64,000 bases of DNA from an uncultured Gammaproteobacteria bacterium (GTDB lineage Bacteria > Patescibacteriota > Microgenomatia > Levybacterales > GWA1-39-11). Positions 1-64,000 of this stretch are shown here, one piece after another. A model generated the notes under the pieces. That model did not search any database, was not told where the DNA came from, and worked only from the letters and a program-made list of their open reading frames with translations. The stretch covers positions 64,542 through 128,541 of the forward strand of contig CAZXFJ010000001.1 of assembly GCA_964640435.1 (NCBI GenBank). Direction: 5' to 3'. The position numbers and the translations under genes were made by a program. Every line of letters begins with the position of its first letter. Position 1 is the first letter of the stretch.

Positions 1-1409
1 TTATACTACCACAGCTACCTCAGTTTCCTGTATATGGAACAACTCTTACTGCGGCACTTTCAAATGATAAGCTCGCGGAATTTGGTGAGAAAAACCGAGT
101 TCAGACAGTTTCATATAACGACACTTTAAAGCTTGGCGTTTTTTCTGTTTCCTTTGCTCGTATAACCCACTCCATAATGGATGCTGCAAATATGTTTATT
201 CGTACTCCAGTTGGTAACTTTTATCACGGAAGTGATTTTAAATTTGATTTTACACCGGCTGATGGAAGACCTTCAGAGCTTCGTAAAATTGCAAAATGGG
301 GAGACGAAGGAATTCTTTGTACAATGTCAGATTGTTTAGGAGCAGAACGTCCAGGTCATTCAAGGTCTGAACTTTCTATTGTAGATAGTTTTGAAGATGA
401 AGTTAAAAAGGCAAAAGGAAAAGTTTTTATAACTACTTATTCTTCAAATATTTCTCGTATGAATCAAGCAATTCAAGTTGCAAGAAAATACAATAGACGG
501 GTTTGTTTTATTGGAAGGTCTTTTCTTAAAGTTCGAGATATTGGAAGAAAATTAAAATACATGGATTTACCTGCGAAAATGGAGATAAGACCTCAGGAAG
601 TTCGACGTATGAATCCATCAAATGTGATGATTTTGCTTGCGGGTAGTCAGGGTCAGGTTGAGTCTGGTTTATCACGAATTGCTCAGGATCAAGATCGCGA
701 CCTAAGAATAAGCCGTGGAGATACTGTTATTTTTTCAGCTGATCCTATTCCGGGAAATGAGCTAAATATTAATTCTTTAATTGATATTATCTCCAAAAGA
801 GATGCTCGAGTTGTGTACTCAACATTAACAGATGAATTTCATGTTTCAGGACATGGAGCGCAAAATGATTTAAAGTTATTAATTTCATTAACAAATCCAA
901 AATTTTTGTTGCCAATTGGTGGAAATTACAAACACATGGCAGCATATAAAAGGATGGCAGAGGAAATGGGATATACATCAGATAAGGTGATTTTTGCAGA
1001 CGATGCGAAGCAAATAATATTTACACAAAATGGGTTTAGAGTTGGAAAATCAATTGCAACACCGGATGTATATGTTGATCAAATATCTGGTGATTCAATT
1101 GATAATTATGTAATTTTGGACAGACAAAAAATTGCAAAAGAAGGAGTTTTGATTATCGTTTGCGAAGTGAACCAGCTTAACGGGCAATTATTATCAAATC
1201 CAGATGTAATTGCTCGCGGTGTATTGTTTGAAAATAAAGATAAATTTGCTGACCAATTAGGTCGAAAACTTTCAGAGACTTTCTCAAAAAAACAGGACAG
1301 AGTTACAAATTGGAATTTTTACAGAAAAACAATACAAATGACTGCCGAAAGAATATTATATGATGAGGGAAGATCTCCTCTGGTGGTACCCGTAGTAATC
1401 GAGAACTGA
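1..1409 (+). CDS. rnj: Ribonuclease J (beta-CASP metallo-beta-lactamase RNase), 5' partial. The reading frame is open from the window edge (codons from nt 3).
   Basis: Frame open from nt 3. The ...ITHSIMDAA... (HSIxD) motif lies upstream of the first Met of the ORF-track call. The beta-CASP and C-terminal domain pattern is typical of RNase J. Confidence 0.75.
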   Translation, partial: ILPQLPQFPVYGTTLTAALSNDKLAEFGEKNRVQTVSYNDTLKLGVFSVSFARITHSIMDAANMFIRTPVGNFYHGSDFKFDFTPADGRPSELRKIAKWGDEGILCTMSDCLGAERPGHSRSELSIVDSFEDEVKKAKGKVFITTYSSNISRMNQAIQVARKYNRRVCFIGRSFLKVRDIGRKLKYMDLPAKMEIRPQEVRRMNPSNVMILLAGSQGQVESGLSRIAQDQDRDLRISRGDTVIFSADPIPGNELNINSLIDIISKRDARVVYSTLTDEFHVSGHGAQNDLKLLISLTNPKFLLPIGGNYKHMAAYKRMAEEMGYTSDKVIFADDAKQIIFTQNGFRVGKSIATPDVYVDQISGDSIDNYVILDRQKIAKEGVLIIVCEVNQLNGQLLSNPDVIARGVLFENKDKFADQLGRKLSETFSKKQDRVTNWNFYRKTIQMTAERILYDEGRSPLVVPVVIEN

Positions 1410-1460
1410 CATTAGAAGCTTTGAATTTCAAGCAAAAAGTGATATCCTTTATAGGCATTT

Positions 1461-3608
1461 ATGGCAAGAAAGAAAAAGGCTGCAAAAAGAAGAAAGTATA
1501 AGAAAAGAAGTAGTGGTAAGCTCCAAAGTGGAACAATTTACACAATCTTTGCATTAGGTTCAATTGTTTCAGGTATAGGATTATTAGCGTCATATACTCA
1601 AGCAAACGAATTACTTACAGAAGCGAATCTTTATTTAACCTCATATTTCGGACCTTTATCATTTTTAATTCCAATAATTTTAATTTTATTCGGTTTACTT
1701 CTTACCGGTGTTAAAACACCGATAACAAAAGCAACATCATTTTTTGGATTTTTACTTTTAACAGGATCTTTGCTCGGTTTATTTAGCTCAGGTCAGATTG
1801 GTGAAAAAATTGTTGCAACTTCCAATTCAATTTTTCCTCCAGCATTAACATTAGTATTTTTTATATTCGGAGCTCTAATTGGCCTAATTGTTTGTCTTAA
1901 CATAACCGCATCACAAATTGGTGCAATTTTTGCAGGGTTATTTGGAGGTATCGGTGCAATTGGAAAAGGTCTAGCGCCATTATTTAAAAGCAAAAAACAA
2001 TTTGCAGTTGATGATATGCAGCAAATTACTATTAAGGGTCTTAAGAATGAGCCAATAAAAGAGCAGCCAGCAGTTATAGCTCCAACTCTTGCTACGGCAA
2101 AACTACCTGAGAAAAAAGATGGGTCTATGGAAGATAAGTTGGTACTTAATAAGCCTATGGAGCTTGGTGTTTGGGAGTATCCGCCATTATCCCTTTTGTC
2201 AGTTCATGCAGGAAAGCGTGATACAGGAGATGTTAAAAAAATAGCAAAAACAATTGAAGAGACATTACAGAGTTTTGGAATAAAGTCTCGTGTTTCAGAA
2301 ATTAATGTTGGGCCCTCAGTTACGCAGTATGCTTTGGAAATTGCTTTGGGTACTAAATTATCAAAAATAACCGGTTTATCAAATGATTTGGCTTTAGCAA
2401 CAGAAGCACCAACGGGACAAATCAGAATTGAAGCGCCAATTCCAGGAAGAAATTTGGTTGGTATTGAAATTCCTAATAGATCAATGGAAATCGTCTCGCT
2501 TAAAACTATGCTTGAATCTCCTCAAATGCAGAAAGCAAAATCAAAAACTGCCGTTGCATTGGGACTTGATGTTTCAGGGAATGCAGTAGTTGCAGATATT
2601 GCAAAAATGCCCCACGTTTTGATCGCAGGAACCACAGGATCTGGAAAATCAGTTATGGTTAACTCAATTGTTTCATCTATTCTTTTCCGTGCATCTCCAA
2701 GTGAGGTTCGTTTTATCATGATCGACCCTAAGCGTGTTGAATTAACAGGCTATAACGGCATTCCTCATCTTATGTCTCCAGTTGTTGTAGAGCCGGCCCA
2801 AGCAGTATCTGCTCTTAAATGGGCTATGAAAGAAATGGATCGCCGTTATGTTCAATTTCAAGATTCCGGAGTTAAGAATATTGATTCATACAATGAGCTT
2901 GCAGGATTTCAAGCATTACCATATATCGTAATTTTAATCGACGAGCTTGCAGATCTTATGGCACTTGCGGCCGTTGAAGTTGAAGATTCAATTGCACGTA
3001 TTGCACAGATGGCTCGTGCAACCGGAATCCATCTTGTACTTGCAACCCAGCGTCCATCCGTTGATGTTTTAACAGGTCTTATTAAGGCAAACGTTCCTTG
3101 TAGAATATCATTTAACGTTTCTTCTATGATCGATTCTAAAGTTATTATTGATTCGCCAGGTGCTGAAAAATTACTTGGTCGAGGAGACATGTTGTATGTG
3201 CCACCAGATCAGGCAAAACCTGCCAGAATTCAAGGAACATTTGTTTCAGATCAGGATGTAAAACGAGTTGTTAACTTTATTAAATCAAAAGGTGTACCTG
3301 TCCAGTATACTACTGAGGTGGTTGAGCAGGCTGTAAACCTTGGAAAGAAAGGGGCTGCCGGAATGAATAGTGGCGGTGGTGGAGGCGAGGATGAACTATT
3401 TGAACAAGGTGTAAGAATTGTTTGTGCGCATGATAGAGCTTCATCATCACTTCTTCAAAGAAGGCTTTCTATCGGATTTAATCGCGCAGCAAGGCTCTTA
3501 GAACAGCTTGAAGAAGCAGGTGTAGTTGGTCCAGCAGATGGCTCGAAACCACGTGACGTTTTAGTTCGAAATCCAGATGAGTTTCTTGCTGCCCGTGCCC
3601 AACAATAA
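1461..3608 (+). CDS. ftsK: DNA translocase FtsK/SpoIIIE
   Basis: N-terminal polytopic membrane region. Walker A GTTGSGKS. C-terminal gamma winged-helix (LLQRRLSIGFNRAARLLEQLE). Confidence 0.9.
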   Translation: MARKKKAAKRRKYKKRSSGKLQSGTIYTIFALGSIVSGIGLLASYTQANELLTEANLYLTSYFGPLSFLIPIILILFGLLLTGVKTPITKATSFFGFLLLTGSLLGLFSSGQIGEKIVATSNSIFPPALTLVFFIFGALIGLIVCLNITASQIGAIFAGLFGGIGAIGKGLAPLFKSKKQFAVDDMQQITIKGLKNEPIKEQPAVIAPTLATAKLPEKKDGSMEDKLVLNKPMELGVWEYPPLSLLSVHAGKRDTGDVKKIAKTIEETLQSFGIKSRVSEINVGPSVTQYALEIALGTKLSKITGLSNDLALATEAPTGQIRIEAPIPGRNLVGIEIPNRSMEIVSLKTMLESPQMQKAKSKTAVALGLDVSGNAVVADIAKMPHVLIAGTTGSGKSVMVNSIVSSILFRASPSEVRFIMIDPKRVELTGYNGIPHLMSPVVVEPAQAVSALKWAMKEMDRRYVQFQDSGVKNIDSYNELAGFQALPYIVILIDELADLMALAAVEVEDSIARIAQMARATGIHLVLATQRPSVDVLTGLIKANVPCRISFNVSSMIDSKVIIDSPGAEKLLGRGDMLYVPPDQAKPARIQGTFVSDQDVKRVVNFIKSKGVPVQYTTEVVEQAVNLGKKGAAGMNSGGGGGEDELFEQGVRIVCAHDRASSSLLQRRLSIGFNRAARLLEQLEEAGVVGPADGSKPRDVLVRNPDEFLAARAQQ

Positions 3609-3616
3609 TAACTTCT

Positions 3617-4243
3617 ATGAAAAAGATTTCAGACATATTACGTCAGAGACGTGAAGAAAGAGGTATAAGTCTTGATAAAGTTGAAGCGGATACAAAGATA
3701 AAAAAGGAATTTTTGTTAGCAATTGAACATGGTAATTTTCAGCGACTACCTTCAGGTTACGCATTGGGATTTGTGAAGAATTATTCAAAATATTTAGAAA
3801 TTCCTGTTAGTGAAGCAGTTCCTCTTTTTCGACGTGAATATGCTGGAAAGCATGTAACCCATATTGTTCCAAATTTTCGTAAATCTCAACACAAATATAA
3901 TAGAAAATTATTCTTCAATACTCGAACATTTTTAATTCTTGCAGTAGTGGTGTTAGTTGGGATATATATATTCTTTCAATATAGTTCTTTATTTTTTGCA
4001 CCAAAACTTACTATTTCTCAGCCTAAAAATGGACAAACAATACAAAACAATGTTGTTGAAGTTGAGGGGGTAACTGATCCTTATGCAACAGTAACAATAA
4101 ATAATGAAGAAACATACGTTGATTTACAAGGAAACTTTAAAAAGAGTGAATATCTTTTCTCGGGTAACAACAAGATAACTGTAGTGGCTAAAAATCGTTT
4201 TGGAAAAATAGCTACACGAGAAATTAATGTTAGTGTAAAATAA
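3617..4243 (+). CDS. RodZ-like HTH (XRE) bitopic membrane protein
   Basis: N-terminal HTH (ISLDKVEADTKIKKEFLLAIEHG...GFVKNYSKYLEI), then a single TM segment and an extracytoplasmic domain. Start is 9 nt after ftsK. Confidence 0.55.
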   Translation: MKKISDILRQRREERGISLDKVEADTKIKKEFLLAIEHGNFQRLPSGYALGFVKNYSKYLEIPVSEAVPLFRREYAGKHVTHIVPNFRKSQHKYNRKLFFNTRTFLILAVVVLVGIYIFFQYSSLFFAPKLTISQPKNGQTIQNNVVEVEGVTDPYATVTINNEETYVDLQGNFKKSEYLFSGNNKITVVAKNRFGKIATREINVSVK

Positions 4244-4282
4244 ATTCTTGCTTTTAAATCTGCTTCATGCTAACTTATAAAT

Positions 4283-4549
4283 ATGGTAGATCCTGTCCAG
4301 GTAGTTTTACTTGTAGTAATTGTTCTTCTAACCCTTCTTCTTTTGGTATTAGGTGTTCAAGTCTTTTTTATTCTCAAAGAGCTTCGAGAAACGTTATTCA
4401 GAGCAAACAAAGTTCTTGAAAACACAGAAAATATTACAGAATCAGTTTCTGAGCCTATGACTTTTATCTCCAATCTTCTTCTATCCGCAAAGTCTTTTTC
4501 TACTATTTCTAAAATTCTTAAGAGGTTAAAGGAAGACGATGCAGAATAA
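4283..4549 (+). CDS. DUF948-like small membrane protein
   Basis: N-terminal TM helix followed by a coiled-coil-like segment. Paired with a YtxH-like gene, as in Firmicutes ytx loci. Confidence 0.4.
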   Translation: MVDPVQVVLLVVIVLLTLLLLVLGVQVFFILKELRETLFRANKVLENTENITESVSEPMTFISNLLLSAKSFSTISKILKRLKEDDAE

Positions 4550-4991
4550 TAAACATGTTAAACAAGGCGGTGGATCAGCATTTTTCTGGGGTCTTGTTAT
4601 AGGAGCACTTCTTGCCACATTACTCACTACAAAAAACGGTAGAAAAATTCTTCATGAGCTAGTAGATATTGTTTTATCAATGATGGAAGATTTTGCTGAG
4701 AAGAAAAAGACTTCAAATGTCCCCGTTGTGACTGCTGTTAAGAATACAGTAAACAATATAAAGGAAGATATTCGTGAAGAGGTAGAATTTAAGAAAGCTG
4801 TAGATGAAATAAATTCTGAAATTGCTGAAGATGAGCAACCTGGTAGTGAAGATGATTTGGAGGTCAGTTCGACTCCGGTACAAGTTATTGCGGAAGAGGA
4901 AGAAATTGTAGTTGATGAAAAAGAGGAATCCCCTAAAAGTAACGGTCATGCTAAAAAGAGACTCTTCCATGGTATAAGAAAGGCTAAATAG
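4539..4991 (+). CDS. YtxH-like membrane-anchored protein with acidic C-terminus
   Basis: GGGSAFFWGLVIGALLATLLTTKNGRK matches the YtxH signature (GxxxGxxxGxLxAPKSG). Overlaps the preceding ORF by 11 nt. Confidence 0.45.
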   Translation: MQNNKHVKQGGGSAFFWGLVIGALLATLLTTKNGRKILHELVDIVLSMMEDFAEKKKTSNVPVVTAVKNTVNNIKEDIREEVEFKKAVDEINSEIAEDEQPGSEDDLEVSSTPVQVIAEEEEIVVDEKEESPKSNGHAKKRLFHGIRKAK

Positions 4992-5048
4992 CCTCAATTT
5001 TGCCCCCCAAATTGGTGTTCTAGCCTTAAAATTGATATAATATGCATT

Positions 5049-6071
5049 ATGAAAAAGGTTGTTGTTATTGGTGGTGGAACAGGGACATATACGGCCCTGA
5101 CTGCCCTTCGTGATAAAAAATATGATCTTACAGCCATTTTGACAATGGTAGATGATGGTGGATCAAATAAGGTGCTTCGTGATGAATTTGGTCTCCTTCC
5201 AACATCTGGTGTAAGGCTTGCTATGGTTGCGCTATCAAGTAAGCCATCACTTCTTCGTGAACTATTTTTATACCGTTACCACAAGGGAACAGGAATCTCT
5301 GGAATGACCTTTGGTAATCTGTTCTTAGCAGCAGTTACTGATATTTTAGGATCTCAAGAAAAAGCAATTGAGCACACATCGGATATATTAAAAGTTAAAG
5401 GAAAAATACTACCAATTTCTCATGAAGATGTTCGCTTGGTCGCGCACTACGAGGATGGATCTGAAGTTGTTGGAGAGCATAATATTGATGAACCAACTCA
5501 CGATGGAAAAATGAAGATTACAAAACTTTTTACACGTCCAGAAGCTACAATAACTGAACATGCAAAGCAAGCAATTTTAGATGCAGATACTATAGTTTTA
5601 GGTCCCGGCGACTTTTATACAAATTCTGTAGCAAATCTTGTTATCGGAGGAGTAGTTGATGCATTGATGGAATCAAAGGCACAACTCATTTTTGTTATGA
5701 ATCTTATGACTAAATATGGTGAGACATATGATTATTCTGCATCTCAATATATTGAAGATCTTGCAAAATATATTCCACTATCAAGAATAAACGTGCTTTT
5801 AATTAATAATGATATGAAGTTACCTGTGGAAACTCTCGAAAAATATAAAGAGGAGTTTTCAATTCCTGTTGTAGATGATCTAGATAGTATGGATTTGCCA
5901 GAGGGCGTAAGAGTAGTTCGTGCACCTATTTTATTTAGAAAAGAAATAGAACCTGAAAAAGGAGATTTAGTAAAGCGAAGTATGATAAGACATGATCCAA
6001 GAAGACTTGGTAAAATATTAACAGAACTTATAGGAACTGATGAGTCTTCAGAGCCTGTTAACAATGGATAA
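5049..6071 (+). CDS. YvcK/CofD-family protein (UPF0052, gluconeogenesis factor / 2-phospho-L-lactate transferase-like)
   Basis: VVIGGGTG...LTAILTMVDDGGS motifs diagnostic of the CofD/YvcK family. Confidence 0.7.
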   Translation: MKKVVVIGGGTGTYTALTALRDKKYDLTAILTMVDDGGSNKVLRDEFGLLPTSGVRLAMVALSSKPSLLRELFLYRYHKGTGISGMTFGNLFLAAVTDILGSQEKAIEHTSDILKVKGKILPISHEDVRLVAHYEDGSEVVGEHNIDEPTHDGKMKITKLFTRPEATITEHAKQAILDADTIVLGPGDFYTNSVANLVIGGVVDALMESKAQLIFVMNLMTKYGETYDYSASQYIEDLAKYIPLSRINVLLINNDMKLPVETLEKYKEEFSIPVVDDLDSMDLPEGVRVVRAPILFRKEIEPEKGDLVKRSMIRHDPRRLGKILTELIGTDESSEPVNNG

Positions 6072-6684
6072 GAAAACAAAAGCTGAAAAAATTGCAAGAG
6101 AACTTAAGAAGCTATTTCCCAATCCTCATACACCATTAAATCACAGTAATCCCTGGGAGCTTTATGTTGCGGTAGCATTATCTGCTCAACAAACTGATGT
6201 TGGTGTAAATAAAGTTACGGAAACACTTTTCAAAAAATATAAAAATTTAGATGATTATCGTAAAGCATCACTTGAAGAATTTGATGGTGATATAAAAAGC
6301 ATAAATTTCCATAAAGGTAAATCAAAAGCGATTAAGGCGGCTGCTGATATTATTGCGGAAAAATACAATGGTAAAATGCCACAAGAGATGGATCAGTTAT
6401 TGGAGCTACCTTTTATTGGAAGAAAGACGGCAAATGTAATTTTGCAGGAAGCATTTGGGAAATCCGAGGGTATAGTGGTTGATACTCATGTAAAGAGACT
6501 TACTAATCTATTTGGGTTAACTACAAATTCCGACCCAGTAAAAATAGAAAAAGATTTGATGGAGGAAGTTGCGCAAAAGGATTGGAGAGAATTTGGATTA
6601 GGTCTTATATATTATGGACGAACGTATTGTAAAGCCTCATGTAAGCACACAGATTGTCCTCTTCGCGAGTATATATCTAAATAA
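6064..6684 (+). CDS. nth: Endonuclease III-like HhH-GPD DNA glycosylase. Start at MDKKTK overlaps the upstream stop (ATGGATAA).
   Basis: HhH-GPD core (LPFIGRKTANVILQEAFG). C-terminal Cys cluster CKASCKHTDC. The atypical Cys spacing is noted. Confidence 0.7.
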   Translation: MDKKTKAEKIARELKKLFPNPHTPLNHSNPWELYVAVALSAQQTDVGVNKVTETLFKKYKNLDDYRKASLEEFDGDIKSINFHKGKSKAIKAAADIIAEKYNGKMPQEMDQLLELPFIGRKTANVILQEAFGKSEGIVVDTHVKRLTNLFGLTTNSDPVKIEKDLMEEVAQKDWREFGLGLIYYGRTYCKASCKHTDCPLREYISK

Positions 6685-9600
6685 TTATCTTCTTGTTTCT
6701 CTTTTTGTGTTAAACCACATGAAGTAAACTGTTGGAATGAAGAACAACATGATTATTCCTGAGAATGTAAGTCCTGCAATAATTGCTCCTCCTAGTCCTC
6801 GCCATAATGGATCAGTAACAGTAATTGGAATAAGACCCAAGATTGTTGCAAGAGATGTTAATGCAATTGGTTCAAGTCGAGATGCTGAAGCTTCGGAAAT
6901 TGCTTCAATAAGACTCATATCATGTTTTTGGTTTTCAACGATTTTATCAACAACTAGAATAGAATTTTTAACAACAATTCCAAAAAGAGCCAGTACTCCA
7001 ATAAGTGCTGGGAATGAAAGTGGTGTTCCGGTTAGTGCAAAAATTACAAATACACCAGAGATTGAAAGTGGAATAACAAGCATAACAATTAATGCTCGTC
7101 TGAATGATGAGAACTGAATAACCATTGTGACAATAATTAAGAAGAATGAAAGAATCATCGCTGTGAGAATTGAGTTTATTGAGTTTTGATTTTCTTCATT
7201 TGCTCCTCCAGTTTTCCATTCATACCCTGATGGCAAGTGAAGATCACTATCAGCAAACTTGATTAATTCTGTATTAATTGTTTGTGAATTAAATCCTCGT
7301 CGAGCAGCAGCAGAAATTGAAATAGTTCTCTTACCACCTTCACGAGTTATTTGTGTTGGATTGTTCTCAAGCTTTAATGTTCCCAGTGAGGCAAGAGGAA
7401 TATTTCCTGTTGGTGTAGGAATATTAATTTGGTCAAGAGTATTTACAAAAGATGTTTCATTATAAAGCCTTAGCGTAATATCTTTTTCTTCAGTTTCACC
7501 TGGGAATTTATTACTTTCAAATTTAATCCCTGATGCGTACAGCCTTAGAAGACCACCTAATTGATCAACGGATATATTATTATCAGCAATAATTTCACTA
7601 TTTGGAACAAATACTATCTTACTTGTTCCTGGTTGAATTGATTTCTCAGCGTTTGCTATACCAGGGTTTTTTTCAAGATATGCAACGACTTCATCTGCTT
7701 TCTTATTGAGAACAGACAAGTCATCTCCTACAAGTTTTATTTGAACATCTGCTCCAACTGGGGGACCACCAGATTGTTCAATAACCTGAAACTTTCCTGC
7801 TTGGTAATTGCTGAATTTGTTGCGAAGCTTTTCTGCTATTTCAAAAGATTCTTCTCTTTGACCTTCCTTTTTAAGATTCAATGAATATAGAAGACTATTT
7901 GAGTCACCTTGAGTTCCTCCACTTTCAGTATTAATTGAAGTTCCGAGATCAAGACTTACGAAATTAACACCGGGAGTTTTGCTAATTTCCGAAAGCATTC
8001 TTAAACCTTCTTTTTTAGTTACATCAACATTGGTTCCAGATGCAAAATCAATACTTGCATAAACTATATCTGAATCAGTTTTTGGAAAGAATTCATTTTT
8101 AACAAATCCAAATGGTAAAAGAAGGAATGAAAATATAGAAAAGATTACAACCATGGTCACAACCATTCTTCGGTTTTGTCGACTTGAAATAACTTTTTGA
8201 ATTAAGTCCTTGTATGCATGATTAATTCTGTCGAAGCTTATAACACCTTCTTCATAATTTCTCGATCTCAATGAATTTAATGTACGACCAAGTCTTGTTT
8301 TTGATGAGAAGCGTTTAGTTTGCATGTTTCTTACCCCTATGATCACTTTCTCTCTTAGTATGTATACGACCATAAGTAATGAAATCAGCGCTACTATTTC
8401 AAAAGCGAATAAGTTACCTCTCGGAATAACCGAGAATAATATTCCTGCCATCATTAAGACAAATATGATTTGGAAAAGTATTTTTACTCTTCCAGGAACC
8501 TGAGGTCTTAGTAAGATAACGACGAGCGGAAGTGTGATAAACATTGCAACAAAGAAAGAAGAAATAAGCGCAGTTGACACAACTATTGGAATTGATTTAA
8601 TAAATTCACCAATAATTCCACTTGCTAAAAGTAATGGTAAAAATGCCCAAACAGTAGTAATTGTTGTTGTTGCAACTGGAGTTAAAAAGTCACGCCATAC
8701 GAGAAGTCCTGTTTCAATCGGTGTAAATCTTTTCGTCTTGTAGTAAAAGCTCATTGCAGAAATAACAACAACTGTATCGTCCACTAAGAGTCCTAGGGAT
8801 AAGATAAGAGAGAAAAGAGAAAGAAAATTAAGCGTAATTCCTGTTTGCTGCATTATTATAAAGGTTATTAAGAAAGATAATGGTGCAGAAAGAGAGGATA
8901 CAACCGCCTGTCTTGGTCCAAGGAAAATAAATAGAACAAGTACGACTAAGAATACAGTGATAAGAAAATCACGTGTAAGCTCAGAAAATTGATGATCAAT
9001 TTCTTCAGAAGTGTTTACTAAATTAACGGCTTCAAACCTGCCTTCGCCACGAGCAGCAATTTCATCATCTACAGTTTTATGAGCAGCACTTACAGCTCGG
9101 TTTATGTTAAATGTTTTAACACGTAAGACATTAAAAGTAACAGATCTTTGTGATTCTCTTCCAGGGTATGCGATAAATGATTGATTCTGTCCAGGTTTTG
9201 GACTTTCATAGATCTGAGCTATTTCAGACAATGAAACATTTTGCCCATTTAAATTTACTCTTGTTTTTCTTATGTCATCAATTGTTGAAATTGCAGGGTC
9301 GATTGTTAGTGAAAAGTTGCTATTTTCTGTTCTAACAGACCCTGCTGGAAAACTCTTAAATCCACTAGTTACTGCAGATGATAACTGGAATGGATTGACT
9401 CCATATGAAGAGTAAACCTCAGGGTTAACTATTATTTTTATCTCTGTTTCCTCAAGACCAGCGACTCCAACTGAATCAATTTCTGGTAAATCTTCTAGTT
9501 TTTGTTTTAGATGGGTTGCAAATTTGAAAAGACTTCCATCATCAGCAGTTGTTGTTAGAACAAAAGTCCAAACTGGAGAATTCTCAAAGTCTAATTTTAT

Positions 9601-10041
9601 GACACGAGGAGAAATTACATCATCGGGTAAGTCAGTTATTGAGTCAACCGCAGATTGTACATCAGATTTTGCTTTATCAACATCAACTCCTGATTCAAAT
9701 TCAATTGTTACAGTTGAAGCATTTTCAACAGAATTTGAAGTTACAGTTTTTACTTTATCAAGACTGTTGACAGCATCTTCAATAGGTATAGTTACAAGCG
9801 ACTCAACGTCAGCTGGTCCTGCTCCTGGTAAAACAGTAGAAACCAATACATATGGTAGGTTAACTTGGGGATTTAGATCTCGAGGTAGAGTAAAAAACGC
9901 GTTAAGACCAACACCTATTACTAAAAGGAGTAATAGAACTACTAGTCTTGGATTCTTCAGATAAGAAGCTACTTTTGAATTAGCAAGCTTTTGGTCGAAT
10001 CTGAGGAATTTTAAAAATTCATCTTTTCGTGGTTTTGGCAT
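6685..10041 (-). CDS. RND-family efflux transporter (AcrB/MMPL-like), 1118 aa
   Basis: 12-TM RND topology with two large extracytoplasmic loops and a conserved C-terminal TM bundle. Immediately downstream (minus strand) of an adaptor gene. Confidence 0.8.
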   Translation of the reverse strand: MPKPRKDEFLKFLRFDQKLANSKVASYLKNPRLVVLLLLLVIGVGLNAFFTLPRDLNPQVNLPYVLVSTVLPGAGPADVESLVTIPIEDAVNSLDKVKTVTSNSVENASTVTIEFESGVDVDKAKSDVQSAVDSITDLPDDVISPRVIKLDFENSPVWTFVLTTTADDGSLFKFATHLKQKLEDLPEIDSVGVAGLEETEIKIIVNPEVYSSYGVNPFQLSSAVTSGFKSFPAGSVRTENSNFSLTIDPAISTIDDIRKTRVNLNGQNVSLSEIAQIYESPKPGQNQSFIAYPGRESQRSVTFNVLRVKTFNINRAVSAAHKTVDDEIAARGEGRFEAVNLVNTSEEIDHQFSELTRDFLITVFLVVLVLFIFLGPRQAVVSSLSAPLSFLITFIIMQQTGITLNFLSLFSLILSLGLLVDDTVVVISAMSFYYKTKRFTPIETGLLVWRDFLTPVATTTITTVWAFLPLLLASGIIGEFIKSIPIVVSTALISSFFVAMFITLPLVVILLRPQVPGRVKILFQIIFVLMMAGILFSVIPRGNLFAFEIVALISLLMVVYILREKVIIGVRNMQTKRFSSKTRLGRTLNSLRSRNYEEGVISFDRINHAYKDLIQKVISSRQNRRMVVTMVVIFSIFSFLLLPFGFVKNEFFPKTDSDIVYASIDFASGTNVDVTKKEGLRMLSEISKTPGVNFVSLDLGTSINTESGGTQGDSNSLLYSLNLKKEGQREESFEIAEKLRNKFSNYQAGKFQVIEQSGGPPVGADVQIKLVGDDLSVLNKKADEVVAYLEKNPGIANAEKSIQPGTSKIVFVPNSEIIADNNISVDQLGGLLRLYASGIKFESNKFPGETEEKDITLRLYNETSFVNTLDQINIPTPTGNIPLASLGTLKLENNPTQITREGGKRTISISAAARRGFNSQTINTELIKFADSDLHLPSGYEWKTGGANEENQNSINSILTAMILSFFLIIVTMVIQFSSFRRALIVMLVIPLSISGVFVIFALTGTPLSFPALIGVLALFGIVVKNSILVVDKIVENQKHDMSLIEAISEASASRLEPIALTSLATILGLIPITVTDPLWRGLGGAIIAGLTFSGIIMLFFIPTVYFMWFNTKRETRR

Positions 10042-10042
10042 A

Positions 10043-11551
10043 TTAGTTACTTATTTTTACTTTTTCGCCTTCTATGACATTTCTATCCAAAATTACTGAA
10101 TCCTGTGAACCAAGTCCAGCAGTAATAGCTACGTTTGATCCAACTATATCTCCTAGTTCGACTTTTTTAGCAACAACTTTTCCATTTTTAGCAACGTATG
10201 TATAAGCTCCCTCTTGGGTTTGGAAAACAATATCTATAGGAAGGTATGGAATAGTTGATACTGAATCAGCGTTTCCTATTGGTATTTCTACCTTTATATA
10301 CTGACCATCTGTTACTGATGAATAGAGCGTATCAGGGAGAGCATAAATAACTGAATTTAAGGGTCCGTCAGTTGCTTCATTTGATACAAATTCAGGCATA
10401 ATATTGTACTTTTTACCTTTTATATAAAAAGTGCTTTCTTCAATTCGTGAAACTTTACCAGCTGTTTCGTAGGGAACTGTAACGGTAGCTGTTGCTGCTT
10501 GATTATTGCTCGATATTGTTACAAGTGGAGTACCTGGATTTACGGCTTGGCCATAGCTTACATGTACTTTTTCTACAACCCCATCAAATGGTGCTGCTGG
10601 ATACATTGTTGCTTCGGAAATCTGAGCAAGCTGAAGTTGAAGCTTGCTTATTTCAAGACCCATTCTTAAAGCTTTTTCTTGTACATCAAGCTGTTTAAGT
10701 GTTAAGTCGTGAGCTAAATCAGCAAGCCTCGTAGGAGGATTATTTGTATCTGCCGCAAATCTTGCTTGGCGTTGAGCTGCTTCAAGTTGTGCTTGTCCTG
10801 CTCTATATTGAGCAATTTGTTGTCTTAATCCAAGAATTTGATCAGGAGCTCCTCCACTGGATTCAAGAGCTGATAAACTTGTTTCAAGACTTACAATAAT
10901 TGAAGCATTTAAATCAATAACTCGTCTTGTATCTGTAATTGATTGTTCAGTAATTTGTCTTTGTTCATCAGCGCTCTCTCTTGATTGGTCAGCGATTTCT
11001 CTTTGGTTTCCTATTATTCCCTTCTGAGTATCAAAAGTATCTTTTGTATTCATGTACTGAGTTGCAGCAATCTCCCGAGATACACTTAATGCATTTCCTC
11101 CTTGGTAATTACTTGAAAGACTTACTAAGTTTTGACCGCGTGTAACAACCTGTCCTTCTACAACATTAATTCCTGAAACAATACCAGGAGTCTGTGCAAC
11201 TATTTGAATAACACCCTTTTTATCAATCTTTGCACTGAAAGTCGCACGAGGAGCTTTTCCAATTTGGTAAATAGCAACTTCTTTTGCGGCAGAGGCAGTA
11301 TTTGCTTCTTTTGGTTTTGGAGTAAGAATAGTATTTAAAATCATCACTAAAAGAAGTATGACAAGAGCAATGAAAAAACTCGCCATTGGGCGACGCTTAA
11401 TGTATTTAGTTGTTTTTGTTGTTAGACTTTTTCGTCTTTCTCCAAATCTAAGATCAGAAAACTTTGAAGATATTGAGTTTTTAACACGTGAAAAAAAAGT
11501 ACCTTTAGTACCACGAGAGGAGCTTCTTGATCGATTAATTCTTCTGGCCAT
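10043..11551 (-). CDS. RND efflux periplasmic adaptor (HlyD/membrane-fusion protein) with long coiled coil. True start may be internal at the MASFFIALV... TM anchor.
   Basis: TM anchor, long Q/A-rich coiled coil, and C-terminal beta-barrel/MP domains. Followed 1 nt later by the RND pump gene on the same strand. Confidence 0.7.
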   Translation of the reverse strand: MARRINRSRSSSRGTKGTFFSRVKNSISSKFSDLRFGERRKSLTTKTTKYIKRRPMASFFIALVILLLVMILNTILTPKPKEANTASAAKEVAIYQIGKAPRATFSAKIDKKGVIQIVAQTPGIVSGINVVEGQVVTRGQNLVSLSSNYQGGNALSVSREIAATQYMNTKDTFDTQKGIIGNQREIADQSRESADEQRQITEQSITDTRRVIDLNASIIVSLETSLSALESSGGAPDQILGLRQQIAQYRAGQAQLEAAQRQARFAADTNNPPTRLADLAHDLTLKQLDVQEKALRMGLEISKLQLQLAQISEATMYPAAPFDGVVEKVHVSYGQAVNPGTPLVTISSNNQAATATVTVPYETAGKVSRIEESTFYIKGKKYNIMPEFVSNEATDGPLNSVIYALPDTLYSSVTDGQYIKVEIPIGNADSVSTIPYLPIDIVFQTQEGAYTYVAKNGKVVAKKVELGDIVGSNVAITAGLGSQDSVILDRNVIEGEKVKISN

Positions 11552-11677
11552 TGAAAGGTTACCTAGAGGGAAATGATGGACAGTTCAAGTGGGCAGCCTG
11601 AGTAACTATAAGATTGTACGTTACGTGTACTGAAATGTCAAGAAATGATTGCAATTTAACATGCTATAATAGTACGC

Positions 11678-13471
11678 ATGACAGCTTCCCAAATTCTTGA
11701 AAAGTACATTAAGTTTTATGAAGAAAGAGGGCATAAAAGGATACCTAGTTCTTCTCTTGTCCCCCTTAATGACCCATCAACTTTATTTACATCATCCGGA
11801 ATGCAGCCATTAGTGCCATATTTATTAGGAGAAACACATCCTCAAGGTAAAAGACTGGTTAATTCGCAAAATTCATTCAGAGCTCAGGATATTGATGAGA
11901 TAGGGGATAGTCGTCATACAACTTTTTTTAGAATGCTAGGAAACTGGTCACTGGGTGATTACTTCAAAAAAGAACAGATTCCATGGGTTTTTGAACTTTT
12001 AACCAAAGAGTTAAATATTAATCCAGAAAAATTATACGTCACTGTTTTTGAAGGATATGGCGAAATTGAGCGTGATTTTGAAGCAGCAGATATTTGGAAA
12101 GAACTTTTTGCATCAGTTGGTTTAAGCGGAGAAGAGCGAATTTTCTACTATGGAGTTGAAAAAAATTGGTGGTCAAGATCTGGGGTTCCAGACAAAATGC
12201 CAGTTGGTGAACCTGGCGGACCTGATTCAGAAGTTTTTTTTGAGTTTGATGTAGAGCATGACAGACAATTTGGTGACAAGTGTCATGTAAATTGTGACTG
12301 CGGAAAATATGTAGAAATTGGGAATTCTGTTTTTATGCAATACAAAAAAAATACAGATGGTTTTGAAGAATTACCTCAGAAAAATGTTGATTTTGGTGGA
12401 GGGCTTGAGAGATTGGTAATGGCAACTGAAAGTAAGCAAGATATTTTTGAAACATCACTTTTTTTTCCAATTATTGAGACAATCTCAAATACAACTGCAA
12501 AGAAATACGAAGAAAATAAGCGAGAAATGAGAATTGTTGCAGATCATTTAATTTCTAGTGCTTTTATCACTGCAAATGGTGTTCGACCTGCGAATAAAGA
12601 GCAAGGGTATATCCTTAGGCGACTACTTCGTCGTGCTTTTGATAACTTTTATGCGCTTAATGGCGACACAATAGTTCCGATTATTGAAAAAATTGTTGAT
12701 CAATACAAAGAAACTGATGAATATTTATTAGAAAAATATGAAGAAATAAAGAATGTAATTCTCGAAGAAGAACAGAAATATAAGAATACTCTTTCAGAAG
12801 CAAAGAAGTTTATTTCCAAAAGATACAAAAGAACAGGTGATGAATTAATGGGTGTAACTGAAATATCAGCAGATGATGCATTTATTCTTTATACGACTCA
12901 TGGTCTTTCGCCAACTCAAATTAAAAGTCTTGGTTTTCAATTTGATGATCAAAAATTTGCAGAAAAAATGGAAGAGCATCAGAGTTTATCTCGAAAAGGC
13001 GCAGAGCATAAATTTGCTGGTGGACTAGCAGATCATGAGGAACTAACAATTAAAGGGCATACCGCAACTCACCTTTTACAGCAAGCACTACGTGATGTTT
13101 TAGGTGATCAAATTCACCAAACAGGATCAAATATTACAACGGAAAGATTAAGATTTGATTTTAATCTTGATAGAAAATTGACCGAAGAAGAAATTGAAAA
13201 GGTGGAAAAAATAGTTCGGGAAAAGATAGAAGAAAATCTTCCAGTTCGTTTTGAGATTATGCCAATAGAGAAAGCTCGTAAAACTGGTGCGATTGGTCTT
13301 TTTGATGATAAATACAATAAAGACGTAAAAGTATATTTTATAGGTGATTATTCGAAAGAATTGTGCGGAGGTCCTCATGTCGATTTTACAGGAGAGATTA
13401 AAAGTTTTAAAATAATTAAAGAAGAGAGCCTTGGTAAAACCAACAGGCGTATTTATGCTGTTGTAGAGTAG
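11678..13471 (+). CDS. alaS: Alanine--tRNA ligase, short form (catalytic + tRNA-recognition + editing core, no C-Ala domain)
   Basis: N-terminal AlaRS class II motifs (FTSSGMQP, WSLGDY). Editing-domain Zn motifs HTATHLL and CGGPHV. Only 597 aa. Confidence 0.85.
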   Translation: MTASQILEKYIKFYEERGHKRIPSSSLVPLNDPSTLFTSSGMQPLVPYLLGETHPQGKRLVNSQNSFRAQDIDEIGDSRHTTFFRMLGNWSLGDYFKKEQIPWVFELLTKELNINPEKLYVTVFEGYGEIERDFEAADIWKELFASVGLSGEERIFYYGVEKNWWSRSGVPDKMPVGEPGGPDSEVFFEFDVEHDRQFGDKCHVNCDCGKYVEIGNSVFMQYKKNTDGFEELPQKNVDFGGGLERLVMATESKQDIFETSLFFPIIETISNTTAKKYEENKREMRIVADHLISSAFITANGVRPANKEQGYILRRLLRRAFDNFYALNGDTIVPIIEKIVDQYKETDEYLLEKYEEIKNVILEEEQKYKNTLSEAKKFISKRYKRTGDELMGVTEISADDAFILYTTHGLSPTQIKSLGFQFDDQKFAEKMEEHQSLSRKGAEHKFAGGLADHEELTIKGHTATHLLQQALRDVLGDQIHQTGSNITTERLRFDFNLDRKLTEEEIEKVEKIVREKIEENLPVRFEIMPIEKARKTGAIGLFDDKYNKDVKVYFIGDYSKELCGGPHVDFTGEIKSFKIIKEESLGKTNRRIYAVVE

Positions 13472-13482
13472 GGCTAAATTTT

Positions 13483-15819
13483 ATGAATCTGCCTTTTTTA
13501 AAAAGCGAAAAGCCGCAAAAAAATTTCTTTTTATCTCTGTTGTACAAGCCATATAAGGTAAGTGCGATTTTATTTGAAGAGATAAATTCAAAACTTTTTA
13601 TTCTTTCCACTTCTGATCAAGATACTACGAAAAGTGCCGATGAGTTAACAGCTGATGAATTACTAAATATTTCAGATAAAGTTGTTAGTAGTGTTGAGCC
13701 AAGTCTTCCAGAAGGTGCAACAGTTGAAAAAACTATTTTTTCTGTTCCTTACGAGTGGGTTACGGATGGAAAAATTAGCGCTGAGTATCTTGAGAAGTTA
13801 AAAAAAGTTTGTCAGGATTTAGGACTTATTCCTGTGGGGTATTTAATTTCAATTGAAGCAATTATTTCCCATCTTGAGCATAAAGAGGGAGCCCCTGTTT
13901 CGGCTATTTTTGTTGAGGTTGCGGTCAAGAAAATGATTGTATATCTTGTCCGTGCTGGGAAAATCTTAGAGGTACATTCGGCTGACATTGAAAAAGGGGC
14001 ACTTCCCACAGCAGAATCCTTATTAAAACAAATAAATACCGTAGATGTTTTGCCTTCAAGAATTATTTTGCTGGATTATAAAAATGCAGCAGCAATGCAA
14101 CAGGACTTCATATCGCATACCTGGTCCAGTGATATTTCATTTCTTCATTTACCTCAGGTATTAGTTCTTGAAAAAGGTTTTGAGGACGAAGCGGCAGTTA
14201 ATGGGGTAGCTATACAAATGGACCTTGAGGTCTTACATGATACTTCCGCACTTAGGAAAGTAGAGAGCGAAAACATAAGTATCGGGGATAAAAAAGACAT
14301 TGAAGAACCTTTTGAAAAAGAAGAGGTTACTGAGGAAATTGAAGAGGCTTCAGCTGAAGAACTTGGTTTTGTTAAAGAGAGGGATGTCGCTGATGAAGAG
14401 ATAAAGATGGAAGAGGCTGAAGCTACTGGTGATGGGATTTCTGATGATGGCGAGCCTGTAATTCGAGAGGCAGGAAAAATAAACGAAGAGTCGAATATTT
14501 CTATAATTGAACCAAATGATCCCCCTGAATCTCAGGATTTTGATCCAGAAACAAAAAATGTTGCCGCAGGTATACCAATACTTTCATCATTACCCATGTT
14601 GTCAAATTTTTCTTTTCCAAGCACAATAAGAGAGATACAGAGGAAAATTAAAATACCTAATTTAAAATCTTTTTTTGCTGGAGGAAACAATTCGATGAAA
14701 ATAAAAGCTGCGATTGCATTAGGTGTAGTAATAGTTGCAATAGTTATTATCTCCGTTCTTTATTACAACGTAATTCTAAAAGCTGAAGTTTCTGTTTTTT
14801 CTGATAGAAAAACAGTAGATAAAAGTCAGGAAGTAACTTTTTCAGAAAACCCTTCTGACTCAAGCTCAATAAAAATAACTCTGAAAGAGCAAACAGAGAA
14901 AGGTGATGATACGAAGAATGCTAGTGGAACGAAAGATACTGGGGAGACAGCAAAGGGGAGTATTGTGGTTTATAACAAGACAGAAAGTGAGAAATCATTT
15001 CCTAAAGGAACTGTGATAGTTGGCCCAAATAGTCTTGAATTTGAAACTCAAAGTGACATTAAAATTGCCTCAACCAGTGCATTCTCAACAAGTCTTTCAT
15101 CGGCAAGTGTTAAGGTCGAGGCATCAAAGTTCGGTAAAGAATATAATCTTCCTTCAGGATCTAATTTCACAATTAAAGGTTCATCCTCAAGTAACTATAT
15201 TGCTAAAAATTCAGAAGCCTTGACTGGTGGTACTAAGAAAACAACCACTGTTGTTTCGCAAAAAGATTTAGATCAACTACTAACGCAAGTTGAAGAAAAG
15301 CTTGAGAAGAATGCGATTGAGGCAGTTAAACAGCAAATAGGTTCATCGGGGGATGTAATTCCTCAAGCACTTTCTGTTGACGTTGTTGAGAAAAACTACA
15401 CTAAAAAAGTTGGAGCAGAGAGTGGAAGTGTTGGGATTTCTGCCGAGGTTAGATATTCCATAGGAAGTTATAGTCGGGATGATATTCAAAAAGTTGTTGA
15501 TTCATTGTCTTCAGGAGATATACCTGGAACATATAAGATTAATATGGATAATTCAAAAATTGAAGTGGTCGATGTAAAAGTAGATAATGACAATAATGCC
15601 TCAGCAACTCTTAAGGTCAATGCAACTTACGAGCCGGAAATTGATAGTGCAAAATTGGCAACAGAGCTTAAAGGAAACGGTGAATCAAAAGCTATCGAAA
15701 AAATAAAAAGTATAAATGGGGTTACAGATGTTGTCATAAAGTTTTCAAGAAAAATTCCATTCTTCCCTAATATGCTGCCTGCTAATAGTAAAAACATAGA
15801 CGTACAGGTTAAGAAATAA
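13483..15819 (+). CDS. Hypothetical bitopic protein: N-terminal FtsA/PilM-like (actin-fold/SHS2-like) cytoplasmic region, acidic linker, central TM helix, Ser/Thr-rich extracytoplasmic domain
   Basis: N-terminal pattern resembles FtsA/PilM domain 1C/2A, but the glycine-rich ATP loop is degenerate. Single TM (AAIALGVVIVAIVIISVLYY) near residue 410. S/T-rich C-terminal half. Confidence 0.4.
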   Translation: MNLPFLKSEKPQKNFFLSLLYKPYKVSAILFEEINSKLFILSTSDQDTTKSADELTADELLNISDKVVSSVEPSLPEGATVEKTIFSVPYEWVTDGKISAEYLEKLKKVCQDLGLIPVGYLISIEAIISHLEHKEGAPVSAIFVEVAVKKMIVYLVRAGKILEVHSADIEKGALPTAESLLKQINTVDVLPSRIILLDYKNAAAMQQDFISHTWSSDISFLHLPQVLVLEKGFEDEAAVNGVAIQMDLEVLHDTSALRKVESENISIGDKKDIEEPFEKEEVTEEIEEASAEELGFVKERDVADEEIKMEEAEATGDGISDDGEPVIREAGKINEESNISIIEPNDPPESQDFDPETKNVAAGIPILSSLPMLSNFSFPSTIREIQRKIKIPNLKSFFAGGNNSMKIKAAIALGVVIVAIVIISVLYYNVILKAEVSVFSDRKTVDKSQEVTFSENPSDSSSIKITLKEQTEKGDDTKNASGTKDTGETAKGSIVVYNKTESEKSFPKGTVIVGPNSLEFETQSDIKIASTSAFSTSLSSASVKVEASKFGKEYNLPSGSNFTIKGSSSSNYIAKNSEALTGGTKKTTTVVSQKDLDQLLTQVEEKLEKNAIEAVKQQIGSSGDVIPQALSVDVVEKNYTKKVGAESGSVGISAEVRYSIGSYSRDDIQKVVDSLSSGDIPGTYKINMDNSKIEVVDVKVDNDNNASATLKVNATYEPEIDSAKLATELKGNGESKAIEKIKSINGVTDVVIKFSRKIPFFPNMLPANSKNIDVQVKK

Positions 15820-15820
15820 A

Positions 15821-16540
15821 ATGACTTATTATGAAAAAGGCGCAAAAGCGAGCCGAAAAAAATACGTTAAAATCCTTGGTAGTTTTTTTATAATTTTTGG
15901 AATCCTATTTTTTGGGTATTTTTTCTTTCCACTACTTTCCTACCAAGTTTTTTTAGCTAATGCATCAGAAGGGGATATTGAAGTTCCAATTCCTAAATAT
16001 CTAGTTGCAAAGAAAACGGGTAATATTTCAGATCTTATTTCAGAAAGAATTACATCGCTTACGACAAATTTTAATGATGCTCGTAATTGGTATCCAGATG
16101 TTCAAATTGCAAAACAAGAAGAAAGAAAAGTCGATAAGTATTCTCTATCCATACCAAAGTTAAAAATAGAAAATGCAGAAGTATCAACAACTGATTATGA
16201 TTTAGCAAATCATCTAGTTCAATACTTTGGCACAGCGATACCAGGTGAACCAGGTACAGCAATTATTTTTGGTCATTCAACAATTCCTGCCTGGTTTGAT
16301 CCTAAAAATTACAAAACAATTTTTGCAACATTGCACACTCTTAAGGTGGGTGATGAGTTTCAGGCGACAGTTGATGGAAAAACATATAACTATAAAATCT
16401 TCTCCATTGAAATTACAACACCAGAAGATACTAATATGTTTTCTCAGAGCTTTGATCATTCATACATAACAATTGTCACATGTACACCACCTGGAACTAT
16501 CTGGAAAAGACTTGTTGTGAGAGCAGCAATGGAAGAATAA
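15821..16540 (+). CDS. Sortase-family transpeptidase
   Basis: N-terminal TM anchor. Catalytic triad context IFGHS ... TIVTCTP ... KRLVVRA. Start is 2 nt after the upstream stop. Confidence 0.8.
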   Translation: MTYYEKGAKASRKKYVKILGSFFIIFGILFFGYFFFPLLSYQVFLANASEGDIEVPIPKYLVAKKTGNISDLISERITSLTTNFNDARNWYPDVQIAKQEERKVDKYSLSIPKLKIENAEVSTTDYDLANHLVQYFGTAIPGEPGTAIIFGHSTIPAWFDPKNYKTIFATLHTLKVGDEFQATVDGKTYNYKIFSIEITTPEDTNMFSQSFDHSYITIVTCTPPGTIWKRLVVRAAMEE

Positions 16541-16541
16541 A

Positions 16542-16757
16542 ATGGAAAACCAAGCACAAAATACTGATTTTGGAATGAATCAAGAGGATATTAAGAACTA
16601 TAAATTAAAAAGCTTTTGGAATACAATTAAATATTACTTGGCAAAAATAGAGCCAGCATTTGTAAAAATATTTCAAACAATATTGTACTGGACTATTAAA
16701 TTCTCGAAAGCATTTTTTAGTGGACTATTTCGTATGATTTTAGGAAAGGAAGTTTAA
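16542..16757 (+). CDS. Small hypothetical protein (71 aa), amphipathic/hydrophobic C-terminus
   Basis: ORF tightly packed between the sortase gene and the phosphorylase gene (TAATG overlap). No recognisable family. Confidence 0.3.
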   Translation: MENQAQNTDFGMNQEDIKNYKLKSFWNTIKYYLAKIEPAFVKIFQTILYWTIKFSKAFFSGLFRMILGKEV

Positions 16758-18028
16758 TGGAAGAACAAAATCTCGCTCTTGAAGCAATAAGAAAAAAGCT
16801 TGTAGGAAAAGAACTCTCATATAGAGAGATATATGCAATCATGGATCAGATTGCTCAGGAAAAACTTGGTGATGTTTTAACGACGTACTTTGTTGCGTCA
16901 GGTTATTCAGAAGGTTTTTCAGATGATGAGCTTTATTACCTAACAAAAGCCATGGTTGAAACAGGCGAGCATTTGGATTTTAGAGGAGTTGTTGCAGATA
17001 AGCATTCTATAGGTGGGGTACCAGGAACACGAGTGACAATGATATTAGTTCCTATAATTGCTGCTGCTGGATTTAAAATTCCAAAAAGCTCATCTCGTGC
17101 AATAACTACTCCGGCAGGAACTGCTGATGCAATGGAGGTTTTAGCTCCTGTAACATTCACTAAGGATCAGATATACAAAATTGTAGAAGAAACTAATGCG
17201 TGTATTGTATGGGGAGGGAGTTTTAAAATTGCTCCAGCGGATGATGAGATTATTAAAATTGAAGAACCGCTTGTTTTCGAGTCTTACGACAAAATTGTTG
17301 TTTCAGTAATGGCCAAAAAGGTTGCTTTTGGAGCAACTCATGTAATTATTGATTTGCCATATGGTAGAACTGCAAAAATCCATCGAACAGAAGAGGCAGA
17401 GGTATTAAAGAAAAAATTTGAATTTCTAGGGAAAAAATTTGGAGTTAAGATCAAGGCATCAATTCATAGAATTGAAGAGCCAGCAGGTGTTGGTATTGGT
17501 CCATTATTTGAGGCACGTGATTCATTGAAAGTTTTAGAACAAGTTGAGGATAGGCCAATAGATCTTGAAAATTTGGCTATTAAAACTGCTGCCGAGCTTT
17601 TAGAGCTGTGTCTTTCGGATGCAAATCAAGAAATAAAAAAAGAGGCAGAAAAATATGAAAATACCTTGGAGTGGGCGAGAGATATTTTGGTTTCGGGTAG
17701 GGCACATAAAAAAATGATGGACATAATAAAAGCACAAGGTGGAAAAAAGATTTCTTCAAAGGATTTAATTGGAGGAAAAAAGAGACTTATTATAAAAGCA
17801 GAAAAGAACGGAACAGTAAAGAAAGTTTCAAGTAAAAATATTACTCTACTTGCAAAACTTCTGGGTGCACCAGAGGATAAGGATGCTGGAATGGTCCTTC
17901 AGAAGAGAATTGGAGATAAGGTAGAGAAGGATGAAGAATTAGTCACTTTTCACACGGATTCAGCATATAGGTTAAAAGAGGCAACAGATTCTTACGATCT
18001 GTTCCCAATCTATGAAATTGAGAAGTAA
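16757..18028 (+). CDS. Nucleoside phosphorylase of the thymidine/AMP phosphorylase family (glycosyltransferase family 3)
   Basis: Signature DKHSIGGVPG. Overall collinearity with DeoA-type pyrimidine-nucleoside phosphorylases (about 420 aa). Confidence 0.75.
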   Translation: MEEQNLALEAIRKKLVGKELSYREIYAIMDQIAQEKLGDVLTTYFVASGYSEGFSDDELYYLTKAMVETGEHLDFRGVVADKHSIGGVPGTRVTMILVPIIAAAGFKIPKSSSRAITTPAGTADAMEVLAPVTFTKDQIYKIVEETNACIVWGGSFKIAPADDEIIKIEEPLVFESYDKIVVSVMAKKVAFGATHVIIDLPYGRTAKIHRTEEAEVLKKKFEFLGKKFGVKIKASIHRIEEPAGVGIGPLFEARDSLKVLEQVEDRPIDLENLAIKTAAELLELCLSDANQEIKKEAEKYENTLEWARDILVSGRAHKKMMDIIKAQGGKKISSKDLIGGKKRLIIKAEKNGTVKKVSSKNITLLAKLLGAPEDKDAGMVLQKRIGDKVEKDEELVTFHTDSAYRLKEATDSYDLFPIYEIEK

Positions 18029-19742
18029 CTCAGTTATCAAGAACTGGGTGTTTATTCTTTTCTTCCTTAACTTAATACTTTTTTTTATTTTTCTCATTAC
18101 CCAACACTTTCCCTTTTATGCAGTTTTTGCAAATATAGTTAGTATTTTTGCTATTACAATTTGGTCTTTAAATTTTCACAGGATTTATAACTATATTAAA
18201 AAAAATCCATTGGATTTAGTTTTATTTTTAATACTATTTTTCACAGCGTTTTTTATATATCAATATAAATTAGATATTGTTACCCCAGGAATTCAAAGTG
18301 ATGAAATTTCAATAATTGAAGCATCTGAGAAAGTGTCAGAGTTGTCAGAATTTATTCCATTTATAAATATAAATTATGGTCACCCCACTCCCCTTTTGTA
18401 TTTAACATCTGTTGCTATTGATCTATTTGGTAGAGAACCATTTGCAGGTCGTCTTCAAGGAATTATATTTGGTGCAGCATCGGTTGCCGTATTTTTTGTT
18501 CTCTTGAGAATATTCTTCTCAAGAAGTATATCTTTTGCAACATCACTATTGATGATGTTCGCATATCCATTAATCGTTCTATCTCGTTTAGCTTATGAGA
18601 TTACTCCTTCACTATTTTTTCAGATCGTTACAGTTATTTTTCTGTACTTATCTTTAAAGAGTCGTGATGTTCGTTATTTTTCAGCAGTTGGTATTTTTCT
18701 GGGGATGGGATTATTTACTTATGTAGGTTTTAGAACTTTTGCAGTATTAATTTTGTTACTTGCTGGATACTTTATATTTATAAAAACAAAAGATCATAAA
18801 AAAAGCAGCAAAGAGGCATTATTTGTAATCGCACCTCTTTTTATAGTTGCCTCTACTCTTGTTGCTTATAGCGTTGGACATTTTGGAGAAATCATGGAGA
18901 GATCAAGAGTATTATCAATATTTGGTCAAAGTCTTACAGTAGTAGAGATAGTAAAAGAATTGGGTGGAAATATCGCAAGACTTTCTTATATTTTCTTTTT
19001 TGAAGGCGATCCTAACTTAAAACAAAACCCAGTTGGAAGAAGCATTTTTGATATTGGAACATTTTTATTATTTGTAACTGGTTTGTTTTATTTATTTAAA
19101 GTCAAGAAATGGGTTTTATTATTACTTCTTATTTTCTTTATTCCTCCACTCATTAATGATTTCTTATCTCTTGAACGAATTCCAGAATTTCATTATTACG
19201 GAATTGGTCATCCAAGCACTTTAAGAATCGCAGGAATTATTCCCCCGGTGTTTTTTGCTGTTGCAGTAGCGCTGAATGGATTAAAAAAACAATTTGCAAA
19301 AATCAATGAGGGTATGGATATGATCTTAGTCCCATTAATATTAATTGTTATTATTTTCTACAATTGGGTCTCATACTTTAATCAACCTTTTAATATTTAT
19401 GATTATAAATTCAACGGTGCAATTGCGATGAATATAGTTCGTGAGATGAATTTAAGTAATGCAAAAAAAATCTGTGTTTCACCTCTTTATTTAGAAGATT
19501 ACCGTTTAAGATATTTTGCAAATAAGGATAAGGAAATAACAGAATTTTCTCCAAAGAGCGATGAAGAGATAATTAATCAAATAAATAAAAGTGATATGTG
19601 TTTTGTAGCAAGTGGAACATCGAATAAGAGCACTGTTGAAAGTCTGCAAAATTATATTCTTTCAAACCCAAATTCTAATTTTTCAATGTATGAATTGAAA
19701 AATCATTGGGGCTATATAGATGGTCTTGTCATAACTAAATAA
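18012..19742 (+). CDS. GT-C type polytopic membrane glycosyltransferase (ArnT/PMT-like)
   Basis: About 12 TM helices. First extracytoplasmic loop carries a DE motif (QSDEISIIE). Large C-terminal extracytoplasmic domain. Confidence 0.5.
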   Translation: MKLRSNSVIKNWVFILFFLNLILFFIFLITQHFPFYAVFANIVSIFAITIWSLNFHRIYNYIKKNPLDLVLFLILFFTAFFIYQYKLDIVTPGIQSDEISIIEASEKVSELSEFIPFININYGHPTPLLYLTSVAIDLFGREPFAGRLQGIIFGAASVAVFFVLLRIFFSRSISFATSLLMMFAYPLIVLSRLAYEITPSLFFQIVTVIFLYLSLKSRDVRYFSAVGIFLGMGLFTYVGFRTFAVLILLLAGYFIFIKTKDHKKSSKEALFVIAPLFIVASTLVAYSVGHFGEIMERSRVLSIFGQSLTVVEIVKELGGNIARLSYIFFFEGDPNLKQNPVGRSIFDIGTFLLFVTGLFYLFKVKKWVLLLLLIFFIPPLINDFLSLERIPEFHYYGIGHPSTLRIAGIIPPVFFAVAVALNGLKKQFAKINEGMDMILVPLILIVIIFYNWVSYFNQPFNIYDYKFNGAIAMNIVREMNLSNAKKICVSPLYLEDYRLRYFANKDKEITEFSPKSDEEIINQINKSDMCFVASGTSNKSTVESLQNYILSNPNSNFSMYELKNHWGYIDGLVITK

Positions 19743-19774
19743 TATTTTTTAAATATGGTAAAATAGCATTACAG

Positions 19775-20719
19775 ATGAAGAGACTTACAACAGTAATAAT
19801 TTTACTGCTCGTACTTATCACCGCTGGCTTTTTCTACTGGACTTCCGGAAATCAAGCTGTAAATCCTAAGGATAAATCAAACAAAATTTTTGTGATTAAT
19901 CGTGGTGAAGCAGTCCGTGAAATTGGTAATAGTCTCAAAAAAGAAGGATTAATTCGTGACCCTGTTGTTTTCTTCTTATACATAAAGATGAATGGTAAGG
20001 ACAAAAATATTCAAGCAGGAGACTACAAGCTTTCCCCATCAATGAATCTTGCTCAAGTAATTGAAGCGATGCAGCATGGAAGTCTTGATATATGGGTTAC
20101 AGTTCCTGAAGGTTTAAGAGCGGAAGAAATTGCAGATATTTTAAAGGAAAATATTCCTTCATATGATGAAAGCTGGAGGCCAATCTTAGTTGAAAATGAA
20201 GGTTATTTATTCCCAGACACGTATTTAATTCCCAGAGATGCAACAGTTGAGCAGGTTGTAACGATGATGAAAAACAACTTGGCAAATAAGCTTAAAGATT
20301 CAAATATAACTATTGACGATCCTCGTATGCTAAGAGCTCTTACCATGGCTTCACTCATTGAGCGTGAGGCAATTACAAATGAAGAAAAGCCTCTTATTGC
20401 TGGAGTTATTAATAACAGGCTTTCATTGGGTATGCCTCTTCAGATTGATGCATCAATTCAATATGCAAAGGGAAATAAGAGCAAGTGGTGGCCTCAGGTA
20501 TTTACAGATGACTATAAGAATGTAGTTTCTCCCTATAATACCTATCTTAAGCAAGGTCTTCCTCCGGGACCTATTGCAAATCCAGGTATAACAGCGATTA
20601 ATGCAGCTCTTAATCCACAGGATAATGACTACATATATTATATTCACGATAAGAACAAAGTAATTCATCCAGCAAAGACTATAAACGAACATAATGCGAA
20701 TGTAGAAAAATATTTATAA
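19775..20719 (+). CDS. mltG: Endolytic murein transglycosylase MltG (YceG family)
   Basis: N-terminal TM anchor and a YceG-like domain with a conserved catalytic Glu region (LIEREA). Confidence 0.8.
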   Translation: MKRLTTVIILLLVLITAGFFYWTSGNQAVNPKDKSNKIFVINRGEAVREIGNSLKKEGLIRDPVVFFLYIKMNGKDKNIQAGDYKLSPSMNLAQVIEAMQHGSLDIWVTVPEGLRAEEIADILKENIPSYDESWRPILVENEGYLFPDTYLIPRDATVEQVVTMMKNNLANKLKDSNITIDDPRMLRALTMASLIEREAITNEEKPLIAGVINNRLSLGMPLQIDASIQYAKGNKSKWWPQVFTDDYKNVVSPYNTYLKQGLPPGPIANPGITAINAALNPQDNDYIYYIHDKNKVIHPAKTINEHNANVEKYL

Positions 20720-20727
20720 ATTGGGTG

Positions 20728-20756
20728 TTGACAAATAGATGGATATAAGATATAAA
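20728..20756 (+). promoter_or_regulatory. Sigma70-like promoter for rpoBC: TTGACA, 17-nt spacer, TATAAA
   Basis: TTGACA at 20728-20733 and TATAAA at 20751-20756, with an exact 17-nt spacer. Confidence 0.55.
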
Positions 20757-20775
20757 TAATCCCAACCTAAATCGT

Positions 20776-20807
20776 GGGGGGAGTTAAGAACTTCCTTCCC
20801 TTTTTTT
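20776..20807 (+). terminator. Leader hairpin (GGGGGAG...CTTCCTTCCC) followed by T7 in the rpoB 5' leader; candidate attenuator
   Basis: G/C-rich imperfect stem followed by TTTTTTT, located between the promoter and the rpoB ATG (20844). Confidence 0.35.
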
Positions 20808-20843
20808 GTTAAAATTTCGGCACTCTTCTAGAAATTATTTCAG

Positions 20844-23800
20844 ATGGCAAAAAACATAGGCAGTAATAAACAATATTGGGGTAAAGAGTCAAAATCTTTA
20901 CCGGAATTTGATCTGTTATCCATACAGAAGGCTTCTTATAAGTGGTTTATTGAAGAAGGCATTCGTGAGGTAATCGATGAAATTTCTCCGATTGAGGATT
21001 TCACGGGTAAAAACTGGGAACTTGTTCTTGGTGACTACAAACTTGGTGAACCAAAAATCACAGAAGAAATGGCTCTTGCGAAGGGTCTTACATATTTTAC
21101 TCCTCTAACAGTTGAAGCAACTCTCGTAAACAAAAAATCAGGTAAAAATGTTAAGCAAAATGTTTTCCTAGGTGAAGTGCCTAAGATGACTGACCGTGGA
21201 ACATTTATTGTTAACGGTATTGAACGTGTTATCGTTGGGCAAATAGTTCGATCTCCTGGAGTTTTCTTCACAGCAGCAGAAGATCCAATAACAGGTAGAA
21301 CCCTTTACACAGCCGAAATGAGACCAGTTCATGGTTCATGGCTTGAATTCTCAACAACAAGAACAGACATGGTTGTTGTTAGAATTGACCGCAGAAAGAA
21401 GTTTTTAGCTTCAGTTTTCTTAAAAGCTCTTGGAATTGATACAAATGAAGAAATTTATGAAAAATTCAAGGGAATTGATGGAGCAGAAAACTACATTAAA
21501 AACACAATTGAAAAAGACGAAACTCGTGGAGCAACTGACGCATTAATCGAAATCTTCAAGAAAATGAACCCAGGAGAGCCAGTCGTTATTGACACAATCC
21601 GTCAAAACTTCCGTGATTCATTCTTTGACAGACGTCGTTATGACCTTTCACGTGTAGGTCGTTACAAAGTTAACAAAAAGCTTGCTAATATCTCAAATTT
21701 TGAGGCTCAAGATGCGTTAACACTCACTATTAATGATGTTATTGGAATAATTTCATACCTAGTTCAGCTTGCTAACGGAAAGGGTAAGATTGATGATATT
21801 GATCATCTTGCAAACAGACGTATCCGCTCAGTTGGAGAACTTGTTCAAACAACAGCATTTAGAGTTGGAGCATTAAGACTTGAAAGAATAATTAAAGAGA
21901 AAATGTCTCTTGCATCAACTGAGGAGCAATTCTCACCAAGCCACTTTATTAATGCTCACCCAATAATTGCTGCTATTAATGAATTCTTTAGAACAAGCCA
22001 GCTTTCAGCTATTCTTGATCAAACAAACCCACTTTCAGAAATTGACAATATTCGCCGCTTGACTGTTATGGGAACAGGTGGAATTTCACGTGAGCGTGCT
22101 TCATTTTCAATCCGTGATATTAATGCTTCACAATACTCAAGAATTTGTCCTGTTAGAAGCCCTGAAGGTCCAAACATTGGACTTGTTACATATCTTGCGC
22201 TTTACGCAAGAGTTAACGAATATGGATTTCTAGAAGCTCCATATAAAAAGGTAGCAGCTGAAGGTAAAAAGCTTCGCGTAACAGACGAAATTGTATATCT
22301 TGATGCAGAAAATGAGATGGAAGCATACATTACTCACGCTGATATTAAAGTTGACGAAAAGGGTTACATTGTGGATGATCTAGTTCCAGCTCGTTACAAC
22401 GGAGAATACCTTGAAGTTGAAAAAGAGAAAATCCAATACATTGATGTTATTCCACGCCAGGTTGTTGGAACAAGTGCTGCTTTAATTCCATTTATTGACC
22501 ACGACGAAGCAAACCGTGCACTTATGGGAACTCACATGCAATGTCAGGCTGTTCCTTTAATTAAAGCAGAAGCTCCAGTTATTGGAACAGGTATGGAAGA
22601 AATGGTTTCAAAAGCTTTAGGTCGTGTTATTACAGCTCCATTTGATGGAACTGTTGAGTTTGTTGATGCAAACAAGGTTACTATTAAAGATGGAAGAAAC
22701 GAAGAAACATTTAAGATTAATAAATTTAAGAGAACTTCAAACAACACATTATTTAACCAAAGACCAATTGTAACAGTTGGACAAAAAGTTAAAAAAGGCG
22801 ACATTTTAATTGATGGTCCAGCCTCACAAGAAGGAGAACTTGCTCTTGGAAAGAACTTAGTTATTGCTTATGCATCATTTGATGGACTTGGATATGAAGA
22901 CGCTATCGTTATCTCAGACAGACTTGTTCAAAGTGACGCATTAACTTCAGTTCATGTTGAGAAATATGAAGCAACTGTTGTTGATACAAAACTTGGAGCT
23001 GAAGAAACAACTCGTGATATTCCAAACGTTGCTGAAGAAGATCTAGCAAATCTTGACGAAGATGGAATCGTAGTTGTTGGATCAGAAGCAAAACCAGGTG
23101 ACATTCTAGTTGGAAAAATTGCTCCAAAAGGTGAAACAGAATTAACAGCCGAAGAAAGACTTTTGAGAGCTATCTTTGGAGAAAAAGCACGTGAAGTTCG
23201 TGACACTTCACTTCGTATGCCACACGGTGAGCATGGAATTGTTACAAATGTTCAAATTCTTGACCGTGAGCGTGGAGATGAGCTCGAGCCAGGAGCAATA
23301 AGAAAAATTCAAATTGAAGTTGCACAAATTCGTCACGTTGTTGTTGGAGATAAACTAGCTGGACGTCATGGAAATAAAGGTGTTATCTCAAAGATAGTTC
23401 CAGATTCAGACATGCCATATCTTGAGGATGGTACACCAGTTGATATTATTATTTCTCCAATCTCAGTGCTTGGGCGTATGAATCTTGGACAGCTTCTTGA
23501 GGCTCATTTAGGACTTGCTGCAAGAAACTTAAATAAAAGAATTGCTCTTCCGGTTTTTGAAAAAATGAATGAAGATCAGTATGTTGATCTTCTAAAAGAA
23601 GCAGGACTTCCTGTAAATGGAAAACAAAAGCTTATTGATGCTCGAACTGGAGAAGCATACGAAAATGATGTTGTTGTTGGAATTGGATACATCATGAAGC
23701 TTATACACATGGTTGAAGATAAAGCACACGCTCGTTCAACTGGACCATACTCACTTGTTACACAACAACCTCTTGGAGGAAAAGCACAAATGGGAGGACA

Positions 23801-24236
23801 GCGTCTAGGAGAGATGGAGGTATGGGCACTTGAAGCACACCGTGCAGCATATACATTGCAAGAAATGTTAACAATTAAATCTGATGATGTATCTGGACGT
23901 GCGAAGGCATTTGAAGCTATAATTAAGAGTGTTGATATTCCAACACCAAGAGTTCCTGAGTCTTTCAAAGTTTTGATTCGTGAGTTACAATCATTATCTC
24001 TTAACATTGTTCCTACTCAAGCAGTTGTAGCAGATGAAACAGAAGATGAAGATACTTCAAGCAAACAAGAAGAGGTTATAAAAGAAGCTAAAGAGCTTCA
24101 AGAAGGACTTGATGCTGTTGGGGTTGAGACAGAAGAAGTTAATAATCCTGAAAGTGATGTAACTGCGGAAGAAATTGTAACAACAGATGCATCAACTGGT
24201 ACTGAAGAGCAAAGTGAGGAGGTAGCTGTTTCCTAA
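20844..24236 (+). CDS. rpoB: DNA-directed RNA polymerase subunit beta
   Basis: 1130 aa. Conserved beta-subunit blocks (GDKLAGRHGNKGV, NADFDGD-adjacent regions) and rifampicin-cluster region. Confidence 0.97.
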   Translation: MAKNIGSNKQYWGKESKSLPEFDLLSIQKASYKWFIEEGIREVIDEISPIEDFTGKNWELVLGDYKLGEPKITEEMALAKGLTYFTPLTVEATLVNKKSGKNVKQNVFLGEVPKMTDRGTFIVNGIERVIVGQIVRSPGVFFTAAEDPITGRTLYTAEMRPVHGSWLEFSTTRTDMVVVRIDRRKKFLASVFLKALGIDTNEEIYEKFKGIDGAENYIKNTIEKDETRGATDALIEIFKKMNPGEPVVIDTIRQNFRDSFFDRRRYDLSRVGRYKVNKKLANISNFEAQDALTLTINDVIGIISYLVQLANGKGKIDDIDHLANRRIRSVGELVQTTAFRVGALRLERIIKEKMSLASTEEQFSPSHFINAHPIIAAINEFFRTSQLSAILDQTNPLSEIDNIRRLTVMGTGGISRERASFSIRDINASQYSRICPVRSPEGPNIGLVTYLALYARVNEYGFLEAPYKKVAAEGKKLRVTDEIVYLDAENEMEAYITHADIKVDEKGYIVDDLVPARYNGEYLEVEKEKIQYIDVIPRQVVGTSAALIPFIDHDEANRALMGTHMQCQAVPLIKAEAPVIGTGMEEMVSKALGRVITAPFDGTVEFVDANKVTIKDGRNEETFKINKFKRTSNNTLFNQRPIVTVGQKVKKGDILIDGPASQEGELALGKNLVIAYASFDGLGYEDAIVISDRLVQSDALTSVHVEKYEATVVDTKLGAEETTRDIPNVAEEDLANLDEDGIVVVGSEAKPGDILVGKIAPKGETELTAEERLLRAIFGEKAREVRDTSLRMPHGEHGIVTNVQILDRERGDELEPGAIRKIQIEVAQIRHVVVGDKLAGRHGNKGVISKIVPDSDMPYLEDGTPVDIIISPISVLGRMNLGQLLEAHLGLAARNLNKRIALPVFEKMNEDQYVDLLKEAGLPVNGKQKLIDARTGEAYENDVVVGIGYIMKLIHMVEDKAHARSTGPYSLVTQQPLGGKAQMGGQRLGEMEVWALEAHRAAYTLQEMLTIKSDDVSGRAKAFEAIIKSVDIPTPRVPESFKVLIRELQSLSLNIVPTQAVVADETEDEDTSSKQEEVIKEAKELQEGLDAVGVETEEVNNPESDVTAEEIVTTDASTGTEEQSEEVAVS

Positions 24237-24248
24237 CAGCAGAAAAAT

Positions 24249-27200
24249 ATGGACGATAATAAAGTAAAAAGACGAGAAGATAAGAAATTTGACGCAATAA
24301 ACATTTCAGACTTTAAAGGTCTTAAGGTTTTAGTTGCTGATGGTGCTGATATAAAAGCTAACTCATATGGTGAGGTTACAAAACCTGAAACAATCAACTA
24401 TAGAACATATAGACCTGAAAAAGATGGACTTTTTGATGAAAGAATCTTTGGACCTACCCGTGACTTTGAATGCTACTGTGGAAAATACAAGAGAATCCGA
24501 TACAAGGGTATCGTTTGTGACCGCTGTGGAGTAGAAGTTACATATTCAAGAGTACGTCGTGAAAGAATGGGTCATATTACTCTTGCATCACCTGCAGTTC
24601 ACATCTGGTTCTCAAAAGGTAGCCCTTCAAAGCTATCAACAATGCTTGATATCCCACAAAAGGAACTTGAATCAGTCATTTACTTTGCTTCATTCTTAGT
24701 TACTGAGATTGATGAAGAAAAACGCAAAGAAGCACAGAAAGAGCTTAATGATGTTAAAAATGACAGAATTGCAAAGCTCAAAGCTCAAGTTGAAGCTGAA
24801 AAAACTGTAATTGATAACGATGAAAAAGCAAAGGTAAAGGATGTTAAAGGAAATCTTTCTGAAGAGCAAAAAACACTAGTTCTTGAAGAAACAGATGTTA
24901 CATTCAGACAAAAAAGAATTGCTCTTGATAAGAGACTTGAAACAGAAGTTTCAAGAACTGAAGAAATCTTCACAAGGGTTGGTGACATTGTTAAAGGTCT
25001 TAAGCTTTGGGATGTTCTTTCTGAAGAAGAATATGTTCGTCTTATTGAATACGAAGTCCCAATATTCTTTGAAGTTGAAACAGGAGCAGCTGCAATTTTG
25101 CACGCGATTGAAAAACTTGACATGCCAAAACTAATTGGTGATCTACGTGTTGAAGTTGAAAAATCATCTGGTCAAAAACAGCTTAAGCTTCTTAAAAGAC
25201 AACACTTAATTGAGTCAATTAATAGAGCAGGATTTAACCCAGCATCACTTGTTTTGAACGTTCTTCCTGTTTTGCCACCAGACTTGCGTCCTATGGTTCA
25301 GCTAAATGGAGGACGTTTTGCTACATCTGATCTTAACGATCTTTACAGAAGAGTTATTAACAGAAACAACCGTTTGAAGCATTTAATCTCACTTGGTGCA
25401 CCTGAAATCATTTTGAGAAATGAAAAAAGAATGCTTCAAGAGTCTGTTGATTACTTAATTGACACTTCAATTAGAACATCACAAACTCAAAAACAATTTA
25501 AGTCACTTTCAGACATCCTTCGTGGAAAACAAGGTCGATTCAGAAAGAATCTTCTTGGAAAACGTGTTGACTACTCAGGACGTTCAGTTATTATCGTTGG
25601 ACCAGAACTTACACTTAACCAATGTGGACTTCCAAAAGAAATGGCATTAGAATTATTCAAGCCATTCGTTATTCGTGAAGTTATCGCACGTGGACTCACT
25701 ACTCCAAACGTTAAGGCTGCAAAGAGATTTATCGAAAGAAGAACACCTGAGATTTTTGATATTTTAGAAGAAATCACAAGAAATCACCCAGTTCTTCTAA
25801 ATCGTGCTCCTACACTTCACAAACTTGGTATTCAAGCGTTCTACCCAGTTTTAGTTGAAGGATCAGCTATTAAAATCCATCCTTGTGTCTGTGCAGGATA
25901 TAACGCTGATTTTGATGGAGACCAAATGGCTATTCACGTTCCTTTGTCTGCAAAAGCACAAGAAGAAGCAGTATCTCTTATGATGCCTGCGCACAACCTT
26001 CTAAAACCAGCTGATGGAACGCCTATTACTCTTCCAAACAAAGAGATGGCTCTTGGTGCATTCTACTTAACAAGCGTTGATGAGAGACTTAGAAAAGAAA
26101 ATATTCCATCATTTGCATCAGCTGAGGAAGCACACTTTGCATTCTCACTTAAAAAGATTGCTCTTCGTGAGCCAATTAGTGTTCGAATTGATGGAAAAAT
26201 CTTTGAAACAACAATTGGAAGAATAATCTTTAACGAAAGACTTCCAAAAGATATGAGATTTGTAAACTCAGAAATTAAAGCTTCAACTATTAAAGAGCTT
26301 GTTACAAAGGCTATGGTTTCAGTATCTGAAGCAGAAGTTGCAAACCTTATTGATAACTTGAAAGAAGTTGGATTCTATGCAGCAACTCTATCAGGTATTT
26401 CTGTTTCAACATTCGACTTAAAGCGTCTATCCGACAAAGATCGCTTAATTGATGAAGCAGAGAAAAAAATTAAAGAGATTGATTCAGAATATCAAAACGG
26501 TCTTATCACAAACGCAGAACGTCGAAGACTTTCAAACAATGTGTGGCTTGATGTAACAGAAAAGATGGCAAACCTTACATGGGAACTATTTGATAAGAAT
26601 GATATTGTCCGTATCATTGCTGAATCAGGAGGAGCACGTGCTGGAAAAGATCAAATCAAACAGCTTGCTGCTATGCGTGGTCTTATTTATGATCCAATGG
26701 GACGCATCGTTGAGCTTCCTATTAAATCAAACTTTAGAGAAGGTCTTTCAATCTTTGAATACGTGAACTCTGCTCGTGGATCACGTAAAGGACTTACCGA
26801 CTCAGCTTTGAAAACAGCTGACGCAGGATATCTAACACGACGTCTTGTTGACGTAGCACACGATGTTATTATTCGTGAAGGTGACTGTGGAACAGAAGAA
26901 GGAATTCTTGTACCAATGGATAAGCGTGACAATGAAGTACATCTTTCAAGTATGCTTCTTGGACGTGTGGCTCTTAAAGATATCGTAAGCAAGAAAAACA
27001 AGAAAACAATTGTTAAAAAAGGTGAAGAAATTGACTTTGAAAAGTATGCTGAGATTATGAAAGATGACTCAATTCTTGAAATTTCAGTACGCTCTCCATT
27101 GTTCTGTCGTTTGCGTTATGGTCTTTGTGCAGCATGTTACGGATGGGATCTCTCAGCTTACAGAAGAGCTGATGAAGGAACACCAGTTGGAGTTATAGCA

Positions 27201-28049
27201 GCTCAATCTATCGGAGAGCCTGGAACACAGCTTACAATGCGTGTTCGTCACTTTGGAGGAGTTGTTATGTCTGACGTTACACAAGGTCTTCCACGTGTTG
27301 AAGAACTCTTTGAGGTACGTCGTCCAAAGACTTTGGCTCCAATTGCTGAAATTGGTGGAAAAGTACAGGTTAACAAAGTTGAAGATGGATACATCATAAG
27401 ACTTCGAAACACAAAGGCAAAGCCTGTTGAAGAGCGTGAGTACTTTGTACCACTTACATCAACTCTTCTTGTTGAAGAGGGAGACACAGTAAATGCGGGA
27501 ACACAGCTTTGTGAAGGATATCTTGATCCAAGAGATGTTCTTAAGATTTCAGGACTAAGATCAGCACAGCAATACTTAATCGACCAAATTCAAAATGTTT
27601 ATGAATCACAAGGAATTGCAATTCACTTCAAGCACTTTGAAACAATCGTTCGAAAGATGTCTGATAAGGTTATGATTGAGACACCAGGTGACACAACTCT
27701 TATGCCTGGAGATCTTATCTCAAAGCTTCGTTTTGAAGAAGAGAATGCAAACATTATTACTGAAGGTGGAGAACCAGCTTCAGCTCGTGAGATCATTCTT
27801 GGAGTTACAAAGGCTTCACTTGTTACAGATTCATGGCTATCAGCATCATCATTCCAAGAAACAACTCAGGTTTTGACAGATGCAGCTCTTGAAGGACGTG
27901 TCGATAACCTAATTGGTCTTAAAGAAAACGTTATCGTAGGTCGTCTTATTCCAGTTCGTGGTGAATTCATGGAGGGAAACATTATTAAAGAAGCGTCAAT
28001 GCAAGAGAATGTGATTCCTGCGCAAGCTCCAGTAACTGCTGCTGAATAA
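24249..28049 (+). CDS. rpoC: DNA-directed RNA polymerase subunit beta'
   Basis: 1266 aa. Zn finger [23 protein letters not shown] and catalytic NADFDGD. Confidence 0.97.
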
Positions 28050-28069
28050 TCCCTTTAACTGATTCCCGC

Positions 28070-28098
28070 TGGAATTTGAGCACGATTTATAGTAGAAT
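28070..28098 (+). promoter_or_regulatory. Candidate rpsL promoter TGGAAT-17-TAGAAT with a TTGAGCACGA element at the start of the spacer; very short leader
   Basis: Hexamers at 28070-28075 and 28093-28098. The spacer begins TTGAGCACGA, identical to the rplC leader promoter spacer. Confidence 0.4.
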
Positions 28099-28108
28099 AT
28101 ACAAACTT

Positions 28109-28531
28109 ATGCCAACACTTAACCAATTAATTAAAAACGGCCGAAGCAAAAAGAGTAAAAAAGTTAAAGCAACAGGATTGCGTACTATTTTTAATGCTAA
28201 AGAGCGCAAGTACACATTAGTTCCTTCTCCTCAAAAACGTGGGGTTGTAACTCTTGTTCGTACAATGACTCCTAAAAAGCCAAACTCAGCTCTTCGTAAA
28301 GTTGCTCGTGTTAAGCTTTCAAACAGAGAAGAAGTTACAGCATATATTCAAGGAATTGGACACAACTTAGCAGAGCACGGAATCGTTTTGGTTCGTGGTG
28401 GTCGTGTTAAGGATTTACCAGGAGTTAAATATCACCTAGTTCGTGGTAAGTTTGATTTAGCTGGAGTAGAAACAAGAAGAAGCTCAAGAAGCCGATACGG
28501 TACAAAGAGACCACAGGCTCAAAACGCATAA
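28109..28531 (+). CDS. rpsL: 30S ribosomal protein S12
   Basis: [12 protein letters not shown]... canonical S12 N-terminus. The ORF-track start at 28076 is rejected in favour of the internal ATG. Confidence 0.95.
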
Positions 28532-28535
28532 TAAT

Positions 28536-29012
28536 ATGGCAAGAGGTGGATCAAAATACAAAAAAAGAATTATTGAAGGCGATCCAGTTTATGGAAGCGT
28601 CCTCGTTACCATGTTTACAAATCGTCTAATGATAGATGGTAAAAAAACTGTTGCACAACGTGTTGTTTATGATGCAATGGAAAAACTCAAAAATGAAGGA
28701 AATCCTCTAGAAATTTTTGAAAGAGCTCTTGATTCTGTAGGACCAAAGGTTGAAGTTAAAGCTCGTCGTATTGGAGGAGCAGCATACCAAGTTCCACAAG
28801 AAGTTCGCGGCGCAAGAAAAACAGCTCTTGCTATTCGATGGATTCTCGAAGCAAGCAAAAAGCGCCCAACAGCAGAATTTAAAACAATGGCAGACAAGCT
28901 AGCAGCAGAACTTCTCGCAGCAACTAAAAATGAAGGTGAAGCTATTAAAAAGCGTGATGTAGCACACCGTATGGCTGAAGCAAACAAAGCATTCTCACAC
29001 TTCCGTTGGTAA
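28536..29012 (+). CDS. rpsG: 30S ribosomal protein S7
   Basis: Follows rpsL in str-operon order. S7 family sequence. Confidence 0.95.
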   Translation: MARGGSKYKKRIIEGDPVYGSVLVTMFTNRLMIDGKKTVAQRVVYDAMEKLKNEGNPLEIFERALDSVGPKVEVKARRIGGAAYQVPQEVRGARKTALAIRWILEASKKRPTAEFKTMADKLAAELLAATKNEGEAIKKRDVAHRMAEANKAFSHFRW

Positions 29013-29046
29013 ACTACATTTAATCTTCTAGGTTTTATTCAATTTT

Positions 29047-29496
29047 ATGGATATAGTTCAATCACTATTCGTTGCTGGTTTTGGTGCTTTTTCTTTCTCA
29101 GGGTTTTTACTTGGGGTTAAAAACTGTGTCAAAAAGAAGAATCCTTACGGCTTAACGAGAAAATATAATATTATTGGTTCATTTGTTTGGGCAGATGCTG
29201 TTGTATTTGGTCTATTTTGGGTCATAATGAGCATTATTTCGTTACTTTTAAGTGACTTCCTACTATTCCTACTCACTCAATCCGTTTTCTGGCTAGTTCG
29301 TTCAATTGGAGAAACTATTTATTGGTTTAATCAACAATTTGCTATGAAGAACAGAAATCCTGCTCATACTCTTTGGATTTCAAGATATTTTCCAGGAGAT
29401 TCTGTTTGGGTTGCAATGCAAATCTTTTGGCAATGCATAGCGGTTTTGACTACGGTTTCTACCCTGTATCTTGCTAAAATCTTCTTTAAAATTTAG
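29047..29496 (+). CDS. Hypothetical polytopic membrane protein (about 4 TM)
   Basis: Hydrophobic segments with a Trp-rich C-terminal half. No recognisable family. Confidence 0.4.
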   Translation: MDIVQSLFVAGFGAFSFSGFLLGVKNCVKKKNPYGLTRKYNIIGSFVWADAVVFGLFWVIMSIISLLLSDFLLFLLTQSVFWLVRSIGETIYWFNQQFAMKNRNPAHTLWISRYFPGDSVWVAMQIFWQCIAVLTTVSTLYLAKIFFKI

Positions 29497-29519
29497 TAAA
29501 GTGTGGTAGTATAAGTTTT

Positions 29520-30179
29520 ATGGAAAATATACGTTGGTATGGCCATGCTAGCTTTGCAATAACAGATCAGAATGGTAAAAAAATATACTTCATAGATCCA
29601 TTTCATCTTCCTGAAAATATAGATGAAAAAGCAGATATAATTTTTGTTACTCATGCACATCACGATCACTTATCGGAAGGTGATATTGATCTTCTTCTAA
29701 AGTCTACAACGATGGTTGTGGCAACTCCTGATTCTTTGGCTACTTTAAAAATTGAAGACTCTCAAAAGTTTCCTGTTGAACCAAATAAAGAATATGAGAT
29801 TGAAGGAGTCAAGTTTGAAACAGTTCCTGCATATAATGTTGATCGTGAGAAGCAAAATTTTCATCCAAAATCTAATAATTGGGTAGGGTACCTACTAAAT
29901 GTGAATGGGATGAAGATATATCACGCTGGAGATTGTGATTTTATGCCTGAGATGCGTGAATTTGCCTCAAAAGAGCTTGATATTGCCATGTTGCCCATGG
30001 GAGGTACATATACAATGAATGTTGATGAAATGATTGAAGCAGCAAATGTTATAGGGGCAAAAACAACCATTCCAATGCATTACAGAGGACTTCTTAAAGA
30101 TAAGTCACAAGAGGCAGAAGAAAAGTTAAAAAAAGGAGTTGTAAATTCTACTGTTTTAATCCTTGATGAGGTTGCGTAA
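29520..30179 (+). CDS. MBL-fold metallo-hydrolase (UPF0173/COG2220-like)
   Basis: Metal-binding HxHxDH variant (VTHAHHDH) and downstream His/Asp ligands. Confidence 0.65.
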   Translation: MENIRWYGHASFAITDQNGKKIYFIDPFHLPENIDEKADIIFVTHAHHDHLSEGDIDLLLKSTTMVVATPDSLATLKIEDSQKFPVEPNKEYEIEGVKFETVPAYNVDREKQNFHPKSNNWVGYLLNVNGMKIYHAGDCDFMPEMREFASKELDIAMLPMGGTYTMNVDEMIEAANVIGAKTTIPMHYRGLLKDKSQEAEEKLKKGVVNSTVLILDEVA

Positions 30180-30181
30180 GT

Positions 30182-30811
30182 CTATTGAACGTCGATTCCT
30201 AATATTTTAGTTCCAGGGGTTATCTGATTTACAATATCCATTCCACTTGTTACTTTACCGAAGATTGTATATGCAGGATCCAGTGGAGTATCTTTCTTAA
30301 TAATGAAGAATTGGCTTCCATTAGTATTAGGTCCACGGTTTGCCATAGCAAGAGTTCCTTCTACGTATCCTGCTTTATATAGATCGTTATTCGGGTCAAT
30401 TTCATCTTCAAAGGTTGCTCCATAAATTGATTGTCCTCCTGCGCCTGTTCCTTCAGGATCTCCCCCTTGAATTACCCAAGATTCAACTCTGTGGAAAGAA
30501 TTATTGTTGTAGTAGCCTTCTTTTGCAAGAGTTGCAAAGTTTGTGACTGTTTTTGCAGCAACTGAAGCGTATAGGTCAACCTCAATATTTCCCTTTGCGG
30601 TCTTGATTGTTGCTTTATCTGCAGAAATTCTTTGAGTTTCAGGAACTGTTGGGACAGGGGAAGGTGGGGTAAGAGTTACCTGTGGAGTAGGCGATGGGCT
30701 TAAAAAATTGTATGCGTCAGGTGCTAAATTTCCTGTGTTTTGTCTAAATAACATAAATACTCCTATTATTCCTAGAACAACAATGGCTATGAAAATCACT
30801 GCCGTTTTCAT
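30182..30811 (-). CDS. Cyclophilin-type peptidyl-prolyl cis-trans isomerase, membrane-anchored
   Basis: N-terminal TM helix, Pro/Thr linker, and cyclophilin core (FHRVESWVIQGGDPEGTGAGGQSIYG). Confidence 0.85.
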   Translation of the reverse strand: MKTAVIFIAIVVLGIIGVFMLFRQNTGNLAPDAYNFLSPSPTPQVTLTPPSPVPTVPETQRISADKATIKTAKGNIEVDLYASVAAKTVTNFATLAKEGYYNNNSFHRVESWVIQGGDPEGTGAGGQSIYGATFEDEIDPNNDLYKAGYVEGTLAMANRGPNTNGSQFFIIKKDTPLDPAYTIFGKVTSGMDIVNQITPGTKILGIDVQ

Positions 30812-30896
30812 TTTTTAGATTGTAGATAAATGTATTAAAAAATTCAACCCCATATTCAGTAGATATATTCAATTTAGGCTGTTAAATTGATATAAT

Positions 30897-31133
30897 TTGG
30901 TAATGAAGAGAGGTCCAGAATTTTCAAATCCAGCACAAAAAGCGGAAACTGTTAGTTATTATATTGCCAATTTAAGAAATCTGGTTGATATAAGAGGTTT
31001 AATTGATCCAGAAAATGATCCTGAAAAAGCACGTCAAGTTCATCGTGCTGTAGAGACAAGATCAATAGAGCTTGCAAGACTTGGGAAAAAAGATATAGTT
31101 CATGAGATTCGCGGTAGAAAGATATATAAATAG
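30897..31133 (+). CDS. Small hypothetical protein (78 aa)
   Basis: ORF with an upstream extended -10 like element (TGATATAAT). No family recognised. Confidence 0.3.
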   Translation: MVMKRGPEFSNPAQKAETVSYYIANLRNLVDIRGLIDPENDPEKARQVHRAVETRSIELARLGKKDIVHEIRGRKIYK

Positions 31134-32207
31134 CTACTTAGTAGATTTAGTAAGTTGTTCCAAGCCCTCTTTGGTAATTAAAAAATCGTCTTCTATTCTA
31201 ACCCCTCCAATTCCCGGAATGTATATACCTGGTTCAATTGAAAAATAATTTCCTTCAGTCAGAGTATCTTTTGAGTTTGGGTGTAAATGAGGCGTTTCGT
31301 GTACTTCCATGCCTATTCCATGCCCAAGTCCATGAGGAATATGATCAAATCCGTTCTTCTTCATAACTGCGTTAGCAACATTTGCGCCTTCTGAAGCGTC
31401 GACTTTTCTAGCTTCAATAAAAAGAGCATTATAAACTTTTTGTGCCGTTGTTTGTGCTTCTAGGACGGCTTTATACATTTTTCTTGCTTTATTGGATACA
31501 GTTTCTGTAAGAACTGTGCGAGTCATATCAGAGCAATATCCACCAACTTTTGCTCCAAAATCAAGTAAAACAAACTCATCATTCTCTGAAAGTTTTTTAT
31601 CTGATGTATGATGATGTGGAACTGATGAATTAGGACCAAACGCAACTATAGATTCAAAAGCGAGCTGTCCTCCGTATTTTTTAATATAACTTTCAATTTC
31701 GTAAGCGATTTGTTCTTCAGTAACACCAGTCTGTATTAATGGTTTTACGTATTCATACGTGTCATCTGTAAGTTTTGCAGCTTTTTTAAGAAGTTCTATT
31801 TCGTTTTTGTCTTTGATTTTTCTTAAATCCTCAACTATATAATCTTTGAGTTTGAGTTTAGCTTCAATTTCTTTTTTAAACTTTTCATATTCTGTAAAGG
31901 TTAAATTATTCTCAAAACCAACAGTTTGTATATTCTTGCTCTTTACTATTTGGTTAATTTTTTTAGCAACAGGTTTTTTGATTGTTGCTCTTATATTTGA
32001 AGGTAATATTCGCTCAACAGCTTCAATATATCTTGAATCTGTGAACAAAAGAGCGCTATCTTTTGTGATAAAAAGATATGCTTCACGTTCTTCTCTTGAG
32101 AAATTGGAGAAACCGGTTAAGTAGAAGATATTTATAGGAGAGGAGATAATTATTGCATCAATTTTATTCGTAGGAAATAATTTTCTTAAGTTTTGAATTC
32201 GATTCAT
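31134..32207 (-). CDS. M24-family Xaa-Pro aminopeptidase/prolidase
   Basis: Creatinase-like N-domain plus pita-bread fold metal ligands (HGLGHGIGMEVHE). Confidence 0.8.
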   Translation of the reverse strand: MNRIQNLRKLFPTNKIDAIIISSPINIFYLTGFSNFSREEREAYLFITKDSALLFTDSRYIEAVERILPSNIRATIKKPVAKKINQIVKSKNIQTVGFENNLTFTEYEKFKKEIEAKLKLKDYIVEDLRKIKDKNEIELLKKAAKLTDDTYEYVKPLIQTGVTEEQIAYEIESYIKKYGGQLAFESIVAFGPNSSVPHHHTSDKKLSENDEFVLLDFGAKVGGYCSDMTRTVLTETVSNKARKMYKAVLEAQTTAQKVYNALFIEARKVDASEGANVANAVMKKNGFDHIPHGLGHGIGMEVHETPHLHPNSKDTLTEGNYFSIEPGIYIPGIGGVRIEDDFLITKEGLEQLTKSTK

Positions 32208-32824
32208 TTTGTTGGTTTTGTAAATAGTGCGGAAATGAATAAGTCATTGTACTTACTTAATAATAATTTTGATGTATCTTCTGGCCCATACATTCCATAG
32301 TTGAGGCCATTTGCTACCCATATATTATCTTCTAATAGTTGACTATATCCATTTAAGGCAAAATTTTGTCCTGACCATGTGACATGCGCAGATTTTACTA
32401 GATCTCCTGTTTTTGCGAATTCATCTACAAACATTGCGAAATTATCTGAGTCAGGTAGCCAACGACTTTCACATGCGCCTACTTGTTGATCTTGTGAATT
32501 AAAAAAATCTAACGCAAGTCGTACAAACTTACCTGCGAACATGTCTGGGTGTCTAGTGACGCCGTTATATTCTTGATCATGAATAGGAAGGATTTTAGTA
32601 CGTAAATTAAAACTTGCTATTCCACTAAAAACAAAAGCATCAAGTATATACGGAGGGTCTTGGACCTCAATATTATAAGGTTTTATGGTATATGATAGGT
32701 CCCGACCAGAAGCTGCCTTAAATTTACCAGAATTTCCTTCAGTTTCTGCTTGTTTAAATAGTAAATCAAAATTAATTCCTCCTCGGCCAGGATTATAAGG
32801 GTATTTGTTTTCAACCATAGGCAC
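32204..32824 (-). CDS. Hypothetical protein (206 aa), operonic with the M24 peptidase (4-nt overlap). Start is probably the internal ATG (MVENKY...).
   Basis: ORF only. No recognisable motifs. Confidence 0.35.
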   Translation of the reverse strand: MPMVENKYPYNPGRGGINFDLLFKQAETEGNSGKFKAASGRDLSYTIKPYNIEVQDPPYILDAFVFSGIASFNLRTKILPIHDQEYNGVTRHPDMFAGKFVRLALDFFNSQDQQVGACESRWLPDSDNFAMFVDEFAKTGDLVKSAHVTWSGQNFALNGYSQLLEDNIWVANGLNYGMYGPEDTSKLLLSKYNDLFISALFTKPTK

Positions 32825-32883
32825 GATTATAGCAAAACAACATAGTATTTACACTCAGATCACTTTCTGATAAAATAGACTCA

Positions 32884-32910
32884 CGTTCGATCTTCGAGCG
32901 AATTTTTTTT
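32884..32910 (+). terminator. Hairpin (CGTTCGA-TCT-TCGAGCG) followed by T8, ending 3 nt before the fusA ATG; leader attenuator/terminator-like element
   Basis: 7-bp stem including one G·U pair, 3-nt loop, AA, then TTTTTTTT. A candidate TTTACA-17-TAAAAT promoter lies at 32848-32876. No Shine-Dalgarno. Confidence 0.4.
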
Positions 32911-32913
32911 AAT

Positions 32914-35061
32914 ATGGCTGATAATTCAAGACAAGTACCACTCGATAAGATCCGAAATATCGGAATCATTGCCCACATTGACGCAGGAAAAACAACAACT
33001 TCTGAGCGTATCCTTTATTACACTGGAAAATCATACAAAATTGGAGATATTGATGATGGAAACACAGTTATGGACTGGATGGATCAAGAAAGAGAAAGAG
33101 GTATTACTATCGTTTCTGCTGCTACAACAACTTTCTGGACTCACACAGAGTTAGGTCGATCAGAAGGTCAAGATGTTCCATACAGAATCAATCTTATTGA
33201 TACCCCAGGTCACGTTGACTTTACAGCAGAAGTAGAGCGTTCACTTCGTGTTCTTGATGGAGCAGTAACAGTACTTGATGCTGAAGAAGGAGTTCAATCA
33301 CAGTCTGAAACAGTTTGGAGACAAGCTGATAAATATCACGTTCCACGTATCTGTTTTGTTAACAAAATGGATAAGCTTGGAGCAGACTTCTTAAAGACTG
33401 TTAAATCTATTGAAGATAGACTTGGAGCAAACCCATGTATTATGGTTCTTCCAATTGGAGCTGAAAATGACTTCGTTGGAGTTGTTGACCTTCTTAATAT
33501 GAAAGCAATTACTTGGGATGGTGGAGAACTGGGTGCAAAATATGATGTTTCTGATGAAATTCCTGAAAGCATGAAGGCTCAAGTTGAAGAATATCGCCAC
33601 AAGATGATTGAGAAGATTGCTGAAAACAATGATGATCTTTTGGAAAAATACTTAAATAATGAAGAAATCTCAAATGAAGAATTAAAGCAAGGTCTTCGTA
33701 AAGCTGTTGTTGGATATAAATTAGTTCCAATTTATGCTGGAACCTCACTTCGAAACAAAGGAGTGCAGCCACTTCTAGATGCTGTTGTTGATTATCTTCC
33801 ATCACCAGCGGATCTTGGAATAGTTAAGGGAACAAATCCAAAAAATGGAGAAGAAGAGGAAAGAAAACTTGTTCCAGAAGAAGCATTTACAGGATTTGCA
33901 TTCAAAGTTCAAATCGACCCACACGTTGGAAAAATTACATTCGTTCGTATCTACTCAGGAAAACTTGTATCAGGATCATATGCATTTAACTCAACTCGTG
34001 ACGTAAAAGAGCGCGTTGGAAGACTTCTTCTTATGCATTCAAACCAAAGAGAAGAAATTGCAGAAGCATATGCCGGAGAAATCGTTGCTGTTGTTGGACT
34101 TAAGGATACAATCACCGGAGACACGATTTGTGATGAAACAAAACCAATTGTCCTTGAGAAGATTACTTTCCCAGAGCCTGTTATCTCTCTTGCTATTGAA
34201 CCAAAAACAAAATCAGATCAAGAAAAGATGGGTCTTGCTTTGAAGCGACTCATGGAAGAGGATCCAACCTTTACAGTTAAAACAAACCACGAAACAAACC
34301 AAACCATTATTTCCGGAGTTGGAGAACTTCAACTTGAAATTATGGTTGATCGTATGAAGCGTGAATTTAACGTTGAAGCAAACGTTGGTGCACCTCAGGT
34401 TGCATACAAAGAAACATTCGGTCAAGAGGCAACTGGAGAGGGAAAATACATCAAGCAAACTGGAGGACGTGGTCAATACGGTCACTGCTGGCTTCGTGTT
34501 GAGCCAATGCCAAGGGGTGAGGGAAGTGTATTCGTTAATGCAATTAAGGGAGGAGCAATTCCTGCAGAATTCGTTACTTCAGTTGAAAAAGGAGTCAAGG
34601 AAACAGAAGAAAAAGGAATGTTACTTGGTTACCCAATGGTAGACATGAAAGTTACAGTTTATGATGGTTCTTACCACGATGTTGATTCATCAGATATCGC
34701 ATTTAAGATTGCAGCATCTATGGCGCTTCAAGCAGCTTCTAAAAAAGGTGACATGAAACTTCTGGAGCCTATTATGAAGATTGAGGTTACAACTCCAGAA
34801 GAATTTATGGGAGATGTTATTGGAGATTTGTCATCAAAGAGAGCGCAAATTTCAGGATCAGAAGAGCGCGGAAATGCACGTATAATTTTGGCTATGGTTC
34901 CATTGTCGGAACTTTCAGGATATGCAACAACTTTAAGATCAATGTCTCAAGGACGTGCAACTTACTACATGGAGCCTTCACACTATGAAGAAGTTCCAAC
35001 TAACATTGTTCAAGCAATGCTTGCAAAGTCCACCTTCACCGGACGCATGAACGCTCAATAA
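32914..35061 (+). CDS. fusA: Elongation factor G
   Basis: GTPase G1-G4 motifs ([18 protein letters not shown]) and EF-G domains II-V. 715 aa. Confidence 0.95.
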
Positions 35062-35086
35062 TCTAGGGCTTTAATTTTCTTCACAG

Positions 35087-35851
35087 TTAAATTTCAAATT
35101 CCATACCGTCGTATGCTGCTGTAGTATTGGAGAAAATTTTCTTTGCTTCATCTTCTGCCCATTTTCTATCAGATGTTTCAGGAAAAAGATTTGCTCCAAA
35201 GTGGGTAAGAATTAATTTCTTTACATTCCCATCTTTTGCAAGAGTTGCTGCTTGAATAGGATCTAAATGTCCCCAGATGTCAGGATCTTCAGTTTTTTTA
35301 TTTGCACATTCTGAAATTAGTAAATCAGCATCTTGAGCAAGTTTTTTTGCTTCGTCTGTAAATCCACAATCGCCAGTGTATGCAATCATTTTTCCTTCTA
35401 TTTCAAATTTAAATCCATGATCAATATATGCATGTTTTTGTTTAATGGCAGCAGCTTTAAAAGGAATATTTTCAAATTCTTCAGATAGTTCATGAAGTCT
35501 TATTTCGGTTTTTAATTCCCCGATAACACCTTCAATTGGTTCATAGCCAATCGTGAATGGAGGATCGACTATGGTTTTAAAATCTTTTGCTCTGTCTGTT
35601 CCAACATAGACGTCAATTCCTTGCTTAAAGTTGAATTTTGCTAGTGTATGAAGACCGGAGGTATGATCTATATGGAAATGGGAGATAAATAGAGTAATGG
35701 GTTTATATTCATTAATGTATTGGTCAAGCTTGTAGAATCCATTTCCTGCATCAAGAATAATATATTGGTCTTTTGTGTCTATTAAGATACATGGTGTATC
35801 TCCAGTGGGGCTTGAATACCATCCGTTTGTGCCAAGAAATGTTATTTTCAT
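35087..35851 (-). CDS. MBL-fold metallo-hydrolase (RNase Z/PhnP-like short form)
   Basis: HFHIDHTSGL (HxHxDH) plus downstream His/Asp ligands. About 254 aa. Confidence 0.6.
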   Translation of the reverse strand: MKITFLGTNGWYSSPTGDTPCILIDTKDQYIILDAGNGFYKLDQYINEYKPITLFISHFHIDHTSGLHTLAKFNFKQGIDVYVGTDRAKDFKTIVDPPFTIGYEPIEGVIGELKTEIRLHELSEEFENIPFKAAAIKQKHAYIDHGFKFEIEGKMIAYTGDCGFTDEAKKLAQDADLLISECANKKTEDPDIWGHLDPIQAATLAKDGNVKKLILTHFGANLFPETSDRKWAEDEAKKIFSNTTAAYDGMEFEI

Positions 35852-35961
35852 TTTTTTATTATAGCAAACCTAAACATTGTTATATTTTTAACAATTAGTA
35901 TAAATTTATTAATAATTTCAAAAAACTACAATGTTACAGATAAGTTCTGTATAATATTTTT

Positions 35962-37146
35962 ATGCCAAGAATCAAACTGTCCGAATTTCGGGCAAAAACT
36001 ATTGTTGCAGACTATTTAGGCACCGATTATACCGGAATTTCTTTTGATGCAGATTCTGACGGCGTATCAAAGCTTGATGAAACAGTGAAGCCAGATGCTC
36101 GATACGTTGTAAAAGTTGATCAAGGGATAAAAAAGCGTTTTAAACAAGGTTTAATTAAACTTGATGTAACTGGAGTTGATCAGATAATGGATGCATTATC
36201 AGATCTTCGTAAAAAAGGATTTAACCATTTTTTAATTGAAGAGCTTGTCCCACATGAGGACCATGAGGAGCGATATCTAGCACTCGAGCGCACAGATAAG
36301 GGAATTGTTATTCATTATTCACTTCATGGAGGAGTTGAGATTGAGTCTCATCAGTCAGATGTTAAAACAGCAATTTTAAAAGATTCAGAAGAGGTAAGAA
36401 GAATTGCTGAGGAGATTGATCTAAATCCAGATACTCTCGAAAAAATAGTTGAGCTTTTTGATATTAATTATTTTTCATTCTTAGAGATAAACCCACTCGT
36501 TATTTCTTTTAAGAATCCATACTTTTTAGATATTGCTTCAGAAGTAGATTCTGCAGCAGAATTCTTTGTTGATACGTGGTCGCTTGATGACATCCGTAAT
36601 GCAAAACGTAACTTAACAGAAGAAGAAATAAATGTTAGAAAGTTATCAGAAAAAAGTTCTTCATCTCTTTCTTTAACTGTTCTAAATCCAAATGGTTCTA
36701 TTTTCATGTTACTATCTGGTGGAGGAATAAGCGTGGCACTTGCAGATGAAGTAAAGAACTTGGGTCTTGGTCATGAGCTAGCAAATTATGGAGAATATTC
36801 TGGAAACCCAACTGAAGAAGAAACATACATATATACTCAAAATATCTTATCTCTTCTTCTAAAAAGTACAGCAACAAAAAAAGTTCTTGTTATAGGTGGA
36901 GGAGTTGCAAACTTTACAGATGTTCGCAAAACATTTAAGGGAGTAATTCGAGCGTTATCTGAAGTTGCTGATAAGTTGCAAGAGCAAAATGTTAAAGTCT
37001 TTGTTCGTCGTGGAGGTCCAAATCAGGAAGAGGGTCTTGCTCAGATGAAAAAGTTTTTAGAGAACAATAATATTTTAGGATCTGTGGATGGACCAAGTAT
37101 GGTTGTTTCAGAAGTAGTTGATCAGGCTATAAAAACAATAAATTAA
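35962..37146 (+). CDS. aclB: ATP-citrate lyase beta subunit (ATP-grasp, SucC-like; AclB)
   Basis: Near-collinear with the N-terminal part of eukaryotic ACLY and bacterial AclB. Matching blocks: VVKVDQGIKKRFKQGLIKLDV, FLEINPLVI, LTVLNPNGSIFMLLSGGGISV, ELANYGEYSGNPTEEETY, VLVIGGGVANFTDVRKTFKGVIRAL, VFVRRGGPNQEEGL. Confidence 0.85.
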   Translation: MPRIKLSEFRAKTIVADYLGTDYTGISFDADSDGVSKLDETVKPDARYVVKVDQGIKKRFKQGLIKLDVTGVDQIMDALSDLRKKGFNHFLIEELVPHEDHEERYLALERTDKGIVIHYSLHGGVEIESHQSDVKTAILKDSEEVRRIAEEIDLNPDTLEKIVELFDINYFSFLEINPLVISFKNPYFLDIASEVDSAAEFFVDTWSLDDIRNAKRNLTEEEINVRKLSEKSSSSLSLTVLNPNGSIFMLLSGGGISVALADEVKNLGLGHELANYGEYSGNPTEEETYIYTQNILSLLLKSTATKKVLVIGGGVANFTDVRKTFKGVIRALSEVADKLQEQNVKVFVRRGGPNQEEGLAQMKKFLENNNILGSVDGPSMVVSEVVDQAIKTIN

Positions 37147-37147
37147 T

Positions 37148-38944
37148 ATGTTTGACGTTGAAAAAATAATAAATTCAGATCAGAAGGTTTTGGCCATTGG
37201 GTCATACCCTTCAATAATTCAAGCTATGCTTGATTTTGATTTCCTCGCAGGAAAGAAAAATCCAAGTGTTGTGGGAATTGTTGCCTCGGGCCGCCGTGGT
37301 GAGCGATATTTCTTTGGTAAAAAAGAAATAAGAATTCCTGTATATTCTTCTGCAAAAAAATTACCTGAAAAACTAAAAGAAGAAATAACATACATCATTA
37401 ATCTTGGATCAGGCCGCCGTGTCTTAACTTCAACAACAGAGGCTTTAGAAAATCTACCAAATGTAGTTGGTGGATCAGTATTTGCAGAAGATACTCCAGA
37501 AAAACATGCAATTGATTTAAAAGCATATATTGAAGCAAGGAAAATCTTTTTAACAGGACCTGCGTCTGTTGGGTTTTTAATTCCAGGAATATTTAAGCTT
37601 GGCGCTATTGGTGGAGTAACACACAAGCAGTTAATTGACGCAAAATTATTTGAACGAGGAAATGTTGCAGTTTTCTCTGCTTCGGGTGGAACTACAAATG
37701 AGTTAATTAATATTCTCGCACAGCACAATAAAAAGATTTCTTTTGCCCTTCATTTTGGAGGAGATAGGTTCCCTATGGTTCCACCAAAAGAGGCATTTTT
37801 AGCAGCACAAGCAGATCCTGCAACAACTCACATTGTATATTTTGGTGAACTTGGTGGAATCGATGAATATGCAGTCTGTCAACTAATTCAGGAAGGAAAA
37901 TTGACAAAACCAATTATAGTTTATATTGCTGGAGTAGTTGCTGAGGTTTTCCCAGAATCTCCTCAATTTGGTCACGCAAAAGCTATGGCATCAACCGCAC
38001 GTGAAACAGCTCGTGCAAAGCGCGATGCATTAAAAGCCGCTAGTGCTCAGGTTGCAGAAAGTTTTGCAGAATTTGTTGCTCTTATGAGCAATATTCCATC
38101 GCACTCAACCACTGAAGAGAAAAAGCACAATGATATAATTACGCAACATATGGAAAACAGAAAGCATGCTATTATTGCTACCAGTATTTCAAAAGATGAA
38201 GACGGACAGGTAAAAGTTTTGGGACAAGATTTACTAAAGTTTGCAGAAGATCACTCTTTTGGTTATATAGTTGTCTCAATGTTTTTGGGTAAACAGATAA
38301 AAAGCCGCGAGCTCGAAGACTATATTAATTTTATCTTGAAGCTTCTTGTTGATCATGGACCTTATGTTTCAGGAGCAGTAAACACTATTGTTACCTCTCG
38401 CGCTGGTCGTGATTTAGTTTCGTCTCTTTCCGCAGGACTTCTAACAGTTGGACCAAGATTTGGAGGAGCAATTAATGAAGCAGCTGCTAATTGGATTGAG
38501 GGAGTTGAGAGTGGAGAATCTGCAGAAAAATTTGTTGAAAGCTTTGCTGCTAAGAAAAAATATGTTTTAGGAATTGGACATAAAAAATACAGAGTAGATA
38601 TGCCTGATCCAAGAGTTACTGCAATTAAAAAATATACTGAAGGACTTGATGCAAAGTACACAAAGTTTGCGTTAAGTGTAGAAAAAGTTACAGTTGCTAA
38701 AAAAGGCAATCTAATTCTAAATGTTGATGGTGCAATAGCCGCAGTTTTGCTTGATATTTTAAGTGAAAAAGAAGGATATACAGTAGACGAACTTAAAGAG
38801 CTTGTTGAAACAGAATTCTTTAATGGATTATTCGTCTTATCTCGCTCTGTTGGATTTATTTCACATTTCTTAGATCAAAAAAGAATGGATGAGGGACTGT
38901 TTAGACTAGAAGAAGAGCATGTAGCCGATGCCTCTGGTGAATAG
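37148..38944 (+). CDS. aclA: ATP-citrate lyase alpha subunit (CoA-binding/SucD-like domain + citryl-CoA lyase, citrate-synthase-like domain; AclA)
   Basis: Matching blocks: MLDFDF, TGPASVG, GIFKLGAIGG, GKLTKPIIVY, catalytic His context QFGHAKAMAS, LVDHGPYVSGAVNTIVTSRAGRDLVSSLSAGLLTVGPRFGGA, GIGHKKYRVDMPDPRV, KGNLILNVDG, NGLFVLSRSVGFISHFLDQKRM. Confidence 0.85.
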   Translation: MFDVEKIINSDQKVLAIGSYPSIIQAMLDFDFLAGKKNPSVVGIVASGRRGERYFFGKKEIRIPVYSSAKKLPEKLKEEITYIINLGSGRRVLTSTTEALENLPNVVGGSVFAEDTPEKHAIDLKAYIEARKIFLTGPASVGFLIPGIFKLGAIGGVTHKQLIDAKLFERGNVAVFSASGGTTNELINILAQHNKKISFALHFGGDRFPMVPPKEAFLAAQADPATTHIVYFGELGGIDEYAVCQLIQEGKLTKPIIVYIAGVVAEVFPESPQFGHAKAMASTARETARAKRDALKAASAQVAESFAEFVALMSNIPSHSTTEEKKHNDIITQHMENRKHAIIATSISKDEDGQVKVLGQDLLKFAEDHSFGYIVVSMFLGKQIKSRELEDYINFILKLLVDHGPYVSGAVNTIVTSRAGRDLVSSLSAGLLTVGPRFGGAINEAAANWIEGVESGESAEKFVESFAAKKKYVLGIGHKKYRVDMPDPRVTAIKKYTEGLDAKYTKFALSVEKVTVAKKGNLILNVDGAIAAVLLDILSEKEGYTVDELKELVETEFFNGLFVLSRSVGFISHFLDQKRMDEGLFRLEEEHVADASGE

Positions 38945-38965
38945 TTATTGTGGTAAAATACCTCT

Positions 38966-39925
38966 ATGAAAGTTTTTCCCGATTTTGAGATTCGTGATTT
39001 GCTTTGGTATAAAATCGGAGGCAAAGTTAGGTTATTTATTGAAGTTTCTACAAAGCAGGATATAAAAGATGCTTTTACCCTTATTAAGCGAGAAAAAATA
39101 CAGAAAATTCTCTTTATTGGAACGGGTTCAAATCTTATTTTTCCAGACGACTACTTTGACGGAGCAGTTATAAAATTTGTGCCAAGTAACGATCCAATCA
39201 GGCTTGTTAAACCACATGTAATCGAAGCAGATGCTGGAGTAATTCTAGATGATGTTCTTCAGTTTGCATTTAATAATAATCTTGCAGGTCTTGAATGGGC
39301 TGGGGGATTGCCGGGAGATGTTGGGGCAGCCATTCGAGGAAACGTTGGTGCATTTGGCGGAGAGATAAAGGATAGTGTTGCAGAAGTGGAAACGTTTGAA
39401 ATCACAAATGGTAAGCCAAAGTTTAGAACCTTAAAGCGTCATCAATTGAAATTCTCATACAGAAATTCTTTAGTGAAGAAGAAAAAGCTTGGGGTACTCA
39501 CTGCTACATTTAGGCTTAAGAAGGTAACAGATTCGGAAATGCTGAAAGTTAGATCAACTTACTTACATAATATTGAATACAGAAAGATAAGGCATCCACT
39601 CGAGTATCCAAATTGTGGATCAGTATTTAAGAATGTTGCTGATCCGATTCATGTAGGAAAAGTTATAGAAGTTTTCCCAGACCTTGAAGAGAAAATAAAA
39701 AGAGATTGGCATGGTAAGGTTGCCATGGGGTATTTGATAAAGAGACTAGATTTGGGAGAGTTTCGCGTTGGAAATGCTATGGTATCAGCAAAGCATAGTA
39801 ATTTTGTTGTTAACCTTGGCGGAGCACGATCAACAGATGTCTTGGCAATAATTAAAACTATTCAAGATAAATTTGTAGAAACTTTTGATTTTCTGCCTGA
39901 AGTGGAGGTGGAAATAGTAAATTAA
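38966..39925 (+). CDS. murB: UDP-N-acetylenolpyruvoylglucosamine reductase
   Basis: FAD-binding N-domain and MurB C-domain motifs (GGLPGDVGAAIRGNVGAFGG, SAKHSNFVVNLGGA). Confidence 0.85.
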   Translation: MKVFPDFEIRDLLWYKIGGKVRLFIEVSTKQDIKDAFTLIKREKIQKILFIGTGSNLIFPDDYFDGAVIKFVPSNDPIRLVKPHVIEADAGVILDDVLQFAFNNNLAGLEWAGGLPGDVGAAIRGNVGAFGGEIKDSVAEVETFEITNGKPKFRTLKRHQLKFSYRNSLVKKKKLGVLTATFRLKKVTDSEMLKVRSTYLHNIEYRKIRHPLEYPNCGSVFKNVADPIHVGKVIEVFPDLEEKIKRDWHGKVAMGYLIKRLDLGEFRVGNAMVSAKHSNFVVNLGGARSTDVLAIIKTIQDKFVETFDFLPEVEVEIVN

Positions 39926-40197
39926 TGGACGAGAACAACGAACAACAACAGTTAAATTTAAACATTAATTTTGATTCAACTCCAGTTTTATATACAGATA
40001 ACATTGTTATGACAACAAATGAGAATGGATTTGTACTCAATGTCATGCAGCAACTCATGACAACAAACCAGGTAAGAGTTGTTTCAAGAATTGGAATGAG
40101 TCGAGATCACGCTAAAAAGCTCGTAAAAGAAATGGGAAGACTCCTTGCCATGACTGAGGGAGAGGGACAGACTCAAGAAACTAAAAAGAAGAACTAG
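39925..40197 (+). CDS. Small hypothetical protein (90 aa), DUF3467-like
   Basis: Gln/Asn-rich N-terminus, then a conserved-looking core (YTDNIVMTTNENGFVLNVMQ). Start overlaps the murB stop (TAATG). Confidence 0.35.
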   Translation: MDENNEQQQLNLNINFDSTPVLYTDNIVMTTNENGFVLNVMQQLMTTNQVRVVSRIGMSRDHAKKLVKEMGRLLAMTEGEGQTQETKKKN

Positions 40198-40259
40198 TCA
40201 ATTGTAAGAGTTTGCCTGAACCTATTGACACCAGTTTGATGCAGTAGTATAAGCAAATT

Positions 40260-40904
40260 ATGGTAGCAGTTGAGAGAGGCGTTTCTCTTGGTTTGCCAAT
40301 TGATATCCCCGTTGCATCGGCACAGACTTCTTATGACCGTGTCACAGATCACAAAATCCTTAAGGGATTGCACGATGGAAATGTTAAAAGGGTTGATGGT
40401 AATTACTTAAATAGAAACATTCCAATCGCATACGATACCGACAGAGCACTTCTTCAGCAGTTAGGGGTTCCATATTTTATGTACGATGCTCTATGGGGAG
40501 CTAATTGGATTGATGGAAATATCCCGGATGAGCAGCGTAAAAAAGAATTGTCTTATCAGTTTTATGATCCTGGAATTCAGTTAATTGAGAATGTAGAATC
40601 AAATGTTCGTGTAGTTATTGACCTTGATAGAAAGGGGCCTTTATATGTTGTTGGTATTCAAAAAGTCGATCCGCGGAGATCCTATGCAAATGAAAATCTT
40701 GTTCGCGATGCTAAGTTTAAGCTTGGTCAGAGTGGAGAAACATATATAGACCCAATGGGAATTACTCGTGAGTATATTCGCTACGATAAAGACTATGATG
40801 TTCGCGACAAAGATCATTTAGAAGATAATTTTGCTGTTGCAGAGCCACTTGTTGCATTGGGACATGTTGCTTCTATTCTTGGATATAGGATAAGAAGCGT
40901 ATAG
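40260..40904 (+). CDS. Hypothetical protein (214 aa)
   Basis: ORF preceded by a TTGACA-17-TATAAG promoter-like element at about 40220-40248. No recognisable family. Confidence 0.4.
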   Translation: MVAVERGVSLGLPIDIPVASAQTSYDRVTDHKILKGLHDGNVKRVDGNYLNRNIPIAYDTDRALLQQLGVPYFMYDALWGANWIDGNIPDEQRKKELSYQFYDPGIQLIENVESNVRVVIDLDRKGPLYVVGIQKVDPRRSYANENLVRDAKFKLGQSGETYIDPMGITREYIRYDKDYDVRDKDHLEDNFAVAEPLVALGHVASILGYRIRSV

Positions 40905-40944
40905 TTTGACTTAATTCATTTTTTTCCTGTAAACTGTATTTTCA

Positions 40945-41526
40945 ATGACCCCGTTTGATATTCTCCGATTTAATTTTGAATGGATGACTTGGAACATCTT
41001 TTTGGCTATTATACCTGTTGTATTTGGTCGATGGATGGTTAAGGGTAAGACAAATATTAAGCGTATCCTTGCGGGTTTTGTGTGGTTCTTCTTTTTACCA
41101 AATTCAATCTATCTATTAACTGATCCAATTAATTTGTTTAAGGATGCAAGATTTTTAACAGGGATATATTTGATGCTGGACATAATTTTGTTTGCAATCC
41201 TTCTTCCAATTGGAGTCGTGACTTACATAATTTCGATGGGGTATTTTGAACGCATGCTCAATAAGGTTAAGGATAAGATTCTTAAACATTCGATTATTTT
41301 TATTCTTAACTCCTTGGTAGCCTTTGGAGTAGTATTAGGTCGTTTTCAAAGAGTGAACTCCTGGGAAGTGATCACTGATATACCCAACGTTATTGAAAAA
41401 AGCTTAGGAATACTCGCCTCACCTTCGCTTATGTCATGGGTAATATTTTTTGTAATATGTTTTGAGATTGTATATTATTACTTTGGTTCATTTGAAAGGC
41501 TTCGCCAAAGAGTCATCGCTGCGTAG
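40945..41526 (+). CDS. Hypothetical polytopic membrane protein (DUF1361-like)
   Basis: About 5 TM helices. The 3' end overlaps the convergent alkA-like gene by about 49 nt. Confidence 0.4.
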   Translation: MTPFDILRFNFEWMTWNIFLAIIPVVFGRWMVKGKTNIKRILAGFVWFFFLPNSIYLLTDPINLFKDARFLTGIYLMLDIILFAILLPIGVVTYIISMGYFERMLNKVKDKILKHSIIFILNSLVAFGVVLGRFQRVNSWEVITDIPNVIEKSLGILASPSLMSWVIFFVICFEIVYYYFGSFERLRQRVIAA

Positions 41527-42083
41527 GTCCTAAAAGGACTCCATTTTTTAGATAGTTTTTCCATTTGTTTTACTGTTGGTTTTTTCTTTAGCTTATAGAC
41601 TTTCATAATTGCATTTTGAAGACCAAGATCTCCATAAGAAAAGATATCAGGGCGTCCTAGAGAGAACATGAGAAACATTTCAGCGGTCCACCGACCAATG
41701 CCTTTAACCTTAACAAGTTCCTCAATAATTACTTCGCTATCAATTTCATTAAATTTATTAAGCTCAAGTTCTCTTTTTGTTACTTTTTCAGATAAATCTT
41801 TAAGATATGAGGTCTTTTGTTTTGAAAGGCCTACTTCTCTTAATTTTTCATCAGAAATTTTTAATAAGTCATTTGGGTTAACAAATTTATTCTTAAATAA
41901 GTTCTCAAATCTACTAAAAATAGTTGCAGCGGCTTTTACCGATAATTGTTGTCCAACGATTGACCGCGTTAGGCGATAAAAAGGATCAGGGTGAACTGCA
42001 AGCTCAAAAGGTAAAATACTAAGGGAGGTTTGGTGAAGAATAGGGTCTGTGATTTTAAAATGCTCGATTGCTTTTTTGTACAC
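41478..42083 (-). CDS. HhH-GPD DNA glycosylase (AlkA/3-methyladenine DNA glycosylase II-like)
   Basis: HhH-GPD motif (LVKVKGIGRWTAEMFLMFSLGRPD) with a catalytic Asp context. Confidence 0.7.
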   Translation of the reverse strand: MYKKAIEHFKITDPILHQTSLSILPFELAVHPDPFYRLTRSIVGQQLSVKAAATIFSRFENLFKNKFVNPNDLLKISDEKLREVGLSKQKTSYLKDLSEKVTKRELELNKFNEIDSEVIIEELVKVKGIGRWTAEMFLMFSLGRPDIFSYGDLGLQNAIMKVYKLKKKPTVKQMEKLSKKWSPFRTYAAMTLWRSLSNEPK

Positions 42084-42736
42084 TATTTACCAATTATAAC
42101 AACAGCATCATCGCGTCCTGAAGCATCTAGATTTGCGGAAGTTGATCCAACCGTATATTTTCCTGCTAAGTCACTCTTAAGAAGATTTAAATATTTATTC
42201 TGTGATGATTTAATTTGAATGGAAGCATTTGTATAGTCAAAGTTTTCTGCGTTTCCAACTTGAATAACATTCCATCCAAGGCCAGTCAAATAGTCTCCAG
42301 CAGTTTTGGATGCACCTGCTGTGCCACTTCCATTAAGAACATGAATCGCAAGCTTGCTTCTATCAAGCCCTGTTGTTCGATCGATTGTTGTAGATGATGT
42401 TGGTTTGGGACTTGGCGTTGTAGTAACAGTGTCTTTTGGTTCCTCGGTTGGAGTCATTTCTTCGGTTGGTGTTGCTTCTTCAGTTGGGAATAATTCTTCT
42501 GTTGGAGTAGGTGTTAGGTCGCTTGCTGTATCACTGCTTGATCCACTAATAAATTTAAATACTCCGAATACAATAAGGGCTAAAACGATAACGACAAAAA
42601 TGATAATAAATATTTTTTTAGGGGAACGACCTGAGTCTTGTTTATTAAGACGACTGCTTTCAAACTGAGTAGGGGCTTGGAATATTTCTCCTCTTTCCTC
42701 TTCTTCCATAGCCAATATAATAACAGGAAAAAGCAA
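42083..42736 (-). CDS. LytR_C-domain cell-envelope protein with TM anchor and a Pro/Thr/Glu repeat linker
   Basis: N-terminal TM, (A/M)TPTEE repeats, and a C-terminal LytR_C-like domain (IHVLNGSGTAGASKTAGDYLTGLGWNV). Confidence 0.6.
   Translation of the reverse strand: MLFPVIILAMEEEERGEIFQAPTQFESSRLNKQDSGRSPKKIFIIIFVVIVLALIVFGVFKFISGSSSDTASDLTPTPTEELFPTEEATPTEEMTPTEEPKDTVTTTPSPKPTSSTTIDRTTGLDRSKLAIHVLNGSGTAGASKTAGDYLTGLGWNVIQVGNAENFDYTNASIQIKSSQNKYLNLLKSDLAGKYTVGSTSANLDASGRDDAVVIIGK
42421..42514 (-). repeat. In-frame 15-nt period repeats encoding (x)TPTEE units within the LytR_C gene
   Basis: Repeated ttcggttgg/ttcagttgg units on the + strand. Protein: TPTPTEELFPTEEATPTEEMTPTEEP. Confidence 0.6.
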
Positions 42737-42763
42737 TTTTGCAAGTATTGATTTGCTAAAGTT

Positions 42764-42812
42764 AAATTTTAAATGTAAAGTTGACTTGACATTTAAAATT
42801 TCATCTGATAAT
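42764..42812 (+). promoter_or_regulatory. Promoter of the XRE operon, overlapped by a perfect 13-nt inverted repeat (AAATTTTAAATGT-N12-ACATTTAAAATTT) that flanks/overlaps the -35 (TTGACTTGACA); -10 TGATAAT
   Basis: Inverted-repeat arms at 42764-42776 and 42789-42801. -35-like TTGACT/TTGACA at 42781-42791. GATAAT at 42807-42812. Confidence 0.5.
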
Positions 42813-42824
42813 GTTTAACCATGT

Positions 42825-43025
42825 ATGGCAGAGGCAGTAAAAAATCGTGTTCAGGAGTATCGATCATTAAAAAAAATTACTCAAGAAGACTTAGCAAAAT
42901 CAGTTGGGGTAGCAAGACAGACAATAATTGCCATTGAGAAAGGAAATTATACTCCATCTGTTTTATTAGCTATTAAGATAGCAAAAGAATTAAAGGTAGA
43001 GCTTAAGGAATTATTTTACATATGA
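42825..43025 (+). CDS. XRE-family HTH transcriptional regulator (66 aa, YozG-like)
   Basis: HTH_3/HTH_26 pattern [39 protein letters not shown]. Confidence 0.8.
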
Positions 43026-43387
43026 AAGAAATACATGCAGGTGAACTACTTATATCAGTAATTTTAATACTTCTTTTAATTTTCTTCTTAAATCCATTTC
43101 ATATCCTAATGCCGGATCCAATGCTTACTCTTATGATTGTTATTCTGCTAGTTTTATTTGGTATTTTTGCAGGTTTTGTTTTTAAAGAGAGCGTTCATGA
43201 TGAGAGAGAAAGTCTACATCGTTTTATTGCCGCTCGTTTTGCTTATCTAGTTGGCACAGGAGTACTTGTTATTGGGATAATTATTCAAAGCCTTTCACAC
43301 AGTGTCGACATTTTTTTAGTTGTAACTTTAATACTAATGATACTGGCAAAGATATTTGGTTTTTTGTATGCAAAGAATAAACATTAA
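43022..43387 (+). CDS. DUF2178-like small polytopic membrane protein, overlapping and cotranscribed with the XRE regulator
   Basis: Four hydrophobic helices. 4-nt start/stop overlap (ATGA). This pairing is typical of XRE-DUF2178 modules. Confidence 0.5.
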
Positions 43388-43402
43388 AGGAGGTGAGACA
43401 AA

Positions 43403-43669
43403 ATGAATAAAACAACAATGTGGATTATAGTTATTGTTGCATTAATTGTAGGATTTGTGGGTGGCTTTTTTATTGCAAATAGCCAAGCTTCTAAATCTAT
43501 GATGATGGTTAAAGAAGATATGCAAAAACAAATCAATGATGCAAAAATGGAAAATGAAAAAATGATGGAGGAGAATAGTGCGGGAGACGATAAGATGATG
43601 CAGGATGATTCAGGTTCCATGGAGCAGAGCGATACAATGATGCAAGATGACAAGATGATGGAGAAATAA
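43403..43669 (+). CDS. Methionine-rich (about 18% Met) small bitopic protein with MMQDD/KMMEE repeats
   Basis: Strong SD (AAAGGAGGTG) 8 nt upstream. N-terminal TM. C-terminal acidic Met-rich tail (SMMMV, KMMEEN, DDKMMQDD, DTMMQDDKMMEK). Confidence 0.6.
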   Translation: MNKTTMWIIVIVALIVGFVGGFFIANSQASKSMMMVKEDMQKQINDAKMENEKMMEENSAGDDKMMQDDSGSMEQSDTMMQDDKMMEK

Positions 43670-43720
43670 TTTCTCTAAAAGCCGGCCGGCTTAATTATCA
43701 TTGTATGTTTTAATATAAAT

Positions 43721-45457
43721 ATGATCACTTTATTAATATTTGCTTTTTTATCAGGACTTGTAACTATAGCTGCGCCATGTATTTGGCCTTTACTTCCGAT
43801 TGTTTTATCAAGTAGTGCTCTTAACGGGGACCATATGCGTCCTTTAGGTCTCACTCTTGGAATAATGACAAGTTTTGGTATTTTGACACTTTCAATTTCC
43901 TATCTTGTTGCCATATTTAAATTTGATGCTAATCTATTAAGAATTTTTTCAGTAGTAATTTTAGTGTTCTTAGGTCTCACACTTTTATTGCCACCACTTT
44001 CAAGAATTGTTGAATCATTTGTCTCACGATTTGCTGGAAAAATAGGTCCTCAAAACGTGCAAGGAGGATTTGTGCCTGGTTTTATAACAGGTCTTGCTTT
44101 AGGTGTAGTATGGACACCATGTGCTGGTCCAATACTTGCAACAATTGCCACACTTTCTGCAACCAAAGCTGTCGGATTGCAAATAGTTTTGGTAACAGCA
44201 GTTTATTTAATCGGCGTTGCAATACCTTTGTTTATATTTTCATATGCTGGTCAAAAATTTATTCAAAAAAGCAGATTTTTTAACAAATATACGGGTATCG
44301 TGCAGAGAGTATTTGGAGCGATAATAATTGCAACAGCTCTACTAATCTTTACTAACTATGACAAGGTTTTATCTGCCAATCTTTTAAATGCATTCCCATC
44401 GTATACAAGTTTTATCAATAATCTTGAAGGAAATAATCAAGTCTCAAAAGAACTAAACAAGATAAAAGGAAGTGAAGATAATTCGCAAAGTAATAATTCC
44501 TCACTGTTTAATGAAAATTATCCAGCACCAGAGCTTACAGGAATCACAAATTGGATTAACACTCCAGATGACAAACCTTTAACACTTAAGGATTTGAAGG
44601 GGAAAGTAGTACTCGTCGATTTTTGGACATATACATGTATTAATTGTATTCGGACATTGCCTCATGTTACTGCTTGGTATGACAAGTATAATAAAGACGG
44701 ATTTGTCACTATTGGGATTCATACACCTGAATTTGAGTTTGAGAAGAGTACAAATAATGTTGAGGCGGCAATAAAGCAATTTAATATTCATTATCCAGTT
44801 GCACAAGATAATAATTACGCTACATGGACCGCATTTCAAAATCAGTATTGGCCTGCAGAGTATTTAATAGATAAAAATGGAAACGTCAGACGTACTCATT
44901 TTGGAGAAGGAGAGTACGAGGAGATGGAGGAGGCAATTAGAATCTTATTGAAAGAAAAGGGAGCATCACTTTCAGCGGGACTTGTCGAAATGCCAGATGA
45001 TACTCCTGCTCAGCGAATTTCTCCTGAGACATATATAGGATCATCTCGTATGGAATATTATTACCCAAATGGAAGAGTTAATAACGGCTCATATACAAAT
45101 TTAAAACTACAACCACAGATTCCTGTAAATTCATTTGATTTTGGAGGTAGCTGGATAGTTAGCGACGAATATTCTCAAACAGGAAATAATGCATCCTTGG
45201 AATATAAATTTTATGCCAATAAAGTTTTCTTAGTATTAAAGCCAGCCAATAGTAATGCTGGAAAAGTTAGAGTTTTTCTTGATGGGAAAGTAGTGAGTAT
45301 TCTAAATAAGGGAAGGGATGTTAATAGTGATGGTTACATTCCAATTACTGAAGACAGATTATATGAATTAATAAACCTTCAAGGAAAATATGGCGAACAT
45401 TTGTTAAGACTCGAATTTAGTAATGGAATTCAAGTCTTTGCATTTACATTCGGATAA
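43721..45457 (+). CDS. DipZ-like thiol-disulfide oxidoreductase: CcdA/DsbD transmembrane electron-transfer domain fused to a TlpA-like thioredoxin domain and a C-terminal beta-rich domain
   Basis: TM Cys pair (AAPCIWPL, WTPCAGPIL). Thioredoxin CxxC (WTYTCINCIR). About 150-aa C-terminal extension. Confidence 0.75.
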   Translation: MITLLIFAFLSGLVTIAAPCIWPLLPIVLSSSALNGDHMRPLGLTLGIMTSFGILTLSISYLVAIFKFDANLLRIFSVVILVFLGLTLLLPPLSRIVESFVSRFAGKIGPQNVQGGFVPGFITGLALGVVWTPCAGPILATIATLSATKAVGLQIVLVTAVYLIGVAIPLFIFSYAGQKFIQKSRFFNKYTGIVQRVFGAIIIATALLIFTNYDKVLSANLLNAFPSYTSFINNLEGNNQVSKELNKIKGSEDNSQSNNSSLFNENYPAPELTGITNWINTPDDKPLTLKDLKGKVVLVDFWTYTCINCIRTLPHVTAWYDKYNKDGFVTIGIHTPEFEFEKSTNNVEAAIKQFNIHYPVAQDNNYATWTAFQNQYWPAEYLIDKNGNVRRTHFGEGEYEEMEEAIRILLKEKGASLSAGLVEMPDDTPAQRISPETYIGSSRMEYYYPNGRVNNGSYTNLKLQPQIPVNSFDFGGSWIVSDEYSQTGNNASLEYKFYANKVFLVLKPANSNAGKVRVFLDGKVVSILNKGRDVNSDGYIPITEDRLYELINLQGKYGEHLLRLEFSNGIQVFAFTFG

Positions 45458-45850
45458 TTAGTCCTCTGTAATCGTTGCGGGAATTTCTTTTCCTTCAGGT
45501 ATAAAACGTATGGAGAGTGAGTTAACACAGTGACGAGTATCCTTTTCGGTTAAATGTTCACCTCTAAAAACATGTCCTAAATGTGCTCCGCAATTTCCGC
45601 ATTCTATCTCAGTTCTTTCTCCATCGGGATCTGGAAGCTCGCGTACTGCATCAGGAAATGTGTCATCAAATGCTGGCCATCCACAATGTGCATCATATTT
45701 TGCCTTTGCAGAAAACAGAGGTAGATTGCAGCGACGACAAATAAAAGTTCCTGGGGCATAAAAGTCATCGTATTCTCCTGTAAATGGAGATTCCGTACCT
45801 TTATCTTCAATTATTCTTTTTTCTTCATCAGTCAACTTATTGTATTCCAT
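45458..45850 (-). CDS. msrB: Peptide-methionine (R)-S-oxide reductase
   Basis: Zn CxxC pairs (CRRCNLPLF, CGNCGAHLGHVF), catalytic RHCVNS, and GWPAF motif. Convergent with the DipZ gene with 0-nt spacing. Confidence 0.85.
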   Translation of the reverse strand: MEYNKLTDEEKRIIEDKGTESPFTGEYDDFYAPGTFICRRCNLPLFSAKAKYDAHCGWPAFDDTFPDAVRELPDPDGERTEIECGNCGAHLGHVFRGEHLTEKDTRHCVNSLSIRFIPEGKEIPATITED

Positions 45851-45935
45851 AATATATATTATACACCTCTTATTTCTTACAATAATCTCATCATTTTATG
45901 GGTTTATCTATTTATTAAAAGCTTAAAATGTCGAT

Positions 45936-46547
45936 ATGGTGCAAAGTGGGATACTTTTCGATAAGGCTAGAAACAGATCAATAATGCCATTAGGTGGTGA
46001 TCAAGAGCCCAATTGGAGATTGTATGATGACGTACCAATAGCACATCGAGAACCTACGCCTGAACAGAAAAGAATGATTGACGATAGTTATCAAGAAGCA
46101 TTAAAAGAGGTAATAAAAGATCAAGCAAAGCAGAGAGAAAGATTTAATAGTCTAGTAAAGCGCTCAAGTCAGACACTATATAAGATAAAAACTGTTTTTC
46201 CCTATAATTTTTTTCCTACAACAGTATCTATTGATCCACAAAAGGTAACACTGCAAATAAAAAACTTTTTCTCTTCTTCTGAAATTAGAAGTATTCATAT
46301 AAAAAACATCTCACATGTATTTGTAGATACAGGTCCATTCTTTGCTACACTTGTACTAATTGATCAAAGTATTTTGGATGATAATGTTGGAAAAATTCAA
46401 ATTCCATATTTAAAAAAACAGGAAGCACTTAAAGCTCGCAGAATAATTCAAGGACTTATTGTTGCACATAAGGAAGAAATTGATATTACAAAGTTAAGCG
46501 ATGACAACGTTGTCAGAAAACTTGAGGAAATTGGGCGCATGCAGTAG
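45936..46547 (+). CDS. Hypothetical protein (203 aa)
   Basis: ORF only. No recognisable motif. Confidence 0.35.
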   Translation: MVQSGILFDKARNRSIMPLGGDQEPNWRLYDDVPIAHREPTPEQKRMIDDSYQEALKEVIKDQAKQRERFNSLVKRSSQTLYKIKTVFPYNFFPTTVSIDPQKVTLQIKNFFSSSEIRSIHIKNISHVFVDTGPFFATLVLIDQSILDDNVGKIQIPYLKKQEALKARRIIQGLIVAHKEEIDITKLSDDNVVRKLEEIGRMQ

Positions 46548-46564
46548 TGTGTTAAAATAATTTC

Positions 46565-47239
46565 GTGAAATATCCAAAGAAAAAAGTAGCAGTAGCGATC
46601 TTTGCACACCCAGATGACGAAGCATTTGGTCCAGCTGGAACAATTCATAAATTAACTCGTGATTATGACGTTTATCTTCTCTGCGCAACAAAAGGTGAGA
46701 TAGGTGAAACAAGTATTGAAAACAAAAAGCCTCTTCACGAGATTCGTGCTGATGAGCTTCGAAAATCTGCAAAGATATTAGGAGTAAAAAAAGTATATTT
46801 TTTAGGTTTTATAGATGGGACACTTTCAAATAGTCTTTATCATAAATTAGCAGCAGAAATTGAAAAGCATTTGAAAAAATTAATGCCTGAACTTATTTTA
46901 ACTATGAATCCAAATGGAGGTTCAGGGCATATTGATCATATTGTTGTTTCCATGGTTTCGTCATTTGTTTTTGAACGATTATCATTTATTAAAAAGATTA
47001 TGTATACCGCTCAAACAAAAGAGGTAACAGATAAATCTGCAAAATATCCCTACTTTATATATAGACCCCAAGGTTTACCTCGAGAACAAATTGATGAAAT
47101 TGTCGATGTTTCAGATGTTTGGGAGGTAAAGCAGGCTGCTATGAAAACTCACGAGTCACAAAAACATGATTATGATAGAATAAATAAAATGCGGGAGGGC
47201 TTACCTCAAGAAGAGCACTTTTTAGTTAAAAATAGGTAG
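46565..47239 (+). CDS. PIG-L/LmbE-family N-acetylglucosaminyl deacetylase
   Basis: AHPDDE motif near the N-terminus and a HIDH metal-ligand motif (GGSGHIDH). Confidence 0.7.
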   Translation: MKYPKKKVAVAIFAHPDDEAFGPAGTIHKLTRDYDVYLLCATKGEIGETSIENKKPLHEIRADELRKSAKILGVKKVYFLGFIDGTLSNSLYHKLAAEIEKHLKKLMPELILTMNPNGGSGHIDHIVVSMVSSFVFERLSFIKKIMYTAQTKEVTDKSAKYPYFIYRPQGLPREQIDEIVDVSDVWEVKQAAMKTHESQKHDYDRINKMREGLPQEEHFLVKNR

Positions 47240-47250
47240 CAAATTGCCCC

Positions 47251-47279
47251 TTGACGAGGCACGATAATTTTTGTATTAT
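47251..47279 (+). promoter_or_regulatory. tuf promoter TTGACG, 17-nt spacer, (TG)TATTAT. The spacer contains GCACGA.
   Basis: Hexamers at 47251-47256 and 47274-47279. GCACGA at 47259-47264. A weak hairpin (ACACC-CAAGA-GGTGT) plus U-rich tract follows at 47287-47310 before the ATG. Confidence 0.55.
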
Positions 47280-47324
47280 ATATCTCACACCCAAGAGGTG
47301 TTTTATTTTTGACAAAAAACAAAT

Positions 47325-48506
47325 ATGGCTGGAAAATTTGACAGAACAAAACCACACGTTAATATAGGAACCATCGGTCACGTCGACCATGGTAAAACTA
47401 CGTTAACAGCTGCTATCACAACAGTTCTTGCTAAAAAAGGACTTGCTGAAGCAAAGAAATACGAAGATATTGATAATGCTCCTGAGGAAAAAGCTCGTGG
47501 AGTCACCATTAACATCTCCCACCAAGAGTACGAAACAGAAAACAGACACTATGCTCACATTGATGCTCCAGGACACGCTGATTATGTTAAAAACATGATC
47601 ACAGGAGCAGCTCAGATGGATGGAGCAATCCTTGTTGTATCTGCTGCAGACGGTCCAATGCCTCAAACACGTGAACACATTCTTCTTGCTCACCAAGTTG
47701 GTGTACCTAAGATCGTTGTCTTCCTTAATAAAGTAGACATGGTTTCAGACCCAGAGCTTATTGACCTTGTTGAAATGGAAGTACGTGAACTTCTTTCAAA
47801 ATACCAATATCCAGGAGATGAGACACCTATCGTTAAGGGTTCAGCTCTTAAAGCAACACAAGGTGATGCAGCAGCGGAAGAACAAATTCTTGAACTTATG
47901 AAGACTGTTGATGAATACGTTCCAACACCAGAACGTGACACAGATAAACCATTCCTTATGCCTGTTGAAGACGTTTTCTCAATTAAAGGTCGTGGAACAG
48001 TTGTAACCGGACGTGTAGAGCGTGGAATGATCAAAGTTAACGACACAGTTGAAATCGTTGGAATTAAACCAACAGTATCAACAGTTATTACAGGAATTGA
48101 AATGTTTAGAAAACAACTTGATGACGCACAAGCTGGAGATAACGCAGGACTATTACTTCGTGGAATTGAAAAAGAGAACGTAGAGCGTGGTCAAGTTATC
48201 GCAAAACCAGGTTCTATTACTCCTCACACAGAATTTGAAGCTGAAATTTACGTTCTTACCAAAGAAGAAGGTGGACGTCACACTCCATTCTTCAAAGGAT
48301 ACCGCCCACAGTTTTACATCAGAACAACTGACGTTACAGGTGAAGTTATCTTGCCAGATGGTGTAGAAATGGTTATGCCAGGAGACAATGCTAAAATGAC
48401 AGCAAAATTAATTGTACCTATTGCTCTTGAAGAAGGAATGAGATTTGCTATTCGTGAAGGTGGAAAGACAGTTGGAGCTGGAGTTATTACTAAGGTTCTT
48501 AAATAG
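47325..48506 (+). CDS. tuf: Elongation factor Tu
   Basis: [18 protein letters not shown] motifs. 393 aa. Confidence 0.97.
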
Positions 48507-48550
48507 TTTAAGGGTTTCGCACATTTGAAAAGTTAAGTTCGCACGCTGCA

Positions 48551-48577
48551 GGCCTACTATTTAGTGGGCTTTTTTTG
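48551..48577 (+). terminator. Rho-independent terminator-like hairpin (GGCCTACT-ATTT-AGTGGGCT) + T7 between tuf and rpsJ
   Basis: 8-bp stem with two G·U pairs, 4-nt loop, followed by TTTTTTT. Confidence 0.45.
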
Positions 48578-48592
48578 TATTAAAATTTAAAT

Positions 48593-48904
48593 ATGGCACA
48601 AAAAGGAAGAATTAGAGTAAAACTTAAGAGTTATGATTCAAGGATCATAGATTCAACGTGTCAACAAATCCTTGATACAGCTATAAGAACCGGTGCAAAA
48701 GTCATCGGTCCTATTCCATTACCTACAAAAAGAAGCGTTTTTGTAGTAAACAAATCTCCTTTTATTGATAAAGATGCTCGTGAGCACTTCCAGCTTAAAA
48801 CTCACAAAAGACTTGTTGATATCATGAATCCAACTGATAAAACAATTGAATCTTTAATTCATTTAGATCTTCCAGCGGGAGTAGATGTAGAGATTAAGAT
48901 GTAA
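48593..48904 (+). CDS. rpsJ: 30S ribosomal protein S10
   Basis: [21 protein letters not shown]... S10 family. 103 aa. Confidence 0.95.
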
Positions 48905-49322
48905 TAAGCTCTTTTACGAGCGTGTGAGTTTCAATTTTTTTCAATTCTTCAAGCATTTGTTCGCTTATATTGTAATTTTTCATTTCATCAAAGCTGATCC
49001 AAGCAAAATCTGAGTGCTCTTCTGATAATTGTACGTCATAGCTACCTATTACTTCACATAAGAAATCTATTTGAACATAATGAGTGTCGCGACCCGTATT
49101 TTCATACATCCAAACGGCAAGTGGTGAGCCTATTTTAACATCGAGTCCTGCTTCTTCTTTTATCTCGCGAGACGCACCAGATATTGGATCTTCCATGTAT
49201 TCGAGCTTTCCTCCGGGAATTTCCCATGATCCAGGCAAAAATGAGTCATTATCAGATCTTTTCATGAGTAAAAACTTATTATTATGGACAATAAAACCGC
49301 CGGTAACTACCTTTTGATTCAT
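48894..49322 (-). CDS. NUDIX hydrolase
   Basis: Nudix box GGKLEYMEDPISGASREIKEEAGL (Gx5Ex7REUxEExGU). The 3' end overlaps the rpsJ stop by 11 nt on the opposite strand. Confidence 0.8.
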   Translation of the reverse strand: MNQKVVTGGFIVHNNKFLLMKRSDNDSFLPGSWEIPGGKLEYMEDPISGASREIKEEAGLDVKIGSPLAVWMYENTGRDTHYVQIDFLCEVIGSYDVQLSEEHSDFAWISFDEMKNYNISEQMLEELKKIETHTLVKELITS

Positions 49323-49403
49323 AGATAGTTATTATAGCAAATTATTATTAAATCCTTATTTTTCTGAAAAATAAAATTATGTAATATTTGAATATCGGTC
49401 GTG

Positions 49404-49434
49404 TTGCAATTGAGCACGAAATCATATATAATCG
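49404..49434 (+). promoter_or_regulatory. Promoter for the rplC-led operon: TTGCAA, 17-nt spacer (TTGAGCACGAAATCATA), TATAAT
   Basis: Hexamers at 49404-49409 and 49427-49432, with the shared spacer element TTGAGCACGA. Confidence 0.55.
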
Positions 49435-49507
49435 TATCTTACATGTCCAAACTATTGATGTATTTCAATAATACATAAATCGAAGTCAATCCCTGGGGCA
49501 TATATTT

Positions 49508-49531
49508 AAGCGACTTCGAGTCGCTTTTTTT
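49508..49531 (+). terminator. Leader hairpin AAGCGACT-TCG-AGTCGCTT followed by TTTTT, ending at the rplC start; attenuator-like
   Basis: Perfect 8-bp stem, 3-nt loop, U-tract, then GTG/ATG of rplC at 49532/49538. No Shine-Dalgarno. Confidence 0.55.
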
Positions 49532-49537
49532 GTGGTT

Positions 49538-50440
49538 ATGAATGTTACAAGTATAATCGGTAAAAAAATTGATCAAACACAAGGCTTTTTAGAAGACGGA
49601 AAACGTGTGCCGCTTTCCGTTATTAACGTGGCTGGAAACGTAGTATCCCAGATCAAAACAGTTGATCATGAGGGATATAATGCAATCCAACTCGGATTTG
49701 ATAATGCAAAGCGCGTTACAAAACCAATCCAAGGACACATTAAGAAAGCGGGTTTGAAAGATACATCACCCCGCTTTTTTCGTGAAAATAGGCTCGTTGA
49801 TGGCCCAGCTGACGTAGAAGTTGGATCACAAATTGTTGTTGCTGAAGTTTTTGAACCAGGAGACATTGTTGATGTTACAGGAACAAGCAAGGGTAAAGGA
49901 TACGCAGGAGTTGTTAAGAAATTTAGATTTGCTGGAGGACCAAAAACTCACGGACAATCAGACCGACATCGTGCGCGTGGATCAAGTGGATCAGGTACAA
50001 CTCCAGGTCGTGTTTACAAGGGTAAAAAAATGTCTGGACGTATGGGTAATGAGCAGGTAACTGTTAAAAACTTAGAAGTTTTGGGAATTGATGGAGACAC
50101 GCTTTTAGTTCGTGGACTTATTCCAGGAATTAAGGGAGCAGTTGTTTTTGTTAAAAAAGTTGGAAAAAACAAAAAATTCGTTCCACTATGGAGCGAGAAA
50201 AAAGAGGAAGTAGTTGAAGAAACTCCAGTTGAGGAAACAGTAGCCCCAGTTGAAGAGGTAAAGACAGCAGAAGAAACAGTTGAAACTCCAGAAGAAACTG
50301 TAGCAACAGCAGAAGAGACTGTTAGTACACCTGAAGAAACCGTTGAAACAGCTGAGGAAACTGTAAAAACTGAAGAAGCACCATCTGAAGAAGCTGTTGA
50401 GGTTAAAGAAGAAGTAAAGGAAGGAGAACAAAATGCCTAA
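49538..50440 (+). CDS. rplC: 50S ribosomal protein L3 with a ~90-aa acidic C-terminal extension (start may be GTG at 49532)
   Basis: L3 core (IIGKKIDQTQ...GTSKGKGYAGVVKK). C-terminal EETVxTxE repeats. Confidence 0.9.
   Translation: MNVTSIIGKKIDQTQGFLEDGKRVPLSVINVAGNVVSQIKTVDHEGYNAIQLGFDNAKRVTKPIQGHIKKAGLKDTSPRFFRENRLVDGPADVEVGSQIVVAEVFEPGDIVDVTGTSKGKGYAGVVKKFRFAGGPKTHGQSDRHRARGSSGSGTTPGRVYKGKKMSGRMGNEQVTVKNLEVLGIDGDTLLVRGLIPGIKGAVVFVKKVGKNKKFVPLWSEKKEEVVEETPVEETVAPVEEVKTAEETVETPEETVATAEETVSTPEETVETAEETVKTEEAPSEEAVEVKEEVKEGEQNA
50226..50380 (+). repeat. 21-nt period in-frame tandem repeat (about 5 copies) encoding (A/P)EETVxT heptads in the rplC 3' extension
   Basis: gaagaaactgt.../gaagagactgt.../gaagaaaccgt.../gaggaaactgt... 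units. Protein: ETVETPEETVATAEETVSTPEETVETAEETVKTEE. Confidence 0.7.
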
Positions 50441-51140
50441 AAAAGTAGAAGAAAAACAAGTTAAAGCAAAAGCAGTAAAAGCAGAGCCAGTTAAAAAAAC
50501 TGTAGTAAAAGAAGCAGGTTTAACTGTTGATGTATTTGGAATGGATGGAGTAAAGAAGGGAACTGTTGTACTTTCAAAAGAAATTTTTGGAGCAAAATTA
50601 AATGAAAAATTAGTTCTTCAAGCTCTTCGTGTTTACATGGTTAACCAAAGACAGGGTACAGCAAATACAAAAACACGTGGTGAAGTTATTGGATCAACAA
50701 GAAAGATCTACAGACAAAAAGGCACAGGTCGTGCACGTCACGGTGCTATAAAGGCTCCTATCTTTGTTGGTGGAGGTATAGCTTTTGGTCCAAGAGCACG
50801 TACTTTTGAACTTAAATTGTCAAAGCAAATGAAGAAAAAGGCACTTTTCTCAGCACTTTCTTCAAAACTTGCTGATAACAAAGTTTTTGTTATTGACGGA
50901 GCTTCAGCAACAGGAAAAACAACAGAGGTAGCAAAAATGCTTAAAAAGCTTAACGTATCAGGTAGATTATTGTTTGTAGCAACAGATTCAGCAGCAAGAG
51001 CAGCAAGGAACATTAAAGGTGTTGTTCTTGAAGCACCACATTCAATAAATACTTATGAGGTTGTTAATAGCAAGTTTTTAGTAGTTGAAAAGAGTGCTAT
51101 TGAAAAAATGGAGAAAAACTTCTTAGGAGGAGATAAATAA
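50433..51140 (+). CDS. rplD: 50S ribosomal protein L4 with a Lys-rich N-terminal extension
   Basis: L4 family core; 8-nt overlap with rplC. Confidence 0.9.
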   Translation: MPKKVEEKQVKAKAVKAEPVKKTVVKEAGLTVDVFGMDGVKKGTVVLSKEIFGAKLNEKLVLQALRVYMVNQRQGTANTKTRGEVIGSTRKIYRQKGTGRARHGAIKAPIFVGGGIAFGPRARTFELKLSKQMKKKALFSALSSKLADNKVFVIDGASATGKTTEVAKMLKKLNVSGRLLFVATDSAARAARNIKGVVLEAPHSINTYEVVNSKFLVVEKSAIEKMEKNFLGGDK

Positions 51141-51141
51141 T

Positions 51142-51468
51142 ATGAGACTAGCATCTGACTTTATCATAAAACCAATTATTTCAGAAAGATCATTTGCTGA
51201 GGCAAAGTCTGATAAATATACGTTTGAAGTTGCTCGTTCAGCTACAAAAACAAATATTAAAAACTCAATTGAAAAACTTTTTGGAGTAAAAGTAATTGGC
51301 GTATACACGACAAATGTTAAAGGAACAAAAAACCGAAGAACAAGATTTGGTATGCAGGCTATTAATGCTTCATACAAAAAAGCACGTGTTCAGCTTGCTA
51401 AAGGTCAAAAAATTGATATTTTTGAAGAGACAACAGATGAGAAAAAGTCTAAGAAAAAGGATAAATAA
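51142..51468 (+). CDS. rplW: 50S ribosomal protein L23
   Basis: L23 family; strong SD (GGAGGAGATAAATAAT). Confidence 0.9.
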   Translation: MRLASDFIIKPIISERSFAEAKSDKYTFEVARSATKTNIKNSIEKLFGVKVIGVYTTNVKGTKNRRTRFGMQAINASYKKARVQLAKGQKIDIFEETTDEKKSKKKDK

Positions 51469-51470
51469 AT

Positions 51471-52217
51471 ATGGCAAAAAAATTAATTAAAATATTAAAG
51501 AAAAATTCAGGAAGAGATTCTCAAGGTCACGTTGCGGTTCGTCATCAAGGTGGTCGCTCAAAGAGATTCCTACGTCTTGTTGATTTTAAGAGAAATAAGT
51601 ACGGAGTTGAGGGTAAAGTTATTGCAATAGAATACGATCCAAATAGAACAGCTGATATTGCTCTTATTCAATATAAAGATGGAGAGAAAAATTATATTTT
51701 AGCTCCACTTGGACTTAAGGCTGGAGATAAAGTTATTTCAAGTGAAGCAGCTGATGTGAGAATTGGAAATGCATTACCACTTGATTTCATTCCTGTTGGA
51801 CAACCAATTCACAATGTTGAGCTTAGCCGTGGACGTGGTGGACAGATAGCACGTTCTGCCGGAGATCAGGCATTTATTATGGCAAAAGAAGCTGGATATG
51901 CGCACGTTAAGATGCCTTCAGGTGAGGTCCGCAAGATTTTTGCACAAAATTTTGCTACAATTGGCCAGCTTGGTAAAGTTGACTGGAAAGATCGAGTCTT
52001 GGGTAAAGCAGGAGCTTCCCGTCACGCAGGAATAAGACCTTCAGTTCGTGGAGTTGCAATGAACCCTTCATCTCATCCTCATGGAGGAGGAGAAGGACGC
52101 TCTGGTATTGGACTTAAATCTCCAAAGACTTACGCAGGTCGTAAAGCTGTTGGAAAGACAAGACAACCTAAAAAGTATTCAAATAAATTTATACTTAAGA
52201 GAAGGGGAGTTAAATAA
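51471..52217 (+). CDS. rplB: 50S ribosomal protein L2
   Basis: L2 motifs ([11 protein letters not shown]...). Confidence 0.95.
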
Positions 52218-52219
52218 TT

Positions 52220-52504
52220 ATGTCAAGATCAATTAAAAAAGGACCATTTATAGATGAGAAATTAATGAAGAAAGTTCAGGCTCAAAAGGCTGCTGGAAAA
52301 GTAGATCCAATTAAAACTTGGGCAAGAGCTTGTCAGATTCCGCCAGAGTTTGTTGGACACACATTTTTAGTTCACAATGGTAAGAATCACATAACTGTAA
52401 AAGTAGTTGAAAATATGGTTGGACACAGACTTGGAGAGTTTGCGCCAACAAGACTATTTAGAGGTCACGGAAGAATTGTTGCTCGTGAGATTTCAAAGAC
52501 ATAA
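52220..52504 (+). CDS. rpsS: 30S ribosomal protein S19
   Basis: [15 protein letters not shown]... S19 family. Confidence 0.95.
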
Positions 52505-52511
52505 AAATAAT

Positions 52512-52943
52512 ATGGAATATATAGCAATTGCAAAAAATATTAAAATTAGCCCTCGTAAAATGAGGTTAGTTGCTAATGAGGTTAAGAAGCAAAACATTTC
52601 AAATGCCCTTGCGTCTTTAACTGTTATGAATAAGCGTGCAGCAGGACCAATTCAAAAGGCCTTGAATTCTGCAATTGCCAATGCAGCAAACAATTTCAAT
52701 GCACGCAAAGATGCGCTATCAATTCATGACATAATAATAACCGAAGGGCTAGCAGCAAAAAGATTTCATTTTGCAGGACGTGGACGTTCACGCCCATACA
52801 AAAGACGCCAAAGTCACATAAGAGTAGTTTTGACAGATGGAAGCAAAGCAGCACAGGCACCAGTAGTTCAAGGTGAAGTTGTAAACGAAAAAGTAGAAGC
52901 AAAAGAAGTAAAGGCTGAAACAAAGAAAGGAAAGAGCAAATAA
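52512..52943 (+). CDS. rplV: 50S ribosomal protein L22 (internal ATG chosen; the ORF-track start at 52407 overlaps rpsS)
   Basis: MEYIAIAKNIKISPRKMRLV... L22 N-terminus. Confidence 0.9.
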   Translation: MEYIAIAKNIKISPRKMRLVANEVKKQNISNALASLTVMNKRAAGPIQKALNSAIANAANNFNARKDALSIHDIIITEGLAAKRFHFAGRGRSRPYKRRQSHIRVVLTDGSKAAQAPVVQGEVVNEKVEAKEVKAETKKGKSK

Positions 52944-53581
52944 TGGGACAAAAAGTTAATCCAATAGCATTAAGACTTGGAATACACCACGGCTTCAAAA
53001 GCACAGGTTACTATTCTAAGAAAACTTACGCAATAACTGTATTGCAAGATATTAAATTGCGCGAAGAATTACTTAAAAAGCTAAAGCAGGCTGGAGTTGG
53101 AGACGTCATTATTGAGAGATCTCTATCAAGCATTAGGATAACTGTTTATGTTACTCGTCCAGGTATCGTTATTGGACGCGGAGGAACAGGAATTGAAACT
53201 CTTAAAAAGGATGTTGTTCGTATGCTTGGAGTAAAAACAAATGACAAGAATGCTAAAAAGGTTGAGCTTAAGGTTGAACCAATCAAGGAGCCAAATCTAA
53301 ATGCATACCTTGTAGCTGTAAATATTTGTGATCAGCTTCTTCGCCGTATTCCACACAGACGTGCGATGAAGCAGTCAGTTGATAAAGTTATGGCATCAGG
53401 TGGAAAAGGTGTGAGAATTATTCTTTCAGGAAGAATTGGTGGAGCGGAAATTGGAAGAAAAGAGCGTTTACAGGCTGGAAAAGTATCATTATCTACAATT
53501 CGTGAGAATATTGATTACGCTGAGGTACCTGCTCTAACAAAGAGTGGATACGTAGGAGTCAAAGTTTGGATAAATAAATAA
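52943..53581 (+). CDS. rpsC: 30S ribosomal protein S3
   Basis: [13 protein letters not shown]... KH domain; S3 family. Confidence 0.95.
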
Positions 53582-53585
53582 AAAT

Positions 53586-53999
53586 ATGTTAACACCTAGA
53601 CGTACAAAATATAGAAAACAATTTAAACCAAGGGTCGCTGGAAAAGTAGCTTTGGCTGGTAACAAGGTGTCATTTGGTGAATTTGGGCTACGTGCTGAAG
53701 CATCTGGAAATATTTCAGCAAGACAAATCGAGGCAGCTCGTAAGTCTATTACCCATTTCACAAAGCGTGGAGGACGTATCTGGATTAGAATTTTCCCAGA
53801 TCGACCAATTACAAAGAAACCACCAGAGACACGTATGGGTGGAGGAAAAGGTGACATTTTTCAATATGTTGCACCAGTAAAACTTGGAAGAGTTTTATTT
53901 GAAATGTCTGGAGTACCAGAAAACGTTGCAAGGGAGGCTTTGAGACTTGCATCATATAAGTTGCCTGTAAAAAGTAAATTTGTGACACGAGAAATATAA
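53586..53999 (+). CDS. rplP: 50S ribosomal protein L16
   Basis: [14 protein letters not shown]... L16 family. Confidence 0.95.
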
Positions 54000-54000
54000 T

Positions 54001-54237
54001 ATGAAAAAGAACGATATTGTTGAATTAAGATCAAAAACACGAGATGAGCTTTTAAGAATGCTTACAGATCTTCGTGAGGAAGTGCAAAAGATGGGTATTG
54101 ACAAGGCTCAAGGAAAATTAAAGAATTTAAACGCTGTAAAGCGAAAAAAGAAGGATGTTGCACGTGTATTAACATTTATAAAAATGAAAACAGAAGTTAT
54201 TACAGAAGAAGTAAAGGAGGTAGCTGCTGCAAAATAA
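54001..54237 (+). CDS. rpmC: 50S ribosomal protein L29
   Basis: Position and L29-like helical sequence. Confidence 0.85.
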   Translation: MKKNDIVELRSKTRDELLRMLTDLREEVQKMGIDKAQGKLKNLNAVKRKKKDVARVLTFIKMKTEVITEEVKEVAAAK

Positions 54238-54251
54238 GCAGTCAAACTAAT

Positions 54252-54503
54252 ATGGCTAAAAAAGTTATAACAGGAAAAGTAGTATCAAACAAAATGCAAA
54301 AAACAGTTGTAGTTGAGGTGGAAAGATTTATAAGTCACCCTATCTACAAAAAACGCATTAGAAAAACAAATAAAATTAAAGCTGACACAAACGGAATGGA
54401 AGTTCCAAATGGTGTAATTGTAAAAATTGAACAAACAAAGCCAATCAGCCGAGATAAATATTTTAAAGTTATAGAAATTGTTAAAGAAGGAGTAAATAAA
54501 TAA
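54252..54503 (+). CDS. rpsQ: 30S ribosomal protein S17
   Basis: S17 family ([18 protein letters not shown]). Confidence 0.95.
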
Positions 54504-54877
54504 TGGTACAGCACAGAACAATGCTCGTTGTAGCAGACAATTCAGGAGCAAAGATTCTTCAGGTTATCCAAATCTATGGAGGATCAAAGCGACGTAAAGG
54601 TGAACTTGGATCACTTCTTGGTTGTGTTGTTAAAAAAGCTCTACCTAACACTCAATTTAAAAAGGGTGACAAGGTAAAAGCAGTTTTAGTTCGAACACAC
54701 AAAGAGTACAAAAGAGCTGATGGAACATATATCCGCTTCTCTGAGAATGCTGGAGTTATTATTGAAAATGAAAAGAGCAAAAATCCAATAGGAACACGTA
54801 TCTTTGGACCTATTGCAAGAGAAATCAAAGATTTAGGTTATGCAAAGATTGCATCTTTAGCAAACCACGTTGTTTAA
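54503..54877 (+). CDS. rplN: 50S ribosomal protein L14
   Basis: [17 protein letters not shown]... L14. Confidence 0.95.
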
Positions 54878-54881
54878 ATAT

Positions 54882-55190
54882 ATGAGAATAAAAACAGGAG
54901 ACACAATTAAAGTATTAATAGGAAAAGATAAGGGTAAGACCGGAAAGGTTGAAAGAGTTGATATGGCAAAGGACATGGTTTTAGTTGAAAACATGAATCA
55001 ATTCAAGAGACACTTAAAGTCTCGTGCTCAGAACCAACCATCTGAGATCGTTACTCTTACAAAGCCTTTGAGAAGTGCAAATGTTGCTTTAGTTTGTCCA
55101 AATTGTAAAAAAGTAACACGTGTTGGTGTAAAGATCGAAAAAGATAAAAAAGTGAGAATGTGTAAGAAGTGTAAAAAGGTAATTAACTAA
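54882..55190 (+). CDS. rplX: 50S ribosomal protein L24 (ATG at 54882; the TTG start at 54870 is less likely)
   Basis: KOW domain ([23 protein letters not shown]). Confidence 0.9.
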
Positions 55191-55191
55191 T

Positions 55192-55305
55192 ATGAAAGTA
55201 CAAGCTTCAATTAAAAAAAGATGTTTGAAATGTAAAATTATTAAGCGCCGAGGCGTGCTGTTTGTTATTTGTGAAAATCCAAAGCACAAACAACGCCAAG
55301 GATAA
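55192..55305 (+). CDS. rpmJ: 50S ribosomal protein L36 (37 aa), not in the ORF track. Located between rplX and rplE instead of after infA.
   Basis: [37 protein letters not shown], hand-translated from 55192-55305. Canonical L36 Zn-ribbon. Confidence 0.9.
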
Positions 55306-55334
55306 TTGATAAATCGAGGCTAATAAAGTATAAT
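55306..55334 (+). promoter_or_regulatory. Candidate internal promoter TTGATA-17-TATAAT upstream of rplE
   Basis: Hexamers at 55306-55311 and 55329-55334, in the 54-nt gap between rpmJ and rplE. Confidence 0.4.
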
Positions 55335-55359
55335 TTAGCTTCGGATAATTATTAAAAAT

Positions 55360-56100
55360 ATGGGAGACTTTAAAAAACAATTTGAAACAGAGACAGTTAA
55401 GAAGCTACAAGAGGAGCTAGGGATTAAAAATCCTATGGCAGTTCCTCATGTGGTGAAAATTATTGTTAACACATCAATGAAAGACTTTTTAACTGACAAA
55501 AGAAACATTGAAAAAATGCGCGAAGATATGGTTTTGATAACCGGACAAATGCCAAAAACAAATAAGGCAAGGATTTCTGTTGCAACATTTAAGCTTCGTG
55601 AGGGTGATGAGATTGGAATGTCAGCAACACTTCGTGGAAAGCGTATGTATGACTTTTTGGAAAAGCTTGTTAAAATAGTTTTCCCAAGAGTTAAAGACTT
55701 TAATGGAGTAAGTGCAAAGTCTTTTGACGGACGTGGAAACTTGAGTATTGGATTTACAGAAAACACAGTATTTTCCGAAATTGATCCTGGAAAAGTAGAC
55801 AAGATTCGTTCTTTGCAAGTTGTTATCGTTACAAATGCAAAAGAAGATGCAAAAGCAAAAGCACTTTTAACAGCAATCGGACTTCCTTTTAAGAAGGGGA
55901 GGCAAACTAATATGGCTAAGAAATCAAACATAGTTAAAAATTTATATACTAAACCAAAGTTTTCGACTAGAAAGAAAAACATTTGTATGTTGTGTGGAAG
56001 GTCACGTGGTTATATGAGATTATTTGGTCTTTGTAGAATTTGTTTCAGAGAAAGAGCGTTGAAAGGAGAGCTTCCAGGAGTTAAAAAAGCTTCTTGGTAA
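55360..56100 (+). CDS. rplE: 50S ribosomal protein L5 continuing in-frame, without a stop codon, into the type-Z S14 coding sequence (246-aa ORF)
   Basis: L5 sequence runs to ...AIGLPFKK. Then GRQTN is encoded by an SD-like AAGGGGAGG plus spacer. Then the S14 ATG at 55912, all in one frame. Confidence 0.85.
55912..56100 (+). CDS. rpsZ: 30S ribosomal protein S14 type Z (zinc-binding, 62 aa), in-frame with upstream L5
   Basis: [10 protein letters not shown]...[38 protein letters not shown]. CxxC...CxxC Zn motif. Own SD GGGGAGG 8 nt upstream. Confidence 0.85.
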
Positions 56101-56106
56101 TAAATT

Positions 56107-56493
56107 ATGTATACAATTGGTGACTTTTTAATACAAGTAAAAAACGGATACAGAGCTAATAAAAAGGAAATTGTTTATCCTCGCTCAAACGTCGTTGTAT
56201 CTTTGGCAAAAATTCTTGAAAAAGAAGGATTTGTTTCAAAGGTTAGCGAGAAAGAAGCTGATGGTAAAAAAACATTGCAAATAAGCCTTAAATATGAAGG
56301 ACGCGTGCCTGCAATTAGTGATATAAGACTTATTTCAAAACCATCAGTTCACCTTTATGCTGGTAAATTAAAAGTTAAAAAAGCTATGGGAAGACATGGA
56401 GTGGGAATTGTTTCAACAAGCTCTGGAATGATGACATCAGCTGACGCAGGTAAAAAAGGAGTAGGTGGAGAATTAATCTGCCAAATTTATTAA
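56107..56493 (+). CDS. rpsH: 30S ribosomal protein S8
   Basis: S8 family; position after S14. Confidence 0.95.
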   Translation: MYTIGDFLIQVKNGYRANKKEIVYPRSNVVVSLAKILEKEGFVSKVSEKEADGKKTLQISLKYEGRVPAISDIRLISKPSVHLYAGKLKVKKAMGRHGVGIVSTSSGMMTSADAGKKGVGGELICQIY

Positions 56494-56494
56494 T

Positions 56495-57043
56495 ATGAGT
56501 AATATTGCAAAACAACCAGTTAAAGTTGAAGATGGAGTTACGGTTAATTTTTCTGACGGACAAGTAGTAGTTGTTGGTCCAAAAGGAAATCTTAGCTTAA
56601 AAGTTCCAGCTGGAATTAAAGTTACAGTTGAGGATGGAGTTGCTAAAATTGTAAGCGAGTCAGATGCACGAGAGCTTACAAAGTTTGCTGGATTAACACG
56701 TGCTTCAGTTGCAAATATGGTAAAAGGAGTAACGGCTGGTTTTCAGAAGCAACTTGAGCTTACCGGAGTCGGATACAGAGCTCGTGTTGATGGAGTAAAT
56801 CTTGTTTTAAACGTTGGATATGCAACACCTATGACTGTAGTTCCTGTTGAAGGTGTTACAATATCAGTTGCTGAAAATGTAATAACTGTAGCTGGTAGCA
56901 ATAAACAACTTGTAGGAGATGTTGCTGCAAATATTCGTGCAGTAAGACCACCAGATCCATACAAGGGTAAAGGAATAAAATATGTTGGTGAGAAATTAAG
57001 ACGTAAAGTTGGAAAAGCAGCAAAAGCTGTTGGAGGAAAATAA
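56495..57043 (+). CDS. rplF: 50S ribosomal protein L6
   Basis: L6 family two-domain sequence. Confidence 0.95.
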   Translation: MSNIAKQPVKVEDGVTVNFSDGQVVVVGPKGNLSLKVPAGIKVTVEDGVAKIVSESDARELTKFAGLTRASVANMVKGVTAGFQKQLELTGVGYRARVDGVNLVLNVGYATPMTVVPVEGVTISVAENVITVAGSNKQLVGDVAANIRAVRPPDPYKGKGIKYVGEKLRRKVGKAAKAVGGK

Positions 57044-57400
57044 ATGCGCGAAATAAGAGTTAAATTAAAAAGACAAAAACAAAGAATTGATAGAACAAGA
57101 AATAAAATCTTGGTTAACAAAACTTTACCAAGGCTTACAGTTTTCCGTTCTAACAAAAATATGTATGCTCAAATTATTGATGATGCTAAAGGTATGACTT
57201 TAGTAGCCGTTAATGGAGCTGATGTTGCAGATGCAAAAGCAAATAAAACTGCAAAAGCAACAGAGCTCGGTCGAAAGATTGCGGAAAAAGCAGTTGCCGC
57301 AAAGATTAAAAATGTTGTTTTTGATCGTGGATCATACAGATATCACGGACGAGTAAAAGCGCTAGCTGATGCTGCTCGAGAAGGAGGCTTAGTTTTCTAA
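57044..57400 (+). CDS. rplR: 50S ribosomal protein L18
   Basis: L18 family ([19 protein letters not shown]). Confidence 0.9.
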
Positions 57401-57401
57401 T

Positions 57402-57860
57402 ATGGATAATAGAAATTATAATCAACAAGCACAGGATCGATCTGAAGAAAAGGTTGTACAGTTAAATCGTGTTTCTAAAAAAACTAAAGGTGGAAACAAA
57501 ATGAGATTTGCAGCGCTTGTTGTTGTGGGAAACAGACAAGGTCGTGTTGGAGTTGGACTTGGTAAATCATCAGACGTTTCAAGTGCAATTATTAAAGGTG
57601 CACAACAAGCAAGAAAACGAATGATTGATGTAAATATTGTTAAAGATACAATTTCACACCCAGTTTTTGTGAAAGTTGGAGCAGCACAAGTTATGCTTAA
57701 GCCAGCTCCTGCAGGAACAGGTATTATTGCAGGTGGAGCAGTACGTGCAGTTGTTGAGGCAGCAGGAATTAAAAATATCTCATCAAAAATTTTGGGAACA
57801 AACAATAAAGCAAGCAATGTTCATGCAACATTTGAAGCATTAACAAGACTTGGTAAATAA
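57402..57860 (+). CDS. rpsE: 30S ribosomal protein S5 (followed directly by rplO; no rpmD/L30)
   Basis: S5 dsRBD and C-domain (VVVGNRQGRVGVGLGKS...). Confidence 0.95.
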   Translation: MDNRNYNQQAQDRSEEKVVQLNRVSKKTKGGNKMRFAALVVVGNRQGRVGVGLGKSSDVSSAIIKGAQQARKRMIDVNIVKDTISHPVFVKVGAAQVMLKPAPAGTGIIAGGAVRAVVEAAGIKNISSKILGTNNKASNVHATFEALTRLGK

Positions 57861-57861
57861 T

Positions 57862-58299
57862 ATGGAATTACATAAATTAACAAAAACAGTTGATAAAGGA
57901 CTTAGAAGACTCGGTCAGGGTCATGGAACTGGTCGTGGAAAAACTTCAGGACGTGGTACAAAAGGTCAAAATGCAAGAAACAAAGTGCCTGTATTTTTTG
58001 AAGGTGGAGCGCTTCCAATGACAAAAAGACTTCCATTTTTAAGAGGTCGTGGAAGAAATAAAGGACTGGGTAAAAACCCAGTTACTGTTTCTGTAGTAGC
58101 ATTAAACGCTTTTCCAGCAAAATCAATTGTTGATGTTGATGCAATAATTTCAAAGGGTATTGCTTCATCTGATGCTAAAAAGTTTGGTGTAAAAATAATT
58201 GGAAGCGAAGAAATAAAAGTTGCTTTGACTGTAAAAGCTGCTGTAAGTGCTGGAGCAAGAAAGCAAATTGAAAAAGCAGGCGGGACTATTGAAAACTAA
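57862..58299 (+). CDS. rplO: 50S ribosomal protein L15 (ATG at 57862)
   Basis: [36 protein letters not shown]... L15. Confidence 0.95.
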
Positions 58300-58304
58300 A
58301 AATT

Positions 58305-59591
58305 ATGAAGCAAGCGTTATCGCTTTTTAAGGCCACATTTCGCGACTCAGAAACTCGCAAAAAAATATTAATTGTTTTAGGAATTTTTCTTATCTTCAGA
58401 TTTTTTGCACACATCCCAGTATCAGGAGTAGACATTGCTCAGCTTAAAGCTCTTTTTGCCCAAAACCAATTACTCGGACTTCTTGATATTTTCTCAGGAG
58501 GAACATTGTCAAACTTCTCAATTTTGGCTATCGGACTTGGTCCTTATATCTACGCTTCTATCGTTTTGCAGCTTTTAACAATTGTTTATCCAAAGCTTGA
58601 AGAGCTTCAAAAAGAGGGTGAATATGGTCGACAAAAAATTAATCAATATACTAGATTTCTAACTATTCCACTCGCTATCGTTCAGTCATTTGGTATGTAT
58701 GTTTTGCTTCGAAACCAGCAATTAATAGCAAACCTTGATGTATTTGGAGTAATAACATTTATTCTTACGATGACCGCTGGAACTATGTTCTTAATGTGGC
58801 TTGGAGAATTAATATCAGAGCAGAAAATTGGTAACGGTATTTCTCTTCTTATTTTTGCTGGAATAGTTGAGCGTATTCCGATTGTTGCATGGCAAACACT
58901 TACAACAGTTAACTCTCAAGATATATTTAATTTAATTATATTTGCTATTCTTGGTGTAATAGTTATTGCATCAATTGTATTTGTAAATGAGGCTGTAAGA
59001 CGTGTGCCAATTTACTATGCGAAGCGTGTTCGTGGAGGTAAAACTTACGGTGGTCAATCAACTCATTTACCTTTGAAAATCAATCAATCTGGAGTTATTC
59101 CAATAATCTTTGCTGTATCAATAGTTCTACTTCCTTCACTTATTTCAGGTTACTTAGTGGCAAGTCCAAATAAAACATTTGAAGCAGTAGGTACATTTCT
59201 TTCTACGAACTTTAATCCTGATAGTTTGGGTTATAACGCGGTTTACTTTTTGCTTGTCGTTGGATTTACATACTTTTACACGGCTGTTGTATTCAATCCC
59301 CAGAAGGTATCAGAAGAAATTCAAAAATATGGTGGTTTTATTCCTGGAATCCGTCCAGGTAAGGCAACGGCTTCTTACCTTAATTACATAACAACAAGAA
59401 TAACTCTTCCGGGAGCTCTTTTCTTAGGTATTATTGCAATTTTACCTGCAATTGTTAAAGCATTCACTGGGGTAACGACTCTTCTTGTTGGAGGAACTAG
59501 TATTTTGATTGTGGTTTCAGTTGTTATTGAAACTATTAAAATTCTGGAAGTACAGGTTGTTAATCGCAATTACGAAAGGTTTATTGACTAA
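58305..59591 (+). CDS. secY: Preprotein translocase subunit SecY
   Basis: 10-TM SecY family; position in spc operon. Confidence 0.95.
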
Positions 59592-60128
59592 GTGAAAATA
59601 ATTCTAATTGGTATTCAAGGCTCCGGTAAATCTACACAAGGAAATTTATTAAAAGAAAAATTAAACATACCATACTTATCTACAGGGCATATTTTCAGAG
59701 AACTTGCAAAAGAACATGATGCACTTGGTCGTTATATTAAGGAAACAATAAATGCTGGATATTTAATAGATGATGATAAAACACTTGAGATAGTTGAGGA
59801 ATACCTAAAGCGCCCAGAATATGTTAACGGATATATTTTAGATGGATTTCCAAGAACAGCACCTCAGGCTGAAAAATTCGGAAATGGAATAGATCACGCA
59901 ATATATATAAAGGTTTCAGATGAGGAAGCTTTAAAGCGTTTATCTTTTAGAAACGATGGAAGAGCAGATGACGCATCGCCTGCTTTAAAAATGAGAATTG
60001 AATTATTTCATAAATTCACGGAGCCAGTTCTAGATTTTTATAAAAATAAAGGAATGTTGACAGAGATTGATGGTGAAAAATCAATTGAGGAAACTCATCA
60101 AGAAATTTGTGAGGCTTTAAATATTTAA
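59592..60128 (+). CDS. adk: Adenylate kinase (short form, GTG start)
   Basis: P-loop GIQGSGKSTQ and the AMP-binding region. 178 aa. Confidence 0.9.
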   Translation: MKIILIGIQGSGKSTQGNLLKEKLNIPYLSTGHIFRELAKEHDALGRYIKETINAGYLIDDDKTLEIVEEYLKRPEYVNGYILDGFPRTAPQAEKFGNGIDHAIYIKVSDEEALKRLSFRNDGRADDASPALKMRIELFHKFTEPVLDFYKNKGMLTEIDGEKSIEETHQEICEALNI

Positions 60129-60129
60129 T

Positions 60130-60888
60130 ATGGATACAGTAAAAATAGAAAAAATGACTCGTGCTGGAAAGATCCTTGGAGAGGTAATGGATGAGATAGT
60201 AAAATTTGTTAAACCTGGGGTAACAGAGCTTGATATAGATCGATTTGCAGAAAGTGAAATCGTTAAACGAGGTGGAAAGCCAGGATTTAAGAAGGTTCCA
60301 GGTTATCACCATACAATTTGTATATCAGTAAATGATGTTGTTGTGCATGGAATTCCAACAGATAGAGTAATTTCTGAAGGAGATATTGTTGGAGTTGATT
60401 GTGGTGTATATCTTGATGGATACCACACAGATATGGCTGAAACTATAAACCTCAATAGGGACTCAGAAGAAATTAAGAAATTCTTAAAAGCTGGAAAAGA
60501 CGCAATGTTTGCCGGAATTGCCCAAGTTAAAGCCGGAAATCGTGTTGGTCAAATCTCTCAAGCAATGCAGGGAAAAATTGAGGGGCCAGGGTATGCAGTT
60601 GTTAAGAGTCTTGTTGGACATGGTGTTGGAAAAGAACTTCATGAAGAGCCTGAAATTCCAGGGTATTTGGCTATGAAAATGGAAAAGACACCCGTTCTTA
60701 GAGCCGGAATGACCATCGCAATCGAAATTATCTACAATATGGGCAGTCCAGAGGTCACATACACAGAAGATGATGATTGGACAATTGTTACTCAGGACGA
60801 GAGTCTTTCAGGGCTTTTTGAGCGTACAGTTCTCGTTACAGACACAGGTTTTGAGCTAATAACGAGGCTCTCGGGCGATAAGCTTTAG
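60130..60888 (+). CDS. map: Methionine aminopeptidase type I
   Basis: Pita-bread metal ligands (D...D...H...E...E); position after adk. Confidence 0.9.
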   Translation: MDTVKIEKMTRAGKILGEVMDEIVKFVKPGVTELDIDRFAESEIVKRGGKPGFKKVPGYHHTICISVNDVVVHGIPTDRVISEGDIVGVDCGVYLDGYHTDMAETINLNRDSEEIKKFLKAGKDAMFAGIAQVKAGNRVGQISQAMQGKIEGPGYAVVKSLVGHGVGKELHEEPEIPGYLAMKMEKTPVLRAGMTIAIEIIYNMGSPEVTYTEDDDWTIVTQDESLSGLFERTVLVTDTGFELITRLSGDKL

Positions 60889-60946
60889 GTCGTGGCTAGA
60901 TAGGCTTGCAAGCTTACGCTCAATTTGATAAAATAAGCCTTAAGTA

Positions 60947-61165
60947 ATGGCGCATTCTGGAGCAATTGAGGTTGAAGGAGTGGTAAAAGAAGTTTTACCA
61001 AATACTTTGTTCCGAGTTGAAATTGAAGGTGGAAGGGTCGTTTTGTGTCACTTGTCAGGAAAAATGAGAATTCATTTTATTAAAATCCTGCCAGGAGACC
61101 GCGTAAGAATTGAGATGACCCCTTACGACCGTGAACGCGGTAGAATCACCTACAGAGTGCGATAA
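60947..61165 (+). CDS. infA: Translation initiation factor IF-1
   Basis: S1-like OB fold. 72 aa. Confidence 0.95.
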
Positions 61166-61180
61166 TTTTTTTTCACAAAT

Positions 61181-61570
61181 ATGCGTGTTGTTGGAGTAAA
61201 TTTACCAGATAATAAAAGAGTTGATATTGCGCTTACCTACATATATGGAGTAGGAAGATCAAACGTGTATCAAATTCTTGAGAAGGCTCAAATTAAGCCT
61301 GAAACAAGACTAAATACGTTAACAGAAGATGATTTGGGTAAGATTCAGAAAGCTCTTGAAACATACAAAATTGAAGGAGACTTAAGAGCTGATGTTGCCG
61401 GAGATGTTAAAAGACTCCGCGAAATTAGCTCATACAGAGGTAATAGACACACAAAAAGCCTACCAGTTCGTGGTCAAAGAACACGTTCAAATGCTCGTAC
61501 AAAGCGTGGAAAGCGTGTCACAATCGGAGCTATTAAGAAAGAAGACGCAGCAAAGGTAGCAGGAAAATAA
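61181..61570 (+). CDS. rpsM: 30S ribosomal protein S13
   Basis: MRVVGVNLPDNKRVDIALTYIYGVGR... S13. Confidence 0.95.
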   Translation: MRVVGVNLPDNKRVDIALTYIYGVGRSNVYQILEKAQIKPETRLNTLTEDDLGKIQKALETYKIEGDLRADVAGDVKRLREISSYRGNRHTKSLPVRGQRTRSNARTKRGKRVTIGAIKKEDAAKVAGK

Positions 61571-61571
61571 T

Positions 61572-61970
61572 ATGGCAAACAATAAAAAAGTAACAGTAAA
61601 AAGTAAAGCAAAAAAAATTGCATCCATGGAAACGGGTAGAATTTACGTGTCTACCACTTTCAACAACACAATCGTTACAATTACAAACGAAAAAGGTGAT
61701 GCTGTTTCTTGGTCTTCATCAGGAAATATGGGTTTTAAAGGTACACGTAAGAGTACTCCCTTTGCAGCAACATCAGCTGTTGAAGAAGCAATTAAAAAAG
61801 TACGAGAAACAGGACTTTCTACAGTTGAAGTATATATTAAAGGTCCAGGTGTAGGACGTGATGCAGCACTTCGTGCTGTTAGAAACTCTGGTCTATCAAT
61901 TTCTATGATAGCTGACATCACACCGATCCCACACAATGGTCCAACTGTAAAGAAAAAGAGAAGAGTTTAA
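61572..61970 (+). CDS. rpsK: 30S ribosomal protein S11
   Basis: S11 family (GPGVGRDAALRAVRNSGL). Confidence 0.95.
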   Translation: MANNKKVTVKSKAKKIASMETGRIYVSTTFNNTIVTITNEKGDAVSWSSSGNMGFKGTRKSTPFAATSAVEEAIKKVRETGLSTVEVYIKGPGVGRDAALRAVRNSGLSISMIADITPIPHNGPTVKKKRRV

Positions 61971-61974
61971 TAAT

Positions 61975-62574
61975 ATGGCAAAATATAACGGTCCAAAACA
62001 CAAATTAGCAAGAAGAGAAGGAGTAAATATACTCGGTAAAACTTCTGCGTCACTTGATAGAAGAATCAATGTTCTTCCAGGTTCAAATAGTAAAAGACGC
62101 CCTAGAAAGCCTTCAGAATATGGGATGCAACTTCGTGAAAAACAAAAGCTTAAGAGAATTTATGGTCTACTTGAGAAGCAATTCAGAAAGTATGTTTTCT
62201 CAGCACAAAAGAAAAAGATTAACACAGAAGATGCACTAGTTCAGCTTCTTGAAACACGTCTTGATAACATCGTTTATAGACTTGGTCTAGCAAAAACAAG
62301 ACCACAGGCTCGTCAATTTGTTGGACACAGACTCGTTTTGGTTAATGGTAAAAAGGTAAATATTCCATCTTTTGAAGTACAGGAGAATGATGTAATTACA
62401 GTTGTTCCAAAACTTGCAACAGAAGACCTAAAAACAAGGCTAGCAGAAGAAAAAGACATGCCAAGTTTTGTATCTCGAGAGAACCTTGCTGGAAAGCTTT
62501 TAAGGCTCCCAACTAAGGACGATGTGGCAAATCCAGTAGATTATCAGTTAGTTATTGAATTTTACTCTCGATAA
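61975..62574 (+). CDS. rpsD: 30S ribosomal protein S4
   Basis: S4 N-domain and S4 RNA-binding domain. Confidence 0.95.
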   Translation: MAKYNGPKHKLARREGVNILGKTSASLDRRINVLPGSNSKRRPRKPSEYGMQLREKQKLKRIYGLLEKQFRKYVFSAQKKKINTEDALVQLLETRLDNIVYRLGLAKTRPQARQFVGHRLVLVNGKKVNIPSFEVQENDVITVVPKLATEDLKTRLAEEKDMPSFVSRENLAGKLLRLPTKDDVANPVDYQLVIEFYSR

Positions 62575-62605
62575 TGGTAAAATAACTTTTTGGTTAAGCA
62601 TAATC

Positions 62606-63535
62606 ATGGCAAATTTAAACTTTAAAACAATTGAAGAAAAGACAGAAGCAGGTTACGCACGATTTGTAATCGAGCCACTAGAGCCTGGTTTTGGACAAAC
62701 ATTAGGAGTAGCACTTCGACGCGTACTTCTTACAAATATCAATGGAGCAGCTGTAACAAGCGTTAAAATTGATGGAGTAAAACACCTTTTCTCAACACTT
62801 CCAGGTCTTAAAGAAGATATTATTGAACTCGTTCTTAATATCAAAACACTTCGTGTAAAGCTCGCTGATGGAGTAGATGAAGCAAGTATCTCACTTTCTG
62901 CAACAGGTCCTGGAGAAGTTACAGCAAAGCAAATTGAGGTTTCAGAAGGCGTAGAGATTGTAGACCCTAGCCACTACCTTGGTTCACTTTCAGACAAAAA
63001 ATCAAAACTTAACATCGAAATGACAGTTGAGCGTGGAATGGGTTACTCACTTGCAGAAGACAGAAAAATTTCTACAGTTGGAATTATTCCAATTGATGCA
63101 ATATTCTCACCAATCTTAAGAGTTAACTACAAAGTTGAACAAACACGTGTTGGAAGACAAACAAACTTTGACAAACTTATTCTTGAAATCTGGACAGATC
63201 AAACAATTGAAGCAAAGACAGCGCTTACACAAGCTGCTAAGATTTTAGTTTCATACTTCCATCAAGTATTTGAACCAAATGCAGAAATTGTTGAAGGTGA
63301 TAAGGCAGTAGCAGCAAGCTCAGGATTTTCAGACGAAGTTCTAAAAATGACTATTGATGAACTAGATCTTCCTACAAGAATCTACAATTCACTCAGAAAT
63401 GCAGGAATTGAAACTGTTGCAGACATGCTTAACACCCCAAAGAAAGAATTAATGGGTTACCGCAATCTTGGAGCTAAATCACTTTCTATTATTGAGGAAG
63501 CGATGCAAGCTCGTGGAATTGACCTTACTTTCTAA
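62606..63535 (+). CDS. rpoA: DNA-directed RNA polymerase subunit alpha (ATG at 62606)
   Basis: alpha NTD dimerisation and assembly region, plus alpha CTD (ELDLPTRIYNSLRNAGIETVADM). Confidence 0.95.
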   Translation: MANLNFKTIEEKTEAGYARFVIEPLEPGFGQTLGVALRRVLLTNINGAAVTSVKIDGVKHLFSTLPGLKEDIIELVLNIKTLRVKLADGVDEASISLSATGPGEVTAKQIEVSEGVEIVDPSHYLGSLSDKKSKLNIEMTVERGMGYSLAEDRKISTVGIIPIDAIFSPILRVNYKVEQTRVGRQTNFDKLILEIWTDQTIEAKTALTQAAKILVSYFHQVFEPNAEIVEGDKAVAASSGFSDEVLKMTIDELDLPTRIYNSLRNAGIETVADMLNTPKKELMGYRNLGAKSLSIIEEAMQARGIDLTF

Positions 63536-63570
63536 TTTTTAAAATAGAAAAAGGTTTATATTTTAAATAT

Positions 63571-63595
63571 GGCGTCCAAGAGTAGGCGCCTTTTT
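63571..63595 (+). terminator. Hairpin (GGCGTCC...GGCGCC) + T5 between rpoA and rplQ
   Basis: 6-bp G/C stem with an 8-nt loop, followed by TTTTT. Confidence 0.35.
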
Positions 63596-63603
63596 ATTAG
63601 AAA

Positions 63604-64000
63604 ATGAGAAAACAAATTTTTGGAAGAAGATTAAAAAGAGACATCAATGAGCGAAAAGCTTTATTTCGTGGTTTAATGAGCTCACTGGTTTTACATGGTA
63701 AAATAACTACAAGTGAAGCAAAGGCTAAATCAATTAAAGCTGACGTTGATAAGCTTATTACTTATGCAAAAAATGATAAGACTAATGCAAAAAGACTCAT
63801 TTTAATGCGTATTCCAAGTGAGCAGATTGCAGACAAAATCATTGCAGATATTGCTCCAAAGTTTACTAATCGTCCAGGTGGATACACGAGAATTTTAAAA
63901 CTTGGTGAGAGAAAGAAAGATGGCTCAAGACAAGTTCTTATGACTTGGACTGAGACAGTTACTGCAACAAGCTTTGTAGAGCCAAAAAGAAATGAAGGTA
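63604..64000 (+). CDS. rplQ: 50S ribosomal protein L17, 3' partial at window edge
   Basis: MRKQIFGRRLKRDINERKALFRGL... L17 family. Runs off the window. Confidence 0.9.
   Translation, partial: MRKQIFGRRLKRDINERKALFRGLMSSLVLHGKITTSEAKAKSIKADVDKLITYAKNDKTNAKRLILMRIPSEQIADKIIADIAPKFTNRPGGYTRILKLGERKKDGSRQVLMTWTETVTATSFVEPKRNEG

Follow-up and report, generated by a model that had tools for sequence, protein, structure and literature searches.

The window, which is the whole 64-kb stretch of DNA analysed here, contains a gene, termed X, whose product consists of an actin-fold domain, an acidic linker, a transmembrane (TM) helix and a baseplate-J-like ectodomain, in that order (Table 1). Gene X lies in a block ordered alaS, X, sortase, micro-protein, phosphorylase-like gene, (GT-C) and yceG/mltG. 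After yceG, a terminator-like hairpin at 20776-20798, recognized by consensus match only, is the sole strong site of its kind. The setting is a chromosomal housekeeping context, with FtsK and a RodZ-type HTH_25 protein encoded about 10 kb upstream and MurB within the window, and gene X shares the base composition of the surrounding DNA. The X family spans the whole Levybacteria group of ultra-small bacteria: a protein search returns 273 homologues, full length for the most part, and a GTDB scan returns 143 loci, the best 80 of which, all from Levybacteria, were retained. A profile search with the N-terminal domain yields 1,412 clusters at 50% identity, with the same architecture throughout the best 150 matches listed, and the best 120 hits of each of two protein searches are all close relatives. 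In public annotation its members are labelled ‘baseplate J/gp47 family protein’ or else hypothetical. In the full-text literature searched, neither a description of the architecture nor a paper on the family was found, and the word ‘baseplate’ is absent from the supplements of PMC6744442.

Table 1 Features of the gene X locus in window coordinates
Feature	Position	Strand	Basis
Probable transcription unit/syntenic block	11678..20798	+	Gene order in 83 loci, terminator-like site
Gene X, 778-aa single-pass membrane protein	13483..15819	+	ORF call and homologues
Gene X residues 1-255, cytoplasmic actin-like (ASKHA) domain, probably reduced to the 1A+2A core, nucleotide-binding loops not conserved	13483..14247	+	
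Gene X residues 256-405, acidic length-variable linker and basic juxtamembrane segment	14248..14697	+	Composition, gap-rich alignment
[F/L]-G-F motif, L294-G295-F296 of gene X	14362..14370	+	75-sequence conservation
Single predicted TM helix of gene X, residues about 406-432	14698..14778	+	Hydropathy
Gene X residues 433-778, predicted folded extracellular module	14779..15816	+	AF2 model and Foldseek
Baseplate_J/GlxA-type beta-barrel of gene X, residues about 482-590	14926..15252	+	
Sortase, 239 aa, putatively membrane-anchored, N-terminal TM helix, conserved H152/C221/R230	15821..16540	+	Pfam, TIGR01076, orthologue alignment
71-aa micro-protein, conserved hydrophobic/amphipathic C-terminal half	16542..16757	+	Same-position ORF in relatives
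GT-C gene, fourth gene after the gene X ORF	18012-19742		

In the predicted model, the head of X is built of two RNase-H-like subdomains, each with the beta-beta-beta-alpha-beta-alpha-beta-alpha order of the ASKHA fold. A structural search places FtsA first among its matches, with FtsA and PilM as the nearest solved structures. An earlier note, made from the sequence, had proposed an FtsA/PilM-type actin fold with 1C/2A-like patterns and suggested structure prediction as the check; the actin-like fold is borne out, but the 1C-like assignment is not, as no 1C/SHS2 insert lies between the core elements of the 255-residue model, and the 2B subdomain is also absent. The ATP-binding loop had been described as degenerate, which agrees with the alignment of 75 family members, where none of the phosphate-1 (DxG), phosphate-2 (DxGGGT) and adenosine (GG) motifs of ASKHA proteins is conserved. 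The phosphate-1 turn has no conserved Asp or Gly and reads R/K-x-x-K instead; the phosphate-2 turn is E-[IVL]-[GSA]-[KE]-K, compared with D-x-G-G-G-T in ASKHA; and E145, conserved at 83%, is the sole nucleotide-site residue left, these positions being placed by the strand order of the model and not via a printed structural alignment. From its sequence, the head is probably a stripped-down actin-like domain that works without ATP.

Neither Pfam nor NCBIfam recognises residues 1-255, whether in the window protein or in its 42 relatives. Kinship with FtsA at the sequence level was rejected, since an hhalign profile comparison with E. coli FtsA gives a probability of 0.1. An N-terminal ‘MxLPF’ peptide considered as a PilN-like motif was dropped because Pro4 is only 52% conserved in the 75 sequences. 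With E. coli FtsA as the query, tblastn finds no canonical FtsA across this one genomic region.

The head is followed by the highly acidic linker and the single TM helix that the earlier note had described, Asp and Glu making up 24.7% of residues 256-405. The linker has one conserved point, the [F/L]-G-F motif, in which Gly is 99% and Phe 100% conserved among the 75 sequences; of these, 88% begin the motif with Phe, whereas the window protein has Leu there. Kyte-Doolittle hydropathy exceeds 1.6 over a long stretch only at residues ~406-432, where it peaks at 2.9, and two isolated windows of 1.65-1.67 fall within the N-terminal fold. The Lys/Arg-rich sequence on the N-terminal side of this single hydrophobic segment suggests an N-in/C-out topology.

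Outside the membrane, the predicted ectodomain has beta-hairpins at its N-terminal end, a beta-barrel, one helix of 27 residues and a pair of alpha/beta subdomains, modelled by AF2 with a pLDDT of 90.6. The earlier picture of a Ser/Thr-rich ectodomain of about 340 residues holds for size and composition (346 aa, 21.7% Ser+Thr), but the region is a well-folded multidomain baseplate-J/gp47-like module in the model and not of low complexity. Foldseek aligns it over 338-376 columns with baseplate J/gp47/TRI-2 proteins of 346-416 aa, at E values down to 2e-7, and solved wedge-protein structures are matched. At the sequence level, Baseplate_J (PF04865) scores 21.8 bits on the window protein against a gathering cut-off of 21.1, covering profile positions 20-110 of 255 only; 39 of the 42 relatives match it at E<0.01, the best at 4e-10. 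The N-L-P-S and G-G-T motifs are shared with diffocin TRI-2 and are ancestral Baseplate_J motifs. Going by the predicted model, the relatives of the ectodomain are phage/tailocin baseplate-J/gp47/TRI-2 proteins and the barrel domain of GlxA.

The sortase follows directly, as had been noted, with a single base between the TAA stop of gene X and its ATG. It matches Pfam Sortase (PF04203) at E 4.4e-22 (78.6 bits against a cut-off of 26.6) and TIGR01076 at 58.7 bits (cut-off 39.35), and an alignment of 77 orthologues shows conservation of 90% or more for its FGHST, TLVTCTPPGT and WKRL motifs, so that the enzyme appears catalytically intact by its motifs and membrane-anchored. None of the NCBIfam cut-offs for classes A-F is reached; class C comes closest (65 of 160 bits), followed by D (47.1 of 165), E (37.1 of 160) and F (28.7 of 166). 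By HMM and PDB comparison, its nearest kin are the pilus-type class C/D enzymes of Gram-positive bacteria, with which it shares the sortase domain, the H/C/R motifs and the N-terminal membrane anchor; it differs from them in missing the class cut-offs, in a peculiar NW[FY]P motif seen in the orthologue alignment, and in having no adjoining substrate or pilin gene. One sortase family is reported to be near-ubiquitous in Microgenomates (PMC6744442).

X itself would not be a substrate of this sortase. It carries no LPXTG motif with a hydrophobic stretch and basic tail, and its C-terminus, ...MLPANSKNIDVQVKK, is without a hydrophobic stretch. The tail is conserved, proline-rich and modelled with high confidence, and positions 4-5 of its ‘LPxxx’ vary across the family, in keeping with the earlier view that X is not a canonical substrate. 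A separate canonical substrate beside the sortase, which would have spoken against the scaffold proposal, is likewise not seen: scanned for sorting motifs, neither the 64-kb window nor 83 related loci yield an LPXTG-type substrate, and no fibre or pilin gene lies near the sortase in them.

The sortase stands immediately downstream of gene X in 80 of 80 loci. Their junction, an 8-nt overlap in 45 of the 80 and -8 to +19 nt overall, is the tightest and most uniform from alaS to yceG; the alaS-X junction is more variable, at -17 to 683 nt with a median gap of 18 nt. Gene X appears translationally coupled to the sortase and usually to the micro-protein also. The latter recurs in this place in about 64 of 76 loci (there are 66 ORFs of at least 30 aa, two of them without the motif), has the core IWPTIYRIINxxxYFxxxxIKxxxxxxIxQIKG and gives no family hit in Pfam, NCBIfam, PHROG or PADLOC. 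The co-occurrence check suggested earlier for the pair finds the sortase beside X in all of these Levybacteria loci, but the whole block of alaS, X, sortase, phosphorylase-like gene and yceG is syntenic as well, in every one of 83 Levybacteria loci; because of this and because the genomes are compact, adjacency alone does not single out the sortase as the partner of X. Mirror-tree analysis gives a raw distance correlation of 0.79-0.82 for X with the phosphorylase, above the 0.70 for X with the sortase. With the neighbour-gene signal removed, X and the sortase retain a partial r of about 0.38-0.39 (1 of 1,000 permutations), partial Mantel tests being over-optimistic for related sequences, and the partial correlation of X with alaS is about 0. 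This is weak evidence for a tie, since only the partial and not the raw correlation favours the sortase.

The GT-C enzyme, which the earlier note placed two genes downstream and saw as a possible O-glycosylating enzyme for the ectodomain, is the fourth gene after X, separated from it by the sortase, the 71-aa ORF and the nucleoside/AMP-phosphorylase-like gene. Among 61 loci, only 1, that of the window's own genome, has GT-C at this place, and the proposed tie was rejected on this ground. The gene inserted there in locus L003 is unrelated.

The actin-like head inside, the baseplate-like domain outside and the sortase gene always directly behind make X probably a scaffold for cell-surface building, as judged from sequence. 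The earlier proposal of a scaffold that links a cytoplasmic cytoskeletal element to surface assembly remains a reasonable one. More specifically, we tentatively favour X as a nucleotide-independent transmembrane adaptor that acts with the sortase, by analogy with GspL or PilM-PilN, in which a cytoplasmic component is likewise coupled to extracytoplasmic assembly. X would be a single-pass N-in/C-out envelope protein of Levybacteria. Its head, a minimal actin/FtsA/PilM-type fold of 1A and 2A with the phosphate and adenosine loops lost, would most likely serve as a nucleotide-independent docking module rather than a polymerising ATPase. A flexible acidic linker with the invariant G-F motif would join the head to the TM helix, and a compact module related to the baseplate-J (gp47/TRI-2) wedge would sit directly on the membrane outside. 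X, the sortase and the micro-protein would most likely form one membrane complex. In it, X as the adaptor would place or organise the anchoring of surface proteins to the wall by the sortase, or else the base of an appendage on the surface, relative to a cytoplasmic partner.

A rather doubtful but serious alternative gives X an adaptor role in cell division or elongation. An FtsA-like membrane tether with an FtsQ/DivIB- or MreC-like extracellular part attached would then couple wall synthesis to FtsZ or some other element of the cytoskeleton, and the sortase would be adjacent through block synteny only. FtsA is the top structural match of the head, the true TM helix could stand in for the FtsA membrane-targeting helix, and the linker is disordered, its invariant G-F motif resembling a short partner-binding peptide; the operon ends in yceG/mltG, with FtsK, the RodZ-type protein and MurB in the surroundings, and conservation covers the whole block and not the X-sortase pair alone. 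X lacks, however, the 1C (SHS2) and 2B subdomains, through which FtsA contacts late division proteins and FtsZ, as well as the conserved ATP loops. HMM and profile comparisons reveal no similarity to FtsA, a true TM helix and a 346-aa ectodomain take the place of the FtsA amphipathic helix, and the junction of X with the sortase is the tightest and most uniform in the block. The architecture of X is that of GspL, which combines a nucleotide-free actin-fold domain, a TM helix and extracytoplasmic alpha/beta domains; PilM and GspL share with it the cytoplasmic actin fold, bitopic membrane segment and extracytoplasmic domain. On these grounds, X could serve a type IV pilus, a competence apparatus or another fibre machine as an alignment component that resembles GspL or a fused PilM-PilN, and its head would dock an assembly ATPase. 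We consider this very unlikely: X lies outside any pilus or secretion locus, in a housekeeping context, with pilB/C/D/T/N/O absent from the 64-kb window and the flanks of 83 loci. It lacks the 1C subdomain that would form the PilN-binding groove, and its ectodomain is baseplate-J-like rather than of the ferredoxin-like PilN/PilO/GspL type. In addition, a complete Microgenomates genome has its PilM within a single type IV pilus locus (PMC7143001).

The kinship of the sortase with pilus-type class C/D enzymes, together with the conservation of L765-P766, K575 (88%) and K585 (93% of the 75 sequences), could also make X a sortase client, its tail (LPxxP..LPxN..NI) being cleaved and wall-linked, or an ectodomain lysine accepting an LPXTG-type fibre; X would then sit in the membrane as the base of an appendage built by the sortase. 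Phage baseplate-J proteins are fibre-docking platforms, which fits such a base. The chance of this is very low, as the residues after L-P vary and lead into no tail of hydrophobic or basic character, and the model of the C-terminal tail is of high confidence. The N-L-P-S and G-G-T motifs belong to the Baseplate_J ancestry and occur in diffocin TRI-2 too, and the 64-kb window and 83 related loci have no fibre or pilin gene nearby. Close to refuted is a phage-derived X, a prophage baseplate remnant or a phage-decoy or defence protein apart from envelope biogenesis. The Baseplate_J homology of the ectodomain and the public annotation speak for it, and baseplate J/gp47/TRI-2 wedge proteins and domain 2 of Streptomyces GlxA are indeed structural kin. 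Unlike these, X is membrane-anchored and fused to a cytoplasmic domain, and to our knowledge tail proteins have neither a TM helix nor a cytoplasmic domain. Sequence similarity is limited to ~100 residues, and the inter-domain geometry differs, with TM-scores of about 0.24. Every genome examined has X fixed between alaS and the sortase and is free of further phage genes nearby; no contractile-tail or injection gene (sheath, tube, gp25/W, gp48/I) occurs in the window or related loci, PHROG and PADLOC give no hits at the locus, and the base composition is that of the surroundings.

The nucleotide-independent adaptor acting with the sortase can be extended to a bolder, unlikely form, in which a domesticated phage baseplate wedge protein makes the outer face and an ATP-less actin fold the inner face. 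With the coupled sortase, X would then form the membrane base of a host-attachment appendage of Levybacteria, tied through the G-F peptide and the head to a cytoplasmic partner that is possibly linked to FtsZ or the cytoskeleton. If the adaptor reading is true, bitopic actin-fold adaptors exist beyond the machines of secretion and pilus assembly, and a minimal-genome lineage would have made them out of a phage baseplate module as well. X is a lineage-wide candidate for organising sortase-dependent surface assembly in a group of the Candidate Phyla Radiation, and surface assembly bears on host attachment by these mostly uncultured bacteria. The head of the family, unseen by any current Pfam or NCBIfam model, would with its ~250 aa offer a small test case for the role of an actin fold after loss of nucleotide binding. 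Pam, a new pilus system of Candidate Phyla Radiation bacteria, relies on a chaperone and has no relation to the X locus.

The best-supported reading of X, a 778-aa single-pass membrane protein encoded directly 5' of a sortase gene, is that of a transmembrane adaptor. On this reading, X would have an actin-fold head inside that acts independently of nucleotide, a flexible tether bearing one short conserved peptide, and, outside, a platform derived from a baseplate protein. It would be made together with a membrane-anchored, predicted active sortase and a micro-protein, and we infer this function for uncultured organisms.

In the model of residues 1-262 (alignment of 30 family members; pLDDT 88.8, pTM 0.83), the order beta-beta-beta-alpha-beta-alpha-beta-alpha occurs twice. 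This order is the signature of the actin/ASKHA fold, to which the N-terminal domain is assigned on its modelled elements. The actin-like fold proposed in the earlier note is thereby retained, while its 1C-like part is not, the 1C (SHS2) and 2B inserts being absent from the model. The domain matches no Pfam or NCBIfam family in the window protein or 42 relatives, and hhalign against E. coli FtsA gives a probability of 0.1, with no detectable similarity. The ATP site is degenerate, as suspected: in 75 non-identical family members, the phosphate-1 turn is R/K-x-x-K, the phosphate-2 turn is E-[IVL]-[GSA]-[KE]-K instead of the usual D-x-G-G-G-T, and the GG adenosine motif is not found. E145 is the only ATP-site residue kept (Glu 83%, Asp 9%). 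Because the loops were located by the order of the modelled strands, a loss of nucleotide binding is strongly inferred.

The acidic linker and single transmembrane helix of the earlier note are both present. The linker (residues 256-405) varies in length, contains 24.7% Asp+Glu, and leads into the one hydrophobic stretch, at about residues 406-432. A Lys/Arg-rich segment on its N-terminal side points, by the positive-inside rule, to an N-in/C-out topology. Some relatives carry an additional hydrophobic stretch of ~13 residues ahead of the helix, which we take as a peripheral segment and a caveat on the topology. The one fixed linker motif is [F/L]-G-F (Gly 99%, Phe 100% conserved); an invariant G-F within an acidic, otherwise unconserved region has the look of a short linear motif that would bind a partner.

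The ectodomain is indeed enriched in Ser and Thr (21.7%), but it is folded and not a loose stalk: its model, from 23 sequences, has a pLDDT of 90.6 and no low-confidence segment. Membrane-proximal beta-hairpins lead into a beta-barrel, after which come a 27-residue helix and two alpha/beta subdomains. The barrel belongs to the Baseplate_J family: the Pfam model scores 21.8 bits in the window protein (cut-off 21.1) and matches 39 of 42 relatives (best E 4e-10), and in the PDB the family profile hits TRI-2/CD1371, a baseplate protein of diffocin (E 3.6e-5 and 4.4e-6). In Foldseek, 338-376 columns align to wedge proteins 346-416 residues long (E as low as 2e-7), spanning nearly the whole 343-residue module; TM-scores are only ~0.24 because the domain arrangement differs. 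The barrel position is collinear, at residues 78-170 of 350 in TRI-2 and 54-156 of 346 in the X ectodomain profile. Given this collinearity and the near-full alignment, the ectodomain as a whole plausibly corresponds to an entire small wedge protein. Two conserved motifs, N-L-P-S and G-G-T, also occur in TRI-2, which marks them as ancestral to Baseplate_J and not as sorting signals.

A word-indexed protein search finds 273 X homologues. The best 120, most of them full-length proteins of 714-837 aa, have 31-100% identity, are named Levybacteria or 'Patescibacteria group', and are annotated 'baseplate J/gp47 family protein' or hypothetical. With the N-terminal domain as profile, an exhaustive search gives 1,412 clusters at 50% identity (658 with E <1e-30), and the best 150 all have the X architecture, fragments aside. 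Scanning a single genome for each GTDB species yields 143 X loci, the best 79 from Levybacteria or MAGs with like organisation. Many GTDB records with the block bear the title 'uncultured Gammaproteobacteria', 'Lysobacterales' or 'Saccharimonadales' (loci L007, L009, L013-L017, L020, L060, L077, L078 and others); mislabelling at submission or mis-binning of contigs is the probable cause.

The X-sortase pair is conserved: among 83 loci examined, the 80 reaching beyond X all have the sortase gene immediately 3' of it, in the same orientation. If the sortase is started at the codon closest to the X stop, the two genes overlap by 8 nt in 45 of the 80 and by 4 or 1 nt in 11, and are never more than 19 nt apart; independent gene calls in locus L004 give the identical 8-nt overlap. 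In the window, one base separates the TAA stop from the sortase ATG, in line with the direct succession noted earlier. Across the 83 loci the whole alaS-X-sortase-phosphorylase-yceG block is conserved, rpoB alone switching side (rpoB/rpoC lie downstream here), and the alaS-X gap has a median of 18 nt (range -17 to 683 nt). This block-wide synteny, in compact genomes, tempers what adjacency implies. The sole strong terminator-like hairpin in 11400-21000, a consensus match only, lies at 20776-20798, 3' of yceG, and fits one long transcription unit. The GT-C enzyme, once a candidate glycosylator of X, loses this link: it occupies its position in 1 of 61 loci, the window's own, and is an insertion specific to that genome. 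L003 has a different gene inserted there, unrelated to GT-C. The phosphorylase-yceG interval of other Levybacteria holds nothing or unrelated genes.

Features of the X block, window coordinates
Feature	Position	Strand	Basis or relation
alaS (alanyl-tRNA synthetase)	11678-13471	+	upstream of X
X, 778 aa	13483-15819	+	ORF
L294-G295-F296, [F/L]-G-F motif of X	14362-14370	+	family alignment
Sortase, 239 aa	15821-16540	+	Pfam PF04203, E 4.4e-22
Micro-protein ORF, 71 aa	16542-16757	+	ORF 3' of sortase
Nucleoside/AMP-phosphorylase-like gene	16757-18028	+	after micro-protein ORF
GT-C/PMT_2 glycosyltransferase	18012-19742	+	overlaps phosphorylase end by 17 nt
yceG/mltG	19775-20719	+	last of four genes after sortase

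Pairwise distance matrices of the block genes were compared across 57 genomes. The raw correlation of X with the phosphorylase (0.79-0.82) exceeds that with the sortase (0.70). After phosphorylase and yceG distances are regressed out, the partial correlation with the sortase is ~0.38-0.39 for both X domains (1/1,000 permutations), and that with alaS falls to ~0. This weakly supports X-sortase co-evolution, partial Mantel statistics being over-optimistic for related sequences. Of the block genes X evolves fastest, at a median identity of 33%, where the sortase has 47% and the remaining genes 51-69%; this rate fits surface exposure.

The window sortase exceeds the generic model TIGR01076 and reaches no class A-F NCBIfam cut-off; conservation of the motifs FGHST, TLVTCTPPGT and WKRL across orthologues is 90% or higher. 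An NW[FY]P motif common to Levybacteria sortases (residues ~89-92, ~60 residues ahead of the catalytic His) may form a lid-like or extension element particular to the clade. The micro-protein follows the sortase in ~64 of 76 loci, with the core IWPTIYRIINxxxYFxxxxIKxxxxxxIxQIKG, and has no match in family searches. Its length ranges from 36 to 89 aa, and its ORF frequently overlaps the sortase stop.

In design, X resembles GspL and the PilM-PilN pair, which couple a component in the cytoplasm to an assembly outside it, but its locus contains no pilus or secretion genes. In a complete Microgenomates genome, PilM lies in a separate pilus locus and MreBCD is present (PMC7143001). X also differs from FtsA in lacking the 1C/2B subdomains, the ATP motifs and a match to the FtsA model. 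The main rival, less probable than the adaptor reading, places X in division or elongation, with the sortase adjacency incidental; a search of this region with E. coli FtsA gives no canonical FtsA.

A role as sortase client or acceptor is not supported. The C-terminal tail is conserved (P759, P762, L765-P766, N771-I772) and modelled with high confidence, but positions 4-5 of its 'LPxxx' vary across the family, and the sequence ends without a hydrophobic or basic tail. Judged by these residues, X falls outside the canonical sortase substrates, in agreement with the earlier note. Nor is a phage remnant supported, searches against PHROG and PADLOC giving no hit. The adaptor reading assigns X to a known kind, the bitopic actin-fold adaptors; the family is real, lineage-wide and contains an unannotated domain. 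Neither the family nor an actin-fold/baseplate-J fusion was found in the full-text literature searched or the supplements of PMC6744442, which reports a near-ubiquitous sortase family in Microgenomates.

The rest of the window carries housekeeping genes (RNase J, FtsK, RodZ-type HTH protein, EF-G, EF-Tu, MurB, ribosomal proteins), and its composition is uniform, with ~35% G+C. The alaS product is short, at 597 aa: it stops after the tRNA_SAD domain and lacks the usual C-terminal part; those of relatives in the same block have 602-627 aa. The FtsK gene (1461-3608) adjoins a gene at 3617-4243 (+) that fuses a RodZ-type HTH_25 domain to a Glucodextran_B-like domain, a type that recurs in DNA flanking the related loci L002 and L004. 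An AcrB-type RND transporter (1,118 aa) and a HlyD-type membrane-fusion protein are encoded at 6685-11551 (-), although the bacterium is expected to be single-membrane. Adjacent genes at 35962-37146 and 37148-38944 (+) resemble both ATP-citrate lyase subunits (Citrate_bind with an ATP-grasp N-domain; Citrate_synt with Ligase_CoA), a pair unexpected for a Patescibacteria-type genome with reduced metabolism.

Follow-up and report, generated by a model that had tools for sequence, protein, structure and literature searches.

Genes and promoters in the window

The window, the whole 64-kb stretch of DNA that was analysed, has a G+C content of 36% and was placed in Patescibacteria/Microgenomatia by a genome scan with RplC, the nearest named genomes being Levybacteria/Levyibacteriota with an RplC identity of only 50-59%. 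In the Patescibacteria (CPR), which are uncultivated and have very few regulators, promoter architecture and the control of ribosome synthesis are almost unexplored. Pfam matches on identical products identified rpoC, rpsL, rpsG, tuf, rpsJ, an antisense NUDIX gene, rplC, rplD, rplW, and rplB. The rplC product (P0001, 300 aa) has an exact copy on a 182-kb NCBI contig. No tRNA genes were found in the 64-kb window, nor any Rfam family at the gathering threshold. Many genes have a -10 box 6-7 nt 5' of the ATG and lack a Shine-Dalgarno sequence, suggesting that they are leaderless or nearly so. Contigs of the same species (L001-L006 and L100) are 99.8-100% identical and thus uninformative, and closer relatives were gathered by protein searches followed by contig look-ups.

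Three sites upstream of translation genes are predicted to be genuine sigma-70-type housekeeping core promoters, belonging to rpsL-rpsG, tuf, and the rplC cluster. Their hexamers lie 17 nt apart and are conserved among orthologues, with the -35 of rpsL matching at only 3/6 positions. The assignment of these promoters in the initial annotation was sound, as hexamers, spacing, and position relative to the genes are kept at the orthologous promoters. Its coordinates for hexamers and spacers also held, except that the end of the rplC promoter had been set at 49434, 2 nt beyond the true end at 49432. The features of the three loci are as follows.

28070 to 28075, plus strand: -35-like hexamer TGGAAT of rpsL, non-canonical; (C)TGGTAT/TAGTAT in L092, L093, L095, and L097
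28076 to 28085, plus strand: first copy of the decamer TTGAGCACGA, at spacer positions 1-10
28076 to 28092, plus strand: 17-nt spacer of rpsL, TTGAGCACGAtttatag (also written TTGAGCACGATTTATAG)
28093 to 28098, plus strand: -10 hexamer TAGAAT of rpsL; TAnAAT at the same register in four relatives
28109 to 28531, plus strand: rpsL (ribosomal protein S12; Pfam Ribosom_S12_S23 on the identical product), followed by rpsG
47251 to 47279, plus strand: tuf promoter TTGACG-17-TATTAT, with the -35 at 47251-56 and the -10 at 47274-79
47259 to 47264, plus strand: GCACGA in the tuf spacer agGCACGAtaatttttg (also written AGGCACGATAATTTTTG), at spacer positions 3-8
47287 to 47301, plus strand: predicted hairpin, then a U-run, opening the tuf leader
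49404 to 49409, plus strand: -35 hexamer TTGCAA of the rplC leader, inside the invariant GTGTTGCAATT (alignment A1)
49410 to 49419, plus strand: second copy of the decamer TTGAGCACGA, its TT invariant in orthologues
49410 to 49426, plus strand: 17-nt spacer of rplC, TTGAGCACGAaatcata (also written TTGAGCACGAAATCATA)
49427 to 49432, plus strand: -10 hexamer TATAAT of the rplC leader, inside the invariant TATATAAT
49439 to 49537, plus strand: 5' leader of rplC, with the 5' block ACATGTCCAAACTATTGA, the later block TCAATCCCTGGG, and a hairpin
49443 to 49478, plus strand: possible 11-codon uORF in the rplC leader
49508 to 49526, plus strand: intrinsic-terminator-like hairpin, then a T-run, in the rplC leader
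49538 to 50440, plus strand: rplC (ribosomal protein L3; Pfam Ribosomal_L3), heading the rplC-rplD-rplW-rplB... cluster

The initial annotation had drawn attention to an identical 10-mer in the rpsL and rplC spacers, and the sequence bears this out. A search of both strands of the 64 kb gave exactly two perfect copies of the decamer TTGAGCACGA (28076-85 and 49410-19), and both occupy spacer positions 1-10, directly 3' of the -35, in promoters with 17-nt spacers. Variants with one mismatch are not enriched in the window (7 seen against 3.7 expected). The related GCACGA in the tuf spacer is indeed present and shifted by 2 nt; it is a weak match, since the hexamer by itself is found 24 times in the window when both strands are counted. 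As had been reported, the motif does not occur at the other promoter-like sites of the window, among them those of rpoB, the XRE region, and the 40260 gene. The decamer shows neither dyad nor direct-repeat symmetry, and no inverted repeat of at least 6 nt involves it. At rplC a 5-nt TCGTG...CACGA pair can be read by eye, and rpsL lacks that pair. A full-text literature search returned no prior description of the decamer, the matches being primers or unrelated sequence.

Conservation of the rpsL promoter

The -10 of rpsL lies 10 nt from the ATG at 28109, so that the 5' UTR would be very short or absent. The consensus scan rejects this site because TGGAAT matches the consensus at just 3/6 positions, and the promoter is backed instead by its conservation as TGGTAT-17-TAnAAT at the orthologues (5 genomes). 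Four relatives with an RpsG identity of 81-88% were compared. In L095 the core promoter, TGGTAT TTGAGCACGATTTATAG TACAAT, is identical to that of the window at 27/29 positions, including 17/17 in the spacer, while the sequences flanking this core promoter cannot be aligned and third-codon identity in rpsL and rpsG is 0.53-0.61. RpoB and RpoC of the two genomes are ~85% identical. The spacers of the other three relatives lack the decamer: L093 and L097 have a common second spacer type, TT[CT]AGCTTCG[AG]ATA[TA]TG, and L092, the closest of the four by RpsG (88%), has TTCGAAGCCAATTATTG. From these sequences, the rpsL core promoter with its poor -35 behaves as a conserved 29-bp unit of which there are at least two versions.

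The version found in the window is missing from L092 (RpsG 88%) and exact in the slightly more distant L095 (83%), a pattern that simple purifying selection does not predict. A coding explanation of the conserved spacer was also considered. In the window, the TTG at 28076 shares the reading frame of rpsL; its counterpart in L095 is out of frame, at 29 nt from the ATG, and an N-terminal extension of RpsL was therefore rejected.

Conservation of the rplC and tuf promoters

The rplC promoter scores 10/12 in the consensus scan with a 17-nt spacer. A TTGAGC reading of the -35 was rejected, as it would leave a spacer of merely 11 nt to TATAAT. Alignment A1, which covers the rplC promoter and leader of the window, L087, L089, L090, and L099, contains three invariant elements in the promoter, namely GTGTTGCAATT, AA at spacer positions 11-12, and TATATAAT. 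The eight columns under GAGCACGA (49412-19) contain zero invariant columns. The spacers of the four relatives are TTCTTACCTGAATCCTA (L087), TTCATACATTAATCATA (L089), TTGAAGCGAGAAAAGTA (L090), and TTAAGGCCGAAACAGTA (L099), and none of these holds the decamer. It is likewise absent at rplC in L007-L016 and from the more distant Levy-like and Davies-like rplC promoters. Shorter matches were found further away: CGCAC is present in the spacer of 4/5 Daviesbacteria-like rplC promoters, and in L023, L036, and L040 GCACG ends 8 nt before the -10, the register seen in the window.

Downstream of this promoter, the leader is conserved. Its invariant parts in A1 are the blocks ACATGTCCAAACTATTGA and TCAATCCCTGGG and the terminator GCGAC..GTCGCTTTTTT, and a long-range helix was found besides the possible 11-codon ORF and the intrinsic terminator. 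Around the rplC promoter and leader, Rfam gave nothing at E <= 10.

The tuf promoter also scores 10/12 in the consensus scan with a 17-nt spacer. Across 14 tuf promoters (the window and 13 relatives) the common features are the -35 TTGACG, a spacer of 17 nt with G as its last base, and a -10 resembling TAT[TCA]AT, which is TAATAT in two of the 14 genomes. The remaining spacer sequence is unrelated between genomes, and GCACGA, absent from 13/13 orthologous tuf promoters, occurs in the window only. Hairpins with differing stems were found in the tuf leaders of the relatives: folding of single sequences predicted them in five, and inspection by eye suggested them in the other eight. The leaders of rpoB and fusA resemble that of tuf, with a hairpin and a U-run.

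The initial annotation had suggested that the shared sequence may be the site of a growth-rate or stringent-type regulator acting at rpsL, rplC, and tuf. This suggestion was not borne out: the motif is missing from every rplC promoter of the closer relatives, from 13 tuf promoters, and from 3/4 rpsL promoters, it lacks dyad symmetry, and no further copies in promoter register were recovered from metagenomes. The comparison of related genomes, which the annotation had itself proposed as a test, thus found the motif missing from the orthologous promoters in most cases.

A class signature in the rplC and rpsL spacers

As relatives do not keep the decamer, the data point to a loose promoter-class signature together with coincidence, and not to a conserved regulator site. 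The signature was tested on 28 spacers of rplC and rpsL, none identical to another, with 209-222 further predicted promoters for comparison. The patterns were picked post hoc; an unbiased position and k-mer screen still ranked TT, GC at 5-6, and AGC at 4-6 at the top.

TT at spacer positions 1-2: 25/28 rplC and rpsL spacers, 32/222 others, p = 1e-15
GC at spacer positions 5-6: 10/28 rplC and rpsL spacers, 7/222 others, p = 7e-7
AGC at spacer positions 4-6: 7/28 rplC and rpsL spacers, 3/222 others, p = 1e-5

These Fisher tests overstate independence, because the rplC promoters are mutually orthologous and the rpsL promoters likewise. TT combined with a GC dinucleotide starting at positions 4-6 was found in 18/28 rplC and rpsL spacers against 7/209 other predicted promoters, in 3/44 promoters of leaderless geometry, and in 0/14 tuf promoters. 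The G+C content of spacer positions 3-10 is 0.50-0.60 in rplC and rpsL against 0.30-0.33, and GCAC occurs in 7/28 of their spacers against 5/222. A fixed register within the promoter set, which is expected of a spacer element, was found for TT and for GC/AGC at rplC and rpsL, with statistics that orthology inflates. Counted by hand, the signature is present in about half of ~12 diverged clades, where the remaining spacer is scrambled. The rplC spacers of L087 and L089, both close relatives, lack any G+C block, so any constraint must be weak.

The initial annotation had also offered a lineage-specific promoter element as an explanation. This part survives in a degenerate form at rplC and rpsL (TT in 25/28, and the GC block) and fails at tuf, where the absence of the signature from all 14 promoters means that GCACGA is best treated as chance. 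A general promoter element of the lineage was rejected, given that GCAC, CACG, and GCACGA are not enriched in 112 high-confidence spacers from outside the window.

Expectation by chance and searches for further copies

The chance of an in-register match was estimated from an empirical null of 239 predicted promoters (the window and related loci), which form 28,441 pairs. Among non-orthologous promoters, an identical in-register run of at least 10 nt was found in 1 of the 28,441 pairs and a run of at least 8 nt in ~18 pairs. A coincidence like that between rpsL and rplC is thus expected at roughly 0.2-3% per window, depending on the promoter-like sites counted. The match had been called unlikely by chance; at this rate that is correct for a single window, but the event is not remote when many windows are scanned.

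Further copies were sought in 241 million metagenome records with the pattern TKGNAWTTGAGCACGANNNNNNNTANAAT, which describes the decamer in promoter register. Just two matches were returned, both unrelated, one in a rubrerythrin-like ORF and one in marine non-coding DNA. In the intergenic DNA of the Microgenomatia loci, GCACGA/TCGTGC is mildly enriched (21 against 11.5 +/- 3.4 in shuffles), in heterogeneous contexts.

The genome represented by L095 and L099, which are one contig, contains additional matches. The motif is missing there from the spacers of rplC (TTAAGGCCGAAACAGTA) and tuf. AGCACGA is found in the spacer of rpoB, AAGCACGAGCCATAGTA, and GCACGAnnnATAGTA is common to rpoB and rpsL; moreover, GCACGATTTATA lies ~40 nt upstream of the tuf -35. 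As sequence matches, these extra copies would fit a factor-binding box with site turnover better than a contact by RNA polymerase, and they keep the idea of an operator alive, with a putative site membership that differs between the two genomes. An all-against-all intergenic comparison showed that 12-mers common to non-orthologous regions are frequent, so that isolated extra matches weigh little. The GCACGATTTATA match upstream of tuf in L099 was accordingly downgraded, as was a 16-mer, TTTAGCTTCGGATAAT, common to the L097 rpsL spacer and the rplE promoter region of the window, because non-orthologous intergenic matches of this kind are expected at appreciable rates. The rplE promoter of the window is not conserved in relatives.

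Interpretation

The interpretation that we favor stands at about an even chance of being correct. It holds that these are ordinary sigma-70-type promoters with a class-specific signature in the upstream part of the spacer, possibly contacted by RNA polymerase, and that the identity between rpsL and rplC is due in part to chance. The decamer as the site of a dedicated regulator is unsupported.

According to this interpretation, the decamer is a composite. Its TT extends the -35, as is the case at nearly all promoters of these two genes across the class. AGC belongs to the G+C-rich block around spacer positions 4-7, which marks the same two promoter families and is missing from other promoters, on statistical grounds that carry the orthology caveat given above. 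The G at the third position is variable, and ACGA is lineage-specific and unconstrained at rplC. RNA polymerase itself may contact the upstream half of the spacer (about -29 to -20) or read its shape. Acting as an extended -35 or in the manner of a Z-element, this half of the spacer could aid promoters that deviate from TTGACA (TGGTAT at rpsL, TTGCAA at rplC). Such a contact would account both for the conserved 29-bp unit at rpsL and for the drifting spacers of tuf and rpoB, which have TTGAC[GA]. The 10/10 identity between rpsL and rplC would then consist of two good matches to the loose signature plus ~4 nt of coincidence, and GCACGA at tuf would be chance. The conserved leaders are the more plausible seat of operon-specific regulation, namely the terminator-bearing leader of rplC and the putative hairpin and U-run of tuf, rpoB, and fusA.

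Alternative explanations

It is possible, if rather unlikely, that only coincidence and shared ancestry are at work. The spacers would then have no function beyond their length, the identity of rpsL and rplC would be a chance in-register match, the L095 rpsL match would be retained ancestry, and the class signature would be a by-product of orthologous descent. Such an origin is consistent with the single run of at least 10 nt and the ~18 runs of at least 8 nt among 28,441 unrelated pairs, with the common sharing of 12-mers between non-orthologous intergenic regions, with the lack of an invariant column under GAGCACGA in the rplC alignment, with tuf orthologues that lack the motif, and with a metagenome scan that yielded no further copies. 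It is harder to reconcile with the 17/17 spacer identity between the window and L095, which is very unlikely under neutrality: at a synonymous identity of 53-61%, 0.6^17 is ~2e-4. Moreover, TT and a GC block recur in deeply diverged clades in which the remaining spacer is scrambled, and the joint occurrence at rpsL, rplC, and tuf in one genome is improbable, with an estimate of roughly 1e-4. A functional element of another kind would be a "GCACGA box", the operator of a putative regulator that would co-regulate transcription and translation operons in some Levybacteria. The box would lie within the core promoter or beside it, and its sites would be gained and lost rapidly. Its targets would be rpsL, rplC, and tuf in the window, and rpsL, rpoB, and the upstream region of tuf in L095/L099. 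Three promoter-spacer copies in the window, the AGCACGA of the L095/L099 rpoB spacer together with GCACGATTTATA ~40 nt from the tuf -35, CGCAC in 4/5 Daviesbacteria-like rplC promoters (in the same register in L023, L036, and L040), the intergenic enrichment of 21 over 11.5 +/- 3.4, and GCAC in 7/28 against 5/222 spacers all speak for such a box. Its membership, however, is not kept: the L099 rplC and tuf spacers lack it, as does rpoB in the window, and the closest relative by RpsG has it at neither rpsL nor rplC. The sequence also shows no dyad or direct-repeat symmetry, its distance to the -10 varies (7, 9 or 10 nt), and the extra matches lose significance in the all-against-all search space. 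We consider this box improbable, and hold a little more doubtful still the specific proposal that a lineage-restricted GCACGA box couples the transcription of the translation and transcription machineries in some Levybacteria, with sites that turn over between genera.

The decamer could also belong to a promoter on the opposite strand, where the complement, TCGTGCTCAA, would be the first transcribed bases 3' of a minus-strand -10. The candidates for this -10 are TATGAT at 49426-21, facing the divergent NUDIX gene, and TATAAA at 28091-86. Two scans found TGGACA-17-TATGAT (49449..49421, minus strand), L089 has one too, and at 32818 CGTGCC comes after the TATAAT of a leaderless gene on the minus strand. 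An antisense promoter at rpsL would merely run into the 3' end of rpoC, though, and no gene diverges from tuf; L087, L090, and L099 do not keep the minus-strand -10, and the count of promoter-like sites there equals the shuffled expectation (8 against 7.5). An opposite-strand origin is thus highly unlikely.

Returning to the favored interpretation, a functional spacer signature would provide a simple sequence handle for strong r-protein promoters in Patescibacteria genomes and an example of spacer sequence making up for a weak -35 box. An operator, if real, would instead offer a rare instance of bacterial r-protein promoters controlled by a transcription factor. The exact decamer is mainly a curiosity, and the adjoining conserved leaders are the more promising regulatory elements.

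Comparison with known systems

Several known elements were compared with the decamer and rejected. For sigma-54 (TGGCAC-N5-TTGC, with GG at -24 and GC at -12), GAGCACGA carries an A where the first G should be, and TTGC is missing at the required spacing. Resemblance to CIRCE/HrcA (TTAGCACTC-N9-GAGTGCTAA) is limited to TT(G)AGCAC, with the second arm missing. TTGAGCACG differs from the DnaA box (TTWTNCACA) at 3/8 specified positions.

Operators within spacers, for example those of the MerR family, are dyad-symmetric, have spacers of 19-20 nt, and are conserved together with their regulator. The decamer resembles them in its position between the -35 and the -10; unlike them, it has no symmetry, lies in a spacer of 17 nt, and is not conserved at rplC or tuf. 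The stringent promoters of rRNA and r-proteins in E. coli have a G+C-rich discriminator between the -10 and +1. Here too a G+C-rich block marks promoters of the translation apparatus amid A+T-rich promoter DNA; this block, however, adjoins the -35, and the segments from -10 to +1 are A+T-rich (ATACAAACTT at rpsL, CGTATCTTAC at rplC, and ATATCT at tuf).

A parallel in spacer function is the Z-element, a spacer element at about -22 to -18 (AACCT/AACAT) that the beta' zipper of the RNA polymerase core recognizes (Yuzenkova et al. 2011, PMC3173786). Spacer positions -24 to -18 add promoter strength through the beta' zipper when contacts to the -35 or -10 are weak (PMC3173786). As with the Z-element, the signature described here lies within the spacer, and the spacer is best conserved at rpsL, whose -35 is the weakest. 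In contrast to it, the signature has a more upstream position (-29 to -20) and a G+C-rich sequence (TTnAGC...), and positions -22 to -18 are CGATT at rpsL and CGAAA at rplC instead of AACCT.

With the sigma-70/sigma-A promoters of the str and S10 operons, the promoters of the window share conserved hexamers and 17-nt spacing directly upstream of rpsL, tuf, and rplC. The gene order differs from that of str (rpsL-rpsG-fusA-tuf), as rpsL-rpsG is separated here from fusA and tuf, and from that of the S10 operon, as rpsJ is split from rplC by the antisense NUDIX gene. The promoters themselves are set apart by the TGGTAT of the rpsL -35, by the nearly leaderless state of rpsL, and by the absence of Shine-Dalgarno sequences. 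In E. coli, the leader of the S10 operon mediates attenuation by L4. The rplC leader of the window differs from it in having no sequence or Rfam similarity, in preceding rplC instead of rpsJ, and in having a possible, conserved 11-codon ORF at its 5' end. Like the S10 leader, it is conserved and structured, and its intrinsic terminator stands directly before the first gene of the L3-L4-L23-L2 cluster.

Conserved leader of rplC

The 5' leader of rplC (49439-49537) is conserved nearly base for base across four related genomes. Upstream of it, a NUDIX hydrolase gene, which overlaps the end of rpsJ, is inserted between rpsJ and rplC; the classical S10 operon is thus broken at this point, with rplC served by a promoter of its own. 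Other inserts found at this position in relatives are a cation-efflux gene and hypothetical genes.

Features of the rpsJ-rplC region in the window
48894-49322, minus strand: NUDIX hydrolase gene, antisense insert between rpsJ and rplC
within 49439-49537: 5' block of the rplC leader, ACATGTCCAAACTATTGA, conserved in four relatives
49443-49478: possible 11-codon ORF in the leader (MSKLLMYFNNT*), length and stop position kept
within 49439-49537: second conserved block of the leader, TCAATCCCTGGG
49508-26: terminator hairpin of the leader, followed by a T-run

The segment TCGAAGTC (49481-88) is able to pair with the 5' arm of the terminator, which makes an antiterminator possible in this leader. 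No Rfam match was found for the rplC leader, and it is a candidate for a new ribosomal-protein leader or attenuator.

Predicted hairpin leaders of tuf, rpoB, and fusA

The tuf mRNA would start with a short hairpin, immediately followed by a U-run (47287-47310). This arrangement was obtained on folding the window and five relatives, with stems that differ in sequence (ACACC/GGUGU, AACC/GGUU, CUCAUU/AAUGAG, and GUCGCC/GGCGAU); in the remaining 8 of 13 relatives the same pattern was judged by eye. The element could serve as an attenuator or as a 5' stabiliser. The leaders of rpoB (~20776-20807) and fusA (~32884-32912) likewise contain a hairpin and then a T-run, immediately 5' of the start codon, an arrangement seen again in relatives; at rpoB the hairpin is rich in purines (GGGGGAG...CTTCCTTCC).

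The rpsL promoter and probable leaderless mRNAs

The -35 region of the rpsL promoter, (C)TGGTATTT, is conserved yet non-canonical (28070-28098 and the related loci L092, L093, L095, and L097). Its spacer occurs in two alternative versions, each of which is conserved. In the four closest relatives only 6-10 nt separate the rpsL -10 element from the ATG, and the mRNA would therefore be leaderless or nearly so; the rpsL leader of L097 is 33 nt. Throughout the window, many genes (for example at 5049, 30811, 32818, 40260, and 42709) have a TATAAT-like box 6-7 nt 5' of the ATG, frequently with TGn in front of the box, and lack a Shine-Dalgarno sequence. This combination suggests that leaderless mRNAs are widespread in the lineage.

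Position of rpmJ

The gene rpmJ (L36) is placed between rplX and rplE rather than after infA (55192-55359). A strong promoter-like site, TTGATA-17-TATAAT, lies 3' of rpmJ and 5' of rplE and was not found in relatives. From the last T of its -10 element onward, a stretch of 16 bases, TTTAGCTTCGGATAAT (55334-49), exactly matches the spacer of the L097 rpsL promoter.

Intergenic repeats and palindromes

The tuf-rpsJ intergenic region (48507-48592) contains a (T)CGCACATTT(T)ACA-like block, kept in several relatives and located upstream of the tuf terminator (48550-71); in the window, TTCGCAC is present twice. In the S10-spc cluster of the related locus L099 (12800-17800; GCA_964570355, contig CAZMXU010000064.1), almost all genes are separated by 60-100 nt spacers composed of the repeated palindromic words TTAGGGGTTAGC, CTAGTAACTAG, and TAGATACTAG. 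The divergent NUDIX-rplC intergenic region of the window holds a 19-nt near-perfect palindrome, TTATTTTTCTGAAAAATAA (49356-49374). It is a possible operator and bears a superficial resemblance to a CodY box.

Follow-up and report, generated by a model that had tools for sequence, protein, structure and literature searches.

A two-subunit ATP-citrate lyase of a CPR-specific clade, encoded next to murB in a Levybacteria-like genome

With hardly any central metabolism of their own, CPR bacteria are believed to depend on metabolites from their hosts, and little is established about how they source acetyl-CoA and C4 precursors. A two-subunit ATP-citrate lyase (ACL) was reported in 2019 from a closed Gracilibacteria genome (mBio; PMC6851277), where it was read as cleaving imported citrate into acetyl-CoA and oxaloacetate and where citrate transporters were also reported; in 2025, aclAB was found to be enriched in Saccharimonadia (PMC12577380). 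The Gracilibacteria enzyme carries a GHAGA-type phospho-His motif, its resemblance to archaeal proteins was stated, and the complex was described as 'rarely detected in CPR' (PMC6851277). The closest known relatives comprise the archaeal ACLY-A/B of Methanosaeta (Methanothrix) concilii (6HXI/6ZNW), which is encoded by split genes; human ACLY (6HXH, 6POE, 6UUW and others), whose single fused chain includes a regulatory linker and which provides acetyl-CoA in the cytosol for lipid synthesis and acetylation; and the heteromeric AclBA of Chlorobium limicola (6HXJ), which serves a complete reductive TCA (rTCA) cycle in an autotroph. In Hydrogenobacter thermophilus, homologous domains perform the same chemistry in two steps, through citryl-CoA synthetase (CCS; 6HXQ) and citryl-CoA lyase (CCL; 6HXP). 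Succinyl-CoA synthetase (SCS, SucCD) is built on the same ATP-grasp, CoA-binding and phospho-His ligase core but has neither the citrate-binding specialisation nor the citrate-synthase-like module. A relationship between the DPANN/archaeal ACL lineages and eukaryotic ACLY has been discussed (PMC11976288).

The 64-kb stretch of DNA analysed here (the window) encodes an aclBA pair that resembles the Gracilibacteria system in its two subunits and its setting in a reduced CPR genome with no other TCA-cycle gene in the available sequence, but it belongs to a different CPR class, and no citrate transporter was found in the 64-kb window. The beta subunit, AclB (35962..37146, + strand; 394 aa), consists of an ATP-grasp and a citrate-binding domain, while the alpha subunit, AclA (37148..38944, +; 598 aa), combines CoA-binding/CoA-ligase regions, the phospho-His loop and a fused citrate-synthase-homology (CSH) module. 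The genes meet in a TAA-t-ATG junction (37144..37150, +; from the sequence), in which the aclB stop codon occupies 37144-37146 and the aclA ATG begins at 37148, leaving a 1-nt gap. On the same strand, 21 nt 3' of aclA, starts murB for UDP-N-acetylenolpyruvoylglucosamine reductase (38966..39925, +; Pfam FAD_binding_4, PF01565, and MurB_C, PF02873); an earlier note on this DNA had given the two ORFs, the gap and this neighbour exactly. A scan of the spacer between aclA and murB returned no terminator-like site, and murB is probably co-transcribed with aclBA. The last gene of the transcription unit is possibly a 90-aa ORF (39925..40197, +) that matches DUF3467 weakly, overlaps the murB stop with its start and keeps its place after murB in further, independent assemblies of this organism. 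The divergent intergenic region 5' of aclB (35852..35961, +) contains promoter-like elements, i.e., a candidate TTAACA-17-AATAAT at 35888-35916 (score 10/12) and a perfect TATAAT at 35950-35955, 6 nt ahead of the aclB ATG; since the region is AT-rich and its scan yielded sites no more numerous than in shuffled sequence, a promoter can only be presumed here.

Comparison with solved structures and family models places both subunits with ACL, as the earlier note had proposed. AclA aligns without a break to residues 497-1086 of human ACLY over its own residues 12-587 (355 bits, 5e-105; phmmer, PDB) and scores 354 bits with M. concilii ACLY-B and 234 with Chlorobium AclA, whereas succinyl-CoA synthetase, citryl-CoA lyase and citrate synthase structures all remain below 70 bits (SCS alpha up to 69, CCL 61; CCS small subunit 57). 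The best AclB match is M. concilii ACLY-A (205 bits), followed by human ACLY (203) and Chlorobium (140), compared with 46 bits for the CCS large subunit and 23 for SCS beta. The bit-score margin of ACL structures over SCS, CCS, CCL and citrate synthase is 5-fold or more. In Pfam, AclB exceeds the cut-offs of PF24948 (ACL-type ATP-grasp; 93.0 bits versus 83, 2e-26) and PF16114 (Citrate_bind; 202.8 versus 26.8, 4e-60), and the single 598-aa AclA ORF contains PF00549 (Ligase_CoA) at residues 177-300 and PF00285 (Citrate_synt) at 270-586. Full-length alignment is likewise obtained with the split M. concilii enzyme; however, the ATP-grasp part of the CPR AclB is some 25 residues short (subunit lengths 394 versus 421 aa), AclB residues 7-204 matching positions 6-229 of the ATP-grasp profile, and its K-x-R-x-K loop differs from that of ACLY-A. 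The sequence comparisons confirm the aclBA pair as a complete two-subunit ACL that is apparently functional.

The residues on which catalysis depends are retained, in a domain order shared with human ACLY, and the phospho-His loop and citryl-CoA-lyase-like module noticed earlier are borne out at this level. Of the motifs quoted in the earlier note, LNPNGSIFMLLSGGG, ELANYGEYSG, FVRRGGPN, QFGHAKAMAS, GIGHKKYRVDMPDPRV, KGNLILNVDG and FISHFLDQKR are found in the window as given, while ADHGP is the human form and reads VDHGP here. In the phospho-His loop, QFGHAKA aligns to human QFGHAGA, and the histidine (human H760) is invariant in 79/79 CPR AclA orthologues. AclB keeps human G281-283, S308, G309, N346, F347, T348 and R379, among which we take G309, N346, T348 and R379 to be the citrate site of the 3MWD structure paper; these catalytic-centre and citrate-site residues are kept in 73-75 of 75 CPR orthologues. 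AclA keeps E599, S663, G664, G665, H760, H900, H975, R986, D1026 and R1065, with E599, S663 and G664-665 present in all 79 orthologues. The catalytic centre of ACLY comprises G281-283, S308, E599, S663 and G664-665 (PMC11365397), and H900, R976, D1026 and R1065 belong to the CSH module of the human enzyme (PMC10115795). Residues that are invariant or nearly so across 75 AclB and 79 AclA CPR orthologues indicate purifying selection on function.

Two positions deviate. Human R976, whose replacement by Glu inactivates the human enzyme (PMC10115795), is Lys in the window AclA; among the 79 CPR orthologues, 44 have Lys, 33 Arg and two Leu, and R976-to-K can be regarded as a conservative change. Gly67 of the ATP-grasp loop is replaced in the 75 CPR AclB examined by residues including Phe, Met, Lys, Leu and Asn. 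Both deviations were counted against the reading of a catalytically competent, citrate-cleaving ACL.

At least 117 aclBA relatives occur in species-representative genomes, in contrast to the rarity stated for the complex in 2019, and those that carry labels are Levybacteria, Saccharimonadia, Woesebacteria and Roizmanbacteria. Together with a Dojkabacteria representative, these form one clade in a neighbour-joining tree (bootstrap 80), outside which fall P0195 (Chlorobiaceae representative) and P0138 (fungal representative), and the window AclA branches within it, near DPANN-type sequences; non-CPR representatives that score like M. concilii ACLY are 36-41% identical. The phylogenetic placement that the earlier note had recommended thus assigns aclBA, by sequence, to a clade specific to CPR within the archaeal/eukaryote-like ACLY type, which adds a well-sampled branch of bacteria close to the DPANN/archaeal ACLs. 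The same note had called a bona fide ACL unexpected in such an organism, which was overstated in view of these relatives and of the reports from 2019 (PMC6851277) and 2025 (PMC12577380). Since earlier work had found ACL in other members of the CPR, the pair is a well-supported new example rather than a novel kind; both the occurrence of the enzyme in CPR and its likely role had been published, and current views are not overturned.

The genes belong to a tiny-genome, Levybacteria-like CPR bacterium. The aclBA pair sits between fusA (EF-G; 32914..35061, +), its upstream anchor in the str/S10/spc ribosomal supercluster, and tuf (47325-48506) on the far side, which precedes rpsJ (from 48593), the whole lying within the rpoBC-str-S10-spc ribosomal cluster. 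Each element of the CPR-like context described earlier is found: L30 was not detected between S5 (57402-57860) and L15 (57850-58299), whose overlap leaves no room for it, and the window encodes a sortase (15821-16540) and a nucleoside phosphorylase (16757-18028). EF-G is 93-94% identical to that of the four loci L001-L004, and EF-G and EF-Tu are 86% and 88% identical to their counterparts in Levybacteria MAG loci (L007 and L006); the best 80 related loci are titled Levybacteria, Saccharibacteria, Woesebacteria, Roizmanbacteria or Patescibacteria, apparent placeholder names aside. Across loci, the identity of AclA is correlated with that of EF-G (r = 0.80) and that of MurB (r = 0.88). AclA divergence therefore tracks that of housekeeping genes within the Levybacteria-like lineage, as expected for vertical descent. 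In the 81 loci compared, aclB lies directly upstream of aclA in 75, EF-G lies upstream of aclBA in 25, and murB occupies position +1 or +2 relative to aclA in 24 and lies within a few genes in 28.

Doubts about the identity of the enzyme and the origin of the contig can be weighed against this evidence. The GenBank names of orthologues ('citrate/2-methylcitrate synthase' or 'succinyl-CoA synthetase alpha subunit') and weak NCBIfam matches to SCS and CCL models would fit an SCS, a citryl-CoA synthetase/lyase or an ACL-like enzyme for another acid, but such entries from CPR/DPANN had been flagged as mis-annotated in a 2022 preprint, and the hits to SCS and CCL models reach just 57-107 bits against cut-offs of 193-375 (SucC/SucD models, 52-107 versus 336-375, e.g., TIGR01016, 56.8 versus 375.6, and NF004230, 107 versus 336), citrate synthase models likewise staying far under theirs. 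The ACL-specific PF16114 and PF24948 exceed their thresholds, and G309, N346, F347 and R379 are invariant, T348 being Thr in 73/75 orthologues and Ser in two; together with the fusion of CoA-ligase and citrate-synthase-like domains into a single polypeptide, an arrangement typical of AclA but absent from CCS plus CCL, this makes any of these identities very unlikely. SucCD was rejected as a candidate, with scores far under the SucC/SucD cut-offs and a Citrate_synt domain present, as was CcsAB plus Ccl, whose synthetase small subunit and lyase are separate in Hydrogenobacter and fused here, with 46-61 bits to 6HXQ/6HXP; an SCS, CCS or CCL identity is effectively refuted by sequence. That aclBA lies on a contaminant or chimeric contig and is foreign to a CPR genome has a negligible probability, and no evidence supporting it was found. 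The GC content is uniform (aclBA 0.36, like the remaining window), the genes are enclosed between fusA and tuf of one ribosomal supercluster, and an identical AclA and aclB-aclA-murB synteny recurs on contigs of four separate sequencing runs. The order fusA...aclB-aclA-murB is also found in Levybacteria and Patescibacteria MAGs, a like neighbourhood exists in >25 other CPR MAGs, and AclA, EF-G, EF-Tu and MurB rank their relatives in one order, so that the chimera check named in the earlier note comes out in favour of a CPR origin.

We propose, with a probability of roughly 0.6, that the pair forms a catalytically competent heteromeric ACL (AclB + AclA, EC 2.3.3.8) of the CPR-specific clade that mainly cleaves scavenged citrate. 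By homology to solved ACLY structures, ATP would phosphorylate the histidine of the QFGHA loop, the phosphate would then move to citrate held in the AclB citrate site, and attack by CoA would give citryl-CoA, which would be split into acetyl-CoA and oxaloacetate, with the C-terminal CSH module of AclA predicted to serve as oligomer core and in CoA handling. Citrate would be taken up from the host or the environment, and one ATP would be spent per two biosynthetic precursors. Cleavage is the most likely direction because no other TCA-cycle gene is present in the available sequence and the phylum is generally without the cycle; both TCA and rTCA are described as 'largely absent' (PMC13293708). 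As the earlier note had stated, no further TCA-cycle gene occurs among window ORFs annotated by Pfam or by eye, and citrate synthase, aconitase and IDH were not found among the annotated window ORFs and flanks. A citrate transporter lies near aclBA in only one of 81 loci (L048), a MatC/CitMHS carrier three genes from aclB. Acetyl-CoA-consuming GNAT and Acyl_transf_3 genes and genes of the aspartate-to-diaminopimelate (DAP) pathway recur beside aclBA. That the ACL is conserved across several large classes of CPR suggests citrate as an input and a simple supply node with two products. Because the ACL reaction is close to equilibrium, the direction cannot be read from sequence; some recurrent neighbours (tdh-kbl, OFOR and archaeal-type PEPC) produce acetyl-CoA or oxaloacetate and fit the reverse direction equally well as cleavage.

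An ACL running mainly in reverse would convert acetyl-CoA, oxaloacetate, ADP and Pi into citrate, CoA and ATP, the citrate being excreted or passed on. A reversed ACL has been described for Desulfobacter postgatei as an ATP-conserving citrate synthase that works by substrate-level phosphorylation. The reaction is reversible, human ACLY making citryl-CoA from the products (PMC10115795), and the lack of a transporter in the window would suit this direction, as would possible suppliers beside aclBA, namely tdh and kbl (Thr to Gly + acetyl-CoA) in L019, L025, L052, L071 and L042, OFOR in L041, L046 and L070, and archaeal-type PEP carboxylase (PF14010, 1e-133) in L050, L054, L060, L061 and L076. 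However, these genes are equally readable as parallel suppliers at one metabolic node, consumers of acetyl-CoA and of aspartate-derived DAP are at least as frequent beside aclBA, and no citrate-consuming enzyme (aconitase/IDH) occurs in any annotated flank. Fermentative CPR already obtain the same ATP from acetyl-CoA through acetate kinase, reported in Saccharimonadia (PMC12592800), or related routes while sparing oxaloacetate, and predominant citrate synthesis is improbable. Far less probable still is the rTCA fragment that the earlier note had raised, taken here as a remnant used for CO2 fixation. The Arnon-Buchanan cycle has ACL as its signature enzyme, annotation pipelines bin ACL there (PMC12577380), and the three OFOR loci would fit such a remnant. 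The Chlorobium enzyme has the same heteromeric aclB-aclA make-up and an identical reaction, but it is clearly more distant (234 and 140 bits for AclA and AclB). Against the Chlorobiaceae representative P0195, AclA reaches 224 bits (33% identity), compared with 355 for human/Methanosaeta ACLY, and it falls in the CPR clade near DPANN-type sequences rather than with the Chlorobi rTCA type. 2-Oxoglutarate:ferredoxin oxidoreductase, fumarate reductase, aconitase and IDH were not found in the 64-kb window and the 10 kb upstream, nor among annotated families that recur in the flanks of 80 related loci, and the genes present are those of a fermenter dependent on a host, in a phylum largely without either cycle.

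Returning to citrate cleavage, the presumed fate of its products leads to a tentative and rather doubtful extension, in which the CPR ACL would be a hub dedicated to cell-envelope precursors and supplied with citrate from the host. Its acetyl-CoA would enter the N-/O-acetylation of amino sugars via the GlmS/GlmM/GNAT/MurB route and Acyl_transf_3 enzymes, and oxaloacetate would yield aspartate and then diaminopimelate via LysC, DapA, DapB and DapL. Such a hub would explain the probable co-transcription of aclBA with murB, its location inside the str operon of some Levybacteria, and the way in which aclBA lands beside different genes of these routes where gene order has been rearranged; if true, it would make citrate a key cross-fed metabolite of episymbiosis. 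The adjacency to peptidoglycan-precursor genes offers a concrete, testable hypothesis. In an exploratory survey, aclBA repeatedly adjoins peptidoglycan/amino-sugar precursor and acetyl-CoA/oxaloacetate genes across lineages; these genes are found in 22 of 28 lineage clusters and account for about 21% of the genes at positions 1-2 from aclBA versus 1-2% at positions 7-10.

The gene pair at 35962-38944 is almost certainly an ATP-citrate lyase (ACL), with profile and structure-sequence searches in agreement. Pfam recognises two domains in AclB (the beta subunit), the ATP-citrate-synthase ATP-grasp domain (PF24948, 93 bits; cut-off 83) and the citrate-binding domain of ACL (PF16114, 4e-60), and AclA (the alpha subunit) carries a Ligase_CoA domain followed by a Citrate_synt domain in one chain. 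Against solved structures, AclA scores 355 bits with human ACLY (residues 12-587), 354 with M. concilii ACLY and 234 with Chlorobium ACL, compared to at most 69 bits for the alpha subunit of succinyl-CoA synthetase (SCS), 61 for citryl-CoA lyase (CCL), 57 for the small subunit of citryl-CoA synthetase (CCS) and at most 47 for citrate synthases. The corresponding AclB scores are 203, 205 and 140 bits, versus 46 for the CCS large subunit and 23 for SCS beta. NCBIfam models for SCS, citryl-CoA lyase and citrate synthase all remained far under their curated cut-offs. Based on these three sets of scores, the enzyme is predicted to be an ACL of the archaeal/eukaryote-like type. SCS is rejected by its low structure scores and NCBIfam results, a split CCS/CCL system by its low scores and by the union of the AclA domains in one chain, and the reverse-TCA type of Chlorobi by Chlorobium scores below those of human and M. 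concilii. The earlier note, made by a model from the sequence alone, had likewise proposed ACL over SCS.

Both genes lie on the forward strand, aclB at 35962-37146 (394 aa) and aclA at 37148-38944 (598 aa), exactly where the earlier note had put them. Since the aclB TAA occupies 37144-37146 and the aclA ATG begins at 37148, the gap is 1 nt, as claimed. The neighbouring murB (FAD_binding_4 and MurB_C) was also confirmed; it begins 21 nt 3' of aclA, and no terminator-like site was seen between them in a promoter/terminator scan, which found no more sites in the window than in shuffled sequence. A perfect TATAAT at 35950-35955, 6 nt 5' of the aclB ATG, could point to a transcript with a very short leader or none, though it may be a chance occurrence in an AT-rich region. 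Divergent from aclB is a gene for an MBL-fold protein (35087-35851, reverse strand); Pfam matches for the identical protein include Lactamase_B_2 and PF23023, the Anti-Pycsar Apyc1-like cyclic-nucleotide phosphodiesterase, and the same family lies just 5' of aclB in the closest relatives (loci L001-L005). Rfam and tRNA scans of the 64-kb window gave no matches.

Residues listed for human ACLY (PMC11365397; PMC10115795) were mapped onto the window proteins by alignment, and the catalytic centre is complete. It comprises G281-283 (LSGGGISV), S308/G309 (EYSGNP), E599 (FAEDTPE), S663-G665 (SASGGTT) and H760 (QFGHAKA). AclB also retains N346-F347-T348 (VANFTDV) and R379 (FVRRGGPN). The CSH-module residues H900, H975, R986, D1026 and R1065 are all found in AclA. 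The motifs quoted in the earlier note are all present, except that its ADHGP actually reads VDHGP. Alignments of CPR orthologues (75 for AclB, 79 for AclA) show the mapped positions to be invariant or nearly so. Two differences are specific to the clade: the position of R976 holds K or R in 77 of the 79 AclA sequences (K in the window), and the ATP-grasp loop at AclB residues 57-61 is K-K-R-F-K, versus human K64-R-R-G67-K68. Clade-wide, this loop reads K-[G/K/Q]-R-[F/M/K]-K, glycine being absent from the common residues at the G67 position in the 75 CPR AclB. Neither change looks disabling.

The host is a Levybacteria-like member of Microgenomates/CPR, and contamination or chimerism is for practical purposes ruled out. 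The gene order is rpoB-rpoC-rpsL-rpsG ... fusA-[MBL]-aclB-aclA-murB ... tuf-rpsJ-rplC ... rpsE-rplO-secY-adk-map-infA-rpsM-rpsK-rpsD-rpoA-rplQ, which places aclBA within the chromosome's most conserved cluster of genes. The S5 and L15 genes overlap with no L30 between them, and a missing L30 is a general CPR trait. GC content is uniform across the window (0.30-0.39), and about 10 kb upstream of it contains housekeeping genes only. Contigs assembled from four separate sequencing runs encode an identical AclA, with murB following every time and aclB preceding wherever the contig reaches that far. For EF-G, identity is 93-94% with four MAG loci of Patescibacteria and 86% with one Levybacteria MAG; for EF-Tu it is 88% with Levybacteria loci. 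These relatives also come first for AclA (64-71%), AclB and MurB. Among all loci with both genes, AclA identity follows that of EF-G (Pearson 0.80, 300 pairs) and MurB (0.88, 374 pairs). Position in the ribosomal cluster, uniform GC, recurrence in independent assemblies and this co-divergence thus gave a clean result for the contaminant or chimera that the earlier note had asked to be checked.

At E <= 1e-20, the protein database contains 1727 AclA relatives. The 120 best matches are all about 595 aa long and 56-100% identical; those named belong to Patescibacteria, Levybacteria or Saccharimonadales, usually under the wrong labels 'citrate/2-methylcitrate synthase' or 'succinyl-CoA synthetase alpha'. 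Many 'uncultured Gammaproteobacteria' titles among the relatives look like placeholders. Scanning one genome per GTDB species returned at least 117 relatives, the best 80 of which come from Levybacteria, Saccharibacteria/Saccharimonadia, Woesebacteria, Roizmanbacteria and unclassified Patescibacteria MAGs and include a closed 938-kb chromosome. With the window included, 75 of the 81 loci have aclB immediately 5' of aclA. In a neighbour-joining tree (102 full-length sequences, 581 columns, 100 bootstraps), all labelled CPR sequences and a Dojkabacteria representative form one clade of 51 tips (bootstrap 80), within which Saccharimonadia and Microgenomates are separate sub-groups. Branches close to the clade but without support include a second type from Saccharibacteria and one DPANN archaeon, Chlorobiaceae and fungal representatives fall elsewhere, and deep nodes have bootstraps below 60, too low to place a sister group of the CPR clade or its relationship with eukaryotic ACLY. 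The 50%-identity representatives also include many proteins of about 1000 aa in which AclB and AclA are fused in a single chain (among them P0154, P0155, P0156, P0160, P0165, P0170, P0172 and P0173); in the tree these form separate, poorly supported groups. Their N-termini resemble CPR AclB (MPxxILSEY...VVKVDQxIKGR), unlike animal or fungal ACLY; their sole label is 'ATP citrate (pro-S)-lyase', and they lie on contigs of at most 36 kb.

[quoted passage not shown] A 2025 groundwater study found aclAB enriched in Saccharimonadia, its table listing one class with aclA in 27% of its MAGs, against 0-3.5% for the other classes (aclB up to 5%) (PMC12577380). A 2022 preprint noted CPR and DPANN citrate-cleavage homologues wrongly annotated as SCS or CS, and a 2025 paper placed eukaryotic ACLA/B and ACLY beside DPANN and Thermoplasmatota sequences (PMC11976288). 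The window ACL is therefore a well-documented further example, and the surprise expressed in the earlier note was overstated, since ACL in CPR is both published and common in certain classes. Our literature search found no publication on citrate lyase in Levybacteria. Its value is mainly to document how broad and how conserved the CPR ACL clade is, and to offer a testable cell-wall-precursor hypothesis.

By homology, ATP would phosphorylate the loop histidine, the AclB/AclA interface would be the site where citryl-phosphate and then citryl-CoA form, and a retro-Claisen reaction would split citryl-CoA into acetyl-CoA and oxaloacetate. Taken as a whole, an ACL acting in the citrate-cleavage direction is the favoured reading, at a probability of roughly 0.6. 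Its main rival is the same enzyme running in reverse as an ATP-conserving citrate synthase, which gains plausibility from a reaction near equilibrium and from several aclBA neighbours that make acetyl-CoA or oxaloacetate; however, in this direction these fermenters would gain no more ATP than from their existing acetate-forming routes, and would spend oxaloacetate. Cleavage is favoured for that reason, and also because the ORFs annotated in the window and flanks include no citrate-forming or citrate-consuming enzyme and because the phylum generally lacks a TCA cycle; reviews describe both TCA and rTCA as largely missing from it (PMC13293708; PMC12592800). The reverse-TCA fragment suggested in the earlier note is very unlikely, the window ACL not being of the Chlorobi type. 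Among genes with at least seven predicted TM segments within four positions of aclBA in the 81 loci, no conserved citrate transporter was found. The sole candidate is a MatC_N/CitMHS di- or tricarboxylate carrier in one related locus (L048, 9206-10456, reverse strand, three genes 5' of aclB); the remaining such neighbours are Acyl_transf_3, MFS_3, EamA, AI-2E and polysaccharide-synthesis proteins.

An exploratory comparison clustered the proteins encoded by the window and the 80 related loci and used Pfam to annotate the flank families that recur. The aclBA neighbours, which occur in lineages whose local gene orders differ, include murB (28 loci, mostly at +1 or +2), ddl (three, at -1), glmM (eight, most with a GNAT acetyltransferase alongside), glmS (eight), the LL-DAP aminotransferase-like dapL (eight), lysC-dapB-dapA (three), tdh-kbl for threonine to glycine and acetyl-CoA (four to five), 2-oxoacid:ferredoxin oxidoreductase (three), a second GNAT family (five) and Acyl_transf_3 membrane acetyltransferases (at least six). 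An archaeal-type PEP carboxylase (PF14010, 1e-133) occurs in five Woesebacteria/Roizmanbacteria-like loci (L050, L054, L060, L061 and L076), three to four genes 5' of aclA and adjoining dcd and dapL. After HMM-based reassignment, these families, which were picked after inspection, account for 21% of the genes at positions 1-2 from aclBA, 12% at 3, about 5% at 4-6 and 1-2% at 7-10, distant genes being less thoroughly annotated. Before reassignment, at least one lay within three genes of aclBA in 58 of the 81 loci, and in 22 of the 28 lineage clusters defined at 65% AclA identity; all these counts are inflated by shared ancestry. The recurrent pattern suggests, as a speculative and rather unlikely reading, that ACL may feed an acetyl-CoA/oxaloacetate node tied to the supply of cell-envelope precursors, namely GlcNAc/MurNAc acetyl groups and Asp-derived DAP. 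In four Levybacteria-type loci (L008, L011, L012 and L021), aclBA lies directly between fusA and tuf, and thus a metabolic enzyme pair is inserted in the str operon; it stands there at about locus position 10001, sometimes preceded by ddl.

A PIG-L/LmbE-type GlcNAc de-N-acetylase is encoded just 5' of tuf in the window (46565-47239, forward strand), and a PIG-L domain protein also adjoins aclA in locus L047. Elsewhere, the alanyl-tRNA synthetase (11678-13471, forward; tRNA-synt_2c and tRNA_SAD) has 597 aa, markedly shorter than the typical bacterial enzyme of about 870 aa. Between alaS and a sortase gene lies a 778-aa protein (13483-15819, forward) whose only matches, to Baseplate_J and the GlxA beta-barrel, are weak (E ~1e-4). 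In this small genome, an AcrB-type RND transporter (1118 aa; PF00873, 2.5e-153) and an HlyD-like adaptor are present as a pair at 6685-11551 on the reverse strand.

Follow-up and report, generated by a model that had tools for sequence, protein, structure and literature searches.

The question raised by this locus is what a small, methionine-rich membrane peptide does beside a DipZ-type thiol reductase, and why Patescibacteria keep such a cassette despite their tiny genomes, single membrane and almost complete lack of classical redox metabolism. A sequence-only reading of the 64-kb stretch of DNA analysed here (the window), from a Levybacteria-like genome, had proposed that the peptide, DipZ and a convergent MsrB form a module for absorbing oxidants and repairing methionine. 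Every feature that it had described was found in place. The module reading gained from the conservation of the peptide family, its linkage to DipZ and the linkage of DipZ to Msr genes, but the msrB gene of the window itself did not hold up as the repair partner. We suggest that the locus forms a single envelope redox cassette that regulates itself and whose peptide would carry a tethered tail of sacrificial methionines, an explanation that, taken whole, we hold tentatively and at somewhat less than even confidence.

The peptide gene (43403..43669, forward strand) encodes 88 amino acids, 16 of them methionine (18.2%), giving it the highest methionine density among the 325 window ORFs of ≥40 aa. 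Its single hydrophobic segment (residues 6–24) is followed by a charged helix (~25–60) and a disordered tail of methionine doublets among acidic residues, with the motifs KMMEE (53), MMQDD (65 and 79) and, at the end, KMMEK (84). The tail is 22% methionine (14/64) and 38% charged (24/64; D/E/K), lacks both cysteine and histidine, and departs strongly from the 2.07% methionine of the window's long ORFs (binomial P = 4.8e−11). No signal-peptidase site was seen on reading the peptide, in which the hydrophobic segment runs on into the helix, and residues 6–24 are predicted to form an uncleaved membrane anchor. AlphaFold2 (pLDDT 66 for the peptide) returned a helix at 3–66, a short helix at 79–86 and a low-confidence tail. 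Upstream lies a full Shine-Dalgarno sequence, AAGGAGGTGA (43387..43396, forward strand), with 9 nt separating GGAGG and ATG; the composition, the repeated units and the strong ribosome-binding site noted in the sequence-only reading were thus all borne out. No Shine-Dalgarno sequence was found for dipZ on reading. Folding of the region between the two genes revealed a GC-rich hairpin, AAGCCGGCCGGCTT (43679..43692, forward strand; z = −2.55), of which GCCGGCCGGC occurs once in the window against 0.08 expected. A stable hairpin stands in the same position in 6 of the 7 loci compared, the window among them (z = −2.55 to −4.6), and is probably a partial terminator or an RNA-stabilising element.

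A word-index homology search with the peptide matched only the peptide itself, and exhaustive phmmer was needed to recover its family: 20 homologous clusters (E = 3e−14 to 8e−4) in Patescibacteria, without a family name, so that the ORF is indeed conserved in relatives. The stand-alone versions fall into 16 or more clusters at ≤50% identity, are 70–96 aa long, and conserve a helix motif, QKQxDDAKMK, together with a C-terminal MMxK; many family members end in MM(K/Q/E)(K/R). Stand-alone members contain no cysteine and almost no histidine (one, in P0127, among 16 members). Membership in the MXKDX/MrpX repeat family was ruled out, since no NCBIfam or Pfam repeat family matched at E < 0.01; the tail methionines are spaced mostly as MM doublets and not as a five-residue repeat. 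In four cases (L001, L002, P0137 and P0141) the same N-terminal module is fused to a secreted Lipoprotein_15 domain with an invariant C-x3-C; the fusion protein has no PDB relative, and AlphaFold2 gave no confident fold for it (pLDDT 40). The presence of this module on a secreted domain argues that the tail of the stand-alone peptide is outside. An extracellular tail, as first proposed, is therefore backed in part, by the fusions, while the charge flanking the anchor (+1 before it, a net 0 to +2 after it) is ambiguous.

The peptide gene is the third gene of a cassette that the earlier reading had not seen and that begins at ~42774. Its first gene (42825..43025, forward strand) encodes a 66-aa Xre-family HTH transcription factor (Pfam HTH_3, E = 4e−14), with a 4-nt overlap (ATGA) between its stop codon and the following start. 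The second (43022..43387, forward strand) encodes a 121-aa protein with four hydrophobic segments, a distant DUF2178-like membrane protein that has no Pfam match above threshold in the window; all 48 of its homologs are from Patescibacteria, a few with PF09946 and some with a faint match, and reading their sequences showed that an outward-facing loop with NPFxxLMP is conserved. The membrane protein always accompanies the HTH protein and is a candidate envelope sensor. By eye we read a putative promoter on the forward strand, missed by a consensus promoter scan, with TTGACA (42786–42791), a 17-nt spacer and TAATGT (42809–42814), or alternatively GATAAT (42807–42812) as the −10 box; the −35 box is kept in L001, L002, L011 and L094. 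Overlapping the −35 box is a near-palindromic operator, TGTAAAGT-TG-ACTTGACA (42774..42791), a pattern found once in the window (0.00 expected in shuffles). Among related loci gathered by a metagenome scan with DipZ alignment, it recurs ~35–80 nt 5′ of the HTH gene in 12 independent loci and also in L008–L010, which are copies of the window's own organism; with these copies counted, the matching loci beyond the window number 14; it was not found in loci that lack the HTH/membrane pair. The HTH protein presumably binds this operator at its own promoter and so regulates itself.

Across the family the order is Xre-HTH, 121-aa membrane protein, Met-rich gene and Trx or DipZ. The Met-rich gene lies directly 3′ of the regulator pair in 9/9 stand-alone members, with a gap of 14–50 nt, and a Trx or DipZ gene comes next in 9/9 loci with visible downstream DNA, which supports the proposed linkage of the ORF to extracytoplasmic reductase genes. 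What follows the Met-rich gene differs by locus: DipZ, Trx plus DipZ, or a split system. The regulator pair stands 5′ of CcdA, DipZ or Trx genes in every context examined. The peptide is linked more constantly to this pair than to any Msr, and is patchy among close relatives, which marks it as an accessory component.

DipZ (43721..45457, forward strand; 578 aa) combines a six-TM CcdA conduit with a TlpA/YkuV-type thioredoxin and a Thioredoxin_10 beta domain. Pfam placed DsbD_TM at residues 4–210, Thioredoxin_8/Redoxin at 281–398, where AhpC-TSA also matches, and Thioredoxin_10 at 434–578 (E = 1.4e−30), the PF17991 match being full length (1–142). Against the PDB, residues 261–577 matched M. 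tuberculosis DipZ (2hyx/5cyy, E = 4e−70) and residues 5–228 the CcdA structure 5vkv, so the original DipZ-type assignment is secure. The protein has exactly four cysteines, C20 (AAPCIWPL), C134 (WTPCAGPIL) and C306/C309 (CINC). In 17 homologs P19, C20, W22, P23, P133, C134, G136, P137 and the C306-I-N-C309 motif are invariant; homologs number >7,900. The K/R-rich loops at 91–120 and 174–191 place the C-terminal domains outside by the positive-inside rule, and both the thioredoxin and the Thioredoxin_10 domain are predicted to be extracytoplasmic. To our knowledge Patescibacteria have no c-type cytochromes, and the NCBI name "cytochrome c biogenesis protein" is therefore probably a misnomer here.

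The stop codons of dipZ and msrB abut (TAATTA), so the two genes lie tail to tail with zero spacing, just as had been observed. The 130-aa MsrB (45458..45850, reverse strand; SelR E = 8.6e−40; NCBIfam NF004036, 187.4 bits against a cutoff of 179) has the zinc CxxC pairs C38/C41 and C84/C87 and the catalytic C108 in RHCVNS, with no signal peptide, TM or other hydrophobic segment. By its sequence it is a cytoplasmic protein and a syntenic neighbour outside the transcript. Being cytoplasmic and convergent, it would neither be co-transcribed with the cassette nor repair an exported tail, and the suggestion that it is the Met-repair partner falls away. The adjacent msrB shares the neighbourhood, and perhaps the stress regulon, but not the substrate. 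The window's 64 kb contain no exported Msr, MsrP or peroxiredoxin.

Related loci do link DipZ to Msr. An Msr gene accompanies DipZ in 9/83 loci, always just 3′ of it (≤700 nt downstream), with 0.4–1.7 expected, and in five of the nine (L002, L018, L025, L038 and L068) the Msr is exported and co-directional. L002, whose DipZ is 71% identical to that of the window, encodes in a row a Met-rich protein, DipZ and an exported MsrB. The proposed trio of DipZ, exported Met-rich protein and exported Msr is present in full at L025, which holds an ECF sigma/anti-sigma pair, DipZ, a Met-rich protein, an exported MsrAB and a peroxiredoxin.

From these observations we infer a mechanism in which the tail lies outside, scavenges oxidants and is served by electron flow to an Msr. 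The Xre-type repressor would act on the palindromic operator of its own promoter, with its four-TM partner probably relaying an envelope signal. The peptide would be abundantly translated, given its full Shine-Dalgarno sequence and the hairpin after its stop codon, and, held in the membrane by its N-terminus, would expose a disordered tail in which MM doublets are interspersed with acidic and basic residues. This tail would be a tethered, sacrificial methionine pool at the surface of the membrane, quenching HOCl and peroxide-type oxidants beside the oxidant-sensitive thiolates of the thioredoxin domain. In DipZ, the CcdA domain would accept electrons from thioredoxin in the cytoplasm and hand them to the CxxC thioredoxin domain that the same protein carries at the surface. 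Recycling would require an exported Msr fed by DipZ, such as is encoded right after dipZ in relatives but not in the window.

The same methionines might instead act as a copper buffer that binds Cu(I), or Ag(I), on the surface of the membrane and so shields the CxxC thiols of DipZ and its clients or passes copper to cuproproteins. The part of DipZ would then be to keep the cysteines that handle copper in the reduced state, by analogy with TlpA acting on Sco and with ScsB/ScsC in copper tolerance. Copper proteins with Met-rich regions are well known (CopA/PcoA, CueO, CusF, CopI and the Mets motifs of Ctr1), and these Cu(I) segments are likewise extracytoplasmic, disordered and Met-dense; in E. 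coli, CusF/MsrPQ ties copper stress to methionine oxidation (PMC9302797). In L024 a cupredoxin gene lies 59 nt from DipZ, its anchor-to-domain linker being of the same MM-acidic type (KMMEE, TMMDD, SMMEE), and the Lipoprotein_15 fusions with their C-x3-C fit copper as well. Against this, the spacings typical of Cu(I) sites are depleted (MxM 6, MxxM 0 and MxxxM 6 observed; 24.5, 20.2 and 17.2 in shuffles), while MM doublets are enriched (58 observed, 29.5 in shuffles). The stand-alone members lack cysteine and all but lack histidine, which the window peptide has none of, and no CopA, CopZ, CsoR or Sco was recognised in the cassette or in the flanking ORFs read or Pfam-annotated. Met-rich contexts are Msr-linked in four loci (L002, L025, L038 and L068) and copper-linked in one. 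We regard a copper buffer as unlikely, though worth keeping in view.

Considering that the tightest coupling of the peptide is to the Xre-HTH/membrane-protein pair, a sensory role is possible, in which the HTH protein, the membrane protein and the peptide make up one regulatory unit and oxidation of the peptide's methionines alters its contact with the four-TM protein, so that the Xre repressor is released and read-through into dipZ increases. The position of the peptide gene 14–50 nt behind the pair in all nine loci, with varying genes downstream, is in keeping with this, as are the hairpin before the reductase gene in six of seven loci and the outward NPFxxLMP loop. Yet the pair occurs without the peptide in nine loci (L003, L006, L014, L015, L020, L029, L099, L100 and L101), a sensor has no need of 10–14 methionines or a very strong ribosome-binding site, and the same module is joined to an unrelated secreted domain in the four fusions. 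We therefore think a redox sensor distinctly improbable.

The peptide may also be a client-binding arm, a flexible, hydrophobic "methionine bristle" with which the reductase would hold on to unfolded exported proteins. Or it may be a spacer without its former domain: what remains, with little function of its own, of the anchor and linker in an ancestral anchor-linker-domain protein (Lipoprotein_15 or Trx). In relatives the same slot is indeed filled by an anchor, a Met-rich linker and a Trx or Lipoprotein_15 domain, and AlphaFold2 gives only a long helix and disorder. However, the length and both motifs are kept across the 16 or more divergent clusters and the ribosome-binding site is strong, which is unlike a decaying remnant, and this reading too seems to us distinctly doubtful.

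Met-rich proteins recur around DipZ more widely. Exported Met-rich proteins that are independent and non-homologous abut DipZ in L019 and L025; anchored thioredoxins with Met-rich linkers occupy the same slot in L006, L029, L068, L099, L100 and L101; and in 564 kb of flanking DNA, 6/7 credible Met-rich exported ORFs lie ≤90 nt from DipZ. The tethers take several forms: here they are stand-alone anchored peptides, and at other loci they join the membrane anchor to thioredoxin domains, to Msr enzymes and, in one case, to a cupredoxin. On a joint reading, extracytoplasmic thiol-reductase systems, in Patescibacteria and elsewhere, would share Met-rich tethers as a general and hitherto undescribed element of their design. 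The tethers would form a methionine redox buffer at the surface, read out by the dedicated Xre/four-TM regulator, and in genomes like this one, where an exported Msr was not seen, the DipZ thioredoxin module would itself recycle the buffer through an Msr-independent, SOQ1-like reduction of methionine sulfoxide; we give this reading a small chance. A cytoplasmic tail repaired by the adjacent MsrB is unlikely: the ambiguous charge and weak profile matches to the N-terminal region of RNase Y, ZapG and ATP synthase b, in all of which the helix is cytoplasmic, point to it, but homologs bear a secreted domain on the same N-terminal module.

If the preferred reading of a DipZ-fed oxidant sink is true, a widespread protein named for cytochrome c biogenesis gains a role in organisms without cytochromes c, and the locus defines a small-protein family and a regulator/operator pair, both new and both open to direct tests. 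The recurrent Met-rich linkers on surface thioredoxins suggest a general shielding of exposed thiol enzymes. We searched the literature on DipZ with Msr, PF03640/COG4315, DUF6799/MXKDX, CPR with Msr, and Met-rich proteins with DsbD, and the arrangement was not described there.

Known systems provide parts of it. The nearest in logic is MrpX with YedYZ (MsrPQ), the hypochlorite-scavenging system of Azospira suillum, in which Met accounts for 20% and charged residues for 44% of MrpX (PMC4436054). Like MrpX, the peptide is a small, predictedly exported protein whose tail is made almost entirely of methionine and charged residues, encoded with envelope reducing-power machinery and beside a dedicated regulator pair. 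Unlike MrpX, with which it shares no sequence homology, it would keep an uncleaved anchor, whereas MrpX has a signal peptide and is soluble in the periplasm; electrons would come from a thiol system (DipZ) instead of the Mo/haem MsrPQ; the regulatory genes encode an Xre-HTH and a membrane protein instead of an ECF sigma/anti-sigma pair; and the recycling exported Msr is encoded in the related loci L002 and L025 but not in the window. The MrpX idea would thereby extend from diderm Proteobacteria to monoderm ultra-small bacteria.

The CcdA-Etrx-MsrAB2 system of Streptococcus pneumoniae and the MsrAB pathways of S. gordonii, F. nucleatum, H. influenzae and Neisseria (PilB/DsbD) (PMC3914529, PMC7034828, PMC13488963) similarly run from a CcdA/DsbD-type conduit to a surface thioredoxin for oxidative-stress defence outside the cytoplasm. 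The DipZ thioredoxin domain matches the Etrx structures 4hqz and 2yp6 and the PilB thioredoxin domain 2jzr, and the five relatives with an exported Msr have it right after DipZ. Here, in contrast, CcdA and Trx are fused, a Thioredoxin_10 domain is added, the neighbouring Msr is cytoplasmic by its sequence and a surface or periplasmic MsrA/MsrB acceptor is absent from the window, while the described streptococcal systems have no dedicated Met-rich protein. M. tuberculosis DipZ (Rv2874) has the same three-part architecture and the four redox cysteines, but its host and genomic partners differ. SOQ1 of the Arabidopsis thylakoid lumen, proposed to take electrons from CcdA and to reduce protein methionine sulfoxide (bioRxiv 10.1101/2024.11.01.621559), has a Trx-like domain (PDB 7djj) related to that of DipZ (E = 1e−23). 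Its Msr activity has been placed in a C-terminal domain that carries a cysteine pair, whereas DipZ 434–578 has no cysteine and does not match that domain, the SOQ1 match falling in the Trx part only; a SOQ1-like, cysteine-based Msr in the DipZ C-terminal domain was accordingly ruled out. Taken against these systems, the locus looks like a new single-membrane form of known methionine-based oxidant scavenging, one that would join the logic of MrpX/MsrP, through the function we infer for the peptide, with that of CcdA-Etrx-MsrAB.

The Met-rich ORF at 43403-43669 (+) encodes an 88-aa protein (MNKTTMWIIVIVALIVGFVGGFFIANSQASKSMMMVKEDMQKQINDAKMENEKMMEENSAGDDKMMQDDSGSMEQSDTMMQDDKMMEK) with 16 Met (18%) and a single hydrophobic segment at residues 6-24, followed by a 64-residue tail that contains 14 Met and 24 charged residues and neither Cys nor His. 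Its Met density was the highest among the 325 ORFs of the window (binomial P = 4.8e-11 against the 2.07% mean Met content of long ORFs), and a full Shine-Dalgarno sequence, AAGGAGGTGA, lies 5' of it. The sequence-only reading had described this ORF, dipZ and msrB, all of which were confirmed where it had placed them. Conservation of the Met-rich ORF in relatives, which that reading required, was borne out by a phmmer search run exhaustively over 1.84 billion representatives, in which 20 more clusters matched at E = 3e-14 to 8e-4; a word-index search with the peptide retrieved only itself. Sixteen of these clusters comprise stand-alone proteins 70-96 aa long, with a common MNKxxMW start, a single TM helix, a conserved charged helix (ME.YK..QKQxDDAKMK.DQLMK) and a Met-rich tail that often has PEPSGxMMKK repeats and a final MM(K/Q/E)(K/R), while in the other four this same N-terminal module is joined to Pfam Lipoprotein_15 (the 'secreted repeat', with an invariant C-x3-C). 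No name was found for any of the clusters in any source checked. AlphaFold2 modelled the window peptide as a helix over residues 3-66 with a low-confidence tail. From the domain fusions, rather than from the charge rule, the Met-rich tail is predicted to lie outside the cell.

The Lipoprotein_15 (PF03640) fusions, seen in two related loci (L001/L002, 5414-5937) and in clusters P0137 and P0141, carry an invariant SNC-x3-C..WPP motif. The AlphaFold2 model of a fusion reached a pLDDT of only 40, no PDB relative of it was detected, and our search returned no literature on Lipoprotein_15 function.

The unit extends upstream beyond the Met-rich gene and dipZ, with an Xre-type HTH gene (42825-43025) and a gene for a 121-aa four-TM protein (43022-43387) that overlap by 4 nt. 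An 18-bp near-palindrome, TGTAAAGT-TG-ACTTGACA, is located at 42774-42791 and overlaps a TTGACA -35 box. The corresponding pattern, TGTAAAGT-N2-ACTTKACA, occurs once in the window (0.00 expected) and was found 5' of the HTH gene in about 14 further loci, of which 12 count as independent (L008-L010 duplicate the window organism); among the 98 loci compared, its only occurrence elsewhere was a second copy in L007, directly after the Trx gene. We read the near-palindrome as the likely Xre operator of an autoregulated operon, with high confidence that the Xre protein would control the cassette from there. In the 121-aa protein and its homologs, a predicted outward loop, NP(F/L)xxxMP, and a predicted cytoplasmic loop, (H)DERExLHR, are conserved; sensing and contact with the HTH protein could take place at these loops.

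A GC-rich hairpin (43679-43692) separates the Met-rich gene from dipZ, and its sequence, GCCGGCCGGC, occurs once in the window (0.08 expected). A stable stem-loop was present 3' of the Met-rich gene in six of seven loci (the window, L001, L002, L007, L011 and L092; z = -2.55 to -4.6), always in the same position, with no conservation of sequence and with a good U-tract in none, so that attenuators or stabilisers are likelier than full terminators. A similar element, GGCCGGCCGGC, was observed in L093.

To define the cassette, we compared the loci with stand-alone members (the window, L007, L011, L092, L093, L094, L095, L096 and L097). The Met-rich gene directly followed the HTH/membrane pair in 9/9, and wherever downstream DNA existed, an anchored thioredoxin and/or DipZ came next. 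The flanks beyond varied (upstream in L011 are an S18 ribosomal protein gene and protease genes), indicating that the cassette moves as a unit. The reverse test took three more remote homologs of the 121-aa protein as its starting point, and each of them preceded an anchored Trx, CcdA and a Trx-Thioredoxin_10 protein, jointly equivalent to a split DipZ; the HTH/membrane pair therefore looks like the regulator dedicated to this reductase operon among Patescibacteria. Between this pair and DipZ, the slot held the Met-rich peptide, a fusion of the Met-rich module to Lipoprotein_15 (L001, L002), an anchored Trx (L003, L006, L014, L015, L029) or peptide plus anchored Trx (L093), and was empty in L020. 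Many anchored Trx of these operons have a Met-rich linker between anchor and domain, such as DAMMKKESEIMEKETMEKEGGAMMKDESMMK in L101, and such linkers were also found in the anchored Trx encoded upstream of DipZ/CcdA in L006, L029, L068, L099 and L100. Exported MsrB and MsrA at 7737-9100 of L038 likewise have Met-rich linkers. L007 (contig CAZILC010000011.1, 40% GC) is labelled 'uncultured Gammaproteobacteria', yet carries a Patescibacteria-type HTH/membrane/Met-rich/Trx cassette, and the contig may be mis-binned.

DipZ (43721-45457, +; 578 aa) comprises DsbD_TM (4-210), a TlpA/ResA-like thioredoxin (281-398) and Thioredoxin_10 (434-578), and contains four cysteines in all: C20, C134 and C306/C309 of the CINC motif. 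Over residues 261-577 it matched the M. tuberculosis DipZ domain of known structure (E = 4e-70), and over residues 5-228 it matched CcdA; there are more than 7,900 homologs, labelled 'cytochrome c biogenesis protein DipZ' by NCBI. Positive-inside analysis gave six TM segments, with the K/R-rich loops 91-120 and 174-191 cytoplasmic and the Trx and beta domains predicted outside. We are highly confident that electrons pass via DipZ from the cytoplasm to the predicted surface CxxC domain. No Shine-Dalgarno sequence was found for dipZ. The msrB gene (45458-45850, -) encodes a genuine MsrB, which scored 187 bits with NF004036 (cutoff 179). The stop codons of msrB and dipZ are directly adjacent (TAATTA, 45455-45460), making overlap of the convergent transcripts unavoidable. 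Next to msrB, a 203-aa ORF (45936-46547, +) had no Pfam/NCBIfam match and adjoins msrB also in L001 and L002; downstream of it lie a gene for a PIG-L/LmbE-type deacetylase (46565-47239) and tuf.

We further evaluated Msr linkage in 83 loci gathered from DipZ rather than from the peptide (DipZ 36-73% identical to that of the window; 564 kb of flanks). An Msr gene was present in 9/83 against 0.4-1.7 expected, in every case within 700 nt of the dipZ 3' end and nowhere else in the flanks, although not all of these events are independent because L001, L002 and L004 are related to the window. These Msr were either exported and co-directional (L002, L018, L025, L038, L068) or, as in the window, cytoplasmic and convergent (MsrB or MsrA in L001, L002, L004, L050 and L063). 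A convergent cytoplasmic MsrA was also seen in L097, one of the loci with a stand-alone Met-rich member. The convergent arrangement downstream of dipZ recurs despite DipZ identities of only 41-73% and differing intervening genes, and a common stress island is one possible reason. The flanks contained seven credible exported Met-rich ORFs, six of them within 90 nt of DipZ, and two are unrelated to the window family. One, at 75-374 of L019, combines a signal peptide with DDAMMNKDD-type repeats 25 nt upstream of DipZ and belongs to no Pfam or NCBIfam family; the other is in L025, a non-Patescibacteria contig (45% GC), where an apparent operon (4935-10182) encodes an ECF sigma, an anti-sigma, DipZ, a DUF6799 Met-rich exported protein, an MsrAB lipoprotein and an exported peroxiredoxin. 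This set looks like a complete envelope antioxidant module around DipZ, and no description of the operon was found in the literature. In L002 (DipZ 71% identical), a Met-rich-Lipoprotein_15 protein, DipZ and an exported MsrB are consecutive. The DipZ-Msr linkage seen in the sequence-only reading thus held as an enrichment just 3' of dipZ, and its Met-rich/DipZ/Msr module exists exactly as envisaged in L025, but the window itself has no exported Msr within its 64 kb. Its MsrB, although tail-to-tail with dipZ at zero spacing, has no hydrophobic segment and is therefore a cytoplasmic enzyme that cannot act on an exported tail.

We tentatively read the Met-rich peptide as a tethered store of sacrificial methionines, a reading that could well be wrong; it draws on the MrpX-like composition, the strong ribosome-binding site, the independent recurrence of Met-rich proteins and linkers near DipZ and Trx, the enrichment of Msr beside DipZ, and our inference that retaining such a peptide would require an anchor in a monoderm cell. 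The constant association with the HTH/membrane regulator pair keeps alive the alternative that the peptide is a sensor component. Copper binding by the MM-acidic segments is suggested mainly by one case, an anchored cupredoxin of the plastocyanin/azurin family in L024 (7599-8189, -) whose linker is of the KMMEE/TMMDD/SMMEE type and whose gene converges on dipZ at a distance of 59 nt, but the spacing counts (observed against shuffled: MxM 6 against 24.5, MxxM 0 against 20.2, MxxxM 6 against 17.2, MM 58 against 29.5) argue against classical Cu(I) Mets motifs.

DipZ and MsrB are already known, while the peptide family, its cassette and the operator are new; literature searches on DipZ with Msr, PF03640, DUF6799 and CPR with Msr returned nothing relevant. 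A 2026 review of sulfoxide reductases gives Trx, CcdA and DsbD as Msr partners and pairs MrpX solely with MsrP, with no DipZ and no Met-rich partners of thiol-based Msr (PMC13488963). The Trx domain of DipZ is related to that of SOQ1, an Arabidopsis thylakoid-lumen protein for which a preprint reports Met sulfoxide reduction via a Cys pair of the C-terminal domain, whereas the C-terminal domain of DipZ has no Cys. MrpX, a known hypochlorite scavenger, has a Met-rich composition like that of the window peptide, and the combined logic of MrpX/MsrPQ (PMC4436054) and CcdA-Etrx-MsrAB2 (PMC3914529, PMC7034828) resembles the window cassette.
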